The position numbers were made by a program, and so were the translations under genes. A stretch of 64,000 bases of DNA from Dictyostelium discoideum (taxonomy: Eukaryota). The stretch covers positions 2,880,001 through 2,944,000 of the forward strand of contig CM000151.3 in NCBI GenBank assembly GCA_000004695.1, in the 5' to 3' direction. Shown here in pieces: positions 1 through 64,000 of this stretch (position 1 is the first letter of the stretch; every line of letters starts with the position of its first letter). The notes under the pieces were generated by a model. The model was not told the DNA's origin. It saw nothing but the letters and a program-made list of their open reading frames with translations, and searched no databases.

Positions 1-682
1 TTTCATCAATACACTTTGAATTTGTATTTGTAGTTGTAGTAGTTGTCATTGTGGCCGTCGTTGCCGTCATCATGGTCGTCGTCATTGTATATTCCTGTAT
101 ATTACTACTACTACTACTATTACTATTATTATAATTTTGTGAATTTAATGGTGGTGTAGTTGTTGCACTAGATGGTAAACTATTATTATTACAATAATTA
201 CTTTGATTGTTATTATTTTGATTATTTTGACTATTTTGATTATTTTGATTATTTTGATTATTTTGATTTTGATTTTGATTAACTATTTGAACCATACCAT
301 TAACATTTTTATAATAATTTGAATAAGGTAATGAGGAACCTGTTTGAGGATCGAATAAAGTTAAAATTGCCCATGATTTAAATTTACCAGTTTGATCAAT
401 TTCTGAAGGTGTATCTTGTTTTTGAAGATAGTTTAATAGATTATGTTTTTGTTGATTAAATATGGTTAGATCAGGTGTTGAACCAAGATAAGGTGCAGAA
501 ACAAAAATTGAATAATGTGGTGAACTGAATTGAACTGCAACCATAAATTTAATGCCATATATGTTATTAATTGGATCAAAGTATTCCTTTTTCTTTGAAT
601 CTGCTATTGTAGTTTTAATAGTGATACAATCAACTATTAAACCAATATGATATGGATTCTTTTGAATTTTAAAATTATTTTG

Positions 683-724
<42 letters not shown>

Positions 725-733
725 ATTATTTGA

Positions 734-775
<42 letters not shown>

Positions 776-1195
776 ACCATTAACTGATGGTCTAAATATA
801 TCAAATGGTAAATCTCTTTTTGAAAGTTGATCAATTACAATACGTATCTTTTGTACAACCCGACTAATTGTAACTTGAGTAACGTTAAACATTTTACTAA
901 TGTGTGTTGTGCTTGATCCTGCTTTACTAAATGCTAAATATAATAATAATTTATCGAAATTATTGAATTTATTCTTTTTGAAATCACTAAAATAATGTTT
1001 ACAAACTTCACATAATACCAAAATTTCCCTCTCTGTAAAATTTATAATTTCATTAAAACTATTCTCTTGTTTTAATTTTTTAAATATATTTGAATATTCT
1101 TCAATATTTAATTCTGAATCTTCACAATTATTATTATTTTGATTATTTTGATTATTTTGATTATCATCACTATAATATTCATCATCTTCTGAAAA

Positions 1196-1264
<69 letters not shown>

Positions 1265-1533
1265 ATTATTATTATTGTTATTATTATTATTATTATTATT
1301 ATTAAATGATGATTTTGAATTTAATGTTGGTGAAGTTGATAAAGGTGTTGTTGATGCTTTTCCTTCAATATATTGTTTCTTTTTATCTAAATATTCAACC
1401 AATTCTCCAATATTTTTGGCAATATCGGGTTTACTAAATTGAGTTTGTGTTTTTATTGGTTGATACTTTGAGGGTTTACTATTTGGTTTTGGATCTTGGG
1501 TGTTTTATATCCATTATAATTGTCTTTATTGGA

Positions 1534-1623
<90 letters not shown>

Positions 1624-1647
1624 AGTACTATTAATATTATTATTCAT
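1..1647 (-). mobile_element. Harbinger/PIF-type (HARBI1-like) DDE nuclease/transposase-like ORF, partial; it runs off the left edge of the window. HTH around 870-960, DDE_Tnp_4-like core around 330-640, N/Q-rich spacers encoded by (AAT)n.
   Basis: Codon-by-codon minus-strand translation gives one frame open from the TAA at about 1505-1507 down to position 1 (>480 codons). It contains 'LLLYLAFSKAGSSTTHISKMFNVTQVTISRVVQKI', comparable to the HARBI1 HTH '[35 protein letters not shown]'. It also contains 'GLIVDCITIKTT...YFDPINNIYGIKFMVAVQFSSPHYSIFVSAPYLGSTPDLTIF', comparable to HARBI1 'GVVDCIHVAIKAP...[39 protein letters not shown]'. This ORF is absent from the supplied ORF track. The only ATG-initiated ORF here (1453..1647, poly-Asn) is in another frame, and no credible donor/acceptor pair joins the two, so a frame break or unusual start near 1500 is unresolved. 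Confidence 0.45.
1526..1625. repeat. (ATT/AAT)n coding microsatellite, representative of many in this window
   Basis: A perfect (att)33 run. Equivalent runs at 660-780, 1195-1310, 3822-3910, 16960-17065, 31200-31400, 47400-47515, 50455-50520 and 61180-61245 are translated as poly-Asn inside ORFs. Confidence 0.9.
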
Positions 1648-1802
1648 ATTTTTTAAATTATTACTATTATTGCTATAGTAATATTTTAATTTTTAAATTG
1701 TAAATCTATTTTTTTTATTTTAAATTTATATATAAAATATATAAATTATTATTATTTGGTTATTGTTTGTTTTTTTTATTTTTTTGGTTTTGGTTTTTTT
1801 CA

Positions 1803-1833
<31 letters not shown>

Positions 1834-2032
1834 CTGTTATATCTATTTTTTTTTATATCAATTTTTTTTTTTTAATTTTTTTTTTTTTTAATTTTTTAAA
1901 TCTTTTTTTTTTTTTTAAAAAAATTTTTTTTTTTGTCTGTAATGGACAAAAAAAAAAAAGAAAAAAAGTTGTGAAAATAGTCTTAAAAACTTTGTTGGTG
2001 CCGACAGTGAATAGTTTGAATTATTAAAATAC

Positions 2033-2092
<60 letters not shown>

Positions 2093-3009
2093 TTTAGTTT
2101 ATTATTATTATTTATTATTATTATTATTATTATTTTACTATTTTTATTATTATTATCATATAGATTTTTATTATTATTTTTATTTTTATTATTATTTTAA
2201 TTATTATTTTTATTTTTATTATTATTATTATTTAATTTAAATTACAAAAAGATAAAGGTAAAAAAAAAAATGCATGTGTGAAATTTTTGTTGGAAAAAAG
2301 TTTATTTACTTTTTTTAAAAGAAAAAAAAGTAAAAAACAATAATACAACAAGATTAAAATGAGTTTGTTTGGAGTGGTATGACAATGCTGTTGTTGGAAA
2401 TGCATTAAACAAAAAAAAAAAATTAAAAAATTAAAAAAAAAAATAAAAAATTTGAATTTTTTCGATTAAAAAAATTTTTTTTTATTTTTTTCAATTTTAT
2501 AATCAAAATGGAGTCGTTTTGAAAAAAAAATTGTTTAGAAAGGTAATGGGAGCAGAAAAAAAAAAAAAAATGTTAAAAATAGAAATTAATTTTGAAGTTT
2601 TCAAAAAATTAAAAAAAAAAATAAAAAAAATAAAAAAAAAAATAAATAAAAAATAAAAATAATAATGATAATTAATAAAAAAAAAAGAAATAAAATTAAA
2701 CAAATAAATTTTTTTAAAAAAAAAAAAAATAAAAAAAAAATAGTAAAAATAAAAAAAAAAAAAAAAAAAGAAAAAAAATTATTGTGTAAAATGGTTTTAA
2801 AAAATATCTTGGTTTTACAAAAAAACCCTGCACAAAAATAAATAAAAAAAAAAAAAAAATAAAAAAAAAAAAGACAAGTCTGCCATGATTTCTCAATTCC
2901 AAATTTTTTTTTTTTTTTTATTATCATTTTTATTTTTTTTTAATTTTTTTTTTCTTCCCACTTGTCCATCAAATTTTAAATATCTTGAAAGATGGGGCAA
3001 TTCTATTTT

Positions 3010-3067
<58 letters not shown>

Positions 3068-3210
3068 AAAATCAAAAACACATTTTTCCCATTTTTCCAA
3101 AAATTTTTTTTGATCAAAAAAAAAATAAAAAAAAAATAAAAAAAAAAATAAAAATTAATTTTATTTTTTTTTTTTTCAAAAATAAAATAAAATAAAAAAT
3201 AATAAAATAA

Positions 3211-3823
3211 ATGTTTAAATCTTTTGATGGATTAAAATTATCGAATTCAGAGTTAGAGGGAAGGTATATTATAGCAAATAGAGATATTGACATTGGAGAG
3301 AGTATATTAAAATGTAAATCATATTTTGCAGTTACATGTGAAGATTTTAAAAAGAATAGTTGTTACAATTGTATAAAGTTAATTAAATCACCATCACCTC
3401 AACAAGTACCAAGATGTTTTGGATGTAATGAAGTTTGGTATTGTAGTGAAAAATGTAAACAAGATAATCAAGCAAAACATCAACATTATGAATGTGCATT
3501 TTTCAACAATATAAAATCACCAAAATTAATTCAAAATTCAAAACTCGATTTCGATTCATACTCTGAAATCAGAATAATACTTGGTTTACTCTCAAGATAT
3601 TATCAAGATAAATTATTAAATAATAAATTCAATTCATCAATAATAATAAATAATCAACAAGATGATGAAGAAGATTTTATAAAAGATACATTGGATGGTG
3701 TATTAGATTTAGTAGAAAATGATATAAATGAAGAAACAAATAGTGTAGCAAAAGAATATATTGATAATATTATTGAATATATTATAAATATATTAAAATT
3801 AACAATAAATAATAATAGTAATG

Positions 3824-3913
<90 letters not shown>

Positions 3914-4452
3914 TTGAAGAATTAATTAAATTAATTAGACCATTAATTCAAAAAGTTAGATGTAATCAATTTGGAATTTGGACAAAGAATGATAAATGTA
4001 TTGGTATGGCAGTATCACCAAGTAGTAGTTATTTTAATCATTCATGTATACCAAATTGTGAATCGGTTAGAGATGGTAGTGATATGACATTTAAATCATT
4101 ATTTCCAATTAAAAAAGGTGACCAAATTAATATCTCTTATTTGGCATTAGATAAATCAACTAAAAGACGTAGAGATTATTTGAAATTTGGTTACTACTTT
4201 CATTGTCAATGTCCAAGATGTAATTCAACAGATATTGATCCAACTGGTAAATTAGAGGATTCATTAGATAATTGGATTTCAAAATTTTATTGCCATCAAA
4301 AGAAATGTACAGGTTTATATTATTCAAAATTAAAATTATCACTACAATCATTAACCAACATTGATAATCATGAAATTCAATTATCATGTTCAACTTGTAA
4401 TGATCAATTAATTGTTAATTCAAATTTTTATTTAAATAAACCAAATTATTAA
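3211..4452 (+). CDS. SET and MYND domain (SMYD-type) lysine methyltransferase, copy A, 413 aa, single exon
   Basis: Intact ORF. SET N-region 'GRYIIANRDIDIGESILKCKSYFAV'. MYND finger 'CYNCIK..CFGCNEVWYCSEKCKQDNQAKHQHYEC'. SET core 'NHSCIPNC'. Post-SET 'FHCQCPRCN'. Internal (AAT)30 poly-Asn tract at 3822-3910. Confidence 0.85.
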
Positions 4453-4697
4453 ATAAAAAAAAAAAAAAATAAAAAATAAAAAAACATATTTTCTCACATA
4501 AAATTTAAATCCCGATTTCATGCCACTTTTTTTTTCACATTTTTATTTTTATTTTCACATTTTTTTTTTTTTTTTATTTTTATTTTTTTTTATTTTTATT
4601 TTTTTTTATTTTTATTTTTTTTTTTCTAAAACACAGTTTTGTGGTTTTTACTGATCGAAAAAAAAAAAAATTAAAAAATTAATAAATTAATTATTAA

Positions 4698-5858
4698 ATG
4701 TTTAAATCTTTTAATGGATTAGAATTAAAAAGTTCAGAGAATGAAGGTCGTTATTTAATAGCAACTCGTGATATTCAAATTGGAGAAGATTTATTAAAAT
4801 GTAAATCATATTTTGCAGTTACATCAGAAACTTTAAAAACAACATCATGTTTTAATTGTATTAAACAATTACCATCAGTTATTAAATTATCATTAAAATG
4901 TAATCAATGTAATGAAATTTGGTATTGTAATGAACAATGTAAAAATGAAAATATTAATAAACATCAACATTATGAATGTAAATTTTATAAAAAATTAAAA
5001 TCACCAAAATTAAAAGTTTATCCAAATTTTGATATTGAAACATTTACAGAAATTAGAATGATCGTTGGTTTGTTATCAAGATATTATCAAGATATTTTAT
5101 TAAATAATAAATTTATTGAACAACAATTAAATAACAACAATAATAATAATAATGATAATGAACAATTAACAAATACATTAGATGATGTTTTTGATTTAGT
5201 AGAAAATCAAGTTACAGAAGAATCAAATCCAGCAGCAAAAGAAAGAATTGATTCAATCGTTGAATTTATAAGTGAATTGTTTAATTTAGTATTATTAGGG
5301 TCAACAACAACAAAATCAATAATTAATAATGATGATAAAATTGAAATGATTAGGAAAATTAATGAAAAAAGTAGATCAATTATACATAAAACTAGATGTA
5401 ATCAATTTGGAATTTGGACAAAGAATGATAAGTGTATTGGTGTTGCAGTATCACCAAGTAGTAGTTATTTTAATCATTCTTGTATACCAAATTGTACAGA
5501 TGTTAGAGATGGTAGTAATATGACATTTAAATCATTATATCCAATTAAAAAGGGTGACCAATTGACAATATCTTATATTGAATTAGATCAACCAATACAA
5601 GATAGAAAAGATGAATTAAAGTATGGTTATTACTTTGATTGTATTTGTCCAAGATGTAATGGTGATTCAAATTCAATTGATTCAATGGATAATTGGATTT
5701 CAAAGTTTTATTGTTCTCAAAAGAAATGTACAGGTTTATATTATTCAAAACCAATGATACCAATTTTAAATACATTAACTTCAAATCATGAAATTCAATT
5801 ATCTTGTTCAAATTGTAATAATATTAATATAGTTACACCTTCTTTTTTTAATAAATAA
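4698..5858 (+). CDS. SET and MYND domain (SMYD-type) lysine methyltransferase, copy B, 386 aa; tandem paralog of 3211..4452
   Basis: Same architecture and the same N-terminus 'MFKSF(D/N)GL' as copy A. 'NHSCIPNC' and 'CICPRCN' are present. Lies about 250 bp downstream of copy A in the same orientation. Confidence 0.85.
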   Translation: MFKSFNGLELKSSENEGRYLIATRDIQIGEDLLKCKSYFAVTSETLKTTSCFNCIKQLPSVIKLSLKCNQCNEIWYCNEQCKNENINKHQHYECKFYKKLKSPKLKVYPNFDIETFTEIRMIVGLLSRYYQDILLNNKFIEQQLNNNNNNNNDNEQLTNTLDDVFDLVENQVTEESNPAAKERIDSIVEFISELFNLVLLGSTTTKSIINNDDKIEMIRKINEKSRSIIHKTRCNQFGIWTKNDKCIGVAVSPSSSYFNHSCIPNCTDVRDGSNMTFKSLYPIKKGDQLTISYIELDQPIQDRKDELKYGYYFDCICPRCNGDSNSIDSMDNWISKFYCSQKKCTGLYYSKPMIPILNTLTSNHEIQLSCSNCNNINIVTPSFFNK

Positions 5859-6385
5859 ATAAATAATTATTTTAATTTTCACTCTTTTTTTAAATTTTAT
5901 TATTATTATTAAGCTTGTTATAATTTATTTATTTATTCTTTTTAGGAAAAAAAAAAAAAAAAAAAAAAAAATAGTTTCTATTTGTTTTAAAATTAAAAGA
6001 TGAAAAGAATATATTAAACATTAATACTTTTCCATTTTATATAAAAATGGAAATTTTTTTTTTAATTAACACTCTTTTCAATTTTAATATATCAAACAAA
6101 TGAGTAAATAATTGAGGTATCATTTAATTTAAAAAAAAAAAAACAAGTAAATTGTTTGGAGATATTATAAAAAAAAAAGATTAAATAATAATAATTTTTA
6201 AAATCTTTAATATTTTTAAAAAATTTATTAATTTATTTTTATTTAATGTAAAATAACAATAAATTTTTTTTTTTAAAAATTTTTAAATATTTATTATGTT
6301 TGTTATAAATATTTTATGTTTCATTATTATTTTTTTTTATTTTTTATTTTAAATTTTTATTTTTTATTTTTTTTTTTTATTATTA

Positions 6386-6678
6386 CTAATTTTCTAATTG
6401 TACATCACAATTATCTCTACATTTTTGCATTAGTACAACGCATTTTGACCATTCAGTTTTACAAAATTCTCTATTATCATCAACACAATCACTATAACAA
6501 TCACCATTTATTCCATTTGATGATATTATCATTAAATAAACCACTAAAAAAATACAAAAAAAGAGAGTTAATTTCTAAAAGATTAAAATTTGTTTTTTAA
6601 AAAAAAAATATTTTATTGTTAATAAAAAATATGTATAAATAAATAAAAAAATTGTTAAAAAAAATTTTATTTTACCAT
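6386..6678 (-). CDS. Secreted 6-Cys mini-protein A, 63 aa (signal peptide plus C-x3-C-x7-C-x6-C-x6-C-x3-C)
   Basis: Exon 1 is only the ATG (6676..6678), followed directly by a GTAAAA donor. Acceptor 'cttttag' precedes exon 2 (6386..6574, stop included). Protein: MKLTLFFCIFLVVYLMIISSNGINGDCYSDCVDDNREFCKTEWSKCVVLMQKCRDNCDVQLEN. Without the splice the ORF has no signal peptide and falls below the ORF-track cutoff. Confidence 0.5.
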
Positions 6679-7020
6679 TATTCTATTTTTATTTTGTTTC
6701 AATAATTAGATTTTATAAATTAAAAAAAAAAAAAAAAAAAAAAAAGTTAAAACCCTTGTCAAATTTAAAAATCTTTTTTTAAATTTTTGTTTTTATTTTA
6801 AAATAAAAAAAAAAAAAAAAAAATATTAAAAAACAAAAAAAAAAAAAAAAATAATAGTAATTAATGGGTGGTATTAATAAAGTTTTTTTCATATAATTTC
6901 ATTAATATTTATACCAAAAACACCCACAAAAAAGGAGATCTTATTAATTATTACCATTTTTTGAAATTATATACATAATTACCCCCAACAAAAAAAAAAA
7001 AAAAATAATTATTTCTTTTT

Positions 7021-7056
<36 letters not shown>

Positions 7057-7232
7057 CTTTTTTATTTATTTTTAAATTTGATTAAAAAAAAAAAAAAACA
7101 TATTATTACATAAAAAATTTAATTATTATTTTTTTAAATTTATATTTATTTTTAATTCATTGATATGTTTTAAAATTTTCATTTATTATTATAATTATTA
7201 TAATTGATATTATTATTATTTTTAAAATTTAT

Positions 7233-7424
7233 TTATTTTTGTTCAATACCAAATTCAATATTACAACTTTCTTGGCATTTACCAACAACTACATCACAAA
7301 GAAATTGATCCTTTCCACAGTATCTAGTATTCTTTTTGAAGCAATTTGCATAACATTCATTCACATTACCAAGGGAAAAACTTATTGTTATTATAATAAT
7401 AATAATTACAATCAAGATATTCAT
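7233..7424 (-). CDS. Secreted 6-Cys mini-protein B, 63 aa; paralog of 6386..6678
   Basis: ORF in track: MNILIVIIIIIITISFSLGNVNECYANCFKKNTRYCGKDQFLCDVVVGKCQESCNIEFGIEQK. The Cys spacing is identical to peptide A (gaps 3,7,6,6,3) and there is an N-terminal hydrophobic signal. Confidence 0.55.
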   Translation of the reverse strand: MNILIVIIIIIITISFSLGNVNECYANCFKKNTRYCGKDQFLCDVVVGKCQESCNIEFGIEQK

Positions 7425-7646
7425 TTTGTTCTACAATTATAAAATTTTGTTGAGAAAATAAAAAAAAAAAAAAATAAATGAAAATAATTAATATTTTAAA
7501 ACGTTATTATAAATAATACCACATTATCCATACCATTTTTTATAGTATACTATTATTTTTTTAATTTTACTGTTAATTTTAAATTTATAATTATTAAATA
7601 AAAAAATAAAAAAAAAAACTTTGTTTTTATAGTGATAAAATTAAAG

Positions 7647-7683
<37 letters not shown>

Positions 7684-8074
7684 AAATTAAAAATATATTT
7701 GTTTTTTCATTAAAATGAATTTAAAGAAAAAAAGCTACCCTAAATTCTACTTTAATCATCATCACATATGAAATAAATCATTATCTAAAAGATTCAAGTA
7801 TGGGTATATATAAAAATTTTAATATACTTACTTTTTGATTATTTATTATTTTTTTTTTATAATAAAAAATATGTCTATTAGATTATTTTATTTTATTTTA
7901 TTTTATTTTTTTAGTATCAATATTATTATTATTATTACTATTTGTTTTTATTATTTTTTTTTTTGTTTTTTATTTTTTTTTTTTTTATTTTTTTTTATTT
8001 ATTCATTTTCCAAATTGTCAATGTTTCATTCACACTAATTTTTTTATTTTTAATATTTTATTATTTTAATTTTA

Positions 8075-8174
8075 NNNNNNNNNNNNNNNNNNNNNNNNNN
8101 NNNNNNNNNNNNNNNNNNNNNNNNNNNNNNNNNNNNNNNNNNNNNNNNNNNNNNNNNNNNNNNNNNNNNNNNNN
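8075..8174. other. Assembly gap (100 x N)
   Basis: A run of exactly 100 'n' characters. Confidence 1.
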
Positions 8175-9560
8175 TTTTTTTTTTTTTTCCTAAAAACCAA
8201 AAAAATAACCAAATAAATATTATTAGTATGGAGATGACTTTTTTATTTTTAAAAAAATAAAAGTAAAAAAAAGTTATCGGTCCATTTGTATTTTTTTTTT
8301 TTTTTTATTCATTTTTTCTTTTTTTTTAAATTTAACTGTTTGCCTCATTATTTATAATAATAATAATGATTATTAATGATTTTAAAATTTTTATTTTTTG
8401 TAGTTTATTTATTATGTTACCCCCTTTTTAATTTTTAATTTTACTTTTTATTTTTACTTTTTTACTTTATAAAATTTTTTATTTTTTTTAAATTTTTAAA
8501 AATATTAACTAGGTAATTTTATTTGTAAATAATAATAATAATAATTTTGTATTAAAATAATTAATTATGTATTTTGATAAACAAAATGATGTTTCCCTTG
8601 GTATGACCTTTTTGTTTATATTCTAATTTTTGTTAATCATTTAAGGTTTCAATAGGGTGAATCTTTTATTATATTTTCTATTGTTCTAGAAGGTTTACTT
8701 TAATACTTGCTTTTGGGCAGATATTTTAAGTGATAATGGTATAGTTTTTTTAGTTTGTAGCTCTTTACTCCTTTGTTGTTGTTTAGTGTAACTTTATTTT
8801 TATTTTTATTTTTATAAATATTATTTATAATAATAAAATTATAATTTTTTTAAAAACTATTATCATCAACAGTCATACAATTTCCATAGCAGTTAAACAA
8901 GTAAAAATAATTTATAAATCACTCTAATCATTAACATAAAATAGTTAAAATAATAATAATAATAAAAATAATTATATATAATGATTATATATAATGATAA
9001 AAGTTCCTTGTTTTTTTTTTTTTTTTTTTCAAAAATCAAAAATGTAAATAATTTAAAACTTTAAAATCTTTGTTTTAATTAAAACAATATTTTTCCTTGG
9101 TTTTATAATTATTAATGTTTTTTTTCCTTTTAATAAATAAAATAAAATAAAAAATAAAAATAAAAAATAAAAATAAAAAATCTCCTTAAAATTTTTATAC
9201 TTCTTAAATAATTAATTAATTATTTATAAAAAATAAATTGGATTTATTGGACATACAAAGGTTTTTTTTGTTGTTTTTTTTTATTTTTTTTAGGGGGTGA
9301 CATAGAATTTCATTAATTTATTTCATCAATATTTTATCAACTACAGCAACAAGCATTGATGAGATAATAAATCAAATAAAAAAATAAAACTATTTAATTT
9401 ATTTTTTTCCTATAATCTTTAATGAAAATACTTGTTTAAAATAACCTTTGTTCCACCTTCAAAGTTTTCCATTAATACGAATATTTCAGGTTTTTTTTTT
9501 TTTTTTTTTTTTTTATTATTTTAAATAACCCAACCATATCTTTTTTCTATTTTTATAATT

Positions 9561-9593
<33 letters not shown>

Positions 9594-10082
9594 TAAAGAT
9601 TAAATTTAAATCTAAAAACTGGGTGTTATTTTATTTGTCAGTTGTTACTTTATCTTATTATATGTGGGAAAAAATGTCTCCCGTGATGATTTTTATCGTT
9701 TACAAGCAAAACTAGTATTAACTATTTTTTGTAAAACCTCAAAGATGAACAATCAAGTTTTTTTTTTTTTTGTAGTGCACTCAAAATGGGAAACAATTTA
9801 TAAAAAAAATTTGTTTAGAAAAACAATTAAAAAAAAATAAAAAAAATCATAAATTAATAACAAATAAAAAAAAATGATAAAAAAAAAAGGGGTTAAAAAT
9901 AGAATTAATTCTTTTTTTTTTCATTATTTATTATAATAAATCAATATTGATTATTTTATTTTTTTTATTTTTGAAAATCAAAAAAAAAAAAAAGAAAAAA
10001 AAGATACCAAAATGACAAATTTGTCCGAGTCAATATCAAAATATATTTTACAAACTAAAAAAAATCATTTTTTATCCAATTT

Positions 10083-10188
10083 TAACAGATCCAAAACAAA
10101 ATAACTATAGGTGTATAATTGAACCTGAATTTTATTCTGAATTTTAGGTTTAATTAAACCTCTACTATTATTTTGTTTTGTATCTGTT
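10083..10188. repeat. ~105-bp hairpin element: ~25-nt terminal inverted repeats plus an internal perfect palindrome
   Basis: Left arm 'ttttaacagatccaaaacaaaataa'. The reverse complement of the right arm 'ttattttgttttgtatctgttaaaa' matches it with one mismatch. An internal perfect palindrome 'ggtttaattaaacc' and near-repeated 'ctgaatttta' lie in between. Confidence 0.5.
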
Positions 10189-10720
10189 AAAAATGGAAAA
10201 AAAATGAATATTTGAGTTTCTAAAATATATCTTTGAATTTCTCCTTTTAATCTAGATTTGATTTTTTTTTTTTTTTTTTTCCTTTTCAGAATTAATTCTT
10301 TCTACTTCACTTTAATAATAAATTTAAAAACATTAAAATTTAATTATTATACAATTATTAAAAAAAAAAAAAAAAAAAAAAATTACCTTTTTAAAACCCA
10401 TTGAAATTGTTGCAGTGATTATATAATGCTTGATATGGTTGAAATGGATTGGTCCATCCATTTCCTGTTGACTGGTTGTTGAGGTTTGATCGATTAAAAA
10501 AAAAAAAAAAATATGATTTAGTCAATCAAATAACAAAGAAAAATGATTAAAGTGAATAAAAAAAAAAAAAAAAGTTAAATAATTACCTATAAAAATTAAC
10601 AGCGGGTCTGTCAATAATGGTAATGTTCAGATCTGAATTCAATTTAATTTTTTTATTTTTTTTAATTTTATTTTTTTTTTTTTTTTTTATTTCAATTTTT
10701 TTTAATTTTTTTTTTTTTTT

Positions 10721-10768
<48 letters not shown>

Positions 10769-10794
10769 CAAAAAACTACCAAATTTCAAACAAA

Positions 10795-11352
10795 ATGATA
10801 TACAACATATATATATTTAATAAAGACGGAACATGTATATATTATGAAGATTGGAATAAAAAAAAACAGTCTCAAAATCAATCAGAGGATCAAAAATTAT
10901 TGTTTGGTATGCTTTATTCCTTAAAAGCATTTATTACTTCATCATCACCAAAAAAGTATGTTTTTTTTTTTTTACTCCTATTTATATTTACATTTATAAA
11001 AAAAAAAAAAATACCACAAATTCTGGTATAAAAAAAATTAATTATAATGACTAATAATCTTTTTTTTTTTTTTTTTCCTTTTAGAATTGACGATAAAACA
11101 GGATTTCATTGTTATAAAACATCAACTTATAAATTACATTATTATGAAACATTATCATGTATTAAATTTATAATAATGTCTGACCCAAATGTCCCTGACC
11201 TTAGAGATGATTTAAAAAAGATATACAGTCAAATTTTTGTAGAATATGTTATAAAGAATCCAATCTATAAACATGGTACAACAGTAAAATGTGATACTTT
11301 CATTAATCAGTTAAATTTATATTTAAAACAAATGCCTTCTTTTTCAAGTTAA
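10795..11352 (+). CDS. trappc1: TRAPP complex subunit 1 (Bet5/TRAPPC1), 2 exons: 10795..10955 and 11085..11352
   Basis: Exon 1 'MIYNIYIFNKDGTCIYYEDWNKKK..LFGMLYSLKAFITSSSPKK' matches human TRAPPC1 '[38 protein letters not shown]'. Exon 2 'IDDKTGFHCYKTSTYKLHYYETLSCIKFIIMSDPN..LKKIYSQIFVEYVIKNP' matches '..FQTSRYKLHYYETPTGIKVVMNTD..ALYVELVVKNP'. Donor AA|GTATGT; acceptor ttttag|A; phase 2. Confidence 0.9.
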
Positions 11353-11832
11353 AAAAAAGAAGAAAAAAAAAGAAAAAAAAAAAAAAGATTAACAGGTTTC
11401 AATAAAATGTAATATAATATATTTCACCATTTATAATAAAAATTATAAAGTAAATTAATAAATCTAGGGACCTTAATTCTAAATCTAATAAATATTTAAT
11501 TAACAATAAAAAAAAAAAAAAAATAATAATAATAATAATCATTTAATTAAATTTTAAACTATTTATAAATAATAATAAAATAATGTAATATATTTAGTTT
11601 TTAAATATAAAAATTATTTATTTAAAAATAAAATAAAATAAAATAAAAATTATTTAAAATCTATTTCAATTGGAGTATACGAAAAACTATAATGTAATAA
11701 TATCGATATTATTACATGTATTTATTTTTTTTTATTTTTTTTTTTTATAAAAATAATGTCAATTTGACATAATAAATATAAAGTATAAATAAATTTAAGC
11801 TGTGTTTGGGTTGTTGTTATTATCATTGATCT

Positions 11833-11922
<90 letters not shown>

Positions 11923-11949
11923 TTAAATGTTAGTAAATTGGATGATATT

Positions 11950-13160
11950 GTTTTTTAAAAAAAAAAAAAAAAGAAAATGATAATTACTTTGTAGAAGAAA
12001 TCACTAACCAAACCAGTACCCATATTCTTAATTGCAGTAGCAGAGTATTTCTATAATAATAATAGTAATAATAAAGAAAAATTAATTTTATTAGTTCCAG
12101 GTTTTTTTTTTTTTTTTTTTTTACCATACAAAAAAAAATAATAATTATAATAATAATAATAAAACTTACTTGGAATTTACTTGGAATCTTATTTAATGAA
12201 ACACAATTTTTTCCACTTTTATCAACACCAGCCCATGCTAAAAAGAATTTTAATTGACAACCTACACCTTCATCACATCTCATATCATCGAATTTGGTTG
12301 CACATTGATTATCGATACAGGAATCACAATTTTTACAAATTGAAGTATCTCTATCACCATCCCAAACTGCATCCACAATGGCACCATTATCAAGTTGGAA
12401 AATGATAGTGAAATAGCTGACAAATGTTCTTGTACTAAATTCAAAGATATGTTTTGGTGGCAAAATGATTGGTTCCAAAACTGTTGAATTATAATTTTCT
12501 ACTTTTTGGTAGGTTGCTGTGGTTATGTCTGTCACGTTTTGGCATGCTTTATCTGTACTAACAACGACTGAACCATTTGTAAGAGTTTCTTGACATGGTA
12601 CATCAACAAGTCTACTTGTGAAAGATGTTACATTTTTAGAATATGGAATCTCTGCCCAAACTGTATAACCTTCTACTTCTCTATTTTTAAAAACGTTTCT
12701 ATTTTTATTTGTTTCATTTAAATATTGAATAAGTCCATTTGCTTTATGTATTTTAAAACAAATAAATAAAATTAGTATATATTAAATTATAAAAAATTTT
12801 AAAATTAATTTTTTATTTTTTTCAATACTTACCACTGAATTTAATAGTTGAAAATTCGTCGACTCTTGGATGAAAATCAGCAGTTGCTTCGAAACCAGAT
12901 TGATTATTTCTAATGTGGAATCTAATGAATGACCAATCATATCTATTGTATCTGTGGTCTGTCCATGAGGAATTTGATAAATCTTTTGTATTCATAAAAT
13001 TTTGATCTCCTATATTAACGACATTTGGTGAACCAAGGAGCATTGTACCATTTTCAACGTACCCAAGTTGTAAATCTGGTCCTCTAACAATCTGACCATT
13101 TATTAAATTTATGAAAAATATTATTTGAATTATTATGAAAATTGAATATATGAATTTCAT
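11950..13160 (-). CDS. Secreted, N-glycosylation-rich, Cys-containing protein of unknown family. Exons 12833..13160 and 12170..12741, plus a short terminal exon near 11950..12050 whose acceptor is unresolved.
   Basis: ATG at 13158-13160. Signal peptide '[22 protein letters not shown]'. Exon 1 donor G|GTAAGT (phase 1); acceptor cataaag|CA. Exon 2 is open through '..[35 protein letters not shown]' to the donor CAA|GTAAGT, with a second in-register GTAAAT donor 12 nt upstream. Many N-x-S/T sequons. Confidence 0.55.
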
Positions 13161-13303
13161 TTTTTTTTTTTTTTTTTTTTTATTTATTTATTTATTTATT
13201 TATTAATTTATTTTTTTATTTATTTTTTATTTAATTTGTGGTAAAAATGTTGGAATATTAATTTTTTATTTGGTTTACTAAATCTGTGTGATTATTTGTG
13301 TGA

Positions 13304-13358
<55 letters not shown>

Positions 13359-13540
13359 ATTTGGTTATTTTGTTTTTAGATTTTAGATTTTTATATAAAA
13401 TATTATAAATTCTATAAATTTTATTAAATCGAATTAAAATATCTAAAAATATAAATAATTATTATAATTATACAGGTAATAAAAGATATCGAGAATTGTT
13501 ATACTGGTCTTTAAAAATTTTTGGTCTGGTGTGAGTTTTT

Positions 13541-13596
13541 TTTCTCTGGCCTAAATATTTTTTTTTTTTTTTTCTCTGGCCTAAATATTTTTTAAA
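13541..13596. repeat. Tandem duplication of 'tttctctggcctaaatatttttt' (2 copies, ~31-bp period)
   Basis: Two identical copies, at 13541-13563 and 13572-13594, in the intergenic region between two minus-strand genes. Confidence 0.8.
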
Positions 13597-14664
13597 AAAA
13601 AAAAATTAAAAAAATTAAAAAAAAATAAAATTAAAAAAAAAAAAAGTCGTTAACTGGTTTAAAAGAATTTGTTTGTTATTTGCAACGTCGTTATTAACTA
13701 AAAACAAATCGATAGAAACCATGACATGATGTGATTACCCTATTTTATTTTATTTTTTTTTATTTTTTTTTATTTTTTTTTATTTTTTTTTTTATTTTTT
13801 TTTATTTTTTTTTATTTTTTTTATTTTTTTTTATTCAAAGTGATCAAATATAAAATTGACATTTTTTTTTTTATTTTTTTTATTTTTTTTTTTTATATTA
13901 TTTTTTTTTTTTTTTTAATGTATTGATAGAAAATGATTAAAAAAAAAAAAAAAAAAATTAAAAAACTAAAATAAAATGAGAAAAGTATCATATAAATACT
14001 TTGAAAATCATAAACAATCAAACCTATTCAATTGTCTAACGTTTTACTATCAAATGATTCAAACTCCTGATAGATCAATATTTAAACTTGCTACCTCATG
14101 GAATTTGATTTCCAATTCCATAAAACAATAAAAAAGAAAATAGCCATTTTTTTTTATAATTAAAAATAATTTTCTTAATTATCTATATCTATAGGTCGTT
14201 GATAATATCTACTCATATCATTTTTTTAAATTTACCTAATTATGTGGGCCTCTATAAAATGTTTTTTCATTTTTTGACCCAAAAAGAAAAAAAAAAAATA
14301 ATAAAAAATTAATCAGTTTCTATTAGAGATACTAGTTTGATGGGGTATTATTATTATAATTTTTTTTATTTCTCAGTTTAGTTGTTAAATTTTTTTTTTT
14401 TTACCTATTTTAAAATAATTAAATAAAAAAAAAAAAAAAAAAAATTAAGTGAGCCATAAATCATTTTAAAAAAAATTATTCAAAATTAATAATTATTAAA
14501 AAAAGAGTGGTTAACTAATAAAGTATGAAAAATCGTTTATTTTTTTTTTTTATTTTTTTTTTATTTTTTAATTTTTTTTATTAATATACAGATAATTTCG
14601 AATACTGATTAAAACCTTAATATTTGGATTTTTTTTTTTTTATTAATTTAAATAGTTTATTTAT

Positions 14665-14695
<31 letters not shown>

Positions 14696-14717
14696 GATTA
14701 AATTATTTATAAATAAT

Positions 14718-15038
14718 TTAATCAAAATAACCTAAATATCTCAAGAAAAGAGCCCTGTCTCCTACTTTTTTAATTAAATCTTTCCATTCATATTCAGTGA
14801 TTGAAAAAGCAGTTTCGAAATTTGAGATTGAATTTTCTTCAAATACTTTGGCAATTGCAGTTCTTTGAGTAGGAGAAAGTGGGATATTAATAAACCAAGA
14901 TAAAAAACTGTCATTTAATTCAGGATTATCAACAATCTCAACTCTTGTCAATTTGGCAGAGTTTGTTGGATCAATTTTAATTTTAATATTTTCAGGTTCA
15001 GTTTCTTGAGACTCATCCATTGTTTCATCAATTTCATT

Positions 15039-15073
<35 letters not shown>

Positions 15074-16968
15074 GCTGTTGTTGTTGTTGTTTTTGTTGTT
15101 CATCTTCTGAAGTAGAAGTAGTAGTGGTGGTAGTAGTTGTAGTAGTTGAGGTAGTAATAGCATCTTCATTTGAGAAATCATTATTGTCAATATTCATTTG
15201 ATTTTCAACTAAAACTTCATCTTCTTTTTCTTGTTTTAGAGTTGATTGTTTGTAAATGAATAAAATTGAAGTTCTTTTTTCAACCTCTAAATTTTCACTT
15301 CTGTTAATGAATGATACTGGATCATTGGTTGAACATCTAATGCTTGCATTTTCATTGTCATCTGAGGAATTAATATGAATTGAACTATGATTTCCATTTG
15401 ACATTAGCACAGATTCTAATACATAGGTTAAATCATCACCACCACTACCATCATCATTTTGAATTTCAAATGAATTACCAATTTTAATGAATTTTGGGAA
15501 ATCGATAGGTTTGAAAGTTGGTTCACCATTTTTAATTCTATTTACAGAAACTAAAAGATGAGATGGTGAGCTAATTAAAACTGTTTTACGTTGAACTTGT
15601 TTATTACAATTTTTACATTGCTCAATTGAATTATTTTGAGAGTAGAGTGTGTTGGCAATATTCTCTTCGATATTATTTGAATCAATGTTTACAGTAAAGT
15701 CCAAAATAAATTGTTGAAGATTTGGTTTTATTAATTTCTTACAAACATTACATATATGTTGACAACTACCAGTGAGAGGAGTGAATATGGATGATGATAT
15801 TTTTTTAATTGATTGTAAAAGTAAAGCTAAAATCTTTGAAGGTGATAAGAAGGATGAAGATGGAGTTGAATTTAATAATTCCATTAATTCATCATTTGCT
15901 TCAATGAATTCCTTAAATAAAGTATCGACTATGAATGGTTCTTTTAATTTTTTACTTGAAATCGATTTGAAATGTTGTAACTCTGTATATAAAGAGAAAG
16001 AGAATTTAACATCTTCAATATTTAATAAATCAATTAAATTGAATCTTATCCATTCTAATAAACTCGTAGCAAAGATTGGTATTGACGATGATGATGATGA
16101 TGTTTTGATAGTATGATCCTTTAATATTAACATAGTTTTAATTAATGATTCATCCTCTTCTTTATCATTTCCATCATTACTAATAACTTTAACATTTTTA
16201 GTTAGATATTCATTATTGTATGATACTAATTCTTTAAGTTTCAAATTTTGATCAGCTTTTTTAAACATTGGATTAATGGATCTATTATCTTGAGATTGTG
16301 AAGGGGTTGAAGCTCTTGGATTGAAAAATTTCTTTTTAGTAGTGCCATTTAAATCATCAATTGTTAATTCTTTGAAAATGATTAAACCACCACCACCACC
16401 ACTACCAAATCTACTATTTTTATCATTTGTAACTTCACCAATTTCATCCAATTGAATGTGTAAAACTGTTAGAGTTTCTTGAAGTGTACCCATAAATGTT
16501 GCATAATAACTTGAAGTCATACTTGGTAAAACAAAAGTAAAGATTGATAAATTGGTTGAAGGTTCTTTGATATCACGTAATTGGAATTTATTAATTAAAT
16601 GTAAAAGTGGTAAATCTGGTTGAATGGATCTTGCAATTCTCTTTGAATCTTCAGAAGATGCTTTTTGAATGATTTTACCTAAATAATCTTTCCAAAGAAT
16701 TGAACGTTCTCGAATATCAAATTCACAATCCTTTAAGATACTCTCTGAAATTGATTTAAATTGAATTAAATAGTCATTGTTTGGTTGAACTGGGTCAGGA
16801 ATAATTGAACTATAATAATATCTAAATCCAAGGTAACTATTTATAAATATATCACATAGTGATAATACTTGATTTACATTAATAACTGGTAATAAATCTT
16901 TAATAGCAAAATCTAATTTAAATGATTCAAAAACATCATCACTCATTAATTCAATATTATTATTATTA

Positions 16969-17066
<98 letters not shown>

Positions 17067-20000
17067 TTTAAAATTTGAAAATTGTAATTGATTTAAATTT
17101 AAAGTTTTAATAAAATCTAAATTTTCTTGTTTTGAAATTAAAAGTAAAATTTGAATTAAATATCTACCAAATGATTCTAATTGATCATTATTTAATTTTG
17201 ATTTACATCTTGAACGTAATTTAATCTTTATAGTTTCTTCTATTTCATTATTAAAACCTGTAAATGTTTCAATCTTTTCAATTAATTCATTTAGTTCTTT
17301 AATAAATTCTGGTTCAACAGTTGGTTTTTTAATTTTATCTAATAATTTTTCATTAACTTTAGTAACTACTTCAGTTAAACCATAATCTTCATCGTCATCG
17401 TCATCATCATTATCATTATCAACTTTTTGTTCTTGTGATTTTTTAATGGTTGGTTGTTTTTTGAATTTTAAATCTGTTTTAAATCTAATTAATTGATTTC
17501 TAATTACTTTACCATAGAGATATTGTAAGATGATTGAATTTTGAATTAATGACCAATCGATAGAACCTACAAATTTAGATTTATCAAGTACAAAGTATTT
17601 AGAGATCCAAGATGAATAATAATGATAGAAATCTTCAGGTTTAAAGTTTGCACCAATTAATAGATTATCACTACCAATTGTTGATGGAATATCACCAATA
17701 TCGATTTCATTATTAGTTCTAGTGAAACTCTCAATGATTTCAAGGATATCTTCGGGTAAATTGCCTTTATCCATTGAGAGTTGTAAAAGTTTACTTTGAG
17801 TATTTGCTAACCATTGATCGATTACACGAACGATACAACCAGGTTGAGTATCATGATAAAACATTTGACTGAGTCGTGATTTTTTTTCAATTGATGGTAT
17901 GATCGCTTCTGAACGTAATGCATTTGGACAAATTTCAATCTCTATATTTTTAATGATAACTGGCCAAATATTAAGCAAATCTTCAAAAGCTTTCTTTAAT
18001 GGAGCAACTGATTGAATGGTTTCATATTTATTGGTAATTAAATATTTAATACATTTTGTAACTGATTGGTCAATGAAATCTGGTGGTAATAAATTTGCAG
18101 TGAAACGATTAAAAGTATCAAGGAATTGAATCAATACTTTAAAGTGACTTGAGATACAAAGTTTGTTAATTTCATTGATAAAGGTTTTAATAATAAGGAA
18201 TTGTTGTTGTTCAGTTGCAGTAACCAATGTTTGAATGGTGAAATGAGGAATTATTAATGAGCTATAATTTAAAGTATATAGAGTTCTAAGCTTTAACAAT
18301 GAATCAAATTGTGGACTTGATGCAACAGTTTTTGCAAGGAAACGATTTTTAGAGGCGTTGGCATCATTTTTAACGGCAGCAAAAATTTGATTTAATCTAA
18401 CTTCATATGCATGTGATAGTTGTGCATTTGGGAAATTATCTAAAAATACACCTTGATTATGGAATGACTCTGACCAAATTGCCATTGTATAATTTGAAAT
18501 ATACATCCATGGATCTAATAATAAACCTTTAAGATCAGGATTTAATTCAATCTCTGTTATTGAAACCAATGCTCTATTTAATACATAATCGGATGGATTT
18601 GCAGAATCTTGAAAATTAATGAAATGACTTGCTCTATAATCTTGGAATGTATATTTTCTCATTGAGGCAGTGAATGAAATTACAGACCAAGTTGAAGCTA
18701 CAATTGAAAAGAAATCCAAACTATTACCATAATAAGTTTCATATTTTGCATTGCAATCAACCAATTGACCACCTCTTGAACCTGGGAAATATTTACCTAA
18801 ATTAAACATAAAAGGATCAACAGCACCAACAATAGCTTTTGAAAATTTACTAAGATGAGTATTTTCAGAACCAATTGAAATTGCAATGAAATTTATAATA
18901 ACATTTGCAACCTTTAATTGACTTTGATCAATTGAGGAGAGAATTTGATCGATTATGAAATTTCTATCGAATTTTCTTGTTAATATCTTTTTATAATGTT
19001 CTAAATAATTGAGTAAACCGAGTTGTTGTTGAATTACAGCATCATCAATGATAGCAATGATAAAGTTTATGAATTTTTGATTCTCTTGAGTTTTTAAACC
19101 ATTACCATTTGAAATATATTGATAAGATAAAATGAATAAAATGATTCTAATTAAACCTTTTTGTTTTGGAATTTTTGAATTAATTTCAAACAATTGTTTC
19201 AAAGAATTTAAATCTGCTAATTCAATGAATTGTTTTATATGAATATAGGTATCATTCTCTAATTTATAATGATCATCATAAACAAATGGTAAATGAAAAG
19301 TTTGATCTTTTGTAACTAATAAATTGATTTGATATTGTGATAAACCAATTGAATTCAATATCACTGGTGATTGGAATAAATCTAGGATCTTCTTTTCTTG
19401 AATGATTCTTGTGAACAAATAAACTTGATAAATGGTTGATTGTAAAATGGTTGAATCATTCTTATTATTTGATAGAATCATTCTTAATACATTTTGAATA
19501 TCTTTATTATTGATTAAACCATAGGTTGTCTCTAAATCATTATGATTTAATAAATCTGCAAAATGTTCCAAGAATATACAAGACAAGGATATCAATGATA
19601 CTCTTTCGAAAATGTTTACATTGATATCATTATCATCTTCATCAATTTCAAATGTTGAGAATTTACCATACTTTATAAAGAATTCTGATATTAAAGATAT
19701 GATTTGATTTAATTTTGCTTTAGATTGAAATTGTTCAAAAGAAATATGATAAAGAATATCAATTAATGGTTGATTTGGTAACAATTGTTTTCTCAATAAA
19801 TCCAATCCTAATTTGAGTTTATGATTTTGTGGAATCAATACTGATAATTGTTCAATTGTTTCATTGTTAATATAAGTTAATGGACCACTATGAATAGTTT
19901 TTAATAAAGATTTATTAATTAAGCTACCTTGATTAATCATATCAAATAATTGTAATTTCTTTTCTTCTCTAATGATACCATTATTATTGGTTATAATATC

Positions 20001-22518
20001 TTTAATTATAATACAACTCCAACCAATTGGTATTGAATTTATCAATGAATTTGGTATGGTATAATCATTATTTACAATCTTTAAGAAAGAATAAAGATTA
20101 TCATTATTTAATAGAATTAATGGTTTGATGATTTCTAAAATTAAACTTTTTGATGGTTTTGGTTCAATTTTCATTTCATTATCAATAAGATTGAAATAGA
20201 TATCCATTACTTTCAATAAATCTAAACAACGGAAATTTGGTAATGCACCAATTAAAATTTTCTTATTTTCATCTGGTAATTCGGAATTGTTGAATAAAAT
20301 CTCTACGAATAATTGATAGATTGAATGAATGTATGCTAATAATTCTAAAACTTCAATTTCATTTGGATCTGTTGTAATAAAGATTTCATCAACATTAATT
20401 CTATTGAAAAGATCTCTAACTATTTTAACCCATACAATGATTTCCTTATTTTGATCATCACCTTGTTTAATATTAAATGAAATTTGATCAATTTCTTGTG
20501 AAAGTAATTCAATTGTTAAATATAAAAATTTAGTTTTAATTAATTTAATATCATAATAATTAATATTTTTCTTTTCATTATTGTTTTGATTGTTATTGTT
20601 ATTGTTACTATTATTATTATTATTTTTAAAACCATCATTATAATAATCATCAAAAAATTCATCATCGTCATCATTATCATCATCATCATCTTGATTGTTT
20701 TTAAAAGTAATTAATATCATTTCTTTACATCTTTGTAATGCATATTCTTTATATGTTAATTGAAGTAATGGTGAGATGATATTCTTTAGGAAATCGATTG
20801 TTTCAACTTTAAATTCTTTAATGATCCAATATTGAATTATTTTCATTGAATTGGTAAATACTTTTTCATTAATTTTTTTAGTTTTATTTGTTGACTGATC
20901 AATATCATCTTCTTGATTGACGATTGTATAGGGTAATAATGAATCCAAGATTGAAATGAATAAATCTTTTGTCTCTAAACTTATACCCATAGTTCTAACA
21001 ACGAAATCATGTTTATATTGTTCGAAAAGATTGTCACTACCTGCAATGAAATGAATTAACTCTTCAATTGGATGATTGATAATATAGGAATAAATTTCCC
21101 CGTATACGACCTTGGGTTGTTTACTTTTAGATTCCAATATGATATTATCGAAAATTAAACTAAATTGACTTTCAAAATAATCATATAATGGTAGAGATGA
21201 TGGAATAGTTGTAATCTTTGGTAAAGATAAATGAATTGGTTCTAATCTTCTTTCAATACCAATATTCTCTGATAAATTATATTGTAATTTTGAAGTTTTA
21301 ATGAAAAGTTTAATTAAATTATAATTTTCTAAACTTGAATTTAAAATCATTCCATCAGTTGTTGATTCTCTAAGATTTCTTTTCTTTTTATTTCTATTAT
21401 TATTGTTATTATTATTTGAAACTTTTTCAAAATCATCTCTATAATTTTTTATAATTTGTAAAATTGTTGGAATTGAATTATAATTACAAATTGTTTTAAT
21501 AATATTTGAAGTTACAGGATAAAGATAGTTTGTAATTGAAGATTTAATAGCATCAATGAATGCACTTTGTTCTTTACCTGATAGAATACGTTGACAAATA
21601 TTTACTAAAATTCTTTGGAAAATCTTTTGATCTAACCAATGATCAGTGAAATTTTGAATGACAATTTGATACCATTCTGGATTTGTAGTGAAAATTTCAT
21701 TTAAAACCTCTTGTCTAATTGAAGCATCTTTATAGAATTGATGAATTTGAACTCTATTATTATTATTATTATTATTGTTATTGTTATTATTGTTGTTATT
21801 ATTATTTGGTGTTCTAATTGGTATCATTGGTAACTGTTTACAAATTATATCTTTTGAAATGGTTTTCAATTGATTCTTAACCATATCTCTTAGAATATTA
21901 TTAATTGGTTTTTGATTCTCTCTAAAATCATAATGATAACTTGTATTATTAAATATATTGAAATAATCATTTGAAAAACCATTGGTATTAGTTGTTGTAT
22001 CAACACCACAACTTGCAGCAATCCAATCTCTAATATCTTCTTCAATGATAGTTTCATAATGTTTATCAACTTGATCCTTTTCAAATTTAATACCTAACGA
22101 ATCGATATAAGTGAATTCGATTTCATTTAAAAAGATTGAATTTAATTTTAATGATTGTTGAGATAATGAGTATTCTGGTGGGTAATGATAAATTGTGATC
22201 AATGATTTGGATTCATTCATATCCAATAATAATTCAAATATATAATTCACTTGATTTTGATTACAATTGATCATATCTGCAATTACAATTAATATTCTTT
22301 CTTGTTTTGAATTTTTAAATGATTCAATAATCTTTGAACATTCTAAACTTGATTGAATTGAATTTAAATGAATGATTTTAATGAATTTTCCATCAATTGG
22401 TTTTTTATTACTACCACGATTAATCTTTGAAGGTGATCTATCAATATTGAATATTTCTAATGATTCACTTAAATATTCAAAATCGTCAAAATCACTTTCA
22501 CTTCCACCATTATTATTA

Positions 22519-22553
<35 letters not shown>

Positions 22554-25500
22554 TACACTATCTAACATTATTTGATCGAGATTTTCATTATCACCATCAT
22601 CATCTTTTGAAACCAATTTCTTATTTATAATTGATCTAACTAAATTATCACCTAAAATTTCAAGTAAAACTTCACCATCTTTAAAGGAAGTTAATGACAA
22701 AGAAGTTCTAGTGAAAATTACCCATTTATTTGAGATATATTCATTCATTGAATATTTAGTTGTAAATAAATTCTTTAAAAATCTAACTATACTAAAATGT
22801 TCTTGATTGATAAAATATTCCTTTAAATAATTAATTGGATAAATTGAATCTTTAATACGAATGATTGATTCTGGTTTTGCAATTTGTAATAATTTAAAAT
22901 TGAATAATGTTTGTGGTTCATTTTTAATTGAAGTTGCTGTCGATGTTGGTGAACTTGATAATAATTTATAAAATTCTCTCTTTTTAGAATTGGTAGTTGT
23001 TGAAACCATATCATAATTTTTAAAGAATTGATAAATTAAACTTGAACAAGTTTCAGTTGAAGAAAATCCAGCTAATAATGATTTTTTACTTGCTTTATTA
23101 TGAAGTGTATCAACGAAATGATTGGAGTACTTCACAAGGTTATTAAATAGATCGGTACTTGATTGATGCTTACTAATGAATTCTTGAGTTAATAAATCAA
23201 TTGATACTGTATACTTTTCGAATCTATTTAACCAAGGTAATTGAGTATTCTTTAATCTTGACATTGGCATATGAATGATAACTTTAAAGTCTGGATGAAC
23301 TGTACAAAATACTGAATGAGTACCAAAACTAATATTTGCAACCATTTGTAAACGATCACGATGTTCTGAAGAAGGTGTTAAAATAAAGTATCTATTGAAA
23401 ACTTCATAGAAACATGAATCAATCTTTTCACTATTGACCAATACAACGGTACCACCAGTTTCCATAATTGATTTAATAGTTGAAACACATTCTACCAATG
23501 ATTCCTCTGAACTATCATTTTCAAAACCACCAACTCTAACAATTGTTAAATTTTCAATACCAATCTCTTTTAGAATTGAAATGGATGATTCATTCTCTGA
23601 AGGATCAACGATCATCATATAACGGAAAGTTAATGAACTTGGATCTTGATTTGGTTTGATAACTTCAGCTAATGAACTCTTTATGTTTGCGATTGTATTA
23701 TCTATTGTGTAAAGTGATGCTGGTGGATCAACGTTTTGCTCTCTAAAGAATAATTGAGCCAACTGAATAAAATCTTGATTATTAATACCTTTGAAATTTC
23801 TTTCCAATGAATCCAATAATGCCAATGGGAAAGGTCTTTCAAGGTCAAGTTCTCTTTTAAGATGTCTTAAAAAGAAACAATAATCTCTTTGATGGAATAG
23901 ATTCTCTTTAGTATTGATTGAAAATTCATTAACTCTTTTGTAAGCTCTACATAGGGCATCACGAATTTTCTGTTCTTGAGCATCGAGATCATTTCTATTA
24001 TTATAGAGACAACCTACAACCAATGCTTTTTCATCATCCTCTGTCATTTTATCTGGATGAATTAAAATCATCATACGATTGGTTTTGGCAGCATCTAAAA
24101 TCTTATTTGATAGAATTACAATACCAACATTATCTTTGGCTTCACCAGTTTTATTTCCAACCTTATCTAAATAGTCATGTAATACTTTCATTGGTGAATT
24201 ATTTTCATCGACTAAACCAGCTTCATCAAGGAAAACCACGGATTTATATTTCTCTGCTTTCATAATTTTTTCACGATTAATTGCTTGTTCAAATTTAACT
24301 TGAATTTCAATATCTGAACTATGTTCAGTACATTGATATCTGAATGGTTCTGTCATTGGAATATGAGCCAATGGTGAATTTGGTTTTTGTTTTTGTGTTG
24401 GTGAATTAATATTATCCAAAACGATTGTAAATGAAATTGTTTTTGAACAACCTGGTGGACCAACAACCAATAAGGGTACATTACAATTGATCGATACGAT
24501 AGTACAGAAAACATTTAACATCAATGATTCAGTTTTAGCAATACCATCTGGTAATTGAATGAAATCACGACACAATGATGAATACTTTTTATGGAATATA
24601 TAAGTGAATGGATTTCTACCACCAGCATTATCTAAATTATTGCCACGTTGATCATTATAATAATTTGAAAATATTTCTAATATACCTTGTCTATTTTTAC
24701 CAGGAATCATTCTAATGATATAAGTTAAATACATTGAAATGATTAATGATATCCAATGTCTATCTTCAAAATTTAATTCTCTAATTTCTCCACAATTTAC
24801 TAATGATTTACCACATTGATCTTCCATAAAGAAATTATAGAGATCGATTGCTCTCATGATATCTCTAATACTAACATGAGTACGATTTTGTTTAGTTTGA
24901 CGTAAATAATCTTGACCCAATATGATACACTCTTGAAGTTGATTGGAATGATGTGGTTGCATTTTAGTTTTCTTTTTAAATAATGTTGACAAGAATGAAC
25001 GTTCACTATCATCAAATTCACCAAAATCAAAATATAATTGTTCCATTGATTGTGGTGTTTCTTTTACAATGAAATCTTGATTACCTGATGCTGAAATTTG
25101 ACCAGTGAAATCGATTGAATCATTGGTTGATGATTTCATCTTTGGATTCATTGCGCCAATGATACGAATATTTGATGATGCCAATTGTTTACCATCCAAT
25201 GTACCATCAATGAATAACTCTGTAATGATTGCACAAGTATCGATAGGAGCAGTATTAAATTCATCAATGAAAATTACGAAAATCAATGATGAATTAATGT
25301 TTAATAAATCTTTTGCTGTATTTTCCAATTCTTTCATCTTTTTTAAGAATAAATCACTTGTATACTTTTCATGCATAATTAATCTTTGGAAAAGACGTTT
25401 AAATTTAATGGAGCCAATATCTTTGATTGCTTGTTCCATAGTTTCTTTTGAATCAATAGTTCTTGTATTCTTTTTTAAAGAATCTAATAATGAACCTTCA

Positions 25501-28500
25501 CCAATTTGAATTAATGGATTAACTAGGACCTTTAGAATGAATTGTCTTATATCTTGAAATAATAAATTTGAAACCTCTGCATTGATATCTGAAATTTTTG
25601 AAGCAACTTGAACCATTTCAGCTATTTCAGGATCAAATAGCTCTTCAGTGAATTCTTTTGGGAATTGTTTCATTTTTGCATTTAAAAATTGTTTTAAATC
25701 AAATAGAATATCTGGTAATTCATCAATCTTTGCATTGATGATAGCAGCATAGAAAAAGAAACTAAAACTTTTACCAGTACCTGTATCACCTTTTAAAATA
25801 ATAGCTCTTTGATTTTTAATCTTTTCATGAATGATTAAAAGACGAAGTGCAAACTCTGGTGTCAAACAATATCCATATTGTTTGGTTAAATCTGATACGA
25901 TAAAAGTACGTGAAACAATACCAAATGATTGAGAGATGGTAGCATAAAACATTGAAGTATTGGCCGATGCAGTCTCTAGCGTATGTAATGATGGTACTTT
26001 GTCATATAGATCTGTTTTCTCTCTAAAATCAATGAAATCAATTTGAGTTTGTTCAAATGGTCTATTTGCATCATCGGTTATCACTGAAATTGATCTTGAG
26101 ATAATTAATGGTGGATTACGCCAAAGTGTTTTCACTGAACATATAATTGGATCTGCCAATTTAACACATTCAACAACAAAGTATTTATAGAGAATCTCTG
26201 GTGTAACTTGTAATTTCATTCCCATTTGAGCCAAATATTTATAGTAATTGATATATTTATCCAAAAATAATAGTCTATCATTTAAATAGGCAAAGAAATT
26301 CTTTTGGCATTGTTTATAACGATTATCACGTAAGAATGGAATTTGAGCACCATAAATTGAAACTACATGATCATAATAAACATTACCAGGTATAACTTGA
26401 TTGTTTGTAATGATTGTTGGATTCGTTGGAAAAGCACCACCATTTCCTCCTAAATAAGACATACATTTCATTTCTTGAATACCATAATTCCATGCTAATT
26501 CATAATTTATCACCTGAGAAATATTGTAAAGTAATGATAATGCATCTTCTGGTTTATCATTTGTTGTTTCTTTTAATTGTGTACCAATCTCTAAAAAGAT
26601 ATGAATATTTAAATGTTCACTTATATTTATAATTTTACCATTATCATAAATGTAACCATAGGTAATTAATGGATAAATAAATGTATAAAATTCTAAATAA
26701 TTGCAATAAGGTGAAAGATTTATATGAAGTAAAACACCTCTAATTGTATTGTTATTACTTTGTTGTTTTTTCAATAATAATGAATTTATTAAACCATAGA
26801 AATCTGAATAATTTGTACCAGGTCTAATTGATAAACGATATGCAATGAATTGAGATTGTTCCACTTGTTTCTTTTTTAAATCAATATATAGAGTTTTTCC
26901 AGTACCAAATTCACCAGATAATAAATTCAATTCACCTACCCCATACTTTGAATTTGTTTTTAACCAATATTGTTTTAATTGTTGATATGTACAAGCTAAT
27001 GGTTCTTCCCAACGTGGTAAAAACTCTGTGAAATTATCATTTTGACTAAATGATATAATGTAAACTCTTGCTAATTTTGATAAAGTTTGATTTGAAAAAT
27101 GTTCTCCAAACCAAGATAATAATGACTCTTTCTTTGTTGGTAATCCGATTAAAAAGAATACTCTATCAACTACATTCTCTACTAAATAAATGAAATCATC
27201 AAATTCATTTCCAAATTTACTACCATAGAAAACTTGACTTGGATGTGGGAATACCATTAAATTCATTTGAGTTATAAGTAAATCTAAATTCTTTTTATTT
27301 TGAACATGATAAAATTGTGGACCTCTATCATCACTACTATCTTCAATATCATCTTGATCTTGAAAAGTTTCATCAAATAAATTAAATAGCTCCATAATGA
27401 AATCTTTAGTTGATAAATTTCTATTTAATTTACCTTGATCTTGAGCGTTAACAATTGTTTTAAAAATTGTATCATTATTTAATTGATAAACTTTTGAATA
27501 ACAATATTTAATATATGATGAAACAATTGAAACTAATTCTTTATTTCTATTATTATTATTGTTGTTGTTGTTGTTGTTGATAATTATTTCATCCTCTTGA
27601 ATTAAGAAATTTTGAACCTTTGTAAATAATGATGAAATACCTTGATTTCTTAATAATCTAATTCTTTTTGAAAATGAATTAATTAAACCTTTCCATTCTT
27701 TAATTTTTTCAATTAATTCAATGTTATATTTTTTAATATCATCCATTAAGTTTGGTGTAATTTTCAACTCTATAAATTTATCTAAAAATTCGTAGTGAAA
27801 CATTTTTGTTGAAAGTATTGTGTGACTCTTATAAATTGAATGAAGTTCATCATATAATTTTTGAAATTCATCAACGGTAGCACGTTGAGCTTCTTTTACC
27901 TTTGCCAATTTCAAACCACGAATATAATCATCCAATGTTTCAGAGGAATATTCTATACCATTTACTTTAATATGCCAAACTGATGTTGAACTACCAATAA
28001 CATTTGAACTAAAGATTGAATCTGTTAACATTTCTTTTAATCTTGGTAAAATGGTTGAAATACTATATGCACCACCTGCACTTGAATATAATGCTCTCAA
28101 TTGAGGCATATTATCTTGAAGGAAACGAATCTTTTGATTAATATCCTCCATATCATGATGACGGAATAATTCTTTCATAACTGAACAAAAATTACCAAAT
28201 TTATAAGATTTTTGTGATGTTGGCACTGTTGGTGGTGGTGGTGAGGTTGCTGTTATGTTTTGTGAGGAATCATTCATTAATGAATCTTTATATGATTGAT
28301 TTTCAATTACTATTGGTTCAACAATACTAAAAGTTAAAACAGCATAATCAATTAAATTACTTGAGAAAGCATCATTTAAATTTGTACTAATTAATCTATT
28401 TCTTTCTGTGAAGTCCTTATTATCTTTAAAAGTTGAGTAGAATTCAATCAATTCCATTTGAATTACACTAAAGAATGGTATTTGATGATATTGTAATTGA

Positions 28501-29876
28501 CCTATGGATTTTTCTATATCTTTTTTAATTTTGATTGAATCATCATATTTAACCTCTGTACTTAGTTTTACTCTGAGTAATGCCTTTTCAATTGATTGTT
28601 TTGCTTCATCGAGATCTTCGATTTTAATGATTTTGAAACGATCAAAGAAATTAAACAATGCATTGATATTTGATTCAATACCAAAGATAGAGATTGCCTC
28701 CTCTATAAACTTTTTAAATTGTTCAACCTTGATGTGAGTTTGAACCTTTTTATTATCTACTGGTGTTTTAAAATTACACAATAAATCTATTTCACATCTT
28801 AAATCAATATCTTTACTTGAGAGTTTCTTAAACATATCACAATTCAACTTGATAGATTGAGTATCCATTTTCACAAGAGAGTCAAAGAAATTTTGTGATT
28901 CTTGACAAACAGCATTTATATCTTTGGTGGTATCATTTTTTACAAAGTGACTGAAGACCACAAAAAAGAATTTAGAGTTTTTGACAATGAAATATAACAT
29001 AAATTTAATGGATTCATCATTTAATGGTGTTTTGAAATTATCAATCTTTGTTTGACGAATATGTTTAAGATAACTTTTCACAGTATCTTTTGGTGAGCAA
29101 TGAGTACCTTCACTCACTAATTTATTGAAACCAAATTCTTGATTTAAGTAATTCTCTAATTTTTTATATCTTTCAATTCCATTTGAATATTCTCTAAATT
29201 CTTTAATAAGTTGATCTGAATCCATCAAACCTTGGTGGTTGAAATAAAGCTCTAAATTTACTTTTAAAGTATCATAATCTTTTTTATACTTTACAATTTC
29301 CTTAGAATACTTATTAGCTATCTCTATAAATTTTTCTTTAATCTATTATGTTAAATTTTAATAAAAAAAAAAAATTAATTGGATTTCGCACATATACTCT
29401 GAAAAAAAAAAAAAAAAACTTACAATCTCTTTAGTTTGAATAAATTCAACCATTTGTTCGTCCCATTCCAAAGTTTTTAAATTATTAAAACGATAAATAA
29501 GATTTTGAGCGTAAGTAGTATCACTGTTTTTAGATACCTGATCCAATGCATTCTTTAGGCAATAATTTGCTAAAATAGAAAGGGAAAGAGGTAGACTTGT
29601 GGCTCTTAAAGAGAAAAAGTTGAAAAAGTTTTGATGTGGTGAAGCTTTCTTTGTAATTTCAAAAATGATATGTTCGCATAATTTATAGAATTGTGAATAA
29701 TTTTTTTTTAACTTTTCTCTTTCGAATTCAAAAGAACTCTCAATATTGGCCAAATCTGAAATTAATGGTTCATAGTAATAAGACAATGAGGTTGGAGCAA
29801 ATTCAAGGTATTGATGGTCTGGGTGCAATATTGAAAATGTAGCAAACAAATCCAAAACTCTATTTATCTTCTCCAT
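14718..29876 (-). CDS. Giant (~5,025 aa) multi-P-loop AAA+-type NTPase; candidate RNF213/mysterin-, midasin- or dynein-class. 2 exons: 29424..29876 and 14718..29342.
   Basis: 14.6-kb uninterrupted ORF (track 14718..29228) that stays in frame upstream to the acceptor 'ataatag|ATT' at 29342. A 77-nt intron with a GTAAGT donor (29418-29423) separates it from an upstream exon whose first in-frame ATG is at 29874-29876. Walker A sites: 'GEFGTGKT' (~26900), 'GDTGTGKS' (~25775) and 'GPPGCSKT' (~24450). Walker B: 'IFVIFIDEFN' and 'VVFLDEAG'. 'IIGAMNP' resembles the dynein/midasin '..MNP' motif. C-terminal poly-Gln and poly-Thr, then 'CQHICNVCKK..CKNCNKQ' Cys pairs. Confidence 0.7.
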
Positions 29877-30019
29877 TGCATATCTTTGACAAACATTTGC
29901 ATTTTTACCATTGAGTTCAAACAAACTTATCAAAAAATCTTTTTTACCTCTTTTGTATATTTGATTGTTAAAATCCTCTGGCTGAGCACCTAAAAATTCT
30001 AATGACCTAAATAAATTAA

Positions 30020-30078
30020 TAAGAAGAAGGAGAAGAAGAAGAAGGAGAAGAAGAAGAAGAAAAAAAAAGAATTAGTAA
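30020..30078. repeat. (GAAGAA/GGAGAA)n purine microsatellite
   Basis: 'aagaagaaggagaagaagaagaaggagaagaagaagaagaaaaaaaaag'. It is a rare GC-containing simple repeat and lies between two minus-strand genes, in the 5' flank of the giant gene. Confidence 0.8.
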
Positions 30079-30120
30079 TATTACTAAAAATATAAACATT
30101 TATATATATATATCATATTG

Positions 30121-31917
<1,797 letters not shown>

Positions 31918-31974
31918 ATTAGTGTGCAAATTTTTTACTTTTTTTTTTTTTTTTCTTTTTTTTTTTTTTTTTCT

Positions 31975-32018
<44 letters not shown>

Positions 32019-32254
32019 TTATTTCTTTATATACAAATAATGTTTATGAGAGAAAAAAAAAAGAAAAATATAAAAAAATAAATTTATAATAAAAAAAGAA
32101 AAAAGAAAAAAAAAGAAAATTTAATCAAAAAAAAAAAAAATAAAAATAAAAATAAAAAATAAAAAATAAAAAAAAGAAATTTGAAAATTAAATCAAAAAA
32201 AAATAAAAAATAAATTTAAAAAATTAAATCAATCCAAAAAACTTAAATTTTTAA

Positions 32255-32430
32255 GCTTTAAAACTATTTAGGAAAAAGAGATAATAAATTTATTTTTTCC
32301 AAACTTTTTTATGGATATAATATTAAAATACATTTTCATTCAAAAAAAAATAAATAAAAAGATAAAATAGTTGGAATCAAGGTTATGACAAAAAAAAAAA
32401 TAAAAAAATAAAAAATGTAAAATAAAACCT
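32255..32430. repeat. Copy 1 of a ~170-bp dispersed direct repeat in the divergent intergenic region
   Basis: '..ttaagctttaaaactatttaggaaaaagagataataaatttattttttccaaactt..atataatattaaaatacattttcattcaaaaaaaaataaataaaaagataaaatagttggaatcaaggttatgac..aaaaatgtaaaataaaacc'. Confidence 0.7.
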
Positions 32431-32669
32431 TAAATATCAAAAAAAAAAAAAAAAAAAAAAAAAATTCATTAAATTTATAACTTGGGGAAAAAAAAAATGA
32501 AAAATCAAAAACTAGGATATTTTATTTTCTTTTATTTTTTTTTATTATTTTTTGTTTTTATTTTATTTTTTTTATTTATTTACTTTTTCTTGTTCTGGGT
32601 GGTTAGTGCTAATGTTGGTGATGTTGTTAGTGTTCCATATAATCATCCAAAAAAAAAAAAAAAAACATA

Positions 32670-32832
32670 AATTTTTAAGCAAAAAAGGGGGAATGAGTTT
32701 GTTTTTTCCTAAACTTACAGAAATATAATATTGAAATACATTTTCATTGAAAAAATAAATAAAAAGATAAAATAGCTGAAATCAAGATTATGATTAAAAA
32801 ATATAAAAAAAATAAAAAAATGTAAAACCTAT
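32670..32832. repeat. Copy 2 of the ~170-bp direct repeat, ~85% identical to copy 1
   Basis: '..tttttaagcaaaaaagggggaatgagtttgttttttcctaaacttacagaaatataatattgaaatacattttcattgaaaaaataaataaaaagataaaatagctgaaatcaagattatgatt..aaaaaatgtaaaacc'. Confidence 0.7.
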
Positions 32833-32928
32833 AAAAAAAAAAAAAAAAGTCATTGAATTTAAAATAAAACTTGGCTTTTTTTTTCAAATAATTTTTAATT
32901 AAAAAAAAAAAAAAGATATTTTTGTGTA

Positions 32929-32991
<63 letters not shown>

Positions 32992-33031
32992 CAAAGTGAA
33001 ACAAATAAAAAAAAAAAAAAGATAATACAAA

Positions 33032-33212
33032 ATGTCAACAGATGGCCAATTAAGATTTTCATTAGCTGAAAGAAAAGCAGGCTCAATGAGCACCCCAGGA
33101 GCTGGTAATTCCGTTTCTGTATCAAATCTTGAAGATTTTAATGATGCAGTTAAATCTGTCCACAAAACAGATAGTGCCACAAATTGGTTATTAGTTGGGT
33201 AATTTTATTTCT

Positions 33213-33244
<32 letters not shown>

Positions 33245-33616
33245 TAAAAAATCTCAGATATTAATTTTTTATTTTTATCTTTTTTTTCCTGTTTTTTTTT
33301 TATTTTTTAAAGTTATGATGGATCACCAGATAAAATTAAATTATTATCAACTGGTACTAAAGGTATTAATGAATTAATTGAACATTTTGATGATACATCA
33401 ATGGTTTATGCAATTCTCAGAGTAGTTGATCATGTTGATGGAATTCCAACTGATAGATTCGTTTATATTACATTTATTGGTGATAATGTTAAAGCCATTG
33501 AAAAAGCCAAATACAGTGTAAATAAAACATCAGTTACAAAATTACTTGGTCATTATAATGTTGAAATCATTGCATCATTAAAGAGTGAATTAAGTGAAAC
33601 TGAAATTATGAATTAA
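33032..33616 (+). CDS. Coactosin-type ADF-H (actin-depolymerisation-factor homology) protein, ~156 aa, 2 exons: 33032..33198 and 33313..33616
   Basis: ATG at 33032. Exon 1 '..FNDAVKSVHKTDSATNWLLVG'. Donor GG|GTAATT; acceptor tttaaag|T; phase 2. Exon 2 'YDGSPDKIKLLSTGTKGINELIEHFDDTSMVYAILRVVD..RFVYITFIGDNVKAIEKAKYSVNKTSVTKLLGHYNVEIIAS' is a typical ADF-H C-terminal half. The TAA stop is at 33614-33616. Confidence 0.7.
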
Positions 33617-34005
33617 AAAAAATAGTTGAACAAGTTAAAACATCATCTGATCCAATTAATTGGATGTTAATTGGTTATGAAGATAAAGAAAGATTAGGTT
33701 TAGTTGGTAAAGGTACTGGTGGTCTTCAGGAGTTAGTCTCACATTTAAAGGATCAAAATGTAAACTATGGTATCGTTGCGACCACTGATGTTATCGATGG
33801 TATCGTTCAACCAAAACATGCTCAAATTACCTTTGTTGGCGTATCAGTTTCACCAATGGTTAAAGGTCGTCTAACAACTCATAGAGGTAAGATTGATGAA
33901 TTCTTTTCACCAATTCATGTTTCATTATTTTCTGAAAATCCTTCACAAGATTTAACTGATGAAATTTTAGCTCAAAAAGTTCAACAATTAAAAGGTATGA
34001 AATAA
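33604..34005 (+). pseudogene. Second coactosin-type ADF-H unit directly downstream. It is in the +1 frame and has no initiator ATG at its N-terminus. It is either a truncated/pseudogenised tandem duplicate or part of an unusual two-domain gene.
   Basis: The frame opens immediately after the TGA at 33601-33603: 'NYELKKIVEQVKTSSDPINWMLIGYEDKERLGLVGKGTGGLQELVSHLKDQNVNYGIVATTDVIDGIVQPKHAQITFVGVSVSPMVKGRLTT..'. This matches the Abp1/coactosin pattern 'W.L..Y....L.L.G.G.GGL.EL...L....V.YG'. The first in-frame ATG is the internal Met of 'NWMLIGY' (track ORF 33664..34005). Confidence 0.4.
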
Positions 34006-34215
34006 GAGAAGAAACTTAAATAAAACAAAATTTTAGGTTTAATCAAAAGTTGTAAAATTATTAAATAAAATTCAATTTTTTTATACACAAAAGTAAAGGT
34101 TTGGGGGGTGGAGAAAATTATGAAAGTAATGTTTTTTTTTATTTTATTTTTTATTTATAGAACAAAATTAATATTGTGTTTGTTTATTTTTTTTATTTTT
34201 TTATTTTAAAATTTT

Positions 34216-36403
34216 TTAACTACCAAGTGAACCACAATCTAAATAATAATCAATTCTTTCACCACCATCTGAATCTGAATCTGAAATATCTGAATCATCG
34301 TCATTATCTTCATTACTTTGATTATTACCATTATTATGATTTTTATCATTTAATGAGGATTTCTTAACACTATTACCATGGTCACCAACTGAACCAGATT
34401 CATTACCTCTAATTGAATCATCTTCATGATCATGTTCATCATCGCTATTGAATGCTTCTTCATCATCTTCAATTGATTTATTATTATTATTTAAATTTTG
34501 TTGTTCTTCTTGTATTTGTTGCTTTTTTTGTTGTAGTTGTGGTTGTTGTTGTGATTGTTGTGGTGGTTGCTGTTGTGGTTGTTGTTGTGGTTGTTGTTGT
34601 CCCTCGTTTGGTATGGTTTTAATATTATTATTATTATTATTATTTTTACAATCATTTTCATTGTTACCATTCATAGTGGTATAATTATGATTACCAGTGG
34701 TATTATCAGTGTTATTCTTTATATTGTTATTGTAGCTGATGATGTTGTTATTGATACAACCATTAATATCACTATTTTCGGTTTCATTTTTTATATTGCA
34801 ATGATTGTCATTGCTATTCTTGTATTCATTATCGTTACTACTACTATTATTATTTTTATTGTATTCAACCTTAATTAATATATCGCTATTACTATTATTA
34901 CCATTTACAACATTACAATTATTACTACCCTCATTACCATTATTACTATTAATACTATTATTACTATTAACACTATTATCACTATTATCGTTATTATTAT
35001 CAACATTACTATTATCATTATCATTATTATTATTATCATTATCATTATTAATATTACTAATATTATTACTATTATTATTATTATTGTCATTATCATTACT
35101 ATTATTATCAACATTACTATCACCATTATTATCACCATTATTATTATTGACATTATTGTTGTTACTATTGCTATTATTATTATCTACATCGCCGGTGACG
35201 TTATTATTTCCATGAGGACTAACAGTTTTTTTTTTTTGAATTAATCTCAACATACCCTTTGATGACCAAAATTGATGTTGAATTTGTTCATATTGATTAT
35301 ATAACATATTCATTCTAAATAGTTTTTTTTTTTTTTTTTTTTTTTTAATGTTAGAAATTATTATTATTATTAAAAAAGGATCAATAATACATACTTATCA
35401 GTTTCATGATTATAATAAGATTCACCACATTGTACTTTTCTCTTTAAACAAGCAAAGATGGTGCCATGAATTGTAGCTAAAGATCTATCAATACTTGTAT
35501 TATCAATTTGTGGAATCTAAAAATATATGTATCAATATTTTAAATATAAATTGGAATATTTATTAATCAATCTTTCTATCAATCAATATTTCTATCCTTA
35601 TATATTTATATTTAAAAAACTTACCATATGTTCATCAGCGCCATGACATAAATGATCATTAATGATACGAATATTTTTAAAGTATTTTGTATATTTATTT
35701 TGATGAGGATCGAGAGTCATATATTTTGAACGAATTGCAAATCTTTCTTTATGTTTTGCTTCATTACTAATGTACATTAAAAATGGAATACAAGATGGAT
35801 GTTTCTTTACTAATCTTAGAATGAGTTTAGTATCTAAATGAACACCTTCAACAATTAATGATTCTTTTCTCTTTTCATAATGTCCAATTAAAATATCTAA
35901 TTTATTAAAAATCATTTCATTTTGTGCTTCATAACCTTGTAAAATCTATAAAATAAAATTAAAAATAAAAAGTTATTAATTATATATATATAACATTTAA
36001 AAAAAAAAAAAAAAAAAGAATTAATTACTTTTTCTTTATGTGATAATGATGGATTTGAAATGATTTCACCAGCATGATAAGTTGAAGCCCAAAGTATAGG
36101 TGATTCTTGTCTACTAATGAATTTTCTTAGTAATTGTCTAATGTTATCAGTAGAGATAACAGCAGTGAAACCGATTCTTGAGGCTAATAAAGCAGTGAGT
36201 GTTGATTTACCACAACCAGATGTACCACCCAATAAAATGGTAAAAGAATGTTTTTTATCTTGAACTTCACATGATACAGGGAAATCAATTATATATTGTG
36301 GCTTTGAATATTGATAACATGATAGTATGTGACCAATGATATAATAGAAAATATTTCTTTGAATTGATACACAATAAATTGGTGGTTGTGTTGTTGTTGT
36401 TGC

Positions 36404-36448
<45 letters not shown>

Positions 36449-37110
36449 TGATTGTTCAGTTTTTGTAATTGAATCAGTTGTAACAATTGCATTATTATTT
36501 GTAGCAGTTAATTGTTTGTTTTGTTCAATTCTACACTTTTCAAGTTGTTCAAACACTGTATTTGAAATTTGTCTTGCATGAATTGATTTACATCCCATAA
36601 ATTTCAATGTTAAATTCAAATGAAATCTTGCATATCTTTTAATTGAATCTACACAATGAAAATCTCTACAATCTTTAATTTCAAAACAATTTATATAATT
36701 ATAAATCTATATAAAAATATTTTTTAAAAAAAAAAAAAAAAATTAATTATTTTATACTTTTTTTTTTTAAAAAAAAAAAAATATATAATGAATAATTATT
36801 AAATATTTACCTCTTTAACAATTGATAAATTCTCATTGTTTTGTTGAAATTGGAATGGATAAGGTGTGGTTTTATTTGGTGTGGTTGAATATAGTTTCTT
36901 TGGTAATGGTATCAATGATGGGAATTTTGGATTTGGTTGGTGTTGTTGTTGTATATATGATTCATCTACCAAATATATATATGCCATTGTACCATCTCTA
37001 ATACAATCTACTATTGGATTACTTGGTGAATGTATGGTAGGTATATTACTATTATTGTTCAATGAAAATGAAGACACTCCATTGTTAATAATATTTGTTG
37101 TTGTTGTCAT
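34216..37110 (-). CDS. P-loop kinase of the 2-phosphoglycerate-kinase (2PGK/LPA1-like) family with a low-complexity N-terminus; proposed 5 exons, the last encoding a ~365-aa Asn/Gln/Asp-rich tail. Exons: 36811..37110, 36029..36706, 35625..35945, 35395..35516, 34216..35314.
   Basis: Walker A 'LLGGTSGCGKSTLTALLASRIGFTAVISTDNIRQLLR' in exon 2. Exon 3 '..LIVEGVHLDTKLI..FLMYISNEAKHKERFAIRSKY'. Splice sites: AAAGAG|GTAAAT..tatatag|ATT; GAAAAA|GTAATT..tatag|ATT; ATG|GTAAGT..tttttag|ATT; GATAA|GTATGT..ctatttag|A. All phases are consistent with the track ORFs. Alternative: the gene ends at the TAA at 35370-35372 and 34216..35313 is a separate poly-N gene. Confidence 0.5.
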
Positions 37111-37204
37111 TATATGTTGACAATATATATGTATAAATTTATGATATAAATTTTTTTTTTTTTTTTTTTTTTCCAATATTGCTATTAATAATGCAACTTT
37201 TTTT

Positions 37205-37236
<32 letters not shown>

Positions 37237-37405
37237 TTAATTTTTTTTTTTTTTTTTAAAAATTCAAAAAAAAATTCAAAAAAAAAAAAAAAAAAAAAGA
37301 AATCAAAAAAAAACTGTTGTTATTTTATTTATTAGGTTATATACCTAAAAAAAAATATATTATTTTATTTTATTTGGCAATGATATTAATACTGAAAGAG
37401 AATTA

Positions 37406-37442
<37 letters not shown>

Positions 37443-37687
37443 TTTTTATGATAATAATTTATTTTAATACAAAAAAAAAAAAAAAAAAAAATAAAAATTA
37501 ATTTTTATTTTTATTTTTAATTTTCATTTTTTAATTTTTTTAATTTTTTTTTTTTTTTTTTTTTTGGAAATTGCATGTGGAAATAAATCAACTTTTTTAA
37601 TAAAAAAAAAATTATAGTGACAGTGAACTTAAATTTGGTTTATTTTATTTTTTTTTTATTTTTTTAATTTTTTTTTTTTTTTTTCCA

Positions 37688-39460
37688 ATGTTAAAAAAAG
37701 TTTTTAAATTAAAAAATTTTGTTGAAAATAAAAATTTTAAATTTAATTCCCTTTTGATATTAAACAATAACAATAATAATTTCTATAACAATAAAAATAA
37801 TAATAGTTTTAATAAAAGATTTTATTCAACAAATAATTTAATAATGTCAGTACCATCATCAGTAATAGAGAATCATCTTGTACCAAAGGAGATTCCAGTT
37901 TATCGTTTAAATGCTCGTGAATCATTCAATCTATTAACAGAGAAAGAACAACTCTATGCCCATCATATTAGTGTTGCCTGTTGGTGGGGTTCAAAAATTT
38001 GTCTTGGTCAAACATCTATTGAAAGTGGTCCAATCTTTAATCTCTTTCAAAATCTTTTCTCAATTCAAAATTTAAAATCAACTGTTGTTCCAAATATTGT
38101 TTCTGAAGAAGAATATTCTGATTTATTATCATATGCTGCAACTTTTTATGGTAATATGGGTAATTACTTAAGTTTTGGTGATAGTAAATTTATTGTAAAG
38201 TATATTTTTTTTTTTTTTAAAATAAAATAAAAAAAAATAATAATAGTTTATTAATTTTTTTATTTTTATTTATTTTTATATAGCCAAGAATTTCAAAAGA
38301 AAAATTACAATTAATTATTAATAAAGTTAATGATAATAAAGTCAATGAATATTGGGGTAAATGTAGTGAATTAATGTATTCATTAGATAAACAAGTAAGA
38401 GAATTGGGTATTGATGGTAATGGTATTTCAACCTATTATTCACCAAATATTACAAAGGTTGAAATTGAAAAAGTACAAAAGTTTATGGACTCAAAGAGCA
38501 TTTCACCATATAATACTCGTTTATTCAAAGTTTCAGAGAATAACTATAACCTTTTGATTGCTAGTGCTTCAACTTCAACTCCAACTGTCTCTCATCAATT
38601 CGATGGTTACACCATTAATATCGTCTATGGTGATTGGAATAAGAACTTAACCAAAGTAGTAGATAATCTTAAATTGGCTTTACCATACGCTGCAAATGAA
38701 AATCAAACAAATATGCTCAAGAAATATATTGATTCTTTCTATAGTGGTTCAATTGATGATCATAAAGATAGTCAAAGATGGTGGATTAAAGATATTTCTC
38801 CGTAAGTTTTTTTTTTATTTTTATTTTTTTTATTTTTTTTTTTTTAGTTTTATTTTTTATTGTTAATCAAAATTAATTAATTTACTAATTTATTTATTTA
38901 TTTTTATTTAGAGCTGTTGAAACTAATATTGGTTTCATTGAAAGTTATCGTGATCCATATGGTGTAAGAGGTGAATGGGAAGGTTTCGTTTCAATGGTTA
39001 ACAAAGAAATGAGTTTGAAATTTGGAAAATTAACAGATAATGCCACTACTTTCTTATCAAAATTACCATGGGACAAGAGCTTTGAAAAAGAAAAATTCAA
39101 CAAACCAGATTTTACTTCTTTAGAAGTTTTAACATTTGCTACAACTGGTATTCCAGCTGGTATTAATTTAAGTAATTGTAAGGTTTATTTATTTTTTTTT
39201 TTTAATATTAATTTTTTTTTTTTTTAAAAATTATTTCTAACTTTTTTTTTTTTTTTTTTGTTTTCCATTTTTTAAATTGAAACCAAATAGATGATGATAT
39301 TCGTCAAACTGAAGGTTTCAAGAATGTATCATTAGGTAATGTTATTGCCGCAAGAAAGGATGAGTATGTTACTTTTATCCAAGAAAGTGATCAAAAATTA
39401 TTCAATGAATTATCAACTGAAGCATTCGAATTACAAGTTGGCATTCATGAAGTAAGTTTC

Positions 39461-39492
<32 letters not shown>

Positions 39493-40307
39493 TATAAAGT
39501 ATTAATTATTATTTTTTATTTATTTAGTTATATGGTCATGGTTCAGGTAAACTTTTCACAACAGATGCTAATGGTAATGTTAACTTTAAAGTTGGTGAAG
39601 TTATTAATCCACTTACAAACAAACCAATTGACCCAAAGACTGAAGTATATAAATTTGGTGAAACTTATGACAGTGTTTTCAAATCATTGGGTTCACCAAT
39701 GGAAGAATGTAGAGCAGAATGTTGTGGTATCTATTTATCACCAGATGAAAAGATTCTTGAACTCTTTGGTTTCACAGATCCAAAGAAAGCTGAAGATGTC
39801 TACTATGTCAATTGGTTGATTATGGCACGTGCTGGTGTCTGTGCATTGGAATTTTATAGTCCACCAAGTGAAGGTGCACCAGGTAAATGGAGACAAGCTC
39901 ATATGCAAGCCAGATATTGTATTTTAACAACATTCTTACGTTCTGGTATTGTCACTTTAGACAAGACTGCCGACGATGTAATTGTCAAACTTGATAAAAG
40001 TAAAATTAGAGGTATTGGTGTTAAAGCTGTTGGTGATTTCCTCAATAGATTAATGGTTTACAAAGCAACTGCAAATATTGATGCCTCAATCAAATTATTC
40101 GATGAATATACTCATGTCAATGAAGAATTCCTCGCCATTAGAGATATAGTTTTGGCTAAAAAGAAACCAAGAAAGGTATTTGTTCAAGCTCATACATATC
40201 TCAATTCAAATGGTAAAGTTTGTCTTCAAGATTTTGATGACTCAACTCAAGGTATGATCGATTCAATGATCACCAGATTTGGTAAAGATGATTCTGATAT
40301 GTTATAA
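37688..40307 (+). CDS. dpp3: Dipeptidyl-peptidase III (M49 metallopeptidase), ~743 aa, 5 exons: 37688..38194, 38284..38801, 38912..39177, 39291..39451, 39528..40307
   Basis: The zinc motif 'HELYGH' is split across the exon 4/5 junction: 'VGIHE|LYGHGSGKL'. Second motif 'EECRAECCG'. Extended collinearity with human DPP3: '[13 protein letters not shown]', '[19 protein letters not shown]', '[28 protein letters not shown]', '[18 protein letters not shown]', '[10 protein letters not shown]'. Donors GTAAAG, GTAAGT, GTAAGG, GTAAGT. Phases verified against track ORFs 38374, 38994 and 39687. Confidence 0.9.
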
Positions 40308-40329
40308 AGCTTTTTATTAAATTTCCAAA

Positions 40330-40425
40330 AAATAAAATAATATAAAATAAAATAAAATAAAATAAAATAAAATATAAAATAAAATAAAATATAAAATAAA
40401 ATAAAATATAAAATAAATAAATATT
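40330..40425. repeat. (AAAAT/AAAATAT)n microsatellite in the dpp3 3' flank
   Basis: 'aaaataaaataatataaaataaaataaaataaaataaaataaaatataaaataaaataaaatataaaataaaataaaatataaaataaataaat'. Confidence 0.8.
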
Positions 40426-41092
40426 ATCTTTGAAAAAAGGTAAAAAATTTTAAAAAAATATTGTTTGAGATTTACTATTTTTATTTTTTGGTATGGAAGA
40501 AGATATTTAATTTTTTTAAATAAAATACAATATTTTTTATTTTAATTTAATAAAAACACACCAATAAGGATATAGATTTATTTATATTAAAAAATTAAAT
40601 ATTATTATACATTTATTTTTTTCGAGTTATATTTGGTAATTTCTTTGATAAAAATCATTTTGAATCAATTTCTGGCTCTCTAGCTCTGGCCCAAAACAGT
40701 AATCCAATGTGCCGGTATTAATAAAATGATCAACACCATACAACATTAAACATGCCATATATGCTTTTGGTGAGTCTAAATTTCAATAACCAGAACTTTG
40801 AAATTTTTTTAAAAATGAGAAAAACAATTATAAATCTTTTCAAATCTTAATATTGTTTTTTTTTATAAAAATATTAATTATTAATATTTATTTTATTATA
40901 ATTAAATCATTTTTTAATAATAATAATAATTATAAAAACCAAATAATTAAATTCAAAATTGGTAAATTTCTATAATCTATTTTTGAATAATAAATATTTA
41001 TTAAAATATAATAATATTCTAATATTATTACATTTATTAAAATATAATAATATACTAATACTATTATATTCATTACTTTTAAATTTCTTTTT

Positions 41093-41794
41093 TTACAGAA
41101 ATTTGTTGACTGTAATTAATAAAATACCATTAACATATCTTGCTTTAATTGTATCTTTGTCAACAGTATTTGAATTAAATTCCAATACTCTTTTGTAAAC
41201 ACCAATTGATTTTTCATGTCTTTTAAATTCACACATATTTTGAAATAATGGATAAACTGATTTCTTCTTTGCTACAATTGTAAGAATATTGTTAGTGAGA
41301 TCAACTTTAACATCATCTTTATCGACCCCTGCTATCTCTAATTCAATATGAATAACCTTATTAATTTCATGAATAAAAGTAAGTGGTTCAAAGAAAGTGA
41401 ATAATGGAATATCCTGAGATTTCAATTTTTGATGAGGTGGTTCATTATTTCCATTACAATCTTCACATTTATATGGTATTGAATTATTCAACCAAGATGA
41501 AATATTTCCAAATCCATTTTCAAAATCATTTTCATAAAATTGAGCCTTATTTTTCTTTCTAGTTTCTTTTTCTTCGTTTCCTTGGAATGATGAAGAAGAT
41601 AAACTTCTTTTATAATTACATATTTTATTATTATAATTTTTAAAATTGTTTTGTTTGGGATTTTTAATTAAATAAACCAAAGAAGAATTTTCATTATCAC
41701 TATTATATTGATATTTATAATTTGTTTTTTGAATGGGATTAAAATTGTTAAATTGTTTTATTTGGTCTTGAATTTGGTAAGTAACTTCTGTCAT
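41093..41794 (-). CDS. Small heat-shock protein (HSP20/alpha-crystallin domain), 233 aa, single exon
   Basis: ATG at 41792-41794. C-terminal alpha-crystallin domain '..IHIELEIAGVDKDDVKVDLTNNILTIVAKKK..GVYKRVLEFNSNTVDKDTIKARYVNGILLITVNK'. The N-terminal half is N/S-rich. Confidence 0.75.
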   Translation of the reverse strand: MTEVTYQIQDQIKQFNNFNPIQKTNYKYQYNSDNENSSLVYLIKNPKQNNFKNYNNKICNYKRSLSSSSFQGNEEKETRKKNKAQFYENDFENGFGNISSWLNNSIPYKCEDCNGNNEPPHQKLKSQDIPLFTFFEPLTFIHEINKVIHIELEIAGVDKDDVKVDLTNNILTIVAKKKSVYPLFQNMCEFKRHEKSIGVYKRVLEFNSNTVDKDTIKARYVNGILLITVNKFL

Positions 41795-42561
41795 TATATT
41801 TAAAAATTTCTAGTGATATATGTGTATTATAAAATCCAGTTTTTTAATTGTTAATTATTATTTTTGAATATTTTGATAATATTTTTTTTTTTTTTTTTTT
41901 TTAAAACTTTTTAATTATTTATAAAAAAAAAAAAAAAATTAAAAAAAAAATTAAAAAAATTAATTAATAAATAGTTGGTTTCTTAAAATGTAATAACTTA
42001 AAACTTCAAACTGGTACTATGTCCCTTAGGGGGTATTTTTAAACATAATTAATATAAAAATACCTAAAAAATAACAATATTTTAATTGTTTTTTTAACCC
42101 ACAACTTAATTTTTTAAGAAAAAAAAACTTAAATTTTAATAATTTTTTTTTTTTTTTTTTTTTTTTTCAACACAAAAACCAAATTATTTTAAATCCTAAA
42201 AAAAAAAAAAATAGTTACATTTTGGAAAATAAAAAGTTTCTTCCCAAACCAAAAACTTTAAAATATCTCAAAAAGATAAACTGGCTGAAATTAAGGTAAG
42301 ATTTGTATTAAAATAAAATTTGATTTGTTATTTTAAACTATAAACTTAAAAAAATAAAAAAATAAAAAAAAAAAAACTTTAATTACAAATTGTTTTTTAT
42401 ATTTTTTTTTTTTTTTTTTTTTAAGTTGGTCTATTAATATTTAAAATAATCACTTTTGGAATAATATTTTATTCATATTTAGGGTAATACAATTTAAAAT
42501 CTTTTTTTATTATATTTTATTAAAAGTTTTTTTTTTTTTTTTTTTTTTTTTTTATTATTTC

Positions 42562-44019
42562 TTATTGTTGTTGTGAAAGTTTATTAAAAATATCCTGACC
42601 CATTTTAGATTCAAGAGTTCCAATAAAAGCAAGAGTATTCTTTAAATATGTAATTTCATTGAAACAGGTTGATGGTATAATTTTCTTTGCCATATTATAT
42701 AAATTGAAAATTAATGATGCTGTCTTACTATTTAATTCACCAACATTTAATAATGCATTTATTAAATCAATACAAATGATACCAACTTTTTTCTGTGTCT
42801 ATAATATATTTTTTTTTTTTTTTTTAATAAATGTTAATATTAAATAACATAAATAAATAAAAAATGAAAAAAAAAAAAAAAATAAAATACCTTACTAAAT
42901 TATCTGGTTCATCTTTCAAAAGATTTAAATCATATAAAATTTCTTTAATTAATGAATTATAAAATTCTGTTAATTCTGTATTAAACTCTGGATCTTCTGT
43001 AAATAATTGATCATTTGATTCAACTTTTTCAATATGATATGGTAATGAAGTTTGTGCCCTTTTTTTTTTTAAAAAAAAAAATAAATATATAATAATAAAA
43101 TTAATAATTAAAAAAATTTTTTTCACTATAATTTAATAATAATAATTTTTAATAACTTACCAAGAAGAACAAAGTAATAATAATTGAATAAATAATTTTG
43201 ATTTAGCAGTTGAACTTGATTCCCATTGATATTCTTTAATGACTTTATAAAGAGCCTTTACTAAATAGAAAGGACCACTTTCAGGATGACCAGGAGTTAC
43301 AACTAAAAGTGAGATAAAATCAGAGACATAAGAGATTGTCCAATCTTCAGTTGATTTAACTTGTTTAAACTCCAAGATTGGAGGGATTTCTTGAATAAAA
43401 GTGATGGCAGCCTTTAATAAAGCATCGGCTTGAGAGAGTGCTTGATTTTGTAAAGCCACAGATGAAGAGACTAAATAAAGATTCATCTTTAAAAAGATAT
43501 CATCAATTGATGGAATTGTAATGAAGCAATAGGCAACACAAGCACGAATAAAAGAGGTAGTCTTTGGAGTATGTTTACCTTTTACCAAATTTAAAGTTTT
43601 CTCACAAATTTCACAAACACCATAGACCAATCTATTCTTTACACCATCGAAATTGATAAAGGTTTGTCTACACTCTACATAAAAGTTTAACTGTTTTTCA
43701 ACATCTCTTCCGAAATCAATCTTATTGATACAATTTACAACCAATTGAGTGACTTGTCTAACTTCATCTTGGAAACTAAGACTATTCAATGAATCATGTA
43801 ATGCTTTACCATAGGTAAGGAATGTATTTATCAATATTGGATCTGATGTCATAACTTTTGATGTTGATAATGCTTCTAATGTTGATCTACTAATTTGTTT
43901 TTGTGATTCACCATTAAATAAATCTAATAATGGTAAAAAGTTTGTCTAAATAATATTATTTAAAATAAAATAAATAATAAATCAATAATTATTTTTTAAT
44001 TTAATCAATAATAATTAAA

Positions 44020-44068
<49 letters not shown>

Positions 44069-46126
44069 ATATAGTTCAAAACTTACAAACGAAACTAATT
44101 TACCAAAATCAGAGATATGTGTAAAAATTTTTAAAACAATTGATTGAAGATGTGATTGAATTGTTTCATAACCTTTATCTGGTATAATATGTCTAAGAAT
44201 ATCTTTTAAGAAAACATCTGTTTCTTTTTCCTATTAGATAAAAAAAAAAAAAAACTATTAATAAAACTATTTTTTTTAATTTTTTTTTTTTTTTTTAATT
44301 TAAAAAACAACTTACAGAACAATGAGTTAAAACATATTCAATAAAAACTTCAGCAACAGAAATATAATCTTTAATATTTTCAAAGTTTGTAACAACTTTC
44401 CAAACATCATTTAAAATTGATAAGATTTGATTCTTTGGAGGTTGACCTAAAACCAAATTAACACCAAAAGTACTATAGAGTTGATATTTTGGATAGGAGA
44501 GAGTATCGGCATCCTTTATGAAATTTGAAAACATTGTTGAATTACTACAAATGTATTCTGGTGGGAAAGAACTAATGATATGATTTAAGAGGAGAGAATT
44601 CTTTGATTCTCTGAAAAGTTCTAAAACCTCTTCCAAAGTTTCAGGTGTTGCTTTATGAGCCAAACATTGTAGTAACCATTCCAATGATGGTGAATATAGT
44701 CCCATATAATCAGTGAGAGTAATTCTATACATTGACAAGGTATTCTCTAAATATTTTGATTTCTCGTATGATTTTTGAGTGAAAACGAAATCTTTCAATA
44801 ATTGAATGACGAATTTCTTATACTCTGGACAAAGATCGAATGATCTTCTTGTCAAATAAGCTCTAATGTAATTTGCAACCAATGGATTACCAATACCTCT
44901 AATCATTTCACTGATACGATTAATCACTTGTTTTGGTTCAGTGTTTACATCACCTTGAATGAATTCATAACATTTTAAAATTGAAATCTCTACAAACAAT
45001 CTTGGTAATAACTCTCTAATCGATGCAATCTTATAGAACCAATTTCTACAAGTTTCCTTTGCTTGTTCCTTTAGTAATATTTCATGATTTTTACTTTCTT
45101 TTGATGATTGTAATCTCTTTTTAATTCTATCATATACTAAATTACCAAATGTATCTAATATCTCTGTTGCAATTACAAATTTACTTGGATAAAATTTAAT
45201 TAATGATGTATCTGATAATAATTTTGCTGTCTAAAAAAAAAAAAAAAAGAGATATATTAATAAATTTTACTTTTAATTTTTTAGTTTTGAAAATTAGTAC
45301 ATACTTGAATTGCAATTTTTAAAGATCTAACTCTTTCTTCAGCAGCCCAAGCTTTTAATAATTCAGAATGTAAAGTTTCTAAATCCATAATGATATCAGG
45401 TTGAGAGAATTGTGTTGATTTTGAATCTTCTTTATCTTGTTCCAATTCTTCTAAAATCTTATTTAAACGATTGATTGGAATTTTAATTTTACCACTTGTA
45501 CCAGTTGACATAAAAGAAACTTGAATTGGATTTGAATCATCAGAGGTATATTGTTGAAGAATCGATGGTTTCAATGTATCCCATGGCATAAAATTCTCAT
45601 CAACATAATTTGTTAAATGATTTTCTTTTATTAATTTTAATCCACCCATTGTTGCAATTGTTTCTGAAAGTGGATCATGTTTTTTTTCTAATGGATTATT
45701 TAATGGATCAATATCTGTATTATTATTATTATTGTTGTTTAATGGATCAATATCTGTTGTTGCTGTTGATGATGATGCTGCTGCTGCTGCTGATTGAAGT
45801 GAACTTGCATTTGATGATAATGATGATTGTTTTGGTTTACCTGTATCCTCTGTTTTTGTAATTGAATTTAATGGGTGTCTTTCAACTTCTCTACCATTTA
45901 ATACTTTTACTTTAAAATTCTTTTTTGAATTTAGTAAACTAAAATAAAATTTTAAAAAAATAATTTATTATTAATATTTTGATCTCTGTGGATAATCCAA
46001 ATAATTTTTTTTTTTTTATTTTTTATTTGATCAATCATACTATTGTGGTGGTTGTTGAGGTGTTTGTTGTTGTTGTTGTGGTGGTGAAGAAGGAGTTGGT
46101 GATGATGCTGATTGTCTTTCAGCCAT
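42562..46126 (-). CDS. vps35l: VPS35L (retriever complex subunit; C16orf62/VPS35-like) ortholog, ~987 aa, 7 exons: 46041..46126, 45305..45938, 44316..45230, 44087..44230, 43161..43945, 42896..43058, 42562..42798
   Basis: Collinear with human VPS35L. 'NFMPWDTLKPSILQQYT' matches 'DFEPWTNKRGEILARYT'. 'LLKAWAAEERVRSLKIAIQ' matches 'LKDAWASDQKVKALKIVIQ'. 'LSDTSLIKFYPSKFVIATEILDTFGNLVYDRI' matches '[32 protein letters not shown]'. 'VEISILKCYEF..MIRGIGNPLVANYIRAYL' matches 'VEASILKCNKF..MIRGIGDPLVSVYARAYL'. 'RACVAYCFITIPS..LSQADALLKAAI' is near-identical. 'AQTSLPYHIEKVESNDQLF' matches 'SQETYLYHIDKVDSNDSLY'. All donors are GTAAGT/GTATGT/GTATGA/GTAAGG. Phases were verified against five track ORFs. Confidence 0.9.
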
Positions 46127-46564
46127 TTTATATTTTCTAAATAGATATTTCTATGTGCCAATCAACACATATAAAGAAATCACTTTGTAGAGAAATAAAT
46201 TTGTAGAAAAAAAAATATAAAAATTAAAAAAAAAAATAAATATAAAAAAATCAAAAATAAAATTTTATAAAAAAAAAAAATAAAAAAAAATAAAAAAAAA
46301 ATAAAAAAAAATTGAAAAAATCATTTGAAAAATCATTTTGGCCCTTTGGTTTTTTTTTTTATTTTTTTTTTTTTTGTGAACTTATTAACCATTTTAAAAT
46401 ATCGATCAATACTAATTTTGGTAAAATTTAAAATAATAATGATATTCGATATTGAAAAAAATAAATTAATAAAAATAACAATTTTAAATTAAATACTTTG
46501 ATTTCAAAAAAAGTATTTTTTTTTTTTTTATTATTATTTAAAAAAATTAAAATGGTTTTAAGAT

Positions 46565-47414
46565 TTAAATACGAATTTTTTCATTATTTAATTCTTGTTG
46601 AGTAGCATCAATACTATTGCTATTATTATTATTAACAGGGTTACTTGAATTATTGTTATTATTATTATTATTTGTATTATTATTATTATTATTAATTGTA
46701 TTTTTATTTTCATTTATTGTAGATGATGAACGATTTTCTTCAATATATTTACAGATTTGAGTATTTATTACTTCATATAATAACTTTGGGTTAATTGGTT
46801 TTGTTACATAATCATCAACACCAGATTCTAAAAACTTTTCTTTATCACCTTTCATTGCATGAGCAGTTACAGCAATGATTGGAATATGACCACCTTCATT
46901 TGCTTCGATTTCACGAATTGCACAAGTTGCTTCTAAACCTGATAAAATTGGCATTTGAATATCCATTAATATACAATCATAAAGTATTGATTTATTTTTA
47001 CTTTCATGATAGAAATCTAAGGCTTGTTTACCATCTTTTGCAATGGTAATATCAAAACCTCTTTTAGTTAATAATGTCTTTATTAATTTTTGATTCATTG
47101 TATTATCTTCTGCTACCAATACTTTTTGTGGAATCATTTGACTACCACTAATTTCAATTCCACCGCTGCTTGTACCATTACTACTTAATAAATTAATATT
47201 ACCACTATTTCCTGATAAAATTGGTGGTGATTGGAATTGTGGTGTAGTAATTGTTGATGATGGTTGTGGTGGTGTTGTTACTCCTACTATTGTAGTTAAA
47301 CTACAATTATTATTATTATTGCTTCTTGGTGAACTAATTGGTGGTGATGTTTCAGGTGTTGAATTTGATGATTTTGATGGATCAGATGTATGATTATTAC
47401 TTGTATTTGTAGTG

Positions 47415-47503
<89 letters not shown>

Positions 47504-50455
47504 TAAAATTAAATTATTTGAATGAACAGTAGTATTATTATGTTGTTGAGATTGTTGTTGATGAATATGATGATGATGAATATGATGAAGATTTGTACTA
47601 CTTAAATTGGATTTATGTGGTGACATTCTTCCACTCAATTGTTCTAATTGTTGTTGTTGTTGTTGCTGTTGTTGTTGCTGTTTTGGTGAATATTGTTTTG
47701 GTGAATATTGTTGTTTTGGTGAATATTGTTTTGGAGAGTATTGCTGTTTTGGTGAATAACCACGTTGTGATTGTTTTGGTGATGAAGCAGATTGTAAACT
47801 TAATAATGGAACTATAACTATTTTTTTACCATTTGGAGTAACTGGATTATTATTTATAATTGTTATACTATTACCATTATTAATAATATTTGAACTGCTT
47901 TGAGTTACATTTGTTGAGGTTGAATTTGAAGAATTTGGTGTTAAACTATTAATATTATTTAAATCAGAGATATCAATTGAGTTATCTTTTAATGGTAAAA
48001 TTGGTGATAAAATTGGTTGTGTTTGTTGTTGTTGATTATTATTATTAACATTATTTGATGATATTGAAACTGGTGATGGTGTATTTGAAGATGTTAATGG
48101 AGTTGAGGATAATGAAGATGATGAAGGAGTTGAATTATTTGCACTACTATTACCACTATTGCTACCATTTGTACTGCTACCACCCCCACTACTACTACTA
48201 CTGTTGATAGGTGGTGAACTATAACCAACACCACCTCTAGGGGTACTAATTAAATTTGAATAATTTTTACCACCGTGACTTAAACTACGACCAGGTGATT
48301 TTGGTGGTGAATAAGCTGGTAAATTATTTAAACCACATTCTTTGGAAATTGGACCACGTGGTGTACAAATTGAATGAATTCTTTGAATTAAATCCATTGG
48401 ACAACTATGTTGTTTTTTAACATTTTTAGTTGAAGGTGTTGAAATTAAACTTGAACCACGACTATTATTTAAACCATTTGGAGTTTGAATATTATTATTA
48501 CTATTATTTAAACTTATACCACTATTATTATTTCCATTGGTATTATTATTTCCATTAGTATTACCAATTATATTATTAAGATTATTTGGATTATTTGATA
48601 AATTACTAAGATTATTTAAACCACTAATATTTAAATTTGAAATACCATTAAAACCAGTTGGACTTGAACTAAGAGTATTATGACTTGAAGATTTTAATGA
48701 TGTATTATTTAAAGAGGCAATGAAATTATAATAACTATTTGATGGTGTACGACTTGTTAATGGACCATTATCATTTGAATTATTATTATTATTAATACTA
48801 TTATTATTATTTAATGTACTACCATTGATATTTATATTATTCATACTATTACTTAAAGAAATACCATAATTTGTTGAATCGTTATTACCATTATCATTTG
48901 AATCTTTTTTCACTTTTTTAGTTTGAACATTTGGAAGTGATGGAATATAAATTTCATTTTTTAATCTACTAGATTCAAATAATTTAGTGGTTGAATTGAT
49001 TGAACCATTACTTGATTGTAATGAAGGTGATTTTGGTGATGGTGCTTCAACACTTTTAATTGAGAGAATGAAATGAAAAGTTGAACCTTGTGATGCTTCA
49101 CTTTCAAACCAAATTGCACCACCAAAGAATTCAATTAACTTTTTGCAAATACTTAAACCTAAACCAACACCACCTTGAACACGACTATATGAACCATCAA
49201 CTTGAAAGAATCTATCGAAAATGAAATCATGTTTATCCTCTGGTACACCAATACCACGATCTTTAATTGAAAATTTTAGATTAACAAACCCTTCACGATC
49301 TTTTTTTTTAAATTTTTCACGTTTATTAATACCACCTCCACCACCACCACTGGTATTATTATGAAATAATAAATTATTACTTATATTATTTCTTGAAGTG
49401 TTTGATGATGTATCGTCGTCGGTATCATCATCATTTTCATCAGTTTCATCATTTTCATCATCATTTTCATCATCATCATCACTATTATCTTTTTCATCTA
49501 ATTCACTAAAACCACCAACAGCTGATTCATTATCTGAAACATTAATATCTCTACCAAAATAAGAATCATTATTATCTTGATCATCATAATCACCATCGAT
49601 ACTATAATCATCATGTGAATTTAATCTACTATGAGTCTTTGAATTTGATCTAAAAGAGTCTTTATATTTTTTAAATTGATTATGAGTTAATTGTTCAACA
49701 ATGATTGAAATTGAATTATTTATATTTGAAGAATTTGAAAATTTTATTGCATTATCAATTAGATTTGAAAGGATTTGTTTTAAACGATTTTGATCACCAT
49801 AGAAATCATCGGCAATATTTGGATCGATTGAAAAGGTTAAACTAATCTTCTTTTCAATGATACGTGTATAGAAAACTTTAAATAATTGATTGAATGTATC
49901 ACGTAACTTGAATGGGAAAGGTCTAACTGCCAATGAATTTGATTCCAATGTTGTGAAATCTAAAATTTGGTGAAGTAAATCCAATAGAATCTTTGACGAC
50001 TCCACAACATCATTTAACATTTCCTTTAGATTCCTTGGTGCAACATCTAAACATAAACCAACCATACCAATGATTGAATTCATTGGACTCAATAATTCAT
50101 GACTAATATTTGCCAAAAATTCACCTTTTAATTGATTAGCCCTTTGTGCCTCCTCTGTTGCATTCTTTAGTATAACTTCATTACGTTTTCTTTCAGTAAT
50201 ATCATGTAAGGCTACAAATGCACCAATGGTTTTACCATCTTTTGAAACAATCTCTTGACCACTTGCCAAAACTAAAAATTCATTATCATTTATCTTTGTT
50301 GGAATTTTAGTTGCAATTGGTATTTGTTGTGGTGATGTTATTGTTGCTGCTGCTGCTGTTGTTGATGTTGTTGCACCACCTATTCCATTTGTTGTATTTT
50401 GTTGTTGTTGTGTTTGTTGTGTTGATACTTGTGTTTGTTGTTGTTGTGAAATTGA

Positions 50456-50519
<64 letters not shown>

Positions 50520-51880
50520 GTTGTTGTTGTTGTTGTACTATAATTTTTTGATAATCTATTTTGTGATTTATTACCATTTGAACAATTTGATTGTGATCTT
50601 GGTCTATTTGATTTTGATAATGATGATTGTTGTTGATTTGAAGTTGGAGTAATTATAATTTCTTGATCATTTATAAATTCACCACTTAATGCTCTAATAA
50701 TTGGTGTACCTGATTTTTCTAAATTTATTTGTTCATATGGTGATCTATAACATTTTAAAATTTGATCTAATAATTGTTTTCTATCGGTTTTATCGTTCAA
50801 TTCTAATCCATGTAAATCTTGTGCACTCTTATTGAAATGTGTTAAATCACCATTTGAATTACATGCAACAATGCCTGCTTTTAAACAACCAATTAATGCT
50901 TCAACAAATTTACTCTCTTCTTCTAATTTATCTTTTGCTTCTTGAATTTCACTAAAATCATGACAAACTCCTAAAACTTTAAAAACTTTATCATCTTTTT
51001 TAATAATTTCACCTCTTTTTTTTTTCATTGAAAAAAAAAAAAAAAAATAAAAAAAAAAGTTTGGAAATTAATAAATAATTAATAAAAATGATAATTATAA
51101 TAATAATAATAATACAAACTTTAATTGAATATATCTAACTAAATTATCATTTTTTCTATTAATTCTTAATGGATATTCAAATGAAGAACTATTTGATTCT
51201 ATACAATTATTAATTATTGGTTGAATTTCTTGAATACCAAGTTTATTAATAAAATCATTAAAATTCAATTTTTTATTAAAATCATTTTCAATACCAATTA
51301 TTTTATAAAATTGATTAGATGCTTTAGTTGTATCATTTTGAACATTCCATTCCCAAGATCCCATGTTTGATGGTTCTGGTCTATTATATTGTCCTTTATT
51401 ACTACTATTAATATTTACAGAATTTTGATTATTTTGATTATTATTTATATTATGATTTTCAATTGATGATGATAATGGTGATTGAATAAATTTAATTTCT
51501 TCAATTGCTTCTACTAATATAAAAATTCGTTTACCTTCGTAATCTAAATAATGACTATCTTGATTTACTAATAAATTAATACTAGTATCCAAATATAATT
51601 GTCTTGCATCCATATCACTAATATGTATTGATGAATATTTAAATATCATTTGTTTTAAAATCTCTCCATTTTCGTTGGATTCTATTATATCGATGTGTTC
51701 ATGTTTTGATTTACCATTTCTAATATCATTTATTAAATTTGAATTATTAAATAATGATGTTATTGATTCAATATTTTTATATTTTTTACATGATTGATTA
51801 CCCCAAATCAATACTCTTTTATTTATATCGAATAACCAAATTGCTTGATTTAATTTTTCTAATATTTTTAAATAAATCAT
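46565..51880 (-). CDS. Hybrid sensor histidine kinase (PAS/PAC - HisKA - HATPase_c - receiver), ~1,736 aa, 2 exons: 51120..51880 and 46565..51014
   Basis: H-box 'FLANISHELLSPMNSIIGM'. ATPase motifs 'LSNLIDNAIKFS' and 'DRGIGVPEDKHDFIFDRFFQVDGSYSRVQGGVGLGLSICKKLIEFFGGAIWFESEASQGSTFHFIL'. Receiver '[65 protein letters not shown]'. An N-terminal PAS fold spans the intron: 'YPLRINRKNDNLVRYIQLK|GEIIKKDDKVFKVLGVCHDFSEIQEAK'. Weak donor AA|GTTTGT; acceptor aaaaag|A; phase 2. Long poly-N/Q/S and 'SPKQ(Q)Y' repeat linkers. Confidence 0.8.
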
Positions 51881-52419
51881 TTTTCTTTAAAAAAAATATT
51901 TTTTTATTTTTTTATTTTTATTTTTATCTTTTTATCTTTATATATCTTTAAAAATCTTTTATTTTTTTTTTTTTTGTTTTTTTTTTTTGTTTTTTTTTTT
52001 TTTTTTTTTTTATATTATTACAAAAATAAATAAATAAATAAATAAAATTACAAGAAAAAAATAAAAAAAAAAAATAAAAACTATAGTTTTTAAACTATTT
52101 TTTTTTTCTTTTTTTTTTTTTTTAGATTAATGACTTTGAACGATTAAGGAAAAATAAAAAAATAAAAAATTAATAACAAAAAAAAATTATTTAATCATTA
52201 ATGGTTTCTATTATTTTTATTATTAATATTACTATTACTATTACTATTGTTTTTTTAAATATTATTAGGTTATTTATTTTTTGTGTAAATATTAGAATGA
52301 ATTTTAAAAGGATGTAATAGTTGACGATAAATCAAAAACAAAATTACAATGCAATTAATTATTTTTTTTTTTTTTTTATTTTTATTTTTTTTAAAAAAAA
52401 TTTATATATATTTTTTTTT

Positions 52420-52572
52420 ACAAAGGTAGGTGTACAATACCGTTATAAAAAAAAGTGTTAATGTTGGTTTTAATGTGTGGTGTGGGTAATTTAAATTATT
52501 TGTGTTTAAAATAATTTGTGTAGAGAATGTGTGAGTTATTGTAATAGTTATTTTATTATTTTTATAATGTGA

Positions 52573-52603
<31 letters not shown>

Positions 52604-52735
52604 GGTTTTTTTTGATTTTTTTTTTTTTTTTTGATTGATACTGTGGGTGGTGTTTATTATTAATAATTTATGATTAATGTAAATTATTTAATAAAAACAG
52701 TATACATATATTAAAAATATTTGTGAGGACACTTT
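52420..52735. other. G+T-rich, AT-poor island without an ORF, 0.5-0.85 kb upstream of the histidine kinase start
   Basis: 'ggtaggtgtacaataccgtt..gtgttaatgttggttttaatgtgtggtgtgggtaatttaaattatttgtgtttaaaataatttgtgtagagaatgtgtgagttattg..gattgatactgtgggtggtgtttatt..gtgaggacac'. The composition departs sharply from the flanking poly-A/T DNA. Confidence 0.4.
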
Positions 52736-53550
52736 TTTTAGAAAAAAAAAAATTATTACATTAAAAAAAAAATAAAAAATAATAAAAAAAAAAAAAATAG
52801 AAAAAAAAAAAAAAAATAGAAAAATAAAAAAAAAACAAAATAACTTTTTAGATTTAAAATGTGTACTCATTATTTTAAAAGAAATTTTGATGATATGTTT
52901 GCCAATTTACTAATTTTTTAATAATCATCCAGTGCACTGGATTACAAAATTGTTTTTTTTTTAAATTTTAATATATTTTTTTTTTTTTTTATAAATATCT
53001 TAATTTGGCGAGATTAAATATTTTTTTTTTTTTTTTATTTCTAATTTTTTTTTTTTTTTTGATCATAACTAGATTTTTTCCTTTTTTTTTTTTTTTTTTT
53101 TTTTTTTATTAAAAAAAAAAGATTAAAGTTTATGAGAAACAAACAAGTTAAAATTAAATCACATTCCTCAAAAAAGATTCTTTGTATAGTTTTTGGTGAT
53201 TTGCCTCATTGTCCTTTTAATGTGAAAGTAAAATAAAAAAAAAACTATTAAAAAATACAAGCATAATTGTAAATTATTAACCTTTATTAGGGAATTAATA
53301 AATCTAAATAATTTGATTTAAAAAAACTGATAATTGTATCTTCGTAAAAAAGCTTTAAATTAAATTTTTAATTTTCCAAGATAATACAAAAAATAATAAT
53401 AATTTTGGAAAAAAGAAAAAAAAAAAATAAATAAATAAATAAATAAATTTAATAAATTAAATTAAATAAATAATTAGATAAAAATAGAAAGAATTCTTAA
53501 TTATTATTTATTTAAAAAATAAAATATTGAAATTATTTTTTTTTTTTTTT

Positions 53551-53903
53551 TTAAGAATTAATATTATTATTAGTATTATTATTATTAATATTAATATTAT
53601 TATTACTATTATTGAAATTAAAAAGTTTAATTTTTAAGTTGAACAACCACCCTTTATCGTATGGGTTTATTTGGTTTTCGAAAATCTTTTTAAAATCCTC
53701 GATTGTTGATTTATTTGAAAGAGTTAATCTTATATGATATGATACTAAAAATCCTAACAACAGTGACATTATAAAACCAAAAATAATTATAAAAATACTA
53801 AAAATAAAAATTATTAGTAATCAGGAAAATTAAGAAAAAGTTAATTGATTTATCTTTTTTTTTTTTTTAAAAAAAAAAAAAAATCAATAATTAAAAAAAA
53901 AAA

Positions 53904-53935
<32 letters not shown>

Positions 53936-54422
53936 GCACAGTGTGGGTGATTAATCACATTGATTTGAGATTATCTTTAAATTAGATTTTTCGACTTACC
54001 ATAAACCTCCACTTGTAGTTCTTAAAGCATATAAAATATTATTTATTGATTTTTCAAACTTTTCATTTAAATCATTACTACTATTGTGATTGCTACTATT
54101 ACTATTAATATTATTATTATTAATTTTATTTGCAGGTGATTCAGTTGTATTTACAATTTGATTTAAAAATACAATTGACATTGATAAAAGATATAGTGCA
54201 TAAATTAAAGTTGTTGTTATAAAATAAAAAAATTCTCTATAATTTCTACGACCAATACAATTTCCAATCCAAACACAATGATGATCAAAATTCTCTACAC
54301 AATTATTACAAGTTGAGCAATGAAAAGATCTTGGTTCTCTATATAATCCACATGTAATACAAAATTTACATTTATATTTAAAATCACTATCACCAATTTG
54401 AATTTCTTTATATTTTGATTGA

Positions 54423-54454
<32 letters not shown>

Positions 54455-55380
54455 GTTATTATTTCTATTTCTATTTTTATTATTATTATTATTATTATTA
54501 CTGTTGTTGTTGTTACTATTTGTGGGTTGTTCCATTTCTACGATGAAATCACCACTATTTTCAAAACTATTTCGAGCACTACTACTACCACCTTGTTCAT
54601 CTTGATCATCATCATCGCTATCACTAAAATCAGATGATGATGAAATTGGATCATCATTTGCAATTTCATCCATACCTGATGTTATAAATTTCTTTAAAGC
54701 TTTTTTAGTTGCTTGTAATTTTGTTAATTTTATTTTATCTTTTTTACTTTCTTCAATATTATTTCTTGTAATTATACCTGGATTTGTAAATGCGCATTTA
54801 TATAAATTATAAAATATAAAAACCAATAATGTTAAAGTAATGATATAATTTGAAATTTCTAATTTTTTTGAAATTTCTAAACTTATTGGTACCCTTTTTT
54901 TTTTATTTAATTTAATTTTATTTAATTTAATAAAATTAATAAAGAAAATAAATAAATTGTTAATATATGTTATAATTAAAATAATTTAAAAAAAAAAAAA
55001 AATTAAACATACAATTTGATTTCAAAAAATAATGATGGAACTAATATAAAAATTTGAGTAACTATAAAAAATAATTTATCGGGCCCTGTAACACATTTAT
55101 AAAAATAAAGACTTTTGGTTTTTTTTATTTTTCTTTTTTTTAATTTTTTATTATTTTCATTTGTAGATTCTTCTTGTATTTCAGAAATATCACCCTCTTG
55201 TGTATCATTACTATCTCCGCTTGTATAAATAAAATTTTCATTTTGGTAATTATTATTTTCATTATTATTTTCATTAATTCCTATTTTATTTTCATATATT
55301 TTATCCTTTTTTTTATTTTTTTCATTTTCTTCATTTTCTCTGTCATTAATTTTATTATTTTTATTATTATTATTTACCAT
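53551..55380 (-). CDS. DHHC-type protein S-acyltransferase (zf-DHHC), ~498 aa, 3 exons: 55013..55380, 54000..54881, 53551..53797
   Basis: DHHC-CRD 'CKFCITCGLYREPRSFHCSTCNNCVENFDHHCVWIGNCIGRRNYREFF'. TM1 in exon 1 'LFFIVTQIFILVPSLFF'. TM4 plus a TTxE-like 'LTLSNKSTIEDFKK' in exon 3. Donors TT|GTATGT and TG|GTAAGT. Acceptors 'aataag|T' and 'ttttag|T'. Phases are consistent with track ORFs 55003, 53996 and 53551. Confidence 0.8.
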
Positions 55381-55948
55381 TTATATACAAATAATATCCA
55401 TATATAAAAAAAAAAAAAAAAAAAAAAAGGTAAAAAAATAAAATTAAAAAAAAATAAAATTAAAAAAAAAAAAAAAAAAAATAAAACTAAAAATTGGTGG
55501 AAAGATATTTTTGATTTCACATTTTTTTTTTTTTTTAATATTCAAATTTAGATTTATTTTCTCGTAGCCCTTTGAGAAAAAAAAAAAAAAACGGTAGATA
55601 TTTTTTATTAACCTTTTTCAATAAAGTTTTTAATCAATTAAAACTTAATTGGAAAAATTAATTTAATAAAGAAAAATAAAAAAGATAAAAAAAAATAAAA
55701 AAATAAAAAAAATAAAAAAAACAATTTGCTTAATCAAGAGAAAATGAAAGTGCTAAATAATATTTGGATTTTTTTTTTTTTTTTTTAATATAAACCCAAA
55801 TAAAAAAATAATTAAAAATAATAAAAAATAAAAAAAAAAATAAAAAAAAAAAAAAATCCAAATTGCTTGGAAAAAAAAAAAAAAAAAAAAATTTCAACAT
55901 TTATTGTTTTTTATTTTTTAAAATAATTTATAGTAACAACTGAAAAAA

Positions 55949-56409
55949 ATGAATAAATTTTTAAAAGCATCAACAAGTATTACACGTTTAATAAATAGAC
56001 AACAATCAACTATTGAAACATGCCAATATGCAAAAAGATTTCAAGAGATTGAAGCAAGTGAATTAAAGAAAGGTATGTGGATTGAACATAAGTCCAAATT
56101 ATTCCAAATTGAGAAAGTTGTACATCAAAAGGTTGCAATGAGAGGTGGTTTCATCATTACCGATATGAAGAATGTTATTGATGGTTCAAAAAGTAATATT
56201 AAATTTAGAAGTGCAGAGAATATAGAATTAGTTGATCTCTCAAGAAGTACTTATAATTTCGTTGAAACTATCAAAGATGGTAAAGCTTTTGTTTTTAGAA
56301 GAATTGATAGTGAAGGTGATGAAGAAGATGATGAAGATTTTGTTTGTACAAATATTTCACAATTAGATGGTTATTCACCATATTTATCTTTATTCGGTGA
56401 AGGTATTGT

Positions 56410-56501
<92 letters not shown>

Positions 56502-56770
56502 TTAAATAAAAAAATAAAAACTAATTATATTCATTTGTTTTTTCCAATTAAATAGATACTGAATTCCATTTTAGAACATATAATGGTAATGTAATTGATT
56601 TTAAAGGACCAACACAAATTGATCTTACTATTAGATCTGTATCAGATCTCCAAAACAATAATGTTCTTCATTTTGAAAATGGTCGTTCTTGTAAAGGTCC
56701 AATTTATTTAAAACCTGGTGATAAAGTTCAAATTCGTTTACCAGAGGAAGTTTTCATAACAAAAGTTTAA
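55949..56770 (+). CDS. Elongation factor P (EF-P)-like protein with a presequence-like N-terminus (putative mitochondrial), ~222 aa, 2 exons: 55949..56402 and 56556..56770
   Basis: 'MNKFLKASTSITRLINRQQS' is presequence-like. 'LKKGMWIEHKSKLFQIEKVVHQKVAMRGGFIITDMKNVIDGSKSNIKFRSAENIELVDL..YNFVE..GKAFVF' follows the EF-P KOW/OB pattern. C-terminal 'GPIYLKPGDKVQIRLPEEVFITKV'. Donor G|GTATTG; acceptor aaatag|AT; phase 1. The intron carries an (ATT)30 tract. Confidence 0.5.
56414..56503. repeat. (ATT)~30 microsatellite inside the EF-P-like gene intron
   Basis: An uninterrupted run of 'attattatt...'. Confidence 0.9.
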
Positions 56771-56898
56771 ATAAATAAATTAATATATATTAAAAAAAAA
56801 AAAAAGTGATACTATTTGGTTGGAATTATATTACAAAAATTTTATTAAGGAGAATTGGAGTTGGGAAATAAATAAAAGAAGAGGAAGATCTATTTACT

Positions 56899-56935
<37 letters not shown>

Positions 56936-56961
56936 TGTTTTTGTTTTTGTTTTTTTTTTTT

Positions 56962-58513
56962 TTAGCCAACCATTGTAAAATCATCGATTTCACCATCACT
57001 AGAAAAATCAGGTTGATAAGTATTTAATTTTGGTGGATAGTTTGGAGTTTGTTGTTGGTTAGTGTTGTTGTTGTTGTTTTTGTTGTTGTTATTATTATTA
57101 TTTTGATTATTATTTTGATTATTATTTGGATTATAGGGAATATGATGATGAACTATAAATTCTTCATCATCAACAACAATATTTTCAGGAATACAAGAAT
57201 GATTATTTCCACCATTTGCAATAGTGATTGCAAGCATTTCAGTTGTTTCACTCTCTGCATAATCATCAACCAATTCACATTCGATTTGATAATCTGGTAA
57301 CTTTTGACAAACTGAAATGATTGGAAATTCACAATTATTAATTACAGATAATCTATCACAAAGATCTTCAAAACTTGCTTGATCTCTACAATAAAATCCA
57401 ATTGATAAAGATGGATCTAATTGTGTAAATGGCATTTTTTGCGGTATACATCCACTATATGTCTATTTAATTATTATTTATAATATATATATAAATATAT
57501 ATTAATAAAACTTAGATTTGAATAATCGAATGAATTATTATTATTATTATTTATAAAACTTACATTTGAATAATCGAATGAATTTGGATTAACACTTTCT
57601 TGGACAAAATGAGGATCTAAATAAATGACTTGATCATCTTGAAAACCAATAAAATAAAATGATTGTTTTGGTTTACCACCAATAAAACCTAAACTTTGTG
57701 GTAATTTTAATAATAATTTTAATTTTTCAATATAGGTTGAGTTTAATTTATCTGCACCCAATTTCAAAGGTATCATAATAATCAATGATTTCCACTTTGG
57801 TGGTATTGAACTAATAGCTGTGTTATAGTCAAATAATGATTCATCATCAAATACTTGATTATTATATCCATTTGGTACTCTAGATGGTGGTGATTGATTA
57901 TTGTTATTATTACTACTTGTTGCTGTGGTTGTTGTAGTTGTTGTGGTTGTTGGGTTGTTGTTATTATTATTTTTATTATTATTTTGTTGAATATTTTGTT
58001 GTTCTCTTAAATGTTGTAATTGTTGTTGAATAATTTGATAATGATTATGTGTATTACTATTATTACATAAATTATTTATATAATCTTTATATATGACACC
58101 ATCAGTTGGAACGTACATTTCTAAATCTTCCAAATGTTGAAATTTAATTAATTGTCTTAAAATATTTGAAATTCTAGTTGGAGCTAACCATTCCTCTACA
58201 TTATCATTTATCTCTTCTTCTTTTTCTTTTTTCTTTTTTCCTTTAGAACTTCCTCCTCCTCCTCGATTTAATGAAATCACTTGTTCTCTTAAAATTTGTT
58301 GTTTTCTATTATTCTTTTCCATTGCTTGTTTTTTATTTACAATTTGATGTATACCATATACATGCTCCTTTGAAGGATAATCACTAAACCATGCCAACAC
58401 TTGGCTATAATTTGAATGTGGTTTCTTTCTTTCTATTTCTGGTACCATATCTTTTTTTTTTTTTAAAAAAAAAAAAAATAAATAAAAATAATTAATTGGT
58501 TAATAAAGTTTAA

Positions 58514-58571
<58 letters not shown>

Positions 58572-59556
58572 ATTATAAAATAAAACAACAAATAATCATA
58601 CCATTTTCTTTATAAAGATGTTTAATTAATGCTCTAGCTAATATCATTTGACCAGTTCTTAACATACAACCCCAACCAATATCTGTAGTAATATTTGTAT
58701 TTTCTATTGGTGGGAAATCTTTCCTATAACTAAACCATATCATTGAAGCTACATCTGATAAAAATCCTGATTCTATAGCTGGTCTATATATAAGATCTGT
58801 AGTTAAATTGTTGTTGTTATTATTATGATTATTATTATGATTATTATTATTATTACTATTACTATTGTTATTTTGAAAAATACCTATAGATTGTTGAAGT
58901 TGTGTTGGTTGGGTCTGTGGTACTTGATTATTATTACTATTATTATTACTATTATTATCTTTTGAGGTATAACACCTTCCCATTAACCAAATTGGTGAGG
59001 GTGAAAAATGTGGAGGCTCCGTTGGATCTTTAAATAAAATGTTAATATATATAAACGATGAAATAATAATAGAAAATAAATAATAATTCCTAAAAACATA
59101 CAATTTCTATAAAGATTATAAAAAGACATCATAATTTTTTGTTTTCCCTCTTTATATATATTTAAAATATTTGTTTTTTGTTTTTGTTCTTTTTGTCGTT
59201 GTTGTTCTTTAATTTGTGATTGTTGTTGTAATAATTGTTGTTGATAAAAAACTTGTTCTTGTAAAAATTGTTCTTGTTGTTGTTGTTGTTGTAAATTGAT
59301 TTGTCTTTGATTTTGGAATGAATTTCCCATTGCCGTTGATGATGATGGTGTTGATGATGATGATGTTGGTGAATTTGGTTGATTAAATCCATAAGAAATT
59401 TGTTGTGGTGCTTGTTGTTGTTGTCTCAAATATGATTGTTGATTATAAGTTTGTTGTTGATATTGAAAAGGTTGTAAATGACTTCCATCTAAACATATAT
59501 AAATATGATCAATCTATATTAATATAAATTTCATTATAAAAAATTTTTTTTTCTTT

Positions 59557-59587
<31 letters not shown>

Positions 59588-59655
59588 GAATAAAAAAAAT
59601 TATAATGAAAATACTTACCCTGATAACCATTATGGTGTGAATATTTCGTAAACAT
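56962..59655 (-). CDS. atg4: Autophagy cysteine protease Atg4 (C54 peptidase), ~745 aa, 5 exons: 59619..59655, 59102..59488, 58602..59027, 57564..58450, 56962..57462
   Basis: Catalytic-Cys motif 'TDIGWGCMLRTGQMILARAL'. 'FLSDVASMIWFSYRKDFPPI' matches human ATG4B 'ILSDVASRLWFTYRKNFPAI'. 'PSPIWLMGRCY' matches 'EPVWILGRKY'. 'SLGFIGGKPKQSFYFIGFQDDQVIYLDPHFVQ' matches '[32 protein letters not shown]'. 'CIPQKMPFTQLDPSLSIGFYCRDQASFEDLC' matches 'CLQSPQRMNILNLDPSVALGFFCK'. Donors GTAAGT, GTATGT, GTATGA, GTAAGT; phases 1,1,1,0, verified against the track ORFs. Poly-Gln N-terminus. Confidence 0.9.
57508..57584. repeat. Tandem duplication of the atg4 exon-4/intron-4 junction; the intronic copy carries a mutated donor
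   Basis: Functional junction 'aaacttacatttgaataatcgaatgaattt' (minus strand '..NSFDYSN|GTAAGT'). The intronic copy 'aaacttagatttgaataatcgaatgaatt' reads '..NSFDYSN CTAAGT', so its GT is destroyed. The protein-level repeat 'SFDYSN(V/L)SFIN' in track ORF 57474..58448 reflects the read-through. Confidence 0.75.
58513..58568. repeat. Poly(A) tract, 56 nt, inside atg4 intron 3
   Basis: The homopolymer lies between the atg4 donor at 58596-58601 and the acceptor at 58451-58452. Confidence 0.9.
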
Positions 59656-60320
59656 TGTATAAATTTATATTATAAAAAAAAAACTATTGTTTTAAATTTT
59701 TTTTTTTCTTTTTTTATTTTTTTATTTTTTTATTTTTTTATTTTTTGAGAGATTGGGTTTACAAAAAAAAAGTCTATTTAATATATGATTTAATGCCAAT
59801 AGCCATTTAAACTTTTTTCCTTATTATTGTTATTACTATTATTATTATTACTATAATTATTATTTTATTATTATTATTATTATTATTATATGTGCAGTAT
59901 TTTTAAAAAGTGATTGTTACAAATTAATAAGTTAACTTGAATATTCCAATAAAAAAAAAAAATAGAAAAATAGAAAAAATAAAAAAAATAAAAAATTATA
60001 ATGTATTTCGAAATTGTGAGAGATATTAAAAAAAAATAAAAAAAAAATAAAAAAAAAAAAATAAATAAAAAATAAAAAAATTAAAAATAATTTTTAATTT
60101 TTTTAATTTTTTTATTTTTTTTTATTTTTTTTTTTTTGAGAGCCCCAACACCTGGGGCAAAATTTTAATTAAAATATCAATTATAAAAAAAAAAAAAAAA
60201 AACGTCGCAACACTTGTATATTAAAAAAAAAAAAAAAAAAAAAAGCAAAAATTAACACCTTAGTATATAAAAAAAAAAAAATAAAAAAAACAAATAACAA
60301 AAGACGATAAAAAAAAAAAC

Positions 60321-60384
60321 ATGATGATGGATTGCTTCTCAACACCAGTCCAAAGAAATAATAACATTAATAATAATAATAACA

Positions 60385-60419
<35 letters not shown>

Positions 60420-61173
60420 TGTACAATTAGTACTAGTGGTAGTAGTAGTAGTAGTAGTGGTGGTGGTGAAATTAATTGTAATAAAAATGAAAAAGAAGTT
60501 ATTGTTAAAGTATTAAAGAATGGATTAATAGAGAGTAATTCATTATTTAAAGTATATAGATTTGAAAAGAATATGTGTGACGGTGGAGGATTTGTATTGA
60601 ATAGATTAATAGGTGGTGATAAAGAGTTACAACATATTGATCCATTTGTATTGTTGGATGAAATTAATACCAATTCACCTCAAGAATATGAAAAAGGATT
60701 CCCAGATCATCCACATCGTGGTATTCAATTGGTGACATATATGTTGGAAGGTTTGATGGTACATAATGATTCGTTAGGTAATAAAGTTGTATTAAAGACA
60801 GGTGATCTTCAATGGATACTATCGGGTAAAGGTATAGTACATAGTGAGATGCCATCCTCGACAACCTCTAAACTTTGGGTCATTCATTATTGGTTAAATT
60901 TACCAAAACAATTGAAAATGGTTGAACCAGATTACCAATATGTATCGAATGAATCAATTCCATTAATTCAACGTACAAATGGTAATACTGATTTCATGAT
61001 TAAAGTTATCTCTGGTCAATATTTAGATAATGAAACAAAGATATTACATAAAAGTCCTTTAAAAAGTTTAGGTTTAAATCCTCAAGTTTTAGATATTGAT
61101 ATAAAATTAAATACTGATAATAATAATAATAACAATCAACTTATAAGTGCAGATAATGGTGATAATGGTGGTG

Positions 61174-61240
<67 letters not shown>

Positions 61241-61424
61241 TACTAATGATAATAATGGTGAAAATAATGAAGAATATACTTGTAAAAAAGAATCTACTAC
61301 TCCATTTGAAATTGATATAAATGAAACATTTGGTTCATTTTTATTGGTTTTAGATGGTCCAGTTTCAATAAATAATTCAAAACCTATTGGTCCTGGAAAA
61401 CTTATTGTATTTAATAGAAAATCA

Positions 61425-61457
<33 letters not shown>

Positions 61458-61691
61458 TGTACAAATAATAATAGTAATATAAATAATAATAGTGGTGGTA
61501 GTGATAATATAGATATAGATAATGAAAATTGTACCTTTAATAGAGTTTCAATAACATCTAAATCAAATTCAAGACTTTTATTCTTTTCATCAAAACAAAT
61601 TCAAGAACCAATATTTAAATATGGACCATTTGTAATGAGTGATATGAATGATATTCATCAATGTTTCATTGATTTTGAATATGGTCTTTAA
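60321..61691 (+). CDS. Pirin (bicupin), 456 aa, single exon, with poly-Asn/Ser insertions
   Basis: '[62 protein letters not shown]' matches human pirin '[63 protein letters not shown]'. 'WVIHYWLNLPKQLKMVEPDYQ' matches 'WVNLRSSEKMVEPQYQ'. 'KYGPFVMSD' matches 'QHGPFVMNT'. Confidence 0.9.
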
Positions 61692-61843
61692 AAAATAGAA
61701 AAAGAAAAGAAAATAAAAATAAAAAAACAAGATTTTGTAAATTTAAATAATCTTTAAATCAAAAAAAAAAAAATTTATGTTTATAGAGAATTCTCATTTT
61801 ATATTATCATTTTATTTAAAATTTTTTTATTTTTATTTTTATT

Positions 61844-62917
61844 TTATTGTAGATTTGTTGCTGTTGTGGTAGTAACAGGAGTATTCATTACTTTTTGCCA
61901 ACATTCATATGTACAAACTGGAAGATTATTTTTTGGACAATTATATCTTTTAATATTATTACAATTTAAAACTGAGCATTTAATTGGTGTATTGATTTTA
62001 ACTGTTGTCGTTGTTGTTGTTGTTGCTGTTGCTGTTGCTGTATTTTTACTTATTTCTTTATCTTTTTCAATTTGTTCAATCATTGGATGCCCAATCGGAT
62101 ATGATAAAGTTTTACCATTATCACTATCATCCTTATAACAAACTGTTTTACCATTTATTTGTTTTAAAAATAAATCCTTTAAAAATTTTAAATAATTAAA
62201 TTAATACAGAGTGTTTTTTTTTTAATATACATATATATATAAAAATAAACTTACATGTCTTGAGGGCTTTTTTTCATCCTCAGCAGATGTTTCTTTTGTA
62301 GCAGCTTTTCTATAAAATAATTGATTAACGACATCTCTCATACTCGCTTCATCTTCTTCTATCTTTTTATTTCTTCTATATAATGCAATTTCACTCTTTT
62401 TTTGTTTCATCTCATCTGTTAATACTTTTATCTTTTTAACTTCTTGTGGTATTGGTGCCAATAGTTTTTGATTTAATCCACCACCACTACCTCTTTTCAT
62501 ATCTTTTTGTCTACTTGTACCAATTAAATTATTATTATTATTTTTATTATTACCTTCAATTTCTTCATCTTCTTCATCGTCTTCTTCATCTTCTAAATCC
62601 TCTTCTTCTTCATTAAATTCTTCATCTTCATCTTCATTAAATTCTTCATCTTCATCTTCATTTTTATTTTTATTTTTACCTCCACTATTATTATTATTAT
62701 TTGATGTTGAATTTTCATCACCAATATCTAATTCTTCATCATCTTCATCTTCTTCCATTGGTTCATTGTAATTACTATTTTTACCGCCTTTTTTATTATT
62801 TATTTTATTATTATTATTATTTACATTTATTGGTTCATCATCACTACCAAAATCACTACTACTACTACTGCTACTTAATTCATCGTCACTAAATTTATTA
62901 TTTTTTATTGGTTTCAT
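61844..62917 (-). CDS. Acidic (D/E/N-rich) protein with a C-terminal Cys-rich zf-HIT-like segment, ~331 aa, 2 exons: 62255..62917 and 61844..62176
   Basis: ATG at 62915-62917. Acidic run '..EDEDDEELDIGDE..EDEDEEFNEDEDEEFNEEEEDLEDEEDDEEDEEIEG'. Donor CAT|GTAAGT; acceptor tttaaag|GAT; phase 0. Exon 2 '..PIKCSVLNCNNIKRYNCPKNNLPVCTYECWQKV'. The track ORF 61844..62083 is this exon. Confidence 0.5.
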
Positions 62918-63022
62918 TTGTTTAAAAGATTTTTTTTTTTTTTTTTTTGTGAGTTTTATAATTAATGAAAAAAATAAAAAAAAATAAAAAAAGTTAAAAA
63001 AATTTTAAAAAAAAAAACAAAT

Positions 63023-63062
<40 letters not shown>

Positions 63063-63448
63063 TTTTTAACCTTTTTTTAGTAAATTTATTCTCAAAATTT
63101 TTTTTTTTTAAACACCAAGAATTTGAAACTTTAAAAAAATAAAAAAAAATCTTTTCTTAAATATTTATTCAATAAATAAATAATTAATAATTACCTTTTT
63201 TTTTTTTTTTTATTTATTATTATTTTTATTATTTTTTTTAAAAATCATTAAAATAAATGAAATCAAATCTGGATTATTTTATTTGTTTTGGACTTTATTT
63301 TTTTTATGTACTAATGAAATTCTATTTATTTTATTTATTTTTAAATTTTTTATTTTTATTTTTTTTATTTTTTTATTTTTATTTTTATTTTTTTTTTTTT
63401 CAATTTTCATTTTCCGTTTTTTCATTTCAATCCAAATAAAAAAGGAAA

Positions 63449-63931
63449 ATGGCAGGGTCAATGAAAAATTTATTGGGATCATTGCAAACTAGTTTAAATT
63501 CCAAACCATATTCTCTTGGTAAATCATTTATAAAAGTTTTTAGAAAAAGTAATGGATTTTGTGATTTTGATTTCACATTAAAAGATGGTTCAGCCAAAGG
63601 TATAGCTTTAATTGATACAAACTTTGAACCCCCTATTAGAATCATGAACTATTGTAATGAAATATTTTCAAGAGATTATATTAAGTATGTTAAAAATCAT
63701 CAATAATATTATTTTCACAATTATATCTTATACTAATTTTTTTTTTTTTTTTTTTTTTTTTAAAACAAAAATAGAAATTCATTAAAAAAAGCGATGGAAC
63801 TTAGAGAAAAACTTTCAAATGATAAAATTATTGATATTGGACCAAAGTCAGCATATAGATTAGTTAATGATGGTTCAGATGGTTTATCAGGATTAACAGT
63901 TGATGTTTTTGCTGATTATTTACAAATTACT
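63449..63931 (+). CDS. RlmI/YccW-like SAM-dependent RNA (m5C) methyltransferase, 5' part; exons 63449..63684 and 63775..63931, then a GTAATT donor; continues beyond the window
   Basis: 'YRLVNDGSDGLSGLTVDVFADYLQI' matches E. coli RlmI '[26 protein letters not shown]'. Exon 1 donor AA|GTATGT; acceptor aaaatag|A; phase 2. This joins 'SRDYI-K-NSLKKAMELREKL' in frame. Confidence 0.45.
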
Positions 63932-64000
63932 GTAATTATTATTATTATTTCCTATTTTTTTTTTTTTTAATTTATTTTATATACATATATTAATACAAAT

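Follow-up and report, generated by a model that had tools for sequence, protein, structure and literature searches.

The domestication of PIF/Harbinger transposases is already known from vertebrates, plants and insects. The vertebrate gene HARBI1 is reportedly a single-copy host gene derived from a Harbinger transposase and evolving under purifying selection. HARBI1 retains the DDE triad and has as its partner a separately domesticated Myb-like protein, NAIF1, and a nuclease role for the host has been proposed for it. In Arabidopsis, the domesticated PIF/Harbinger transposase ALP1 is an accessory component of PRC2 in which DGA replaces DDE (PMC4671723); that paper and PMC9392472 also mention HARBI1. 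HDP1/HDP2 from Arabidopsis, PANDA from rice and DPLG from insects are further PIF/Harbinger proteins domesticated as chromatin-related factors (PMC5339849, PMC9129072 and PMC9710019). In these systems, the transposase was usually co-domesticated with a Myb-like partner. For Amoebozoa, we found no report of PIF/Harbinger domestication in the searchable literature, which also yielded no relevant paper on Dictyostelium in combination with Harbinger or a domesticated transposase, or on DDB_G0273593, the probable identifier of the gene described here.

We consider it likely that this gene of Dictyostelium discoideum is an independently domesticated Harbinger-type transposase, descended from a single-ORF PIF/Harbinger-type (DDE_Tnp_4) family that is mobile in other amoebozoans. 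The domestication is regarded as independent because the nearest detectable relatives of the protein are amoebozoan and protist transposon proteins. These relatives, encoded by elements of Balamuthia mandrillaris and uncultured protists (P0004, P0096 and others; PF13359), share with the Dictyostelium protein the same end-to-end architecture, that is, an N-terminal helical module, a putative HTH, a DDE_Tnp_4 core and C-terminal LLTNEHI helices; identity is 22-29% over the whole protein and reaches at most 45% within the core. However, while the relatives are mobile, occur as near-identical copies and display D/D/E in 35-36 of 36 sequences, the Dictyostelium gene is fixed, is devoid of termini, has a remodeled triad and encodes ~450 extra residues, which correspond to linkers and new conserved blocks. 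Like HARBI1, it is derived from a Harbinger transposase and is under purifying selection, but it differs from HARBI1 by having its own putative HTH, no linked partner ORF and an altered triad. The initial annotation had called the frame HARBI1-like, yet there is no sign of orthology with vertebrate HARBI1, which is unlikely given that the nearest detectable relatives are protist transposons. With ALP1, the Dictyostelium protein has in common that two of the three catalytic residues are substituted, that the gene is conserved within a clade and that the protein is presumed to be noncatalytic. Nevertheless, these are separate domestications in different kingdoms, and the Dictyostelium substitutions (Glu to Asp, and a displaced second Asp) are milder. 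In contrast to HDP1/HDP2, PANDA and DPLG, the source family has a single ORF and there is no evident partner.

The gene lies at one end of the window, by which we mean the whole 64-kb stretch of DNA analyzed, on D. discoideum chromosome 2. Positions 4698..5858 encode exactly the AX4 'SET and MYND domain-containing protein DDB_G0273589', and the locus is flanked by importin-alpha (DDB_G0273595/Q557F4) and two SET/MYND genes, the gene-ID order of which indicates that our gene is probably DDB_G0273593. As described in the initial annotation, a long minus-strand frame runs off the window: its 501 codons without a stop reach from 1504 to 2, and it continues beyond the left edge. It is missing from the ORF track because ORFs running off a sequence end go unlisted. 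In mononucleotide shuffles of the same 1647 bases, the longest open stretch averages 53 codons and never exceeds 120, and base composition gives 501 open codons a probability of ~1e-23. Comparison with an intact allele (assembly L001, where window position 1 corresponds to 6845) reveals an 824-aa ORF at 6018..8492 on the minus strand, with the stop codon at 6018..6020, which means that the gene extends ~830 nt past window position 1. The window frame is the first (5') two thirds of one single-exon host gene, 824 codons long in the intact allele, and the intact product ranges from 747 to 932 aa. The features of the gene are as follows, in window coordinates unless stated otherwise.

1..1647, minus strand: window portion of the gene, start codon 1647..1645, coding to the window edge
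1453..1647, minus strand: ATG-led 64-aa poly-Asn ORF, which starts with the genuine 5' end of the gene (Met, poly-Asn, ...NGYKTPKI) and then reads on in the wrong frame until it meets a stop
2..1504, minus strand: 501-codon open frame, picked out in the initial annotation
1492..1493, no strand: frame-break site with one base absent, plus strand GG-ATC versus GGTATC in L001 and L004
1358..1512, minus strand: clade-specific conserved N-terminal block GYKTPKIPKPNSKPSKYQPIKTQTQFSKPDIAKNIGELVEYLDKKKQYIEGK, which spans the frame break, dN/dS 0.02-0.09
1196..1303, minus strand: first poly-Asn tract, of variable length among strains and species
785..1108, minus strand: helical N-terminal module of the transposase family, putative HTH included
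674..772, minus strand: poly-Asn linker separating the HTH module from the DDE core
281..673, minus strand: N-terminal two thirds of the DDE_Tnp_4-type core, putatively RNase H-like, Pfam match 422..634
629..631, minus strand: first catalytic Asp, in LIVDCIT, retained (family column D in 35/36)
338..373, minus strand: WAILTLFDPQTG, degenerate region of the second catalytic Asp, with a D at 350..352
2..280, minus strand: insertion rich in Asn/Gln and Thr that, within the DDE domain, separates the second-Asp region from the helix of the third acidic residue
134..184, minus strand: conserved block NSLPSSATTTPPLNSQN inside the Asn/Gln/Thr-rich insertion
L001 6747..6800, outside the window: third motif HRMTIDKYFGRLYGLWGI

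Within the minus-strand frame, LAFSKAGSSTTHISKMFNVTQVTISRVV is found at 854..937, LIVDCIT at 620..640 and GSTPD at 470..484. A weak Pfam HTH_Tnp_4/HTH_SB match at ~833..958 (minus strand) compares with 854..937 for the HTH initially annotated. As had been noted, the ATG-led poly-Asn ORF is in another frame and no GT..AG intron joins it to the long one. An intron linking the two was ruled out, there being no plausible GT..AG of useful length, and this reading is also contradicted by the other assemblies, which differ from the window by a plain one-base change.

Intact orthologues with the same flanks and orientation are present in six other assemblies, corresponding to D. discoideum and D. cf. 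discoideum (L001, L003 and L004), D. firmibasis (L005), D. citrinum (L006) and D. dimigraforme (L007). The 64-kb window contains a single copy, as does each orthologous locus. In D. purpureum, no orthologue was found within 10 kb of importin-alpha, and the gene may therefore be young, or have been moved or lost in that species. The proposal that the frame was kept by selection is supported. Over ~404 non-repetitive codons, ten pairwise comparisons by the Nei-Gojobori method give dN/dS values of 0.03-0.085; dS reaches 0.71 and the p values lie between 7e-9 and 7e-45. A three-taxon count within the discoideum lineages gives 20 synonymous versus 10 nonsynonymous changes (p=2e-8). When modules are considered separately, dN/dS is 0.07-0.15 in the DDE core and ~0.03 in the C-terminal module; the poly-Asn/Gln/Thr linkers drift in length, and every non-repetitive module is under strong purifying selection. 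The gene is conserved in place in related species under strong purifying selection. Domestication or decay had been put forward as alternatives: the former is favored by the dN/dS values and by a synteny shared among five species or cryptic species, while the latter finds no support for the gene itself, the break being a single base and specific to one assembly. This is thus a strongly constrained gene in a leading genetic model organism, amenable to direct genetic testing, and the locus offers a tractable system for asking what role a remodeled transposase core plays in its host.

Restoring the missing base at 1492/1493 yields an uninterrupted ORF that begins with the ATG at 1647 and reaches the edge of the window. 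This base is the sole difference between the window and L001 inside the ORF, the remaining 1,644 bases being identical, and it is the only indel in 8 kb other than homopolymer-length changes; all other differences between the two are homopolymer lengths or SNPs beside homopolymers. The initial annotation proposed to test for a homopolymer or repeat-length error at the break, but the missing base lies in neither a homopolymer nor a repeat. Six other assemblies, representing five Dictyostelium species or cryptic species, read through the site. The break is a one-base deletion peculiar to the window assembly, in all likelihood the AX4 reference, and reflects either an error in the sequence or a mutation confined to that laboratory lineage. 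If the deletion is real and was acquired in the AX3/AX4 lineage, the gene would be a pseudogene in the window strain, with a product cut after 64 codons, and the long frame would be a very recent relic there of a gene that is functional in the species. Laboratory strains are known to accumulate private mutations, and the deletion falls outside homopolymers and microsatellites, the usual places of assembly errors. However, further disabling changes are absent from the other 1,644 ORF bases, all of which match L001, and the gene is strongly constrained; moreover, L001 is probably AX2-214, as deduced from PMC12745789. We therefore hold a pseudogene in the window strain to be a serious alternative with slightly less than an even chance; the present data do not separate a reference error from a true laboratory mutation, which are about equally probable. 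The reference sequence or annotation at the locus probably needs correction. Standard tools miss the gene because the one-base frameshift splits the start codon from the gene body in the window sequence and because the poly-Asn linkers defeat domain searches.

The active site has been remodeled. In the family, the three catalytic columns are D in 35/36, D in 36/36 and E in 36/36 sequences, while in the Dictyostelium protein the first is D, the second either S or a shifted D and the third D. Only the first Asp is therefore canonical, and the Asp-Asp-Glu triad, which the initial annotation proposed to score, is retained at its first position, has lost the DKGY of the second and has a Glu replaced by Asp at the third. 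The second Asp belongs to a WAxLxDKGYxG motif in the family (D in 36/36), from which DKGY has been lost; at this column MAFFT places a Ser, while hhalign prefers the D two residues past the ungapped position, after strand 4. This is the WAILTLFDPQTG region, which had rightly been called degenerate but taken for the third catalytic region, when it holds the second catalytic Asp. In the third motif, RMTIDKYFGR, ~60 nt beyond the window edge, D replaces E. Other family-invariant acidic residues have changed as well, the E of KKEVAV being M here and that of LTNEHI being V, and an insertion of ~100 low-complexity residues sets the second motif apart from the third. These active-site states are identical in all six orthologues. 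From these replacements, we infer that catalysis has been lost. An Asp-Asp-Asp center completed by the D after strand 4 might still bind metal.

In favor of a domesticated gene that has kept nuclease activity through such an Asp-Asp-Asp center, and cuts DNA for a purpose of the host, the first Asp is retained, hhalign aligns to the second one a conserved Asp two residues after strand 4, the conservative Glu-to-Asp change is fixed in all species, and dN/dS is 0.07-0.15 in the DDE core and ~0.03 in the C-terminal module. Against this, the DKGY sequence around the second Asp, which 36/36 relatives share, is gone, MAFFT aligns a Ser to that column, the invariant acidic residues in KKEVAV and LTNEHI are Met and Val, and the second and third motifs are separated by ~100 low-complexity residues, which makes a host nuclease unlikely. 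Somewhat less probable still is that the protein, rather than being a passive scaffold, has kept a working, unusual Asp-Asp-Asp nuclease center or the sequence-specific recognition of old transposon ends. If it had, the D. discoideum group would use it for a programmed DNA transaction or the silencing of related elements, and it would be a lineage-specific genome-maintenance factor, invisible so far owing to the AX4 reference frameshift.

We favor instead a domesticated protein that no longer transposes. It descends from the transposase of a single-ORF PIF/Harbinger-type DNA transposon family; the transposon termini are gone, and the gene is fixed between importin-alpha and the two SET/MYND genes. 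Most likely, the protein would be a nuclear adaptor that binds DNA or chromatin, its putative RNase H-like domain having been preserved for structure or for interactions. This putative function is suggested by a basic KSRKKDKK motif and a GPFKKRKF motif at the C terminus, by the putative HTH and RNase H-like domain that have been kept, and by the clade-specific conserved N-terminal and acidic C-terminal blocks. ALP1 and HDP1, both domesticated Harbinger transposases, act in such a manner.

Could the gene be part of an autonomous PIF/Harbinger transposon copy, currently or recently active? It has a long intact ORF with a putative HTH and a DDE_Tnp_4-type core, and its nearest relatives are active elements. 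Indeed, a pair of Balamuthia copies in unrelated flanks shares 99.55% identity over 1787 bp, and the elements, with ~80-bp TIRs, 3-bp TSDs (AAT, ATT) and a length of 1.79 kb that leaves room for a single ORF, are by these sequence hallmarks recently active transposons. However, the Dictyostelium gene keeps its position and orientation across five species or cryptic species, among which dS reaches 0.7, and the TIRs that the initial annotation proposed to look for beyond the window were not found in the flanks in L001, L003 and L004. An inverted-repeat scan around the gene gave only A/T low-complexity pairs with ~70% complementarity, and inverted GC-containing 11-mers between the gene flanks number zero in all three loci (shuffle mean 0.12-0.22). 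A companion Myb/SANT ORF, also envisaged earlier, is likewise missing there, neither flank of these three loci having a non-low-complexity ORF of at least 50 aa, and Rfam gave no match for the gene and its flanks. In addition, the protein has lost the second-Asp motif, has its Glu replaced and carries large conserved clade-specific additions, while in rice PING mutating any single triad residue drastically reduces transposition (PMC4671723). An active copy is thus highly improbable.

The Harbinger-type origin itself, a putative HTH followed by a DDE_Tnp_4 transposase-derived region as initially annotated, is supported at the profile level. With the native 501-aa translation, searches of Pfam, NCBIfam and PDB sequences returned only low-complexity noise and no DDE_Tnp_4 match; Pfam detection is blocked by the poly-Asn linker at 674..772, which lies between the two modules, HTH and DDE core. 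Removal of the poly-Asn linkers raised Pfam DDE_Tnp_4 (PF13359) to 21.3-21.9 bits (E=1.4e-4 to 2.3e-4), over profile positions 1-69 of 158 only. The HMM match on which the initial annotation staked its reading is thus borderline, at 21.7 bits (E=1.6e-4) versus a gathering cut-off of 24.8 and only after linker removal, and since the direct match is below the cut-off, it is transitive and profile evidence that supports DDE_Tnp_4 membership. Compared with PDB sequences, the full-length protein without its linkers returned nothing relevant, and a word-index homology search with a stripped 249-aa query had no matches. Exact look-up of the 824-aa product found none; Dictyostelium orthologues seem hidden in clustered collections, and these negative results carry little information on annotation. 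For the exhaustive search and for structure prediction, we used as queries the window-encoded 131-aa core and a 282-aa fragment. Searching 1.84 billion representative proteins exhaustively with phmmer, the 131-aa core gave 63 matches with E<=1e-3 (best 1e-9), most of the relatives carrying a precomputed PF13359 annotation; in the resulting 63-row alignment, 47/63 pass DDE_Tnp_4 (best 2.7e-20) and 18/63 pass DDE_Tnp_1. When the linker-stripped full-length protein was aligned by hhalign to 25 long family members, the match had 99.95% probability and E=8e-38 over 311 columns, spanning the N-terminal module, the HTH region, the core and the C-terminal helices. That the similarity is spurious and the frame an unrelated low-complexity Dictyostelium ORF, as the lack of a native Pfam DDE_Tnp_4 match and the empty word-index search might suggest, is refuted by this alignment and by the 63 significant library-wide matches, 47 of which are DDE_Tnp_4 proteins, and we give it practically no credence. 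For the N-terminal part of the core, AF2 predicts a beta-beta-beta-alpha-beta order of elements with pLDDT >90.

Translating the minus strand of window positions 1..1700, we found 501 codons open in one frame, from 1504 to 2 and continuing past the left edge, when the longest open stretch averaged 53 codons and reached 120 at most after these bases had been shuffled 1000 times (501 open codons have a chance of ~1e-23 by a base-composition estimate). The peptides cited in the initial annotation are indeed present at their positions. The absence of this frame from the ORF track is mechanical rather than biological, because the ORF lister omits ORFs leaving the source end. The sole ATG-led ORF (1647..1453) is a poly-Asn ORF of 64 codons and lies in a different frame. 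We took the same locus from GCA_054883475.1 (L001, in which position 6845 corresponds to window 1). There, the gene is a single 824-codon ORF without interruption (6018..8492, minus strand), beginning at the ATG that opens the poly-Asn ORF in the window. The window is one base short at 1492/1493 (GG-ATC vs GGTATC on the plus strand), which is the only difference within the ORF and, across 8 kb, the only indel that is not a homopolymer-length change. Once this base is put back, the ATG at 1647 is linked to the long frame with no intervening stop. The break site is read through in two assemblies of the D. discoideum group (L003 and L004) and in three other species; the break is therefore private to the window's assembly, being an error in the sequence or else a mutation of the lab lineage. 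It is not the homopolymer or repeat-length error first suspected.

The window, with a G+C content of ~20%, contains an atg4 exon and an ORF (4698..5858) whose product is exactly the AX4 "SET and MYND domain-containing protein DDB_G0273589," which places it on D. discoideum chromosome 2. Over the 8 kb compared, L001 differs from the window by three homopolymer-adjacent SNPs, a series of homopolymer-length differences, one further base, and nothing else. GCA_054883475.1 belongs to an assembly series from Holland et al. 2025 that includes the lab strain AX2-214 (PMC12745789), so that L001 is probably this strain and the window most likely the AX4 reference. Since the window is longer at every homopolymer that differs, homopolymer compression in the long-read assembly is suggested.

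Direct domain searches gave only weak signs of Harbinger-type homology. The native translation did not match DDE_Tnp_4 (PF13359) in Pfam, and matched HTH_Tnp_4 with E=0.19; after removal of the poly-Asn linkers, DDE_Tnp_4 was matched at E ~2e-4 (21.3-21.9 bits, below the 24.8-bit cut-off), over profile positions 1-69 of 158 only. More sensitive sequence comparisons are decisive. A phmmer search of 1.84 billion cluster representatives with the 131-aa core (window 281..673) returned 63 proteins at a library-wide E<=1e-3, the best at 1e-9, and in the 63-row alignment of query and matches, 47 members individually match DDE_Tnp_4, the best at 2.7e-20, and DDE_Tnp_1 is matched by 18. When hhalign was used to compare the linker-stripped full-length L001 protein with a profile built from 25 long relatives, the probability was 99.95% (E=8e-38, 311 columns), in an alignment taking in the N-terminal helical module, HTH, core, and C-terminal helices. 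For the fragment with HTH and core that the window encodes, AlphaFold models each of the two modules with confidence, and a structural neighbor search, run with the truncated core only, returned nothing significant. The Dictyostelium orthologues, although listed as called genes by the contig index, were missed by word-index search, exact look-up, and exhaustive representative search, likely because poly-Asn-rich proteins cluster beneath unrelated representatives.

Relatives with a named source were found in Balamuthia mandrillaris and in protist transcriptomes, the remainder being short environmental contigs. Two Balamuthia copies on separate contigs have 1787 bp in common at 99.55% identity between unrelated flanks. 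Inverted repeats of ~80 bp, starting GAGTGAAAATGGGCATGATTG, terminate this segment, which is bordered by a 3-bp duplication that differs between the two copies (AAT and ATT). This near-identity, together with the end repeats (TIRs) and target-site duplications (TSDs), indicates that the source family is a recently active, single-ORF PIF/Harbinger-like transposon.

Transposon copies in Balamuthia mandrillaris
L009 5737-7527: 1.79-kb single-ORF PIF/Harbinger-like transposon, ~80-bp TIRs, 3-bp TSDs
L010 5737-7527: 1.79-kb single-ORF PIF/Harbinger-like transposon, ~80-bp TIRs, 3-bp TSDs

Further Balamuthia copies carry unrelated GenBank labels, such as "Nup214/CAN component" and "COG complex subunit 3."

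As for the Dictyostelium gene, a scan of its surroundings found no TIRs, only A/T low-complexity pairs; inverted GC-containing 11-mers between its flanks numbered zero in three assemblies, and neither flank holds a companion ORF. Using neighboring genes as anchors, we recovered intact orthologues that share orientation and position, with SET/MYND genes on one side and importin-alpha (DDB_G0273595) on the other. No copy was found in the 10 kb around importin-alpha in D. purpureum.

Orthologues at the syntenic locus
L003: wild D. discoideum, 747 aa
L004: D. cf. discoideum, 829 aa
L005: D. firmibasis, 932 aa
L006: D. citrinum, 818 aa
L007: D. dimigraforme, 818 aa

The called L003 product stops early (4100-4650), its acidic tail and GPFKKRKF end being intact in another frame past a poly-Asn run, which reflects an indel in repeat length or else a mistake of assembly. 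In a six-way alignment, the structured modules are almost invariant and the poly-Asn/Gln/Thr tracts free in length. Pairwise dN/dS is 0.03-0.085 (dS up to 0.71, p down to 7e-45, ~404 non-repetitive codons), with constraint in every module, the DDE core (0.07-0.15) and the C-terminal module (~0.03) among them; the three discoideum-group alleles differ by 20 synonymous and 10 nonsynonymous changes (p=2e-8). With its position fixed, its termini gone, and its sequence strongly constrained, the gene bears the signature of a domesticated transposase.

Across 36 long relatives, the catalytic columns hold D in 35, D in 36, and E in 36. The Dictyostelium protein retains the first Asp (LIVDCIT, 629..631). 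Its second catalytic region reads WAILTLFDPQTG, against WAxLxDKGYxG in the family; MAFFT places a Ser in the second-Asp column, and hhalign opens a two-residue gap that aligns the Asp at 350..352 to it. WAILTLFDPQTG had been taken for a degenerate third catalytic region: degenerate it is, but the third motif is RMTIDKYFGR, with Asp for Glu, beyond the window at L001 6747..6800. Two further family-invariant residues are changed (E to M in KKEVAV, E to V in LTNEHI). All six orthologues share every one of these states, which are therefore old and maintained. Some nuclease activity may possibly be left via an Asp-Asp-Asp center.

In the rice element PING, any single triad mutation drastically reduces transposition, and in ALP1, a PRC2 member domesticated from a Harbinger transposase, the DDE triad reads DGA (PMC4671723). 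By analogy, the Dictyostelium protein has most probably lost transposition and would most probably serve in the nucleus as an adaptor that binds DNA or chromatin, a role consistent with the HTH kept, the basic motifs KSRKKDKK and C-terminal GPFKKRKF, the conserved acidic tail, and a conserved, clade-specific N-terminal block. HARBI1, ALP1, HDP1, PANDA, and the insect DPLG genes are known domesticated PIF/Harbinger transposases, which the Dictyostelium gene may resemble in action. The likeness is one of kind rather than of demonstrated orthology. Its nearest relatives are protist transposons, and this domestication was therefore most likely independent. Our literature search found no account of a domesticated PIF/Harbinger transposase from Dictyostelium or Amoebozoa. 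A strongly constrained gene was concealed from routine annotation by low-complexity linkers and a one-base frameshift in the window's assembly.

Other features were seen nearby. Past the stop codon of the gene, and some 1 kb outside the left end of the window, a ~140-bp unit of raised G+C occurs as two direct copies, 75.5% identical (L001 5400-5560 and 5730-5870), with no match in Rfam; it is present in L003 and L004 and absent from the other species' loci and the window. Within the window, 4836 codons are open on the minus strand at 14718-29228, belonging to a called product that exceeds 5500 aa and has no recorded Pfam match. Very long poly-T/poly-A runs occur within 1650-3210 and 6700-7650 (e.g., >50 T starting at 2036), and 3211-4452 and 4698-5858 form a tandem pair of SET/MYND-type paralogues, 72% identical in DNA, the second being exactly AX4 DDB_G0273589.

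Follow-up and report, generated by a model that had tools for sequence, protein, structure and literature searches.

Introduction

Disulfide-stapled helical hairpins form a scaffold known chiefly from plant defence peptides and animal toxins, and small lineage-specific families of secreted, cysteine-rich proteins are common in eukaryotes. In the CS-α/α toxins of animals (scorpion κ-KTx/hefutoxins and similar), small secreted two-helix hairpins are cross-linked through a CX3C...CX3C arrangement. The CHCH/twin-CX3C proteins (small Tims and Cox17-like proteins) also adopt a helical hairpin, in which paired CX3C (or CX9C) motifs form a disulfide ladder. The plant α-hairpinins (EcAMP1, luffin P1, the vicilin N-terminal hairpinins and nigellin-1.1, PDB 2NB2) share with the peptides described here a length of ~40 residues, facing CX3C motifs on each helix and a possible third rung. 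Ladder disulfides join the two helices of the α-hairpinins (C1–C4 and C2–C3; three in nigellin). Two α-hairpinin motifs have been defined, a 4C motif (C-X3-C-X(4-20)-C-X3-C, X being any residue but Cys) and a 6C motif (C-X3-C-X3-C-X(4-20)-C-X3-C-X3-C) (PMC11591084).

The window analysed here is a 64,000-nt stretch of Dictyostelium discoideum AX4 chromosome 2 that contains two small genes, copies A and B. Strains AX3 and AX4 carry a duplication on chromosome 2 that AX2 lacks. The products of both carry exactly the framework C-X3-C-X7-C-X6-C-X6-C-X3-C, which matches neither of these motifs. It has the outer CX3C pairs, 21 residues apart including two cysteines, but its inner cysteines are located at +8/-7 and not at +4/-4; the inner spacing is x7/x6 in the Dictyostelium peptides and x3/x3 in the α-hairpinins. 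The helix-loop-helix arrangement of the α-hairpinins is found in the predicted fold of the Dictyostelium peptides. α-Hairpinins are Arg/Lys-rich plant peptides from vicilin or multi-module precursors, whereas the peptides of this amoebozoan are neutral or acidic, single-domain products with a predicted signal peptide of their own, and sequence homology between the two groups was not detected. The likeness most likely reflects convergence. The CS-α/α toxins differ in that they are basic venom-gland peptides of about 22–28 residues with two disulfides, and homology to them was likewise not detected. Small Tims and CHCH proteins have no N-terminal hydrophobic signal and are Mia40-oxidised proteins of the mitochondrial intermembrane space, whereas copies A and B encode a predicted ER-type signal and a third cysteine pair. 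Their N-terminal hydrophobic signal sets the peptides apart from the twin-CX3C small Tim/CHCH group, and no zf-Tim10_DDP/CHCH Pfam match was obtained at E<=10. We consider it likely that copies A and B are tandem paralogous genes, each with a one-codon exon 1, which encode secreted, disulfide-stapled hairpin preproteins and are induced at culmination.

Locus and annotation status

A preliminary description of this DNA had reported two related minus-strand open reading frames (ORFs) separated by ~750 bp. Both ORFs were recovered at their positions, and the distance from the copy B stop to the copy A ATG is about 554 bp. Copy B corresponds to DDB_G0273255/DDB_G0273585 and matches Q557F9_DICDI exactly. 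Its annotated 63-residue product (MNILIV...GIEQK; ORF 7424..7233) starts at an internal ATG at position 7424. Copy A is represented in the AX4 annotation by DDB_G0273395, a truncated 48-residue model without a signal peptide that starts at the internal ATG of exon 2 (MIISS...); the corresponding protein (P0004) is identical (100%) to residues 16–63 of the spliced copy A product. The one-codon exons are missing from the AX4 models of both genes, which costs copy A its signal peptide and copy B three residues. The gene features proposed here are listed in Table 1.

Table 1. Proposed gene features and conserved non-coding elements at the copy A–copy B locus (window coordinates; a slash marks a splice site)
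Feature	Position	Strand	Evidence
Copy A exon 2 (AAA TTA ACT ... TAG)	6386..6574	-	P0004 match; frame kept; low pN/pS
Copy A intron, 101 nt, 93% A+T (GTAAAATA...TCTTTTAG)	6575..6675	-	Donor and AG acceptor conserved
Copy A exon 1, start codon alone (ATAATG/GTAAAATA)	6676..6678	-	Conserved in five genomes
TATA-like box GATTT(A/T)TAAATTTGACAAGGGTTTTAAC followed by oligo-T run	6745..6774	-	Identity to AX4 0.80-0.97, four genomes
Conserved ~140-bp non-coding block	6866..7006		Identity contrast with flanks; G/T-rich boxes TTGGGGGT and TGTGGGTGT
Copy B exon 2 (AAC AAA ATG AAT ... TAA)	7233..7430	-	Q557F9_DICDI match; conserved stop; low pN/pS
Copy B intron, 103 nt (GTATGG...TTGTAG)	7431..7533	-	Indel-rich versus gapless adjoining coding sequence
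Copy B exon 1, start codon alone (AAAAATG/GTATGG)	7534..7536	-	Conserved in five genomes

One-codon first exons are mishandled by annotation pipelines in all five genomes examined. The expectation that copy A would be missing from automated annotation holds for D. citrinum, where the annotation has no model for it; elsewhere copy A is truncated (AX4), fused with copy B into one model (two D. cf. discoideum assemblies) or replaced by a bogus 16-residue model (D. firmibasis). The copy B orthologue of D. firmibasis (P0005; RB653_010647) is annotated with the ATG/intron structure, in a MAKER run that used Trinity transcripts as evidence. Database labels for all of these models read hypothetical or uncharacterised. 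D. firmibasis also contains a third, unannotated family member, and the D. citrinum copies are unannotated. Exact-sequence look-up of P0001 and P0004 returned no gene on record in the contig collection, and none of seven spliced or extended product forms was present in a collection of ~15 billion proteins, transcript-derived sets included. The DDB_G gene identifiers were not mentioned in the main text of the papers searched.

A proposed first exon of the start codon alone in both copies

In copy A, the signal-like N-terminus is encoded only if splicing occurs directly after the ATG, as the preliminary description had proposed, and comparison of five genomes supports this structure. The donor ATG/GTAAAATA and the acceptor AG/AAA are retained in AX4, two D. 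cf. discoideum assemblies, D. citrinum and D. firmibasis. The spliced product consists of 63 residues (MKLTLFFCIFLVVYLMIISSNGINGDCYSDC...QLEN), with a signal/mature layout of MKLTLFFCIFLVVYLMIISSNG/INGDCYSDC...QLEN. The copy A leader contains no ATG, and its first AUG, if unspliced, encodes only MVK before a stop codon. The intron measures 101 nt in AX4 by its coordinates (6675..6575), instead of the 98 nt given earlier, 117 nt in cfY, 105 nt in cfZ and 111 nt in D. firmibasis, and the length differences between genomes are not multiples of three. The unspliced ORF, earlier counted as 49 codons, comprises 52 codons from a GTG or 48 from the internal ATG.

The preliminary description had assigned an intron after the ATG to copy A only. 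Copy B has the same arrangement, in which AAAAATG/GTATG is unchanged across AX4, the two D. cf. discoideum assemblies, D. firmibasis and D. citrinum. No ATG is found in the 62-nt leader upstream of the first ATG of copy B, and the first AUG, if unspliced, encodes only MVWIMWYYL and a stop. The copy B intron is 103, 109, 100 and 81 nt long in four genomes. In D. citrinum, the downstream (annotated) ATG of copy B is replaced by ATT, so the upstream ATG is needed there as the sole start. The spliced copy B product is probably a 66-residue protein, MNKMNILIV...GIEQK, as judged from the conserved splice sites. In both copies, the acceptor TAG doubles as the in-frame stop from which the ORF starts. 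The exon 2 coding sequences of AX4 and D. firmibasis align without gaps and are 83–85% identical (0.85 for copy B), whereas the introns are 43–53% identical with 20–32 gap columns (copy A, identity 0.53 and 20 gap columns; copy B, identity 0.43 and 32 gap columns). Copies A and B each show a donor, an acceptor in frame, an indel/AT-rich intron and one orthologue without any other start codon. Since the same structure is present in both copies, the one-codon first exon would predate the A/B duplication. A literature search on introns right after the start codon, and on small ORFs, in Dictyostelium retrieved no relevant paper.

Copy A could instead be made as annotated, as a 48-residue cytosolic Cys-rich protein for which the upstream ATG/GT is irrelevant or belongs to a 5'-UTR intron. 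This is the current AX4 model (DDB_G0273395), and AX4, cfY, cfZ and D. citrinum all have the internal Met. However, copy A of D. firmibasis has neither the internal Met nor any other start codon, and its ORF is nevertheless under purifying selection. The 14 codons between the acceptor and the annotated start are in frame and hydrophobic in all five genomes, with a single indel of 3 nt in D. citrinum. Paralogue B carries a predicted signal peptide at the homologous place, and six conserved, ladder-spaced cysteines fit an oxidising compartment. A 48-residue cytosolic product is thus very improbable.

Conserved non-coding elements between the copies

A block of non-coding DNA located about 190–330 bp upstream of the copy A ATG is conserved. 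Its identity to AX4 is 96% in cfY, 94% in cfZ and 79% in D. firmibasis, compared with 44–52% for the flanking intergenic DNA. The core 22-mer of the block occurs once in the window and is found at the orthologous place in L001–L004. Two small ORFs overlap the block, and indels interrupt each of them. A non-coding RNA was rejected in favour of a cis-regulatory element, given no Rfam match at E<=1 and no folding signal (z-scores of -0.02 and -0.67). The block is likely a cis-regulatory module for copy A. A DUSE-like element (ACCCACAA) on the plus strand was discarded, as it is not kept in D. firmibasis.

The classical promoter layout of Dictyostelium consists of a TATA box, then oligo(dT) and then the transcription start. 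A TATA-like box followed by an oligo-T run lies between the block and the copy A ATG, and it is a putative core promoter of copy A.

These elements also bear on the fused NCBI models of two D. cf. discoideum assemblies (P0002, 110 residues; P0003, 114 residues), which treat A and B as one gene by splicing the tail of copy B (TTT G/GTATTG, about 7249) to TTTTTTTAG/TG (6546/6545), roughly 700 nt away. The required GT and AG are present in AX4, cfY, cfZ and D. citrinum, but D. firmibasis has lost both sites (TTTGGAGTA for the donor and TTTTTAC/TC for the acceptor) while retaining the ATG/GTAAAATA...AG/AAA pair. In addition, the TAA stop and GIEQK tail of copy B are conserved with synonymous changes only in the D. 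discoideum complex. Next to the two ~100-nt introns of the locus, the fused intron would be about five times as long; it would hold the conserved, putative TATA/oligo-T promoter and the 140-bp block, and the fusion would leave half a signal peptide (VVYLMIISS) stranded in the middle of the protein. A single fused gene is accordingly exceedingly improbable, and two separate genes are preferred.

Paralogy, selection and family range

The earlier proposal that A and B are paralogues with an identical six-cysteine frame is borne out by three observations. A six-frame scan of the whole window, relaxed spacing included, detected the cysteine pattern in these two ORFs only; the pattern was absent from all 200 windows simulated with a first-order Markov model; and BLASTP of A against B gave E=3e-9 in a single pairwise comparison (23% identical and 57% positives over 60 residues), which indicates that the likeness extends past the cysteines.

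Homologues were sought by word-indexed searches and by a full HMMER profile run against 1.84 billion protein representatives. These retrieved only Dictyostelium orthologues and one further protein (P0006), which was rejected as a homologue; it is a tandem-repeat protein with a chance match to 'CRDxxDV'. Scanned against Pfam, A, B and the A orthologue of D. firmibasis gave a sub-threshold ETRAMP match on the hydrophobic N-terminus and nothing else, and a PDB sequence search yielded only a 13-residue chance match (E=0.46). The D. citrinum locus was recovered by a synteny walk via the neighbouring TRAPP/Bet5 gene. No six-Cys ORF was found near TRAPP/Bet5 in D. purpureum or Polysphondylium violaceum, where the neighbourhood is rearranged, so the absence is uninformative. 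Among the genomes examined, the searches delimit an orphan family to D. discoideum, D. citrinum and D. firmibasis.

The peptides had been described as typical of rapidly evolving secreted peptides, a view at odds with their substitution pattern. Between AX4 and D. firmibasis, pN/pS of the mature core is 0.045/0.479 (0.09) for copy B and 0.079/0.398 (0.20) for copy A. These low ratios indicate purifying selection on the mature cores of both copies. The signal regions have higher pN values (0.19–0.23, versus 0.045–0.079 in the cores), a pattern that indicates drift in the signal regions only.

Signal region, charge and predicted fold of the products

In a rule-based check of 11 sequences, the N-terminus in nearly all of them consists of MK or MNK, 12–19 uncharged residues and an S-x-G sequence. 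A signal-like n/h/c region is therefore present in both copies, as the preliminary description had stated, except that copy A in its annotated form lacks one. The MK/MNK segment would serve as the basic n-region, the uncharged residues as the hydrophobic core and the segment ending in S-x-G as the c-region of a preprotein; cleavage after S-x-G would release mature peptides of 41 (A) and 44 (B) residues.

If the hydrophobic segment stayed uncleaved, the same gene structure would instead yield type II membrane-anchored mini-proteins with the hairpin on the surface or in the lumen. A signal anchor is conceivable, as the uncharged runs of up to 19 residues in the eleven sequences, with 12-residue Kyte-Doolittle means of up to about 4, are long for a cleaved signal. 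However, the small-residue motif S-x-G is conserved directly behind the hydrophobic core in every species and for both paralogues, in agreement with the -3/-1 rule, and the higher pN of the signal region is as expected of a discarded segment. Membrane anchoring is thus considered unlikely, and the products are probably extracellular.

AF2 models of the peptides have mean pLDDT values of 86.9 (B) and 83.4 (A), and each contains two long helices flanking a turn. The cysteines are spaced i, i+7 and i+11 on helix 2 and i, i+4 and i+12 on helix 1, which is kinked. In the ER, the peptides would form a hairpin of the helix-loop-helix type, held by three disulfides whose pairing is predicted from this spacing as C1–C6, C2–C5 and C3–C4, and would then be secreted. 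A Foldseek search against the PDB gave no matches. The best small structural matches are plant α-hairpinins, including the six-Cys nigellin-1.1.

These matches, together with a secretory, disulfide-rich product made late at sorus formation, would suit α-hairpinin-type antimicrobial or defence peptides that counter bacterial and fungal attack on the fruiting body or spores, and the preliminary description had named antimicrobials among the possible functions. The net charge of the mature peptides, about 0 for B and -2 to -4 for A, speaks against the classical cationic type. Such neutral (B) or acidic (A) peptides are probably not cationic antimicrobials. Moreover, selection among orthologues is purifying, not diversifying, and searches found no antimicrobial peptide family related in sequence. 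A defence function consequently has a low probability.

Developmental expression

The preliminary description had recommended a look at developmental expression, and both AX4 genes were found in a published list of up-regulated genes. DDB_G0273255 and DDB_G0273395 appear in the sheet filter_UP of Additional file 7 of an RNA-seq study (PMC4403905), under the columns UP_Hr18_rapid and UP_Hr20_gradual, an assignment made from the tab count in a plain-text version of the spreadsheet. Both are among the genes given as up-regulated at 18 h (culmination). The gene identifiers were not found in the supplements of PMC6198379, PMC6650454 and PMC9117722.

Discussion

In the proposed mechanism, each gene would consist of a short leader, a coding exon of the ATG alone, an AT-rich intron of ~100 nt and an exon 2 that follows the in-frame TAG of the acceptor, and splicing would link the first AUG of the mRNA to the ORF for a 63–66-residue preprotein. 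Both genes would be induced jointly at about 16–18 h, the onset of culmination; copy A would probably be driven by the conserved upstream module and the TATA/oligo-T promoter. In the step held with the least confidence, the secreted peptides would function extracellularly in the developing fruiting body. Their neutral or acidic nature would favour a role as a protease-resistant ligand, an inhibitor or a matrix-associated peptide over that of a membrane-lytic antimicrobial.

To our knowledge, some peptide signals of the fruiting-body stage still have no assigned gene. A broader and speculative reading, to which we assign a low likelihood, is that the peptides represent a convergent amoebozoan three-disulfide α-hairpinin scaffold that acts as an extracellular culmination factor (a peptide signal or inhibitor that coordinates terminal spore or stalk differentiation, or a means of sorus protection), as part of a late secreted peptidome hidden by one-codon exons.

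The revised gene structure changes several annotations. In AX4, a predicted signal peptide is added to DDB_G0273395 and probably three residues to DDB_G0273255/DDB_G0273585. Two D. cf. discoideum assemblies contain fused models, which are flagged as wrong, and genes are added for D. citrinum and D. firmibasis. That a third family member in D. firmibasis and the copies in D. citrinum are unannotated suggests that there are further such genes. If the proposed structure is true, ATG-only first exons may systematically hide small secreted proteins in Dictyostelium, and the peptides encoded at this locus are candidate extracellular factors in fruiting-body formation.

Two neighboring genes for six-cysteine peptides

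The window (21.7% G+C) contains two minus-strand genes, copies A and B, whose 63-aa products share the cysteine framework C-x3-C-x7-C-x6-C-x6-C-x3-C. When all six frames of the 64 kb are scanned with relaxed spacing, this pattern turns up twice, at copies A and B, and it occurs in 0/200 simulated windows. The products align over 60 residues with 23% identity and 57% positives (pairwise E = 3e-9), which confirms the pair with an identical cysteine frame reported in the preliminary description. Copy B exactly matches DDB_G0273255/DDB_G0273585 (Q557F9) of Dictyostelium discoideum AX4; its two locus tags on the 8.48-Mb contig presumably reflect the chromosome 2 segment duplicated in AX3/AX4. Copy A, initially described as probably missing from automated annotations, does have an AX4 entry, but this sole model, the 48-aa DDB_G0273395, starts at an internal Met (MIISS...) and thus lacks a signal peptide. 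The spliced 63-aa product has no exact match in a collection of ∼15 billion proteins. No Pfam family was found for either copy, and neither gene name was found in the main text of searchable papers.

Just downstream of copy A, the opposite strand carries a tandem pair of paralogous ORFs (413 and 386 aa), the first with a long poly-Asn tract. Their orthologues at related loci match Pfam SET, and synteny of the two is kept in D. citrinum, D. firmibasis and D. cf. discoideum. Conservation of the neighborhood around the TRAPP complex subunit gene (Bet5/Sybindin family) does not extend beyond the D. discoideum/D. citrinum/D. firmibasis clade. An ORF with a signal-peptide-like N-terminus is also present in the window, and a nearby gene at the D. 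firmibasis locus matches Pfam PF28132 (named DDB_G0273449); small secretory genes seem plentiful in this part of the chromosome.

Features of the six-cysteine locus (window positions unless stated; vertical bars mark splice junctions)
Feature	Position	Strand	Description
Copy B	7424..7233	minus	63-aa product MNILIVIIIIIITISFSLGNVNECYANCFKKNTRYCGKDQFLCDVVVGKCQESCNIEFGIEQK
Copy B exon 1	7536..7534	minus	AAAAATG|GTATGG, intron from 7533
Copy B intron	acceptor end 7431	minus	103 nt, ...TTGTAG|AAC AAA ATG, 5' of annotated ATG
Copy B promoter-like stretch	7599-7640		CACTATAAAAACAAAG, then run of ∼20 T
Copy A	ATG 6678..6676 joined to 6574..6386	minus	63-aa product MKLTLFFCIFLVVYLMIISSNGINGDCYSDCVDDNREFCKTEWSKCVVLMQKCRDNCDVQLEN
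Copy A intron	6675..6575	minus	101 nt, 93% A+T, GTAAAATA...TCTTTTAG
Conserved non-coding block	7006..6866 (core 6934-6955)		∼140 bp, between B and A, upstream of A
Third D. firmibasis member	D. firmibasis locus L003 4703..4999, CM069770.1	+	unannotated, 98 aa, MKKTIIIFMILSLISDLVNSKGYSCYGNCIKAYESECLAFPTKCQVYENSCKIDC...
Assembly gap	8075-8174		exactly 100 N
Tandem ORFs	3211-4452 and 4698-5858	+	413 and 386 aa
TRAPP subunit gene (Bet5)	10795-11352	+	142 aa, two exons
ORF	12822-13160	-	signal-peptide-like N-terminus

A predicted one-codon first exon in both genes

The copy A intron directly follows the start codon and is 101 nt long, not 98 nt as first given. The in-frame stop from which the downstream ORF opens is the TAG of its acceptor. 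For comparison with AX4, the orthologous locus was taken from each of two D. cf. discoideum assemblies (L001 and L002), from D. firmibasis (L003) and from D. citrinum (L004, located via the neighboring TRAPP/Bet5 gene). The ATG|GTAAAATA donor and AG|AAA acceptor are kept in 5/5 genomes. The intron is rich in indels whose lengths are not divisible by three, and measures 117 and 105 nt in the D. cf. discoideum genomes cfY and cfZ, respectively, and 111 nt in D. firmibasis. At its 5' end, exon 2 keeps its reading frame and hydrophobic character (KLTLFFCIFLVVY, KLTLFFYIFLVVY, KITIFFCIFLVIY, KLTLFFCIFLVVVF with a 3-nt indel, and KSKLFYFFFLLFI). The AX4 and D. firmibasis versions of exon 2 align without gaps at 83% identity, compared with 53% and 20 gap columns for the intron. 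The internal Met is absent from D. firmibasis (ISIIISS in place of LMIISS), so the spliced ATG is the sole available start there. The AX4 leader contains no further ATG, and the first AUG would read MVK* if left unspliced. This conservation of splice sites and frame across five genomes provides strong comparative support for the proposed splice immediately after the copy A ATG.

The preliminary description assigned such an intron to one copy only, whereas comparison points to one in copy B as well. The copy B donor is invariant in 5/5 genomes, the acceptor is kept, and its TAG opens the ORF as in copy A; intron lengths in four genomes are 103, 109, 100 and 81 nt. The annotated model of the D. 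firmibasis orthologue, RB653_010647 (MNKMNKMIV...), already contains precisely this one-codon exon; that annotation drew on Trinity transcripts from developmental mRNA-seq (PMC11193728). D. citrinum has ATT (Ile) at the AX4-annotated start, and its only start is the upstream ATG with the splice (MNKINILIV...). The AX4 product is probably 66 aa (MNKMNILIV...). Upstream of copy B, the promoter-like stretch has the D. firmibasis counterpart ACTATAAAAACAAAGTTTTTTTT. TATA plus oligo-T is the classical Dictyostelium core promoter layout, and it would place the ATG at 7536 as the first AUG of the copy B mRNA. Because both copies share this structure, the one-codon first exon is older than the A/B duplication and ancestral to the family.

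NCBI models of the two D. cf. discoideum assemblies instead join B and A into one gene encoding 110- and 114-aa proteins (KAM9984574.1 and KAM9997520.1; L001 4001-5020 and L002 4001-5097) through an intron of ∼700 nt, from TTT G|GTATTG to TTTTTTTAG|TG. Both fusion splice sites are destroyed in D. firmibasis, where the donor site reads GGAGTA and the acceptor site TTTTTAC. The copy B stop and GIEQK tail are kept, with only synonymous differences in the D. discoideum complex, and the supposed intron holds both the 140-bp conserved block and a conserved TATA-like box accompanied by an oligo-T run. The fused gene is rejected in favor of two separate genes. At the D. firmibasis copy A locus (L003 7096-7146), MAKER gave only a meaningless 16-aa out-of-frame model, and in D. 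citrinum (L004 6560-7800) both copies are unannotated with intact ORFs. The truncated, fused, missing or bogus models in five genomes are attributable to the ancestral one-codon first exon.

Family size and selection

D. firmibasis has a third member, located between Bet5 and copy B, which shares the cysteine spacing and bears a long Asn/Ser-rich C-terminal tail. Its 5' sequence, AAAAAAAGG|GTAATC...TTTTTAG|AAAACA, suggests that the ancestral ATG|GT start changed to AGG, so that the intron would now lie in the 5' UTR. Neither the AX4 window nor the D. cf. discoideum and D. citrinum loci show an orthologue of this member. The assembly gap lies between copy B and the Bet5 gene; anything inside it, such as a counterpart of the third member, would be invisible in the AX4 window. 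Profile searches against sets of 5.8 billion and 1.84 billion proteins found no relatives beyond these Dictyostelium orthologues. Within the set of genomes examined, the family is limited to D. discoideum, D. citrinum and D. firmibasis. In D. purpureum and P. violaceum, the Bet5 neighborhood is rearranged and uninformative on the presence of the family.

The mature peptides of A and B are under purifying selection, contrary to the rapid evolution first suggested. Nei-Gojobori counts between AX4 and D. firmibasis give a core pN of 0.045 versus a pS of 0.479 for B, and 0.079 versus 0.398 for A. The signal regions yield pN 0.190 and pS 0.183 (B) and pN 0.228 and pS 0.347 (A). Between copies A and B, pS is 0.73 and pN is 0.42, and their divergence is old.

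Developmental expression and a conserved intergenic block

Developmental expression, proposed as a check, is borne out for both genes. DDB_G0273395 and DDB_G0273255 are in the filter_UP sheet of Additional file 7 of Rosengarten et al. 2015 (PMC4403905), under UP_Hr18_rapid and UP_Hr20_gradual (by column count, checked against empty header-row columns), and are therefore both transcribed and co-induced late. The 16-18 h interval is described as a concerted shift at culmination, with a sharp rise of prestalk genes such as ecmA and ecmB (PMC4403905).

The 140-bp block is single-copy and occupies the orthologous position in five genomes. Its identity to AX4 is 96% in cfY and 94% in cfZ (CDS-level) and 79% in D. 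firmibasis, versus 44-52% for neighboring intergenic DNA. No Rfam match or RNA-folding signal was detected in the block, and its small ORFs are disrupted by indels. It contains the G/T-rich boxes TTGGGGGT and TGTGGGTGT, which may resemble GBF G-boxes, and a third motif, AAAAAATG|GTAATA. The block is probably a developmental enhancer of copy A.

Predicted fold and possible role of the peptides

All family sequences (11/11) have a basic start followed by 12-19 uncharged hydrophobic residues. In the A and B orthologues, this region ends in S-x-G (SLG|N/D in B; SNG or SSG|I/V in A), after which cleavage was placed by a crude pattern rule standing in for SignalP. The predicted mature peptides comprise 44 aa with a net charge of 0 to -1 (B) and 41-45 aa with -2 to -4 (A).

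AlphaFold2 models from 3-4-sequence alignments (pLDDT 86.9 for B and 83.4 for A) consist of a helix, a kink, a short helix, a turn and a long helix. C1 and C2 lie on helix 1, C3 just before and C4 just after the turn, and C5 and C6 at i+7 and i+11 of helix 2. Such a placement would fit a disulfide ladder of C1-C6, C2-C5 and C3-C4. Foldseek returned no matches in the PDB. The α-hairpinins, defined by CX3CX4-20CX3C (4C) or CX3CX3CX4-20CX3CX3C (6C) (PMC11591084), share the outer CX3C pair and the predicted fold, but the Dictyostelium peptides fit neither motif and show no homology. They resemble α-hairpinins in predicted structure but do not belong to that family.

The family of small, probably secretory six-cysteine peptides, predicted to be helical hairpins, is real and conserved, and the one-codon first exon of A and B is well supported by comparison between genomes. 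We infer that the peptides are secreted and disulfide-paired, and we favor a role as an extracellular ligand, inhibitor or matrix component over that of a cationic antimicrobial.

Follow-up and report, generated by a model that had tools for sequence, protein, structure and literature searches.

A four-exon Dictyostelium gene for a giant RNF213-related AAA protein with a degenerate USP fold at its C-terminus

Overview

We report that a locus on chromosome 2 of Dictyostelium discoideum AX4, lying on the minus strand of a 64,000-nucleotide stretch of DNA (the window), reads as one gene of four exons (window positions 31917..14718) encoding a cytosolic protein, 5,636 amino acids long, that belongs to the RNF213 (mysterin) superfamily, an assignment to which we give a probability of roughly 60%. 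Neighbouring genes match AX4 proteins exactly. The gene is real but already within the AX4 genome, and the result is therefore a re-annotation, not a new locus. The dictyostelid protein belongs to Amoebozoa and shares with RNF213 its size (about 5,000-5,600 amino acids) and the order of its parts: a long N-terminal region, a dynein-like AAA core, a probable helical E3-type scaffold and a C-terminal region. It departs from RNF213 in lacking the RING and the RZ finger of the human protein and in adding a C-terminal USP-fold domain and a tentatively SAM-like tail. The features are collected in Table 1.

Table 1. Features of the gene in window coordinates, with residues numbered on the full protein model
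Feature	Position	Strand	Details
Exon 1	30881..31917	-	ATG 31917-31915; Asn-rich; ends ...PHRSMWYYIVHHG then GTACAG donor
Intron 1	30880..30791	-	90 nt, GT..AG
Exon 2	30125..30790	-	222 codons; between 90-nt and 118-nt introns
Intron 2	30124..30007	-	118 nt, GT..AG
Exon 3	29424..30006	-	holds ATG 29876 as internal Met
Intron 3	29343..29423	-	81 nt, GTAAGT...AG
Exon 4	14718..29342	-	14,625 nt including stop codon; residues 763-5636
AAA2-type P-loop GEFGTGKT	26892..26915	-	residues 1572-1579; Pfam AAA_7 29 bits vs cutoff 25.8
AAA2 Walker B position GVLLHINLS	26712-26738	-	without acidic residue
AAA3-type module	25254..25790	-	Walker A GDTGTGKS 1947-1954 (K1953); Walker B VIFIDEFN 2118-2125 (E2123)
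IIGAMNP after AAA3 Walker B	25143-25163	-	motif
AAA4-type module	24216..24461	-	Walker A GPPGCSKT 2390-2397 (K2396); Walker B VVFLDEAG 2464-2471 (E2469)
Direct RNF213 sequence homology	23016..25376	-	residues 2085-2871 vs human 2491-3276, 787 residues
All-helical conserved block, like RNF213 E3-module scaffold	17424..19640	-	residues 3997-4735
Degenerate USP-fold (pseudo-deubiquitinase) domain	15213..16121	-	residues about 5170-5472
Tentatively SAM-like C-terminal tail	14721..14987	-	residues about 5548-5636, behind poly-Thr and poly-Gln linkers

The AAA core is homologous to that of RNF213

The three Walker A sites begin at residues 1572, 1947 and 2390 and are thus 375 and 443 residues apart, in agreement with an earlier sequence-only reading of this DNA that had placed three such sites about 400 residues from one another. 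The Walker B sites FIDEFN and FLDEAG and the IIGAMNP motif named in that reading were all recovered, the first two as VIFIDEFN and VVFLDEAG. Its architecture of three tandem P-loop modules had to be abandoned: the P-loops match AAA2, AAA3 and AAA4 of RNF213 and not a three-module ATPase. When the AAA region was compared with the PDB using phmmer (E=6.2e-48), nine matches were obtained at E<=1, all of them RNF213 chains (1e-39 to 1e-48). The AAA3 Walker B and the sequence downstream of it align with human RNF213 from residue 2491 onwards, the AAA4 Walker sites align to human 'PLFLVGKPGSSKS' and 'VVVLDEVGL', and GPPGCSKT is invariant in every family member that has the AAA4 region. We conclude from these alignments that the dynein-like AAA core shares homology with RNF213 over the stretch running from AAA3 into AAA5.

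The distribution of complete and incomplete ATPase sites was also compared. In RNF213, nucleotide is bound by an AAA2 that is devoid of Walker B, and complete Walker A and B motifs are found in AAA3 and AAA4 (PMC7311170). At the AAA2 Walker B position the family reads hhhH[FI]xhSPY in 13 of 13 aligned members, with an acidic residue in none, and the motifs of the amoeba protein predict the RNF213 pattern: an AAA2 that would bind nucleotide but be dead for hydrolysis, followed by two complete ATPase sites in AAA3 and AAA4. The only AAA units visible by sequence are AAA2-4 and part of AAA5; HHpred run on RNF213 itself detects, among AAA units, AAA2, AAA3 and AAA4 only. RNF213 forms a ring of six AAA units in which AAA1, AAA5 and AAA6 are degenerate, and for the amoeba protein we infer these three units and the closure of such a ring.

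A helical block probably resembles the RNF213 E3 module without its zinc sites

Downstream of the AAA core lies a conserved all-helical block, for which an AF2 model was built from a 15-sequence alignment (pLDDT 76.7). Foldseek matched this model in the PDB to 9jwg_A, the human RNF213 E3 module (E=3.3e-6, probability 1.00, with low TM-scores of 0.31 and 0.21). The next match stood at E=0.18, leaving 9jwg_A as the sole one below 0.1 and the only significant structural match, and no second RNF213 chain appeared among the 50 matches listed. HMM searches of the block against the PDB gave no sequence-level link, a search with the C-terminal 2,453 residues gave no PDB sequence match, and no non-dictyostelid fragment that might have bridged the block to RNF213 matched it. 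[quoted passage not shown]

The zinc-binding elements of the human ligase were sought in the protein and its relatives. The human RING (residues 3997-4035), an insertion in E3-back, has no counterpart: regular expressions found no RING consensus in the protein or in any family member, and Pfam gave no match. The human RZ finger (C4505/H4509/C4525/C4528, catalytic C4516/H4537) is likewise missing, with no C-x-H...C-x-x-C cluster in the E3-like region, no Pfam RZ match at E<=0.1 and a negative regular-expression search of all family members. Across the whole protein no Cys/His cluster was found outside the USP fingers described below, and the only CxxC pairs among its 58 cysteines are at 5293 and 5338. 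The view of the sequence-only reading that the protein is most reminiscent of RNF213/mysterin E3 ligases stands for RNF213, the only protein whose chains emerged from the PDB search, and is unsupported for the ligase: neither RING nor RZ is present, and the RZ finger is essential for ligase activity in RNF213.

These data bear on the possibility that the protein is an active RNF213-type ubiquitin ligase in which a non-canonical nucleophile replaces the RZ finger, a reading that we consider unlikely. Besides retaining the E3-module-like scaffold, the block has two lone cysteines that could serve, C4292 (in 'DCGMxYR') and C4567 (in a 'MEGGC' loop), both conserved in most family members and both lying in low-confidence loops of the model; the catalytic Cys of RNF213 is similarly carried on a flexible loop and binds no zinc, and the RING of RNF213 is dispensable. 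However, mutation of the zinc-binding CHCC residues abolishes RNF213 activity and no such site is present here, equivalents of C4292 and C4567 are absent from two family members, and no E2-docking CTD was identified.

A degenerate USP fold and a tentatively SAM-like tail at the C-terminus

An HMM built from eight relatives scores the C-terminal USP segment of the window gene at 93 bits (E=1e-27), and the segment on its own has no Pfam match. Two of the relatives, P0029 and P0035, pass the Pfam UCH model (PF00443; 44.7 and 40.3 bits against a cutoff of 23.9), and the best PDB matches of the family profile are USP39 and USP28, the USP39 match being weak (E about 0.01). The flanks of the AAA core, previously described as having no recognisable domains, are featureless in direct Pfam scans but not when family profiles and structures are compared.

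The sequence FATSLLEWIRF, set against the family consensus hHCLFNW, would be the equivalent of the USP Cys box (C-x-x-N) by position and pattern, S5189 standing where the catalytic Cys would be and E5192 where the oxyanion Asn would be. In the His box, YVLESVLMSNG, S5410 replaces the catalytic His, and PSHLLVSVNR forms a further motif of the domain. The zinc ribbon consists of C5293/C5296 and C5338/C5341, and the second Cys of each pair (C123 and C171 in A1 numbering) is invariant among the aligned family members; the ribbon accounts for the C-terminal Cys-pair segment that had been noticed before. CQHICNVC was considered as an RZ-like site and rejected, having the wrong spacing and being part of the USP fingers. 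As judged from these motifs, the C-terminal USP fold keeps its zinc ribbon, but neither of its two catalytic residues (Cys and His) nor the oxyanion Asn survives.

It is very improbable that the window gene encodes an active AAA-regulated deubiquitinase. Such an enzyme would account for the USP fold at the C-terminus and for the Cys and His motifs retained by P0028, P0029 and P0035 ('HC(L/F)xNW' and 'LHSVxCHED', the latter as LHSVLCHED aligning to USP28 'LHAVLVHEG'), but the three substitutions in the window copy oppose it, the His is missing as well from P0025, its nearest relative of full length, and the counterpart in Dictyostelium dimigraforme lacks the domain entirely. Parallels are USP39/Sad1 and other catalytically dead USP-fold proteins, which have the USP fold, zinc-ribbon 'fingers' and substituted catalytic residues, and USP39 is the best, though weak, PDB match of the family profile; unlike them, the amoeba domain is an appendage of a giant AAA protein and some of its paralogues retain Cys and His.

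The C-terminal tail is tentatively SAM-like. It is conserved in the relatives in one or two copies, the sole Pfam SAM_1 match being to the relative P0037 (E=0.025, weak and below cutoff), and an AF2 model of residues 5077-5636 made without an alignment (pLDDT 35) shows five low-confidence helices in the tail.

Relationship to dynein and midasin

Cytoplasmic dynein heavy chain and midasin/Rea1 resemble the amoeba protein in carrying several AAA units per polypeptide, AAA_5/AAA_7-type P-loops and an 'xxNP' motif downstream of Walker B. Dynein has AAA1 as its main ATPase and a stalk between AAA4 and AAA5, and midasin combines six AAA_5 units with a D/E-rich linker and a MIDAS (VWA) domain. A motor or remodeller of the dynein, midasin or MoxR type whose resemblance to RNF213 is superficial would explain why the Pfam matches on the three P-loop regions are to generic dynein-related models (AAA_7 and AAA_5, besides AAA) and would share the IIGAMNP motif common to the clade. 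Against this stand the absence of any dynein or midasin chain at E<=1 beside the nine RNF213 chains, the absence from Pfam results of a VWA/MIDAS or microtubule-binding stalk (MTBD) signature, the fact that AAA1 is not the principal P-loop, and the independent structural match to the RNF213 E3 module. Profile searches, which the sequence-only reading had named as a check and which could have placed the P-loops in dynein, returned AAA_7, AAA_5 and AAA on these regions in Pfam, and phmmer returned RNF213 alone at E<=1 in the PDB. Membership of the dynein or midasin families, which that reading had also denied, was rejected, and we regard a motor of this kind as even less credible than an active deubiquitinase.

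Gene structure

A 4,836-codon open reading frame spans 14718..29228 (-). At a G+C content of about 25% (0.13-0.29 across the window), the computed chance of so long a stop-free frame is about 1e-193, and the chance origin already doubted by the sequence-only reading was rejected. That reading had described a giant protein of about 5,000 residues encoded essentially by one exon within 14718-29876; the giant size and the long exon 4 were borne out, but the gene has four exons and a 5,636-residue product, and two further exons join in frame to extend the feature to 14718..31917. Intron 3 lies where it had been predicted, with GTAAGT...AG borders, but is 81 nt long and not 77. The ATG at 29876, taken earlier for the initiator in an upstream exon of 151 codons, is an internal Met of exon 3: the frame stays open upstream of it, and a tblastn alignment to L001 starts upstream of this Met and crosses the exon 3/4 junction unbroken.

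Introns 1 and 2 are canonical, frame-compatible and low in G+C (0.14-0.19), and the position and phase of intron 1 are identical in a D. dimigraforme family member. The end of exon 1 resembles exon 1 of the same D. dimigraforme gene (E=2e-5), and exon 1 also carries a 159-bp tandem duplication and a poly-Asn run of 65 residues. Exon 2 showed no similarity to anything searched, D. dimigraforme exon 2 included. More broadly, the Pfam and PDB searches recognised nothing within the first 1,450 residues: Pfam identified no family in exons 1-3 or the N-terminal part of exon 4, neither CBM20 nor similarity to the RNF213 N-arm was found with Pfam and phmmer, and a phmmer search of the PDB with residues 801-2176 (the first 1,376 residues of the long ORF) matched RNF213 at the Walker B of AAA3 and nowhere else.

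A multi-copy dictyostelid family

An exhaustive search of 1.84 billion representatives gave 19 family clusters. All ten members that were looked up are dictyostelid and carry the names 'hypothetical' or 'AAA+ ATPase domain-containing'. Homologue searches took the best 8,000 candidates, the query being of low complexity and A+T-biased; among these, a query from AAA4 to the hinge yielded at least 13 fragments and an AAA3-4 core query at least 3, and the C-terminal 707 residues found no homologue. The gene is a member of a multi-copy family, every source-checked member of which is dictyostelid. Full-length relatives of 4,200-5,800 residues with an identical module order occur in several dictyostelid genera, and conservation is continuous along the protein beyond residue 590. 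A decaying or mis-joined locus, comprising several genes or a pseudogene, might be suspected from the long homopolymer runs, the degenerate USP site and the piecewise annotation of the D. dimigraforme counterpart, but it is the least credible explanation of all given the 4,836 stop-free codons, the equal module order of the relatives and the conservation past residue 590.

Discussion

The protein is probably an ATP-gated ubiquitin-binding scaffold, a function that we infer from its parts. Nucleotide binding at AAA3 and AAA4 would change the conformation of the C-terminal module, as in RNF213. This module would be incapable of RZ-type transthiolation. More likely, it would act as an ATP-gated platform that binds or recruits ubiquitin, in which the pseudo-USP domain reads ubiquitin and the SAM-like tail serves for self-association or partner binding, and it may cooperate with family members that retain the Cys/His USP site. 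By analogy with RNF213, the protein may take part in cell-autonomous defence or in the biology of lipid droplets.

A broader proposal is that dictyostelids possess an ancient, expanded RNF213-type family in which a USP-type cysteine protease domain, in place of RING/RZ, is coupled to the AAA core and E3 scaffold. The paralogues that retain both Cys and His would then edit ubiquitin under the control of ATP, as deubiquitinases or as a new class of transthiolating enzyme, and the window copy would be a ubiquitin-reading pseudo-enzyme. We offer this proposal as speculation, with the odds against it. If it is true, the RNF213 architecture predates the split between Amoebozoa and Opisthokonta, and the core function of RNF213 can be tested in a phagocyte that is haploid and open to genetic manipulation.

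RNF213, the main susceptibility gene for moyamoya disease, also acts as an effector of cell-autonomous immunity by ubiquitylating bacterial lipopolysaccharide. A dictyostelid family that has the AAA core and probably the E3 scaffold in common with it, but a different ubiquitin module, would separate ancient parts (AAA2-4 and the scaffold) from later additions (RING and RZ), and it suggests that the link between this machine and ubiquitin predates the RZ finger. As a professional phagocyte for which infection models are established, Dictyostelium provides an experimental system. The range of RNF213 has been given as protochordates and vertebrates in 2019 (PMC6400562) and as all vertebrates (PMC7311170), and no link to Amoebozoa was found in the literature searched.

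The RZ finger was defined by ZNFX1 and RNF213 together. ZNFX1 differs from the amoeba protein in having an SF1 helicase core without AAA units and in carrying the RZ finger that the amoeba protein lacks; the two are alike as large NTPases coupled to ubiquitin chemistry.

Gene model

An ORF scan bore out the uninterrupted 4,836-codon frame claimed by the sequence-only reading and placed it at 14718..29228 on the minus strand. The G+C content of the window lies between 13 and 29%; at ~25% G+C, random stop codons make up ~8.8% of codons and the probability of such a frame arising by chance is therefore ~1e-193. The GTAAGT...AG intron proposed upstream of this frame, at 29423..29343, does exist but measures 81 nt rather than 77, and the ATG at 29876, which had been taken as the initiator, is an internal methionine, with the frame remaining open further upstream as far as an AG acceptor at 30007. 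Two more minus-strand frames (30790..30125 and 31917..30881) are predicted to join it without a frame shift, via GT..AG introns of 118 and 90 nt (14-19% G+C), so that the coding sequence would comprise 16,911 nt and encode 5,636 aa. A long A-rich leader precedes the first ATG at 31917.

Support for this predicted four-exon gene came from D. dimigraforme, where one contig bears two family members. A tblastn alignment to the second of these begins upstream of the methionine originally proposed as the start and spans the exon 3/4 junction unbroken. The end of exon 1 (...PHRSMWYYIVHHG followed by GTACAG) is similar to the end of the D. dimigraforme first exon (...PHRGIWYFICNSE followed by GTAAGT; E=2e-5), the position and phase of intron 1 are identical in the two genes, and the NCBI annotation of the contig likewise splices such a first exon onto the giant body. 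Similarity searches detected no relative of exon 2. Exon 1 (window 31196-31921) contains a 53-aa repeat, encoded by a 159-bp tandem duplication whose two copies match at 92%, and an AAT run encoding ~65 consecutive Asn. Poly-Asn, poly-Gln and poly-Thr runs break up the protein at residues 1351, 3026, 3275, 3669, 4855, 5492 and 5514.

The ATPase core matches RNF213

The Walker A, Walker B and IIGAMNP motifs listed from the DNA were all found in the translation of the giant gene (see table). Pfam returned only weak generic matches for the three P-loop regions, to AAA_5, AAA and AAA_7 (the last with 29 bits; cutoff 25.8). When residues 1451-3008 were compared with all PDB sequences using phmmer, nine distinct sequences were reported at E<=1 and 9/9 were RNF213 (mysterin), the vertebrate giant AAA+ E3 ligase; dynein and midasin chains were absent at this threshold. 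The best match (E=6.2e-48) aligned residues 2085-2871 with human RNF213 2491-3276, pairing the Walker B of P-loop module 2 with that of RNF213 AAA3, and both Walker motifs of module 3 with those of AAA4. For the core, a search returning RNF213 chains exclusively upholds the mysterin likeness first suggested for the protein.

The first P-loop lacks an acidic Walker B, and this position reads hhhH[FI]xhSPY in 13/13 aligned family members. RNF213 AAA2 is alike in having a proper nucleotide site without Walker B (it also lacks sensor I), AAA1 lacks both Walker motifs, and HHpred detects in RNF213 only AAA2-4 and the RING (PMC7311170). Because the P-loop pattern agrees with this published description, the three P-loops, which had been interpreted as three tandem modules, do exist but are best read as AAA2-4 within a larger ring. 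We infer that AAA1, AAA5 and AAA6 are present as well.

Features of the giant protein and neighbouring genes (protein positions are residues of the full model; gene positions are window coordinates)
Feature	Position	Strand	Remark
GEFGTGKT (P-loop 1)	residue 1572		
GDTGTGKS (P-loop 2)	residue 1947		
VIFIDEFN (Walker B)	residue 2118		
IIGAMNP	residue 2156		
GPPGCSKT (P-loop 3)	residue 2390		
VVFLDEAG (Walker B)	residue 2464		
Second SET-domain gene	3211-4452	+	
SET/MYND protein DDB_G0273589	4698-5858		exact AX4 match
Peptidase M49 (DPP3-like) gene	37688-40307	+	multi-exon
hspF, small heat-shock protein	41093-41794	-	exact AX4 match
Hybrid histidine kinase ORF	46565-51028	-	1,487 aa; HisKA, HATPase_c, Response_reg domains
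atg4	57474-58448		exact AX4 match
Pirin	60321-61691	+	

A probable E3-type scaffold without the known catalytic finger

Family alignments showed that residues ~4000-4735, the E3-like block, are the best-conserved stretch of the C-terminal half. Profile searches found no sequence match of this block in the PDB. From an alignment of 15 family sequences, AlphaFold2 produced an all-helical model of the block (mean pLDDT 76.7, pTM 0.58), and comparing this model with the PDB using Foldseek gave one significant match, 9jwg_A, a focused model of the human RNF213 E3 module (E=3.3e-6, probability 1.00, with low TM-scores of 0.31 and 0.21). This was the sole RNF213 chain among the best 50 matches listed, and the runner-up scored E=0.18. 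According to the RNF213 authors, the PDB offers no counterpart to the E3-back, E3-shell, E3-core or CTD subdomains, which makes a match to any of these specific, and the model suggests that the block is probably homologous to the RNF213 E3 scaffold.

Ligase activity of RNF213 requires the RZ (ZF2) finger, which consists of a zinc site of CHCC type, a cysteine nucleophile on a loop and a nearby histidine, and the RING is dispensable for it in vitro. The E3-like region of the giant protein contains no Cys/His cluster, a pattern scan identified neither RING nor RZ at this position in any family member, and Pfam reported neither for the giant protein. With the known catalytic finger and the RING both absent, the ligase part of the original comparison with mysterin-type E3 ligases is not supported. 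Two lone cysteines, C4292 in 'DCGMxYR' (window 18738-18764) and C4567 in 'MEGGC' (window 17916-17945), are conserved in most family members; both fall in low-confidence flexible loops of the model and might be catalytic or merely structural. It is conceivable that a non-canonical cysteine gives the protein ligase activity.

Its AAA core, and probably also its scaffold, place the giant protein in the RNF213 superfamily, and it is not RNF213 in the strict sense because the defining RING and RZ were sought and found to be absent. RNF213 has been described as conserved in all vertebrates (PMC7311170) and in protochordates and vertebrates (PMC6400562). A full-text literature search of incomplete coverage found no paper joining RNF213 with Amoebozoa; five papers naming both RNF213 and Dictyostelium had unrelated titles, and one of them was seen to use the terms in unrelated passages. 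Domain databases may already assign the protein to a family automatically.

A degenerate USP-fold domain and a conserved tail

Among the 58 cysteines of the giant protein, CxxC pairs occur only at 5293 and 5338; the C-terminal Cys-pair segment noted earlier is present, and it represents the zinc-ribbon fingers of a USP-type domain (~5170-5472). Aligned family C-termini share the motifs hHC(L/F)xNW(I/L)R(F/Y), PGxFLxxLLxxL, CxxC ... CxxC, PQYLFIxIxR, tYxLHSVxCHED...YSI and LLIYxK, which at the sequence level follow the order of a USP domain: Cys box, QQD-like helix, zinc-ribbon fingers, His box. Two related proteins passed the Pfam UCH gathering threshold (P0029, 44.7 bits, profile positions 100-254; P0035, 40.3 bits, 32-220), and the best PDB matches of the family profile were USP39 and USP28 (E ~0.01), with family 'lhSvlc(s/H)ed' aligned to USP28 'LHAVLVHEG'. 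The giant gene's own domain had no Pfam match; with an HMM built from the eight other members, its residues 5186-5461 reached 93 bits (E=1e-27), compared with 6.9 bits for the best of 1,000 shuffles.

Within this domain the catalytic Cys is replaced by Ser (S5189), the following Asn by Glu (E5192) and the catalytic His by Ser (S5410), while all four zinc-ribbon cysteines are kept. Both catalytic Cys and His are retained in three of the ten full-length domains aligned (P0028, P0029, P0035). The D. dimigraforme counterpart lacks the USP-fold domain and keeps the tail. Relatives share this tail (~5548-5636), either once or as two copies, and its pattern is weakly SAM-like.

A family of giants in dictyostelids

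Word-indexed protein searching performed poorly on this low-complexity protein, yielding one fragment from D. dimigraforme and, from other eukaryotes, among them the sponge Ephydatia, fragments of the AAA core; one recovered fragment (P0002) matched RNF213 over the same AAA3-AAA5 stretch (E=5e-64). An exhaustive HMMER search of 1.84 billion representatives with residues 3866-4848 returned no more than 19 clusters, and the majority of these are proteins 4,200-5,800 aa in length. The same three P-loops are found in 12/13 giants, with GDTG[VT]GK[TS] and an invariant GPPGCSKT. All ten family members whose source was looked up are dictyostelid (Acytostelium, Heterostelium with two paralogues, Polysphondylium, Tieghemostelium, Synstelium and D. 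cf. discoideum), annotated as 'hypothetical protein' or 'AAA+ ATPase domain-containing protein'.

The two D. dimigraforme members lie head to tail (1-7240 and 9745-12923 of contig L001); the first is annotated in pieces and has the SAM-like tail without the USP-like domain. The 64-kb D. discoideum window holds no second family member. Family members elsewhere (P0039, P0031 and P0028/P0029/P0033/P0035) show further features: a B-box-like Cys/His cluster at the start of an Acytostelium paralogue, a Cdc48-like AAA domain at the end of the Synstelium model (possibly a fused gene model), and a pair of SAM-like tails in tandem in several members.

Proposed mechanism

In RNF213, ATP bound by the AAA core is described as switching on the E3 module allosterically (bioRxiv 10.1101/2021.05.10.443411; PMC12075652). 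In the giant protein the AAA2-4 nucleotide sites are conserved, as the scaffold probably is, the known catalytic finger is absent and the USP site is predicted to be dead. The most economical reading is that it would act as an ATP-gated scaffold, with the pseudo-USP domain binding ubiquitin or ubiquitylated targets and the SAM-like tail assembling or recruiting partners. Catalysis could be supplied by paralogues with an intact USP site.

Genomic neighbourhood

Three neighbouring ORFs match D. discoideum AX4 proteins exactly on the 8.48-Mb chromosome 2 record. The SET/MYND protein and atg4 each have two GenBank protein accessions in AX4, consistent with the duplicated chromosome 2 segment of this strain; the AX4 genome therefore probably contains two copies of the giant gene.

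Follow-up and report, generated by a model that had tools for sequence, protein, structure and literature searches.

A stretch of the Dictyostelium discoideum AX4 reference genome in which two ADF-H domains stand head to tail in different reading frames is very probably the AX4-lineage allele of a conserved two-ADF-H gene, broken by a recent 199-nt deletion; this would be an ordinary mutation that calls for no unusual mode of expression. Relatives carry the gene intact, with both domains in one open reading frame (ORF). Relative to them, AX4 lacks 199 nt between two defined boundaries, a stop codon results at the junction, and the same lesion is present in two independent assemblies. Positions given below refer to the window, by which we mean the whole 64,000-nt stretch of DNA that was analysed (GCA_000004695.1, contig CM000151.3, positions 2,880,001 to 2,944,000). 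The locus lies in an AT-rich region and has the following features, which are listed together with the position of the lesion.

33032-33198, + strand: exon 1, with the start codon, the LRFSLxER motif of the N-terminus and, from ADF-H domain 1, the first helix and strand
33199-33312, + strand: intron (GTAATT...AAAG, 114 nt), the gene's one genuine intron
33313-33616, + strand: exon 2 up to the new stop, encoding the remainder of ADF-H domain 1 and ending ...SELSETEIMN, then TAA
33594-33625, + strand: 32-nt GT..AG stretch, called an intron in the 275-aa model ACTFIT_002973 (positions 3559-3590 of the ACTFIT locus, L004)
33610-33613, + strand: deletion junction, with one surviving GAAT; 199 nt of linker-coding sequence missing relative to positions 3591-3789 of the ACTFIW locus, L003
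33614-33616, + strand: TAA stop made by the deletion, from T 33614 on the GAAT side and the AA of a former TTA Leu codon
33613-34005, + strand: orphaned ADF-H domain 2 (LKKIVEQVK...QQLKGMK, then TAA), in the -1 frame relative to domain 1
33619, + strand: C-to-A difference (CAA Gln in relatives, AAA in AX4) that produces an A8 run
34019-34024, + strand: first AATAAA after the new stop, with none in 33522-34018

An earlier interpretation made from the DNA alone, which we call the sequence-only reading, held that the first unit is a complete gene with a TAA at 33614, and this is borne out. Removal of 33199-33312, the sole GT..AG option that yields an open product, gives a 156-aa ORF (33032-33616, stop at 33614-33616) with one intron of 114 nt; the equivalent intron measures 126, 110, 91, 89, and 82 nt in five related genomes. 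We judged ADF-H membership by a score above the Pfam gathering score of 22.4 bits together with domain coverage, and both units belong to the family by this measure: domain 1 matches PF00241 (Cofilin_ADF) with E=2e-24 and 86 bits over profile positions 3-123 of 125, and domain 2 with E=1.4e-15 and 57.6 bits over positions 2-125 of 125. The second unit was rightly described as open after TGA 33601-33603 and without a usable start; its frame begins directly after that codon, at 33604, and runs for 133 codons to TAA 34003-34005, and its first ATG, with no earlier start codon, is the Met of an 'NWM' motif, at 33664. The chance of an open frame of 133 codons is approximately 4e-6 to 9e-6 at the local base composition, and the remaining two frames across the same stretch contain 13 and 17 stops; the domain includes the peptide IDEFFSPIHVSLFSENPSQDLTDEILAQK. 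Two details required correction. The second unit had been placed in the +1 frame relative to the first, and is in fact in the -1 (equivalently +2) frame, the two occupying window frames 1 (unit 2) and 2 (unit 1). The A8 homopolymer had been placed at 33616-33623, and lies at 33615-33622. As this run begins inside the TAA, an indel there cannot fuse the frames, and a fusing shift must lie within 33604-33613; repair of the homopolymer was rejected as a candidate on this ground.

Comparisons of sequence and of predicted fold place both domains in the coactosin/Abp1/drebrin class of ADF-H domains, the class of coactosin (D. discoideum coaA and human COTL1), Abp1, and drebrin, in agreement with the earlier assignment to the coactosin/Abp1 type. 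By sequence, the top PDB matches are drebrin, drebrin-like protein, and COTL1, followed by Abp1; by fold (Foldseek), COTL1 and drebrin match best, with target TM-scores of 0.86-0.89 at 25-30% identity, and cofilin, GMF, and twinfilin domains are found at 13-20% identity. We modelled the intact 352-aa protein with AlphaFold from an alignment of 11 sequences (mean pLDDT 73); both ADF-H folds are confident, and residues 166-213 form a disordered linker. In this model the last helix of domain 1 spans residues 151-162, such that the 156-aa AX4 product stops halfway through it, and domain 2 begins with a short strand (216-217) and a helix (220-231). The AX4 product resembles coactosin in being a single-ADF-H protein of coactosin size; coactosin differs from the gene in having one domain and no N-terminal LRFSLxER extension, whereas the ancestral state of the gene is two ADF-H domains, and Abp1 and drebrin carry further modules such as SH3. 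Twinfilin resembles the intact gene in having two ADF-H domains and a linker, and the full-length twinfilin 7ccc_B tops the Foldseek results by E-value because it spans both domains. However, its identity is 11%, its domain placements fail to superpose (rmsd 28 A), its C-terminal tail differs, and no twinfilin chain was recovered by sequence against the PDB at E<=0.001. The gene is thus not a twinfilin, and the description "twinfilin-like" in the sequence-only reading gives way to the coactosin/drebrin/Abp1 class.

Comparison with orthologous loci in other Dictyostelium species, a check proposed with that reading, recovered an intact two-domain ORF in relatives and located the deletion. All relatives recovered have both domains in one frame, in proteins of 338-354 aa with a linker of 45-70 aa. 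The close relatives came from a profile search of 90%-identity clusters; they are listed here together with the A. subglobosum protein, which came from the HMMER scan described below.

D. discoideum ACTFIW_011983: 352 aa, cluster of 5 sequences, both domains in one ORF
D. dimigraforme ACTA71_012569: 352 aa, both domains in one ORF
D. firmibasis RB653_010616: 354 aa, both domains in one ORF
T. lacteum DLAC_07918: 341 aa, both domains in one ORF
A. subglobosum SAMD00019534_054320: 343 aa, both domains in one ORF
D. purpureum DICPUDRAFT_88560: 300 aa in the public model, 352 aa once an in-frame 156-nt 'intron' is restored
D. discoideum ACTFIT_002973: 275 aa in the public model, carrying the AX4-type junction

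The public D. purpureum model, on GL871119.1, drops positions 2088-2243 of that locus (L007; 156 nt) as an intron. Read in frame, this stretch has no stop and specifies the conserved linker (GDSKPTT...GPSVNTKSVGLTFKNESE), and the real protein most likely has 352 aa. Orthologues are labelled at their sources as 'hypothetical protein' or, automatically, as 'Coactosin'.

The two-domain layout extends well beyond these species. The Acytostelium subglobosum protein is 57% identical to domain 1 and 56% to domain 2, and several further protist proteins also hold both domains in one ORF; the single-ORF arrangement spans dictyostelids to Diphylleia. A metagenomic eukaryotic contig (P0001/L001) has both domains in one frame with a linker of approximately 50 aa, and shares the N-terminal 'RFSLxER' exon and an intron near the same place; the window's domain 2 aligns end to end with that of P0001, including the C-terminal KxxxxKGxK tail. 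A query was built from an alignment of P0001 with the window's domain 2. In a full HMMER scan of 1.84 billion representatives with a profile of P0001, 171 proteins had E<1e-30, each with 2-8 matched ADF-H stretches, and the closest family matches to the window were two-domain proteins.

An intact orthologue matches Cofilin_ADF in two stretches, with 141 bits. The long forms read in a single frame as ...SELSETEIMN-KIQDASGSRNR...(S/T-rich)...GPAVNTKSVGLTFNNESE-LKQIVEQVK..., and their linker, which across the orthologue group starts K[IV]xDxSGSRxR and joins the domains in frame, is absent from the window. The group's domain 2 with its C-terminal QxLKGxK tail is present in the window, though out of frame; over its whole length it is ~99% identical to that of ACTFIW and 32-56% identical to those of distant relatives. 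With the linker absent and the frames broken, the window holds a disrupted allele of the two-domain gene, not an intact member. In other respects AX4 and the intact orthologues are alike: they share the N-terminal motif, both ADF-H domains (95-99% identical between AX4 and orthologues from group-4 species), the C-terminal tail, the intron position, and the neighbouring genes. AX4 differs in lacking the 66-codon linker plus one base, and it follows that domain 1 alone remains in the ORF. Synteny is kept in four related genomes, with a ~5,500-aa gene upstream and a ~850-aa gene downstream; the large gene (~5,500-5,600 aa) adjoins the ADF-H gene in the D. discoideum isolates, D. dimigraforme, and D. 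firmibasis.

The lesion itself can be delimited precisely. In a DNA alignment of the window with the ACTFIT and ACTFIW loci, a clean 199-nt gap separates the window and ACTFIT from ACTFIW. GAAT stands at both ends of the deleted segment in ACTFIW, and the ACTFIW sequence minus those 199 nt is the AX4 sequence bar one base; the deletion has five equivalent placements, which corresponds to a 4-nt microhomology. As 199 = 3x66+1, the loss shifts the frame and generates the junction AAT|TAA, in which T 33613 completes an Asn codon (ATG AAT|TAA). The residues covered are 157-222 of the intact 352-aa protein. Downstream of the junction, the CAA-to-AAA change at 33619 is the one place where the protein sequence of AX4 domain 2 departs from that of the intact D. 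discoideum allele. Judged by its GAAT-flanked ends, the 199-nt loss fits microhomology-mediated end joining or replication slippage, and as a mutation it is an ordinary microhomology deletion.

Domain 2 shows no sign of decay. ACTFIW (GCA_054859355.1) is a more divergent isolate, with flanks 88-93% identical to the window by megablast and a synonymous divergence of 0.02-0.08. Against ACTFIW, D. dimigraforme, and D. firmibasis, the pN/pS of AX4 domain 2 is 0.040, 0.026, and 0.041, and that of domain 1 is 0.14, 0.11, and 0.09, respectively. Relative to ACTFIW, domain 2 has 7 synonymous changes and 1 nonsynonymous change, and AX4 has gained no stop codon within it. These ratios indicate that strong purifying selection has acted on domain 2 until now, and that for nearly the whole period since these genomes diverged it was constrained at least as much as domain 1. 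The low pN/pS together with the single replacement suggests that the loss is very recent; the undecayed state fits a very recent event, and would equally fit continued expression. The ORF is broken relative to intact, selected orthologues and the lesion recurs in an independent sequence, as expected of a recent truncating allele, and the allele is a strain- or lineage-specific truncation.

The most probable history is as follows. In its intact form the gene encodes an N-terminal LRFSLxER peptide followed by ADF-H domain 1; a linker of ~66 aa, mostly disordered, leads to ADF-H domain 2 and a C-terminal QxLKGxK tail. In the AX4 lineage, a 199-nt deletion between two GAAT tetranucleotides took the second half of the last helix of domain 1, the whole linker and, from domain 2, the short strand at its N-terminus and the opening turn of helix 1. 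The frame was shifted, and translation would end at residue 156, at the stop made by the junction. The AATAAA at 34019-34024 is probably the original poly(A) signal of the gene. As it is the first such signal and lies beyond domain 2, the mRNA probably still extends across domain 2 as far as the former poly(A) site, with domain 2 as 3' UTR, where it would go untranslated. The product would be a 156-aa single-domain protein of uncertain activity, and the event is presumably too recent for decay to show. Scans for bacterial-type promoters and terminators and for tRNAs, and a search for AATAAA across the whole window, gave nothing informative.

Among the alternatives, the one that survives best, improbable as it is, holds that 33594-33625 (32 nt, or options of 41 or 50 nt) is a genuine micro-intron whose removal yields a linker-less 275-aa two-ADF-H protein. 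The sequence-only reading had found no plausible GT..AG pair over the stop. Frame-restoring pairs do exist, and those that spare both domains measure only 32, 41, and 50 nt; longer in-frame pairs (77-600 nt) were also considered, and were set aside, as each would remove part of domain 1 or domain 2 and none has an equivalent in relatives. The 32-nt stretch has GT..AG ends, its removal restores the frame, and one public annotation (ACTFIT_002973) uses exactly this model; domain 2, moreover, is undecayed. Nevertheless, restoration of the frame is a one-in-three chance for any given GT..AG pair, and the stretch falls short of a spliceosomal intron both in length and in being coding in relatives. 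The gene's genuine intron is 82-126 nt across six genomes, introns in Dictyostelium have a mean of ~142 nt (PMC3946582), and among ~119,000 introns of <=40 nt annotated in NCBI Gene only 15 have been validated (PMC4675715). The 'splice sites' are ordinary codons in the intact allele (AGT GAA...; CAA ATA GTT), which makes the 'intron' only a by-product of the deletion, and the spliced product would be without the end of the last helix of domain 1 and, in domain 2, without the strand at the N-terminus and the first turn of the helix. On this comparison the 32-nt intron was most likely put in to patch the annotation, probably as an artefact of gene modelling guided by homology. If it were truly spliced, coding sequence would have turned in a single step into an intron shorter than any spliceosomal one known from Amoebozoa. 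Domain 2 would then have survived the deletion, and the AX4 lineage would produce both domains in one protein that lacks the linker, in place of a truncated one.

It is still less likely that the AX4 reference is wrong, through a cloning deletion or mis-assembly, and that the true AX4 gene is intact. AT-rich DNA encoding serine/threonine repeats was unstable in the clone libraries of the AX4 project, and the missing piece is just such a low-complexity linker. The junction recurs, however, in a separate assembly, ACTFIT (GCA_054883475.1), which has the identical junction, TAA, and A8 run. This assembly matches the window at 99.6% identity across 6,994 aligned positions. It shows 3 mismatches and 3 indels, one of them a 4-nt difference in a run of T within the ADF-H gene's own intron, and is therefore an independent assembly of a very close relative or of the same lineage. 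The junction is thus not a sequencing error, even if ACTFIT is of the same laboratory lineage as AX4, as it may be; the agreement has no bearing on the frequency of the allele in nature. The earlier suggestion of an error hiding a twinfilin-like gene thus proves right in that the ancestral gene has two domains; what separates the two frames is the 199-nt deletion repeated in an independent assembly.

We give even less credence to the possibility that domain 2 is made by a non-standard route, whether by -1 ribosomal frameshifting, by reinitiation at ATG 33664, or by a splice from 33105 to 33625. Domain 2 is intact, and the genuine donor at 33199 has the same hexamer, GTAATT, as the candidate donor at 33105; a splice from the latter to the AG at 33625 is in frame and would give a 150-aa product in which the N-terminal peptide is fused to domain 2. 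No relative's gene model has a counterpart of such a splice, however, and reinitiation would forfeit helix 1 and the conserved NW motif. Programmed -1 frameshifting is recognized by three features: a slippery X XXY YYZ heptamer where the frames overlap, a stimulatory structure beyond it, and a frame break that is conserved in relatives. The sole permissible shift window, 33604-33613, contains no such heptamer, the folding of the next 120 nt is no more stable than that of shuffled sequence (z=0.36), and the relatives read straight through, and so need no non-standard route at all; the unconventional expression envisaged in the sequence-only reading finds no support here. Finally, although the ADF-H units do stand head to tail, the notion of two separate genes from a recent tandem duplication with a decaying second copy has a negligible probability and is refuted by the orthologue comparison, since the units are only 26% identical and each is nearer its counterpart in other species (47-57% for domain 1, 32-56% for domain 2), the two-domain single ORF is found from dictyostelids to Diphylleia, and domain 2 is under strong purifying selection; of the pseudogenised duplicate proposed earlier, the recency of the break stands, and the units are ancient domains of one gene.

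The deletion allele is comparable to the strain-specific loss-of-function alleles (unitary pseudogenes) of laboratory reference strains, in which, as here, a recent frameshifting deletion has struck a conserved, selected gene and the lesion is fixed in the reference lineage. It is unlike typical unitary pseudogenes in that the upstream half of the AX4 gene stays a complete ORF with a whole domain, for which reason the allele may be a truncation with residual or altered function, not a null.

AX4 seems to lack a coding annotation at this locus. Exact look-up of the 156-aa, 113-aa, and 71-aa products in the protein collection found no record, and neither this look-up nor the profile search that found ACTFIT and ACTFIW returned an AX4 (EAL/XP) protein from the locus, which leaves the gene effectively invisible in the AX4 proteome. 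Among single-sequence homology searches, domain 2 gave no match and domain 1 gave one metagenomic match. These results must be interpreted cautiously: word-indexed single-sequence searches missed proteins with 99-100% identity (P0160, P0168) that the alignment query alone found, and their silence is therefore not evidence, such that only the profile search carries weight. Literature searches found no description of the gene or of tandem coactosin-type proteins, and nothing relevant on the new Dictyostelium assemblies.

If the deletion reading is correct, the standard reference strain holds a broken copy of a conserved actin-binding gene under strong selection, and axenic AX4-type cells may be natural mutants for this ADF-H gene. 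Two public models also illustrate how annotation pipelines mishandle the locus, in ACTFIT by patching it with a 32-nt intron and in D. purpureum by removing an open, conserved linker. Ordinary as the phenomenon is, it is worth knowing in annotation and in cytoskeleton studies that rely on AX4.

Several observations concern the surroundings of the gene and its wider family. A perfect 57-nt T homopolymer occupies 32932-32988, ~45 nt upstream of the start codon, and is followed by an A-rich leader. Farther upstream, a 4,836-codon ORF on the - strand (14718-29228) forms part of the gene of ~5,500-5,600 aa, which continues to about 32000. The window lies on AX4 chromosome 2; two ORFs elsewhere in it match AX4 proteins exactly (the SET/MYND protein DDB_G0273589, and Atg4), and look-up of the neighbouring ORFs 34216-35313 and 41093-41794 returned no record. 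At the N-terminus of the gene, LRFSLxER is present ahead of domain 1 in the window gene and in all orthologues; positions 33047-33085 (LRFSLAERKAGSM) encode the conserved form LRFSLxERxxGS, N-terminal to domain 1 and in the same place in all orthologues. By analogy with the phosphorylation of cofilin at an N-terminal Ser, its basic-x-Ser pattern might speculatively be a regulatory phosphorylation site. Lastly, protists possess a family of proteins with 2, 3, 4, 5, 6, 7, or 8 tandem coactosin/Abp1-type ADF-H domains in ~330-1,500 aa, with examples in Planoprotostelium fungivorum (PRP81054.1) and in transcripts of Diphylleia rotans (representatives P0009-P0158). Its members too go by 'hypothetical' or, through automatic naming, 'Coactosin' at their sources, and a study devoted to these tandem coactosin-type proteins may be worthwhile.
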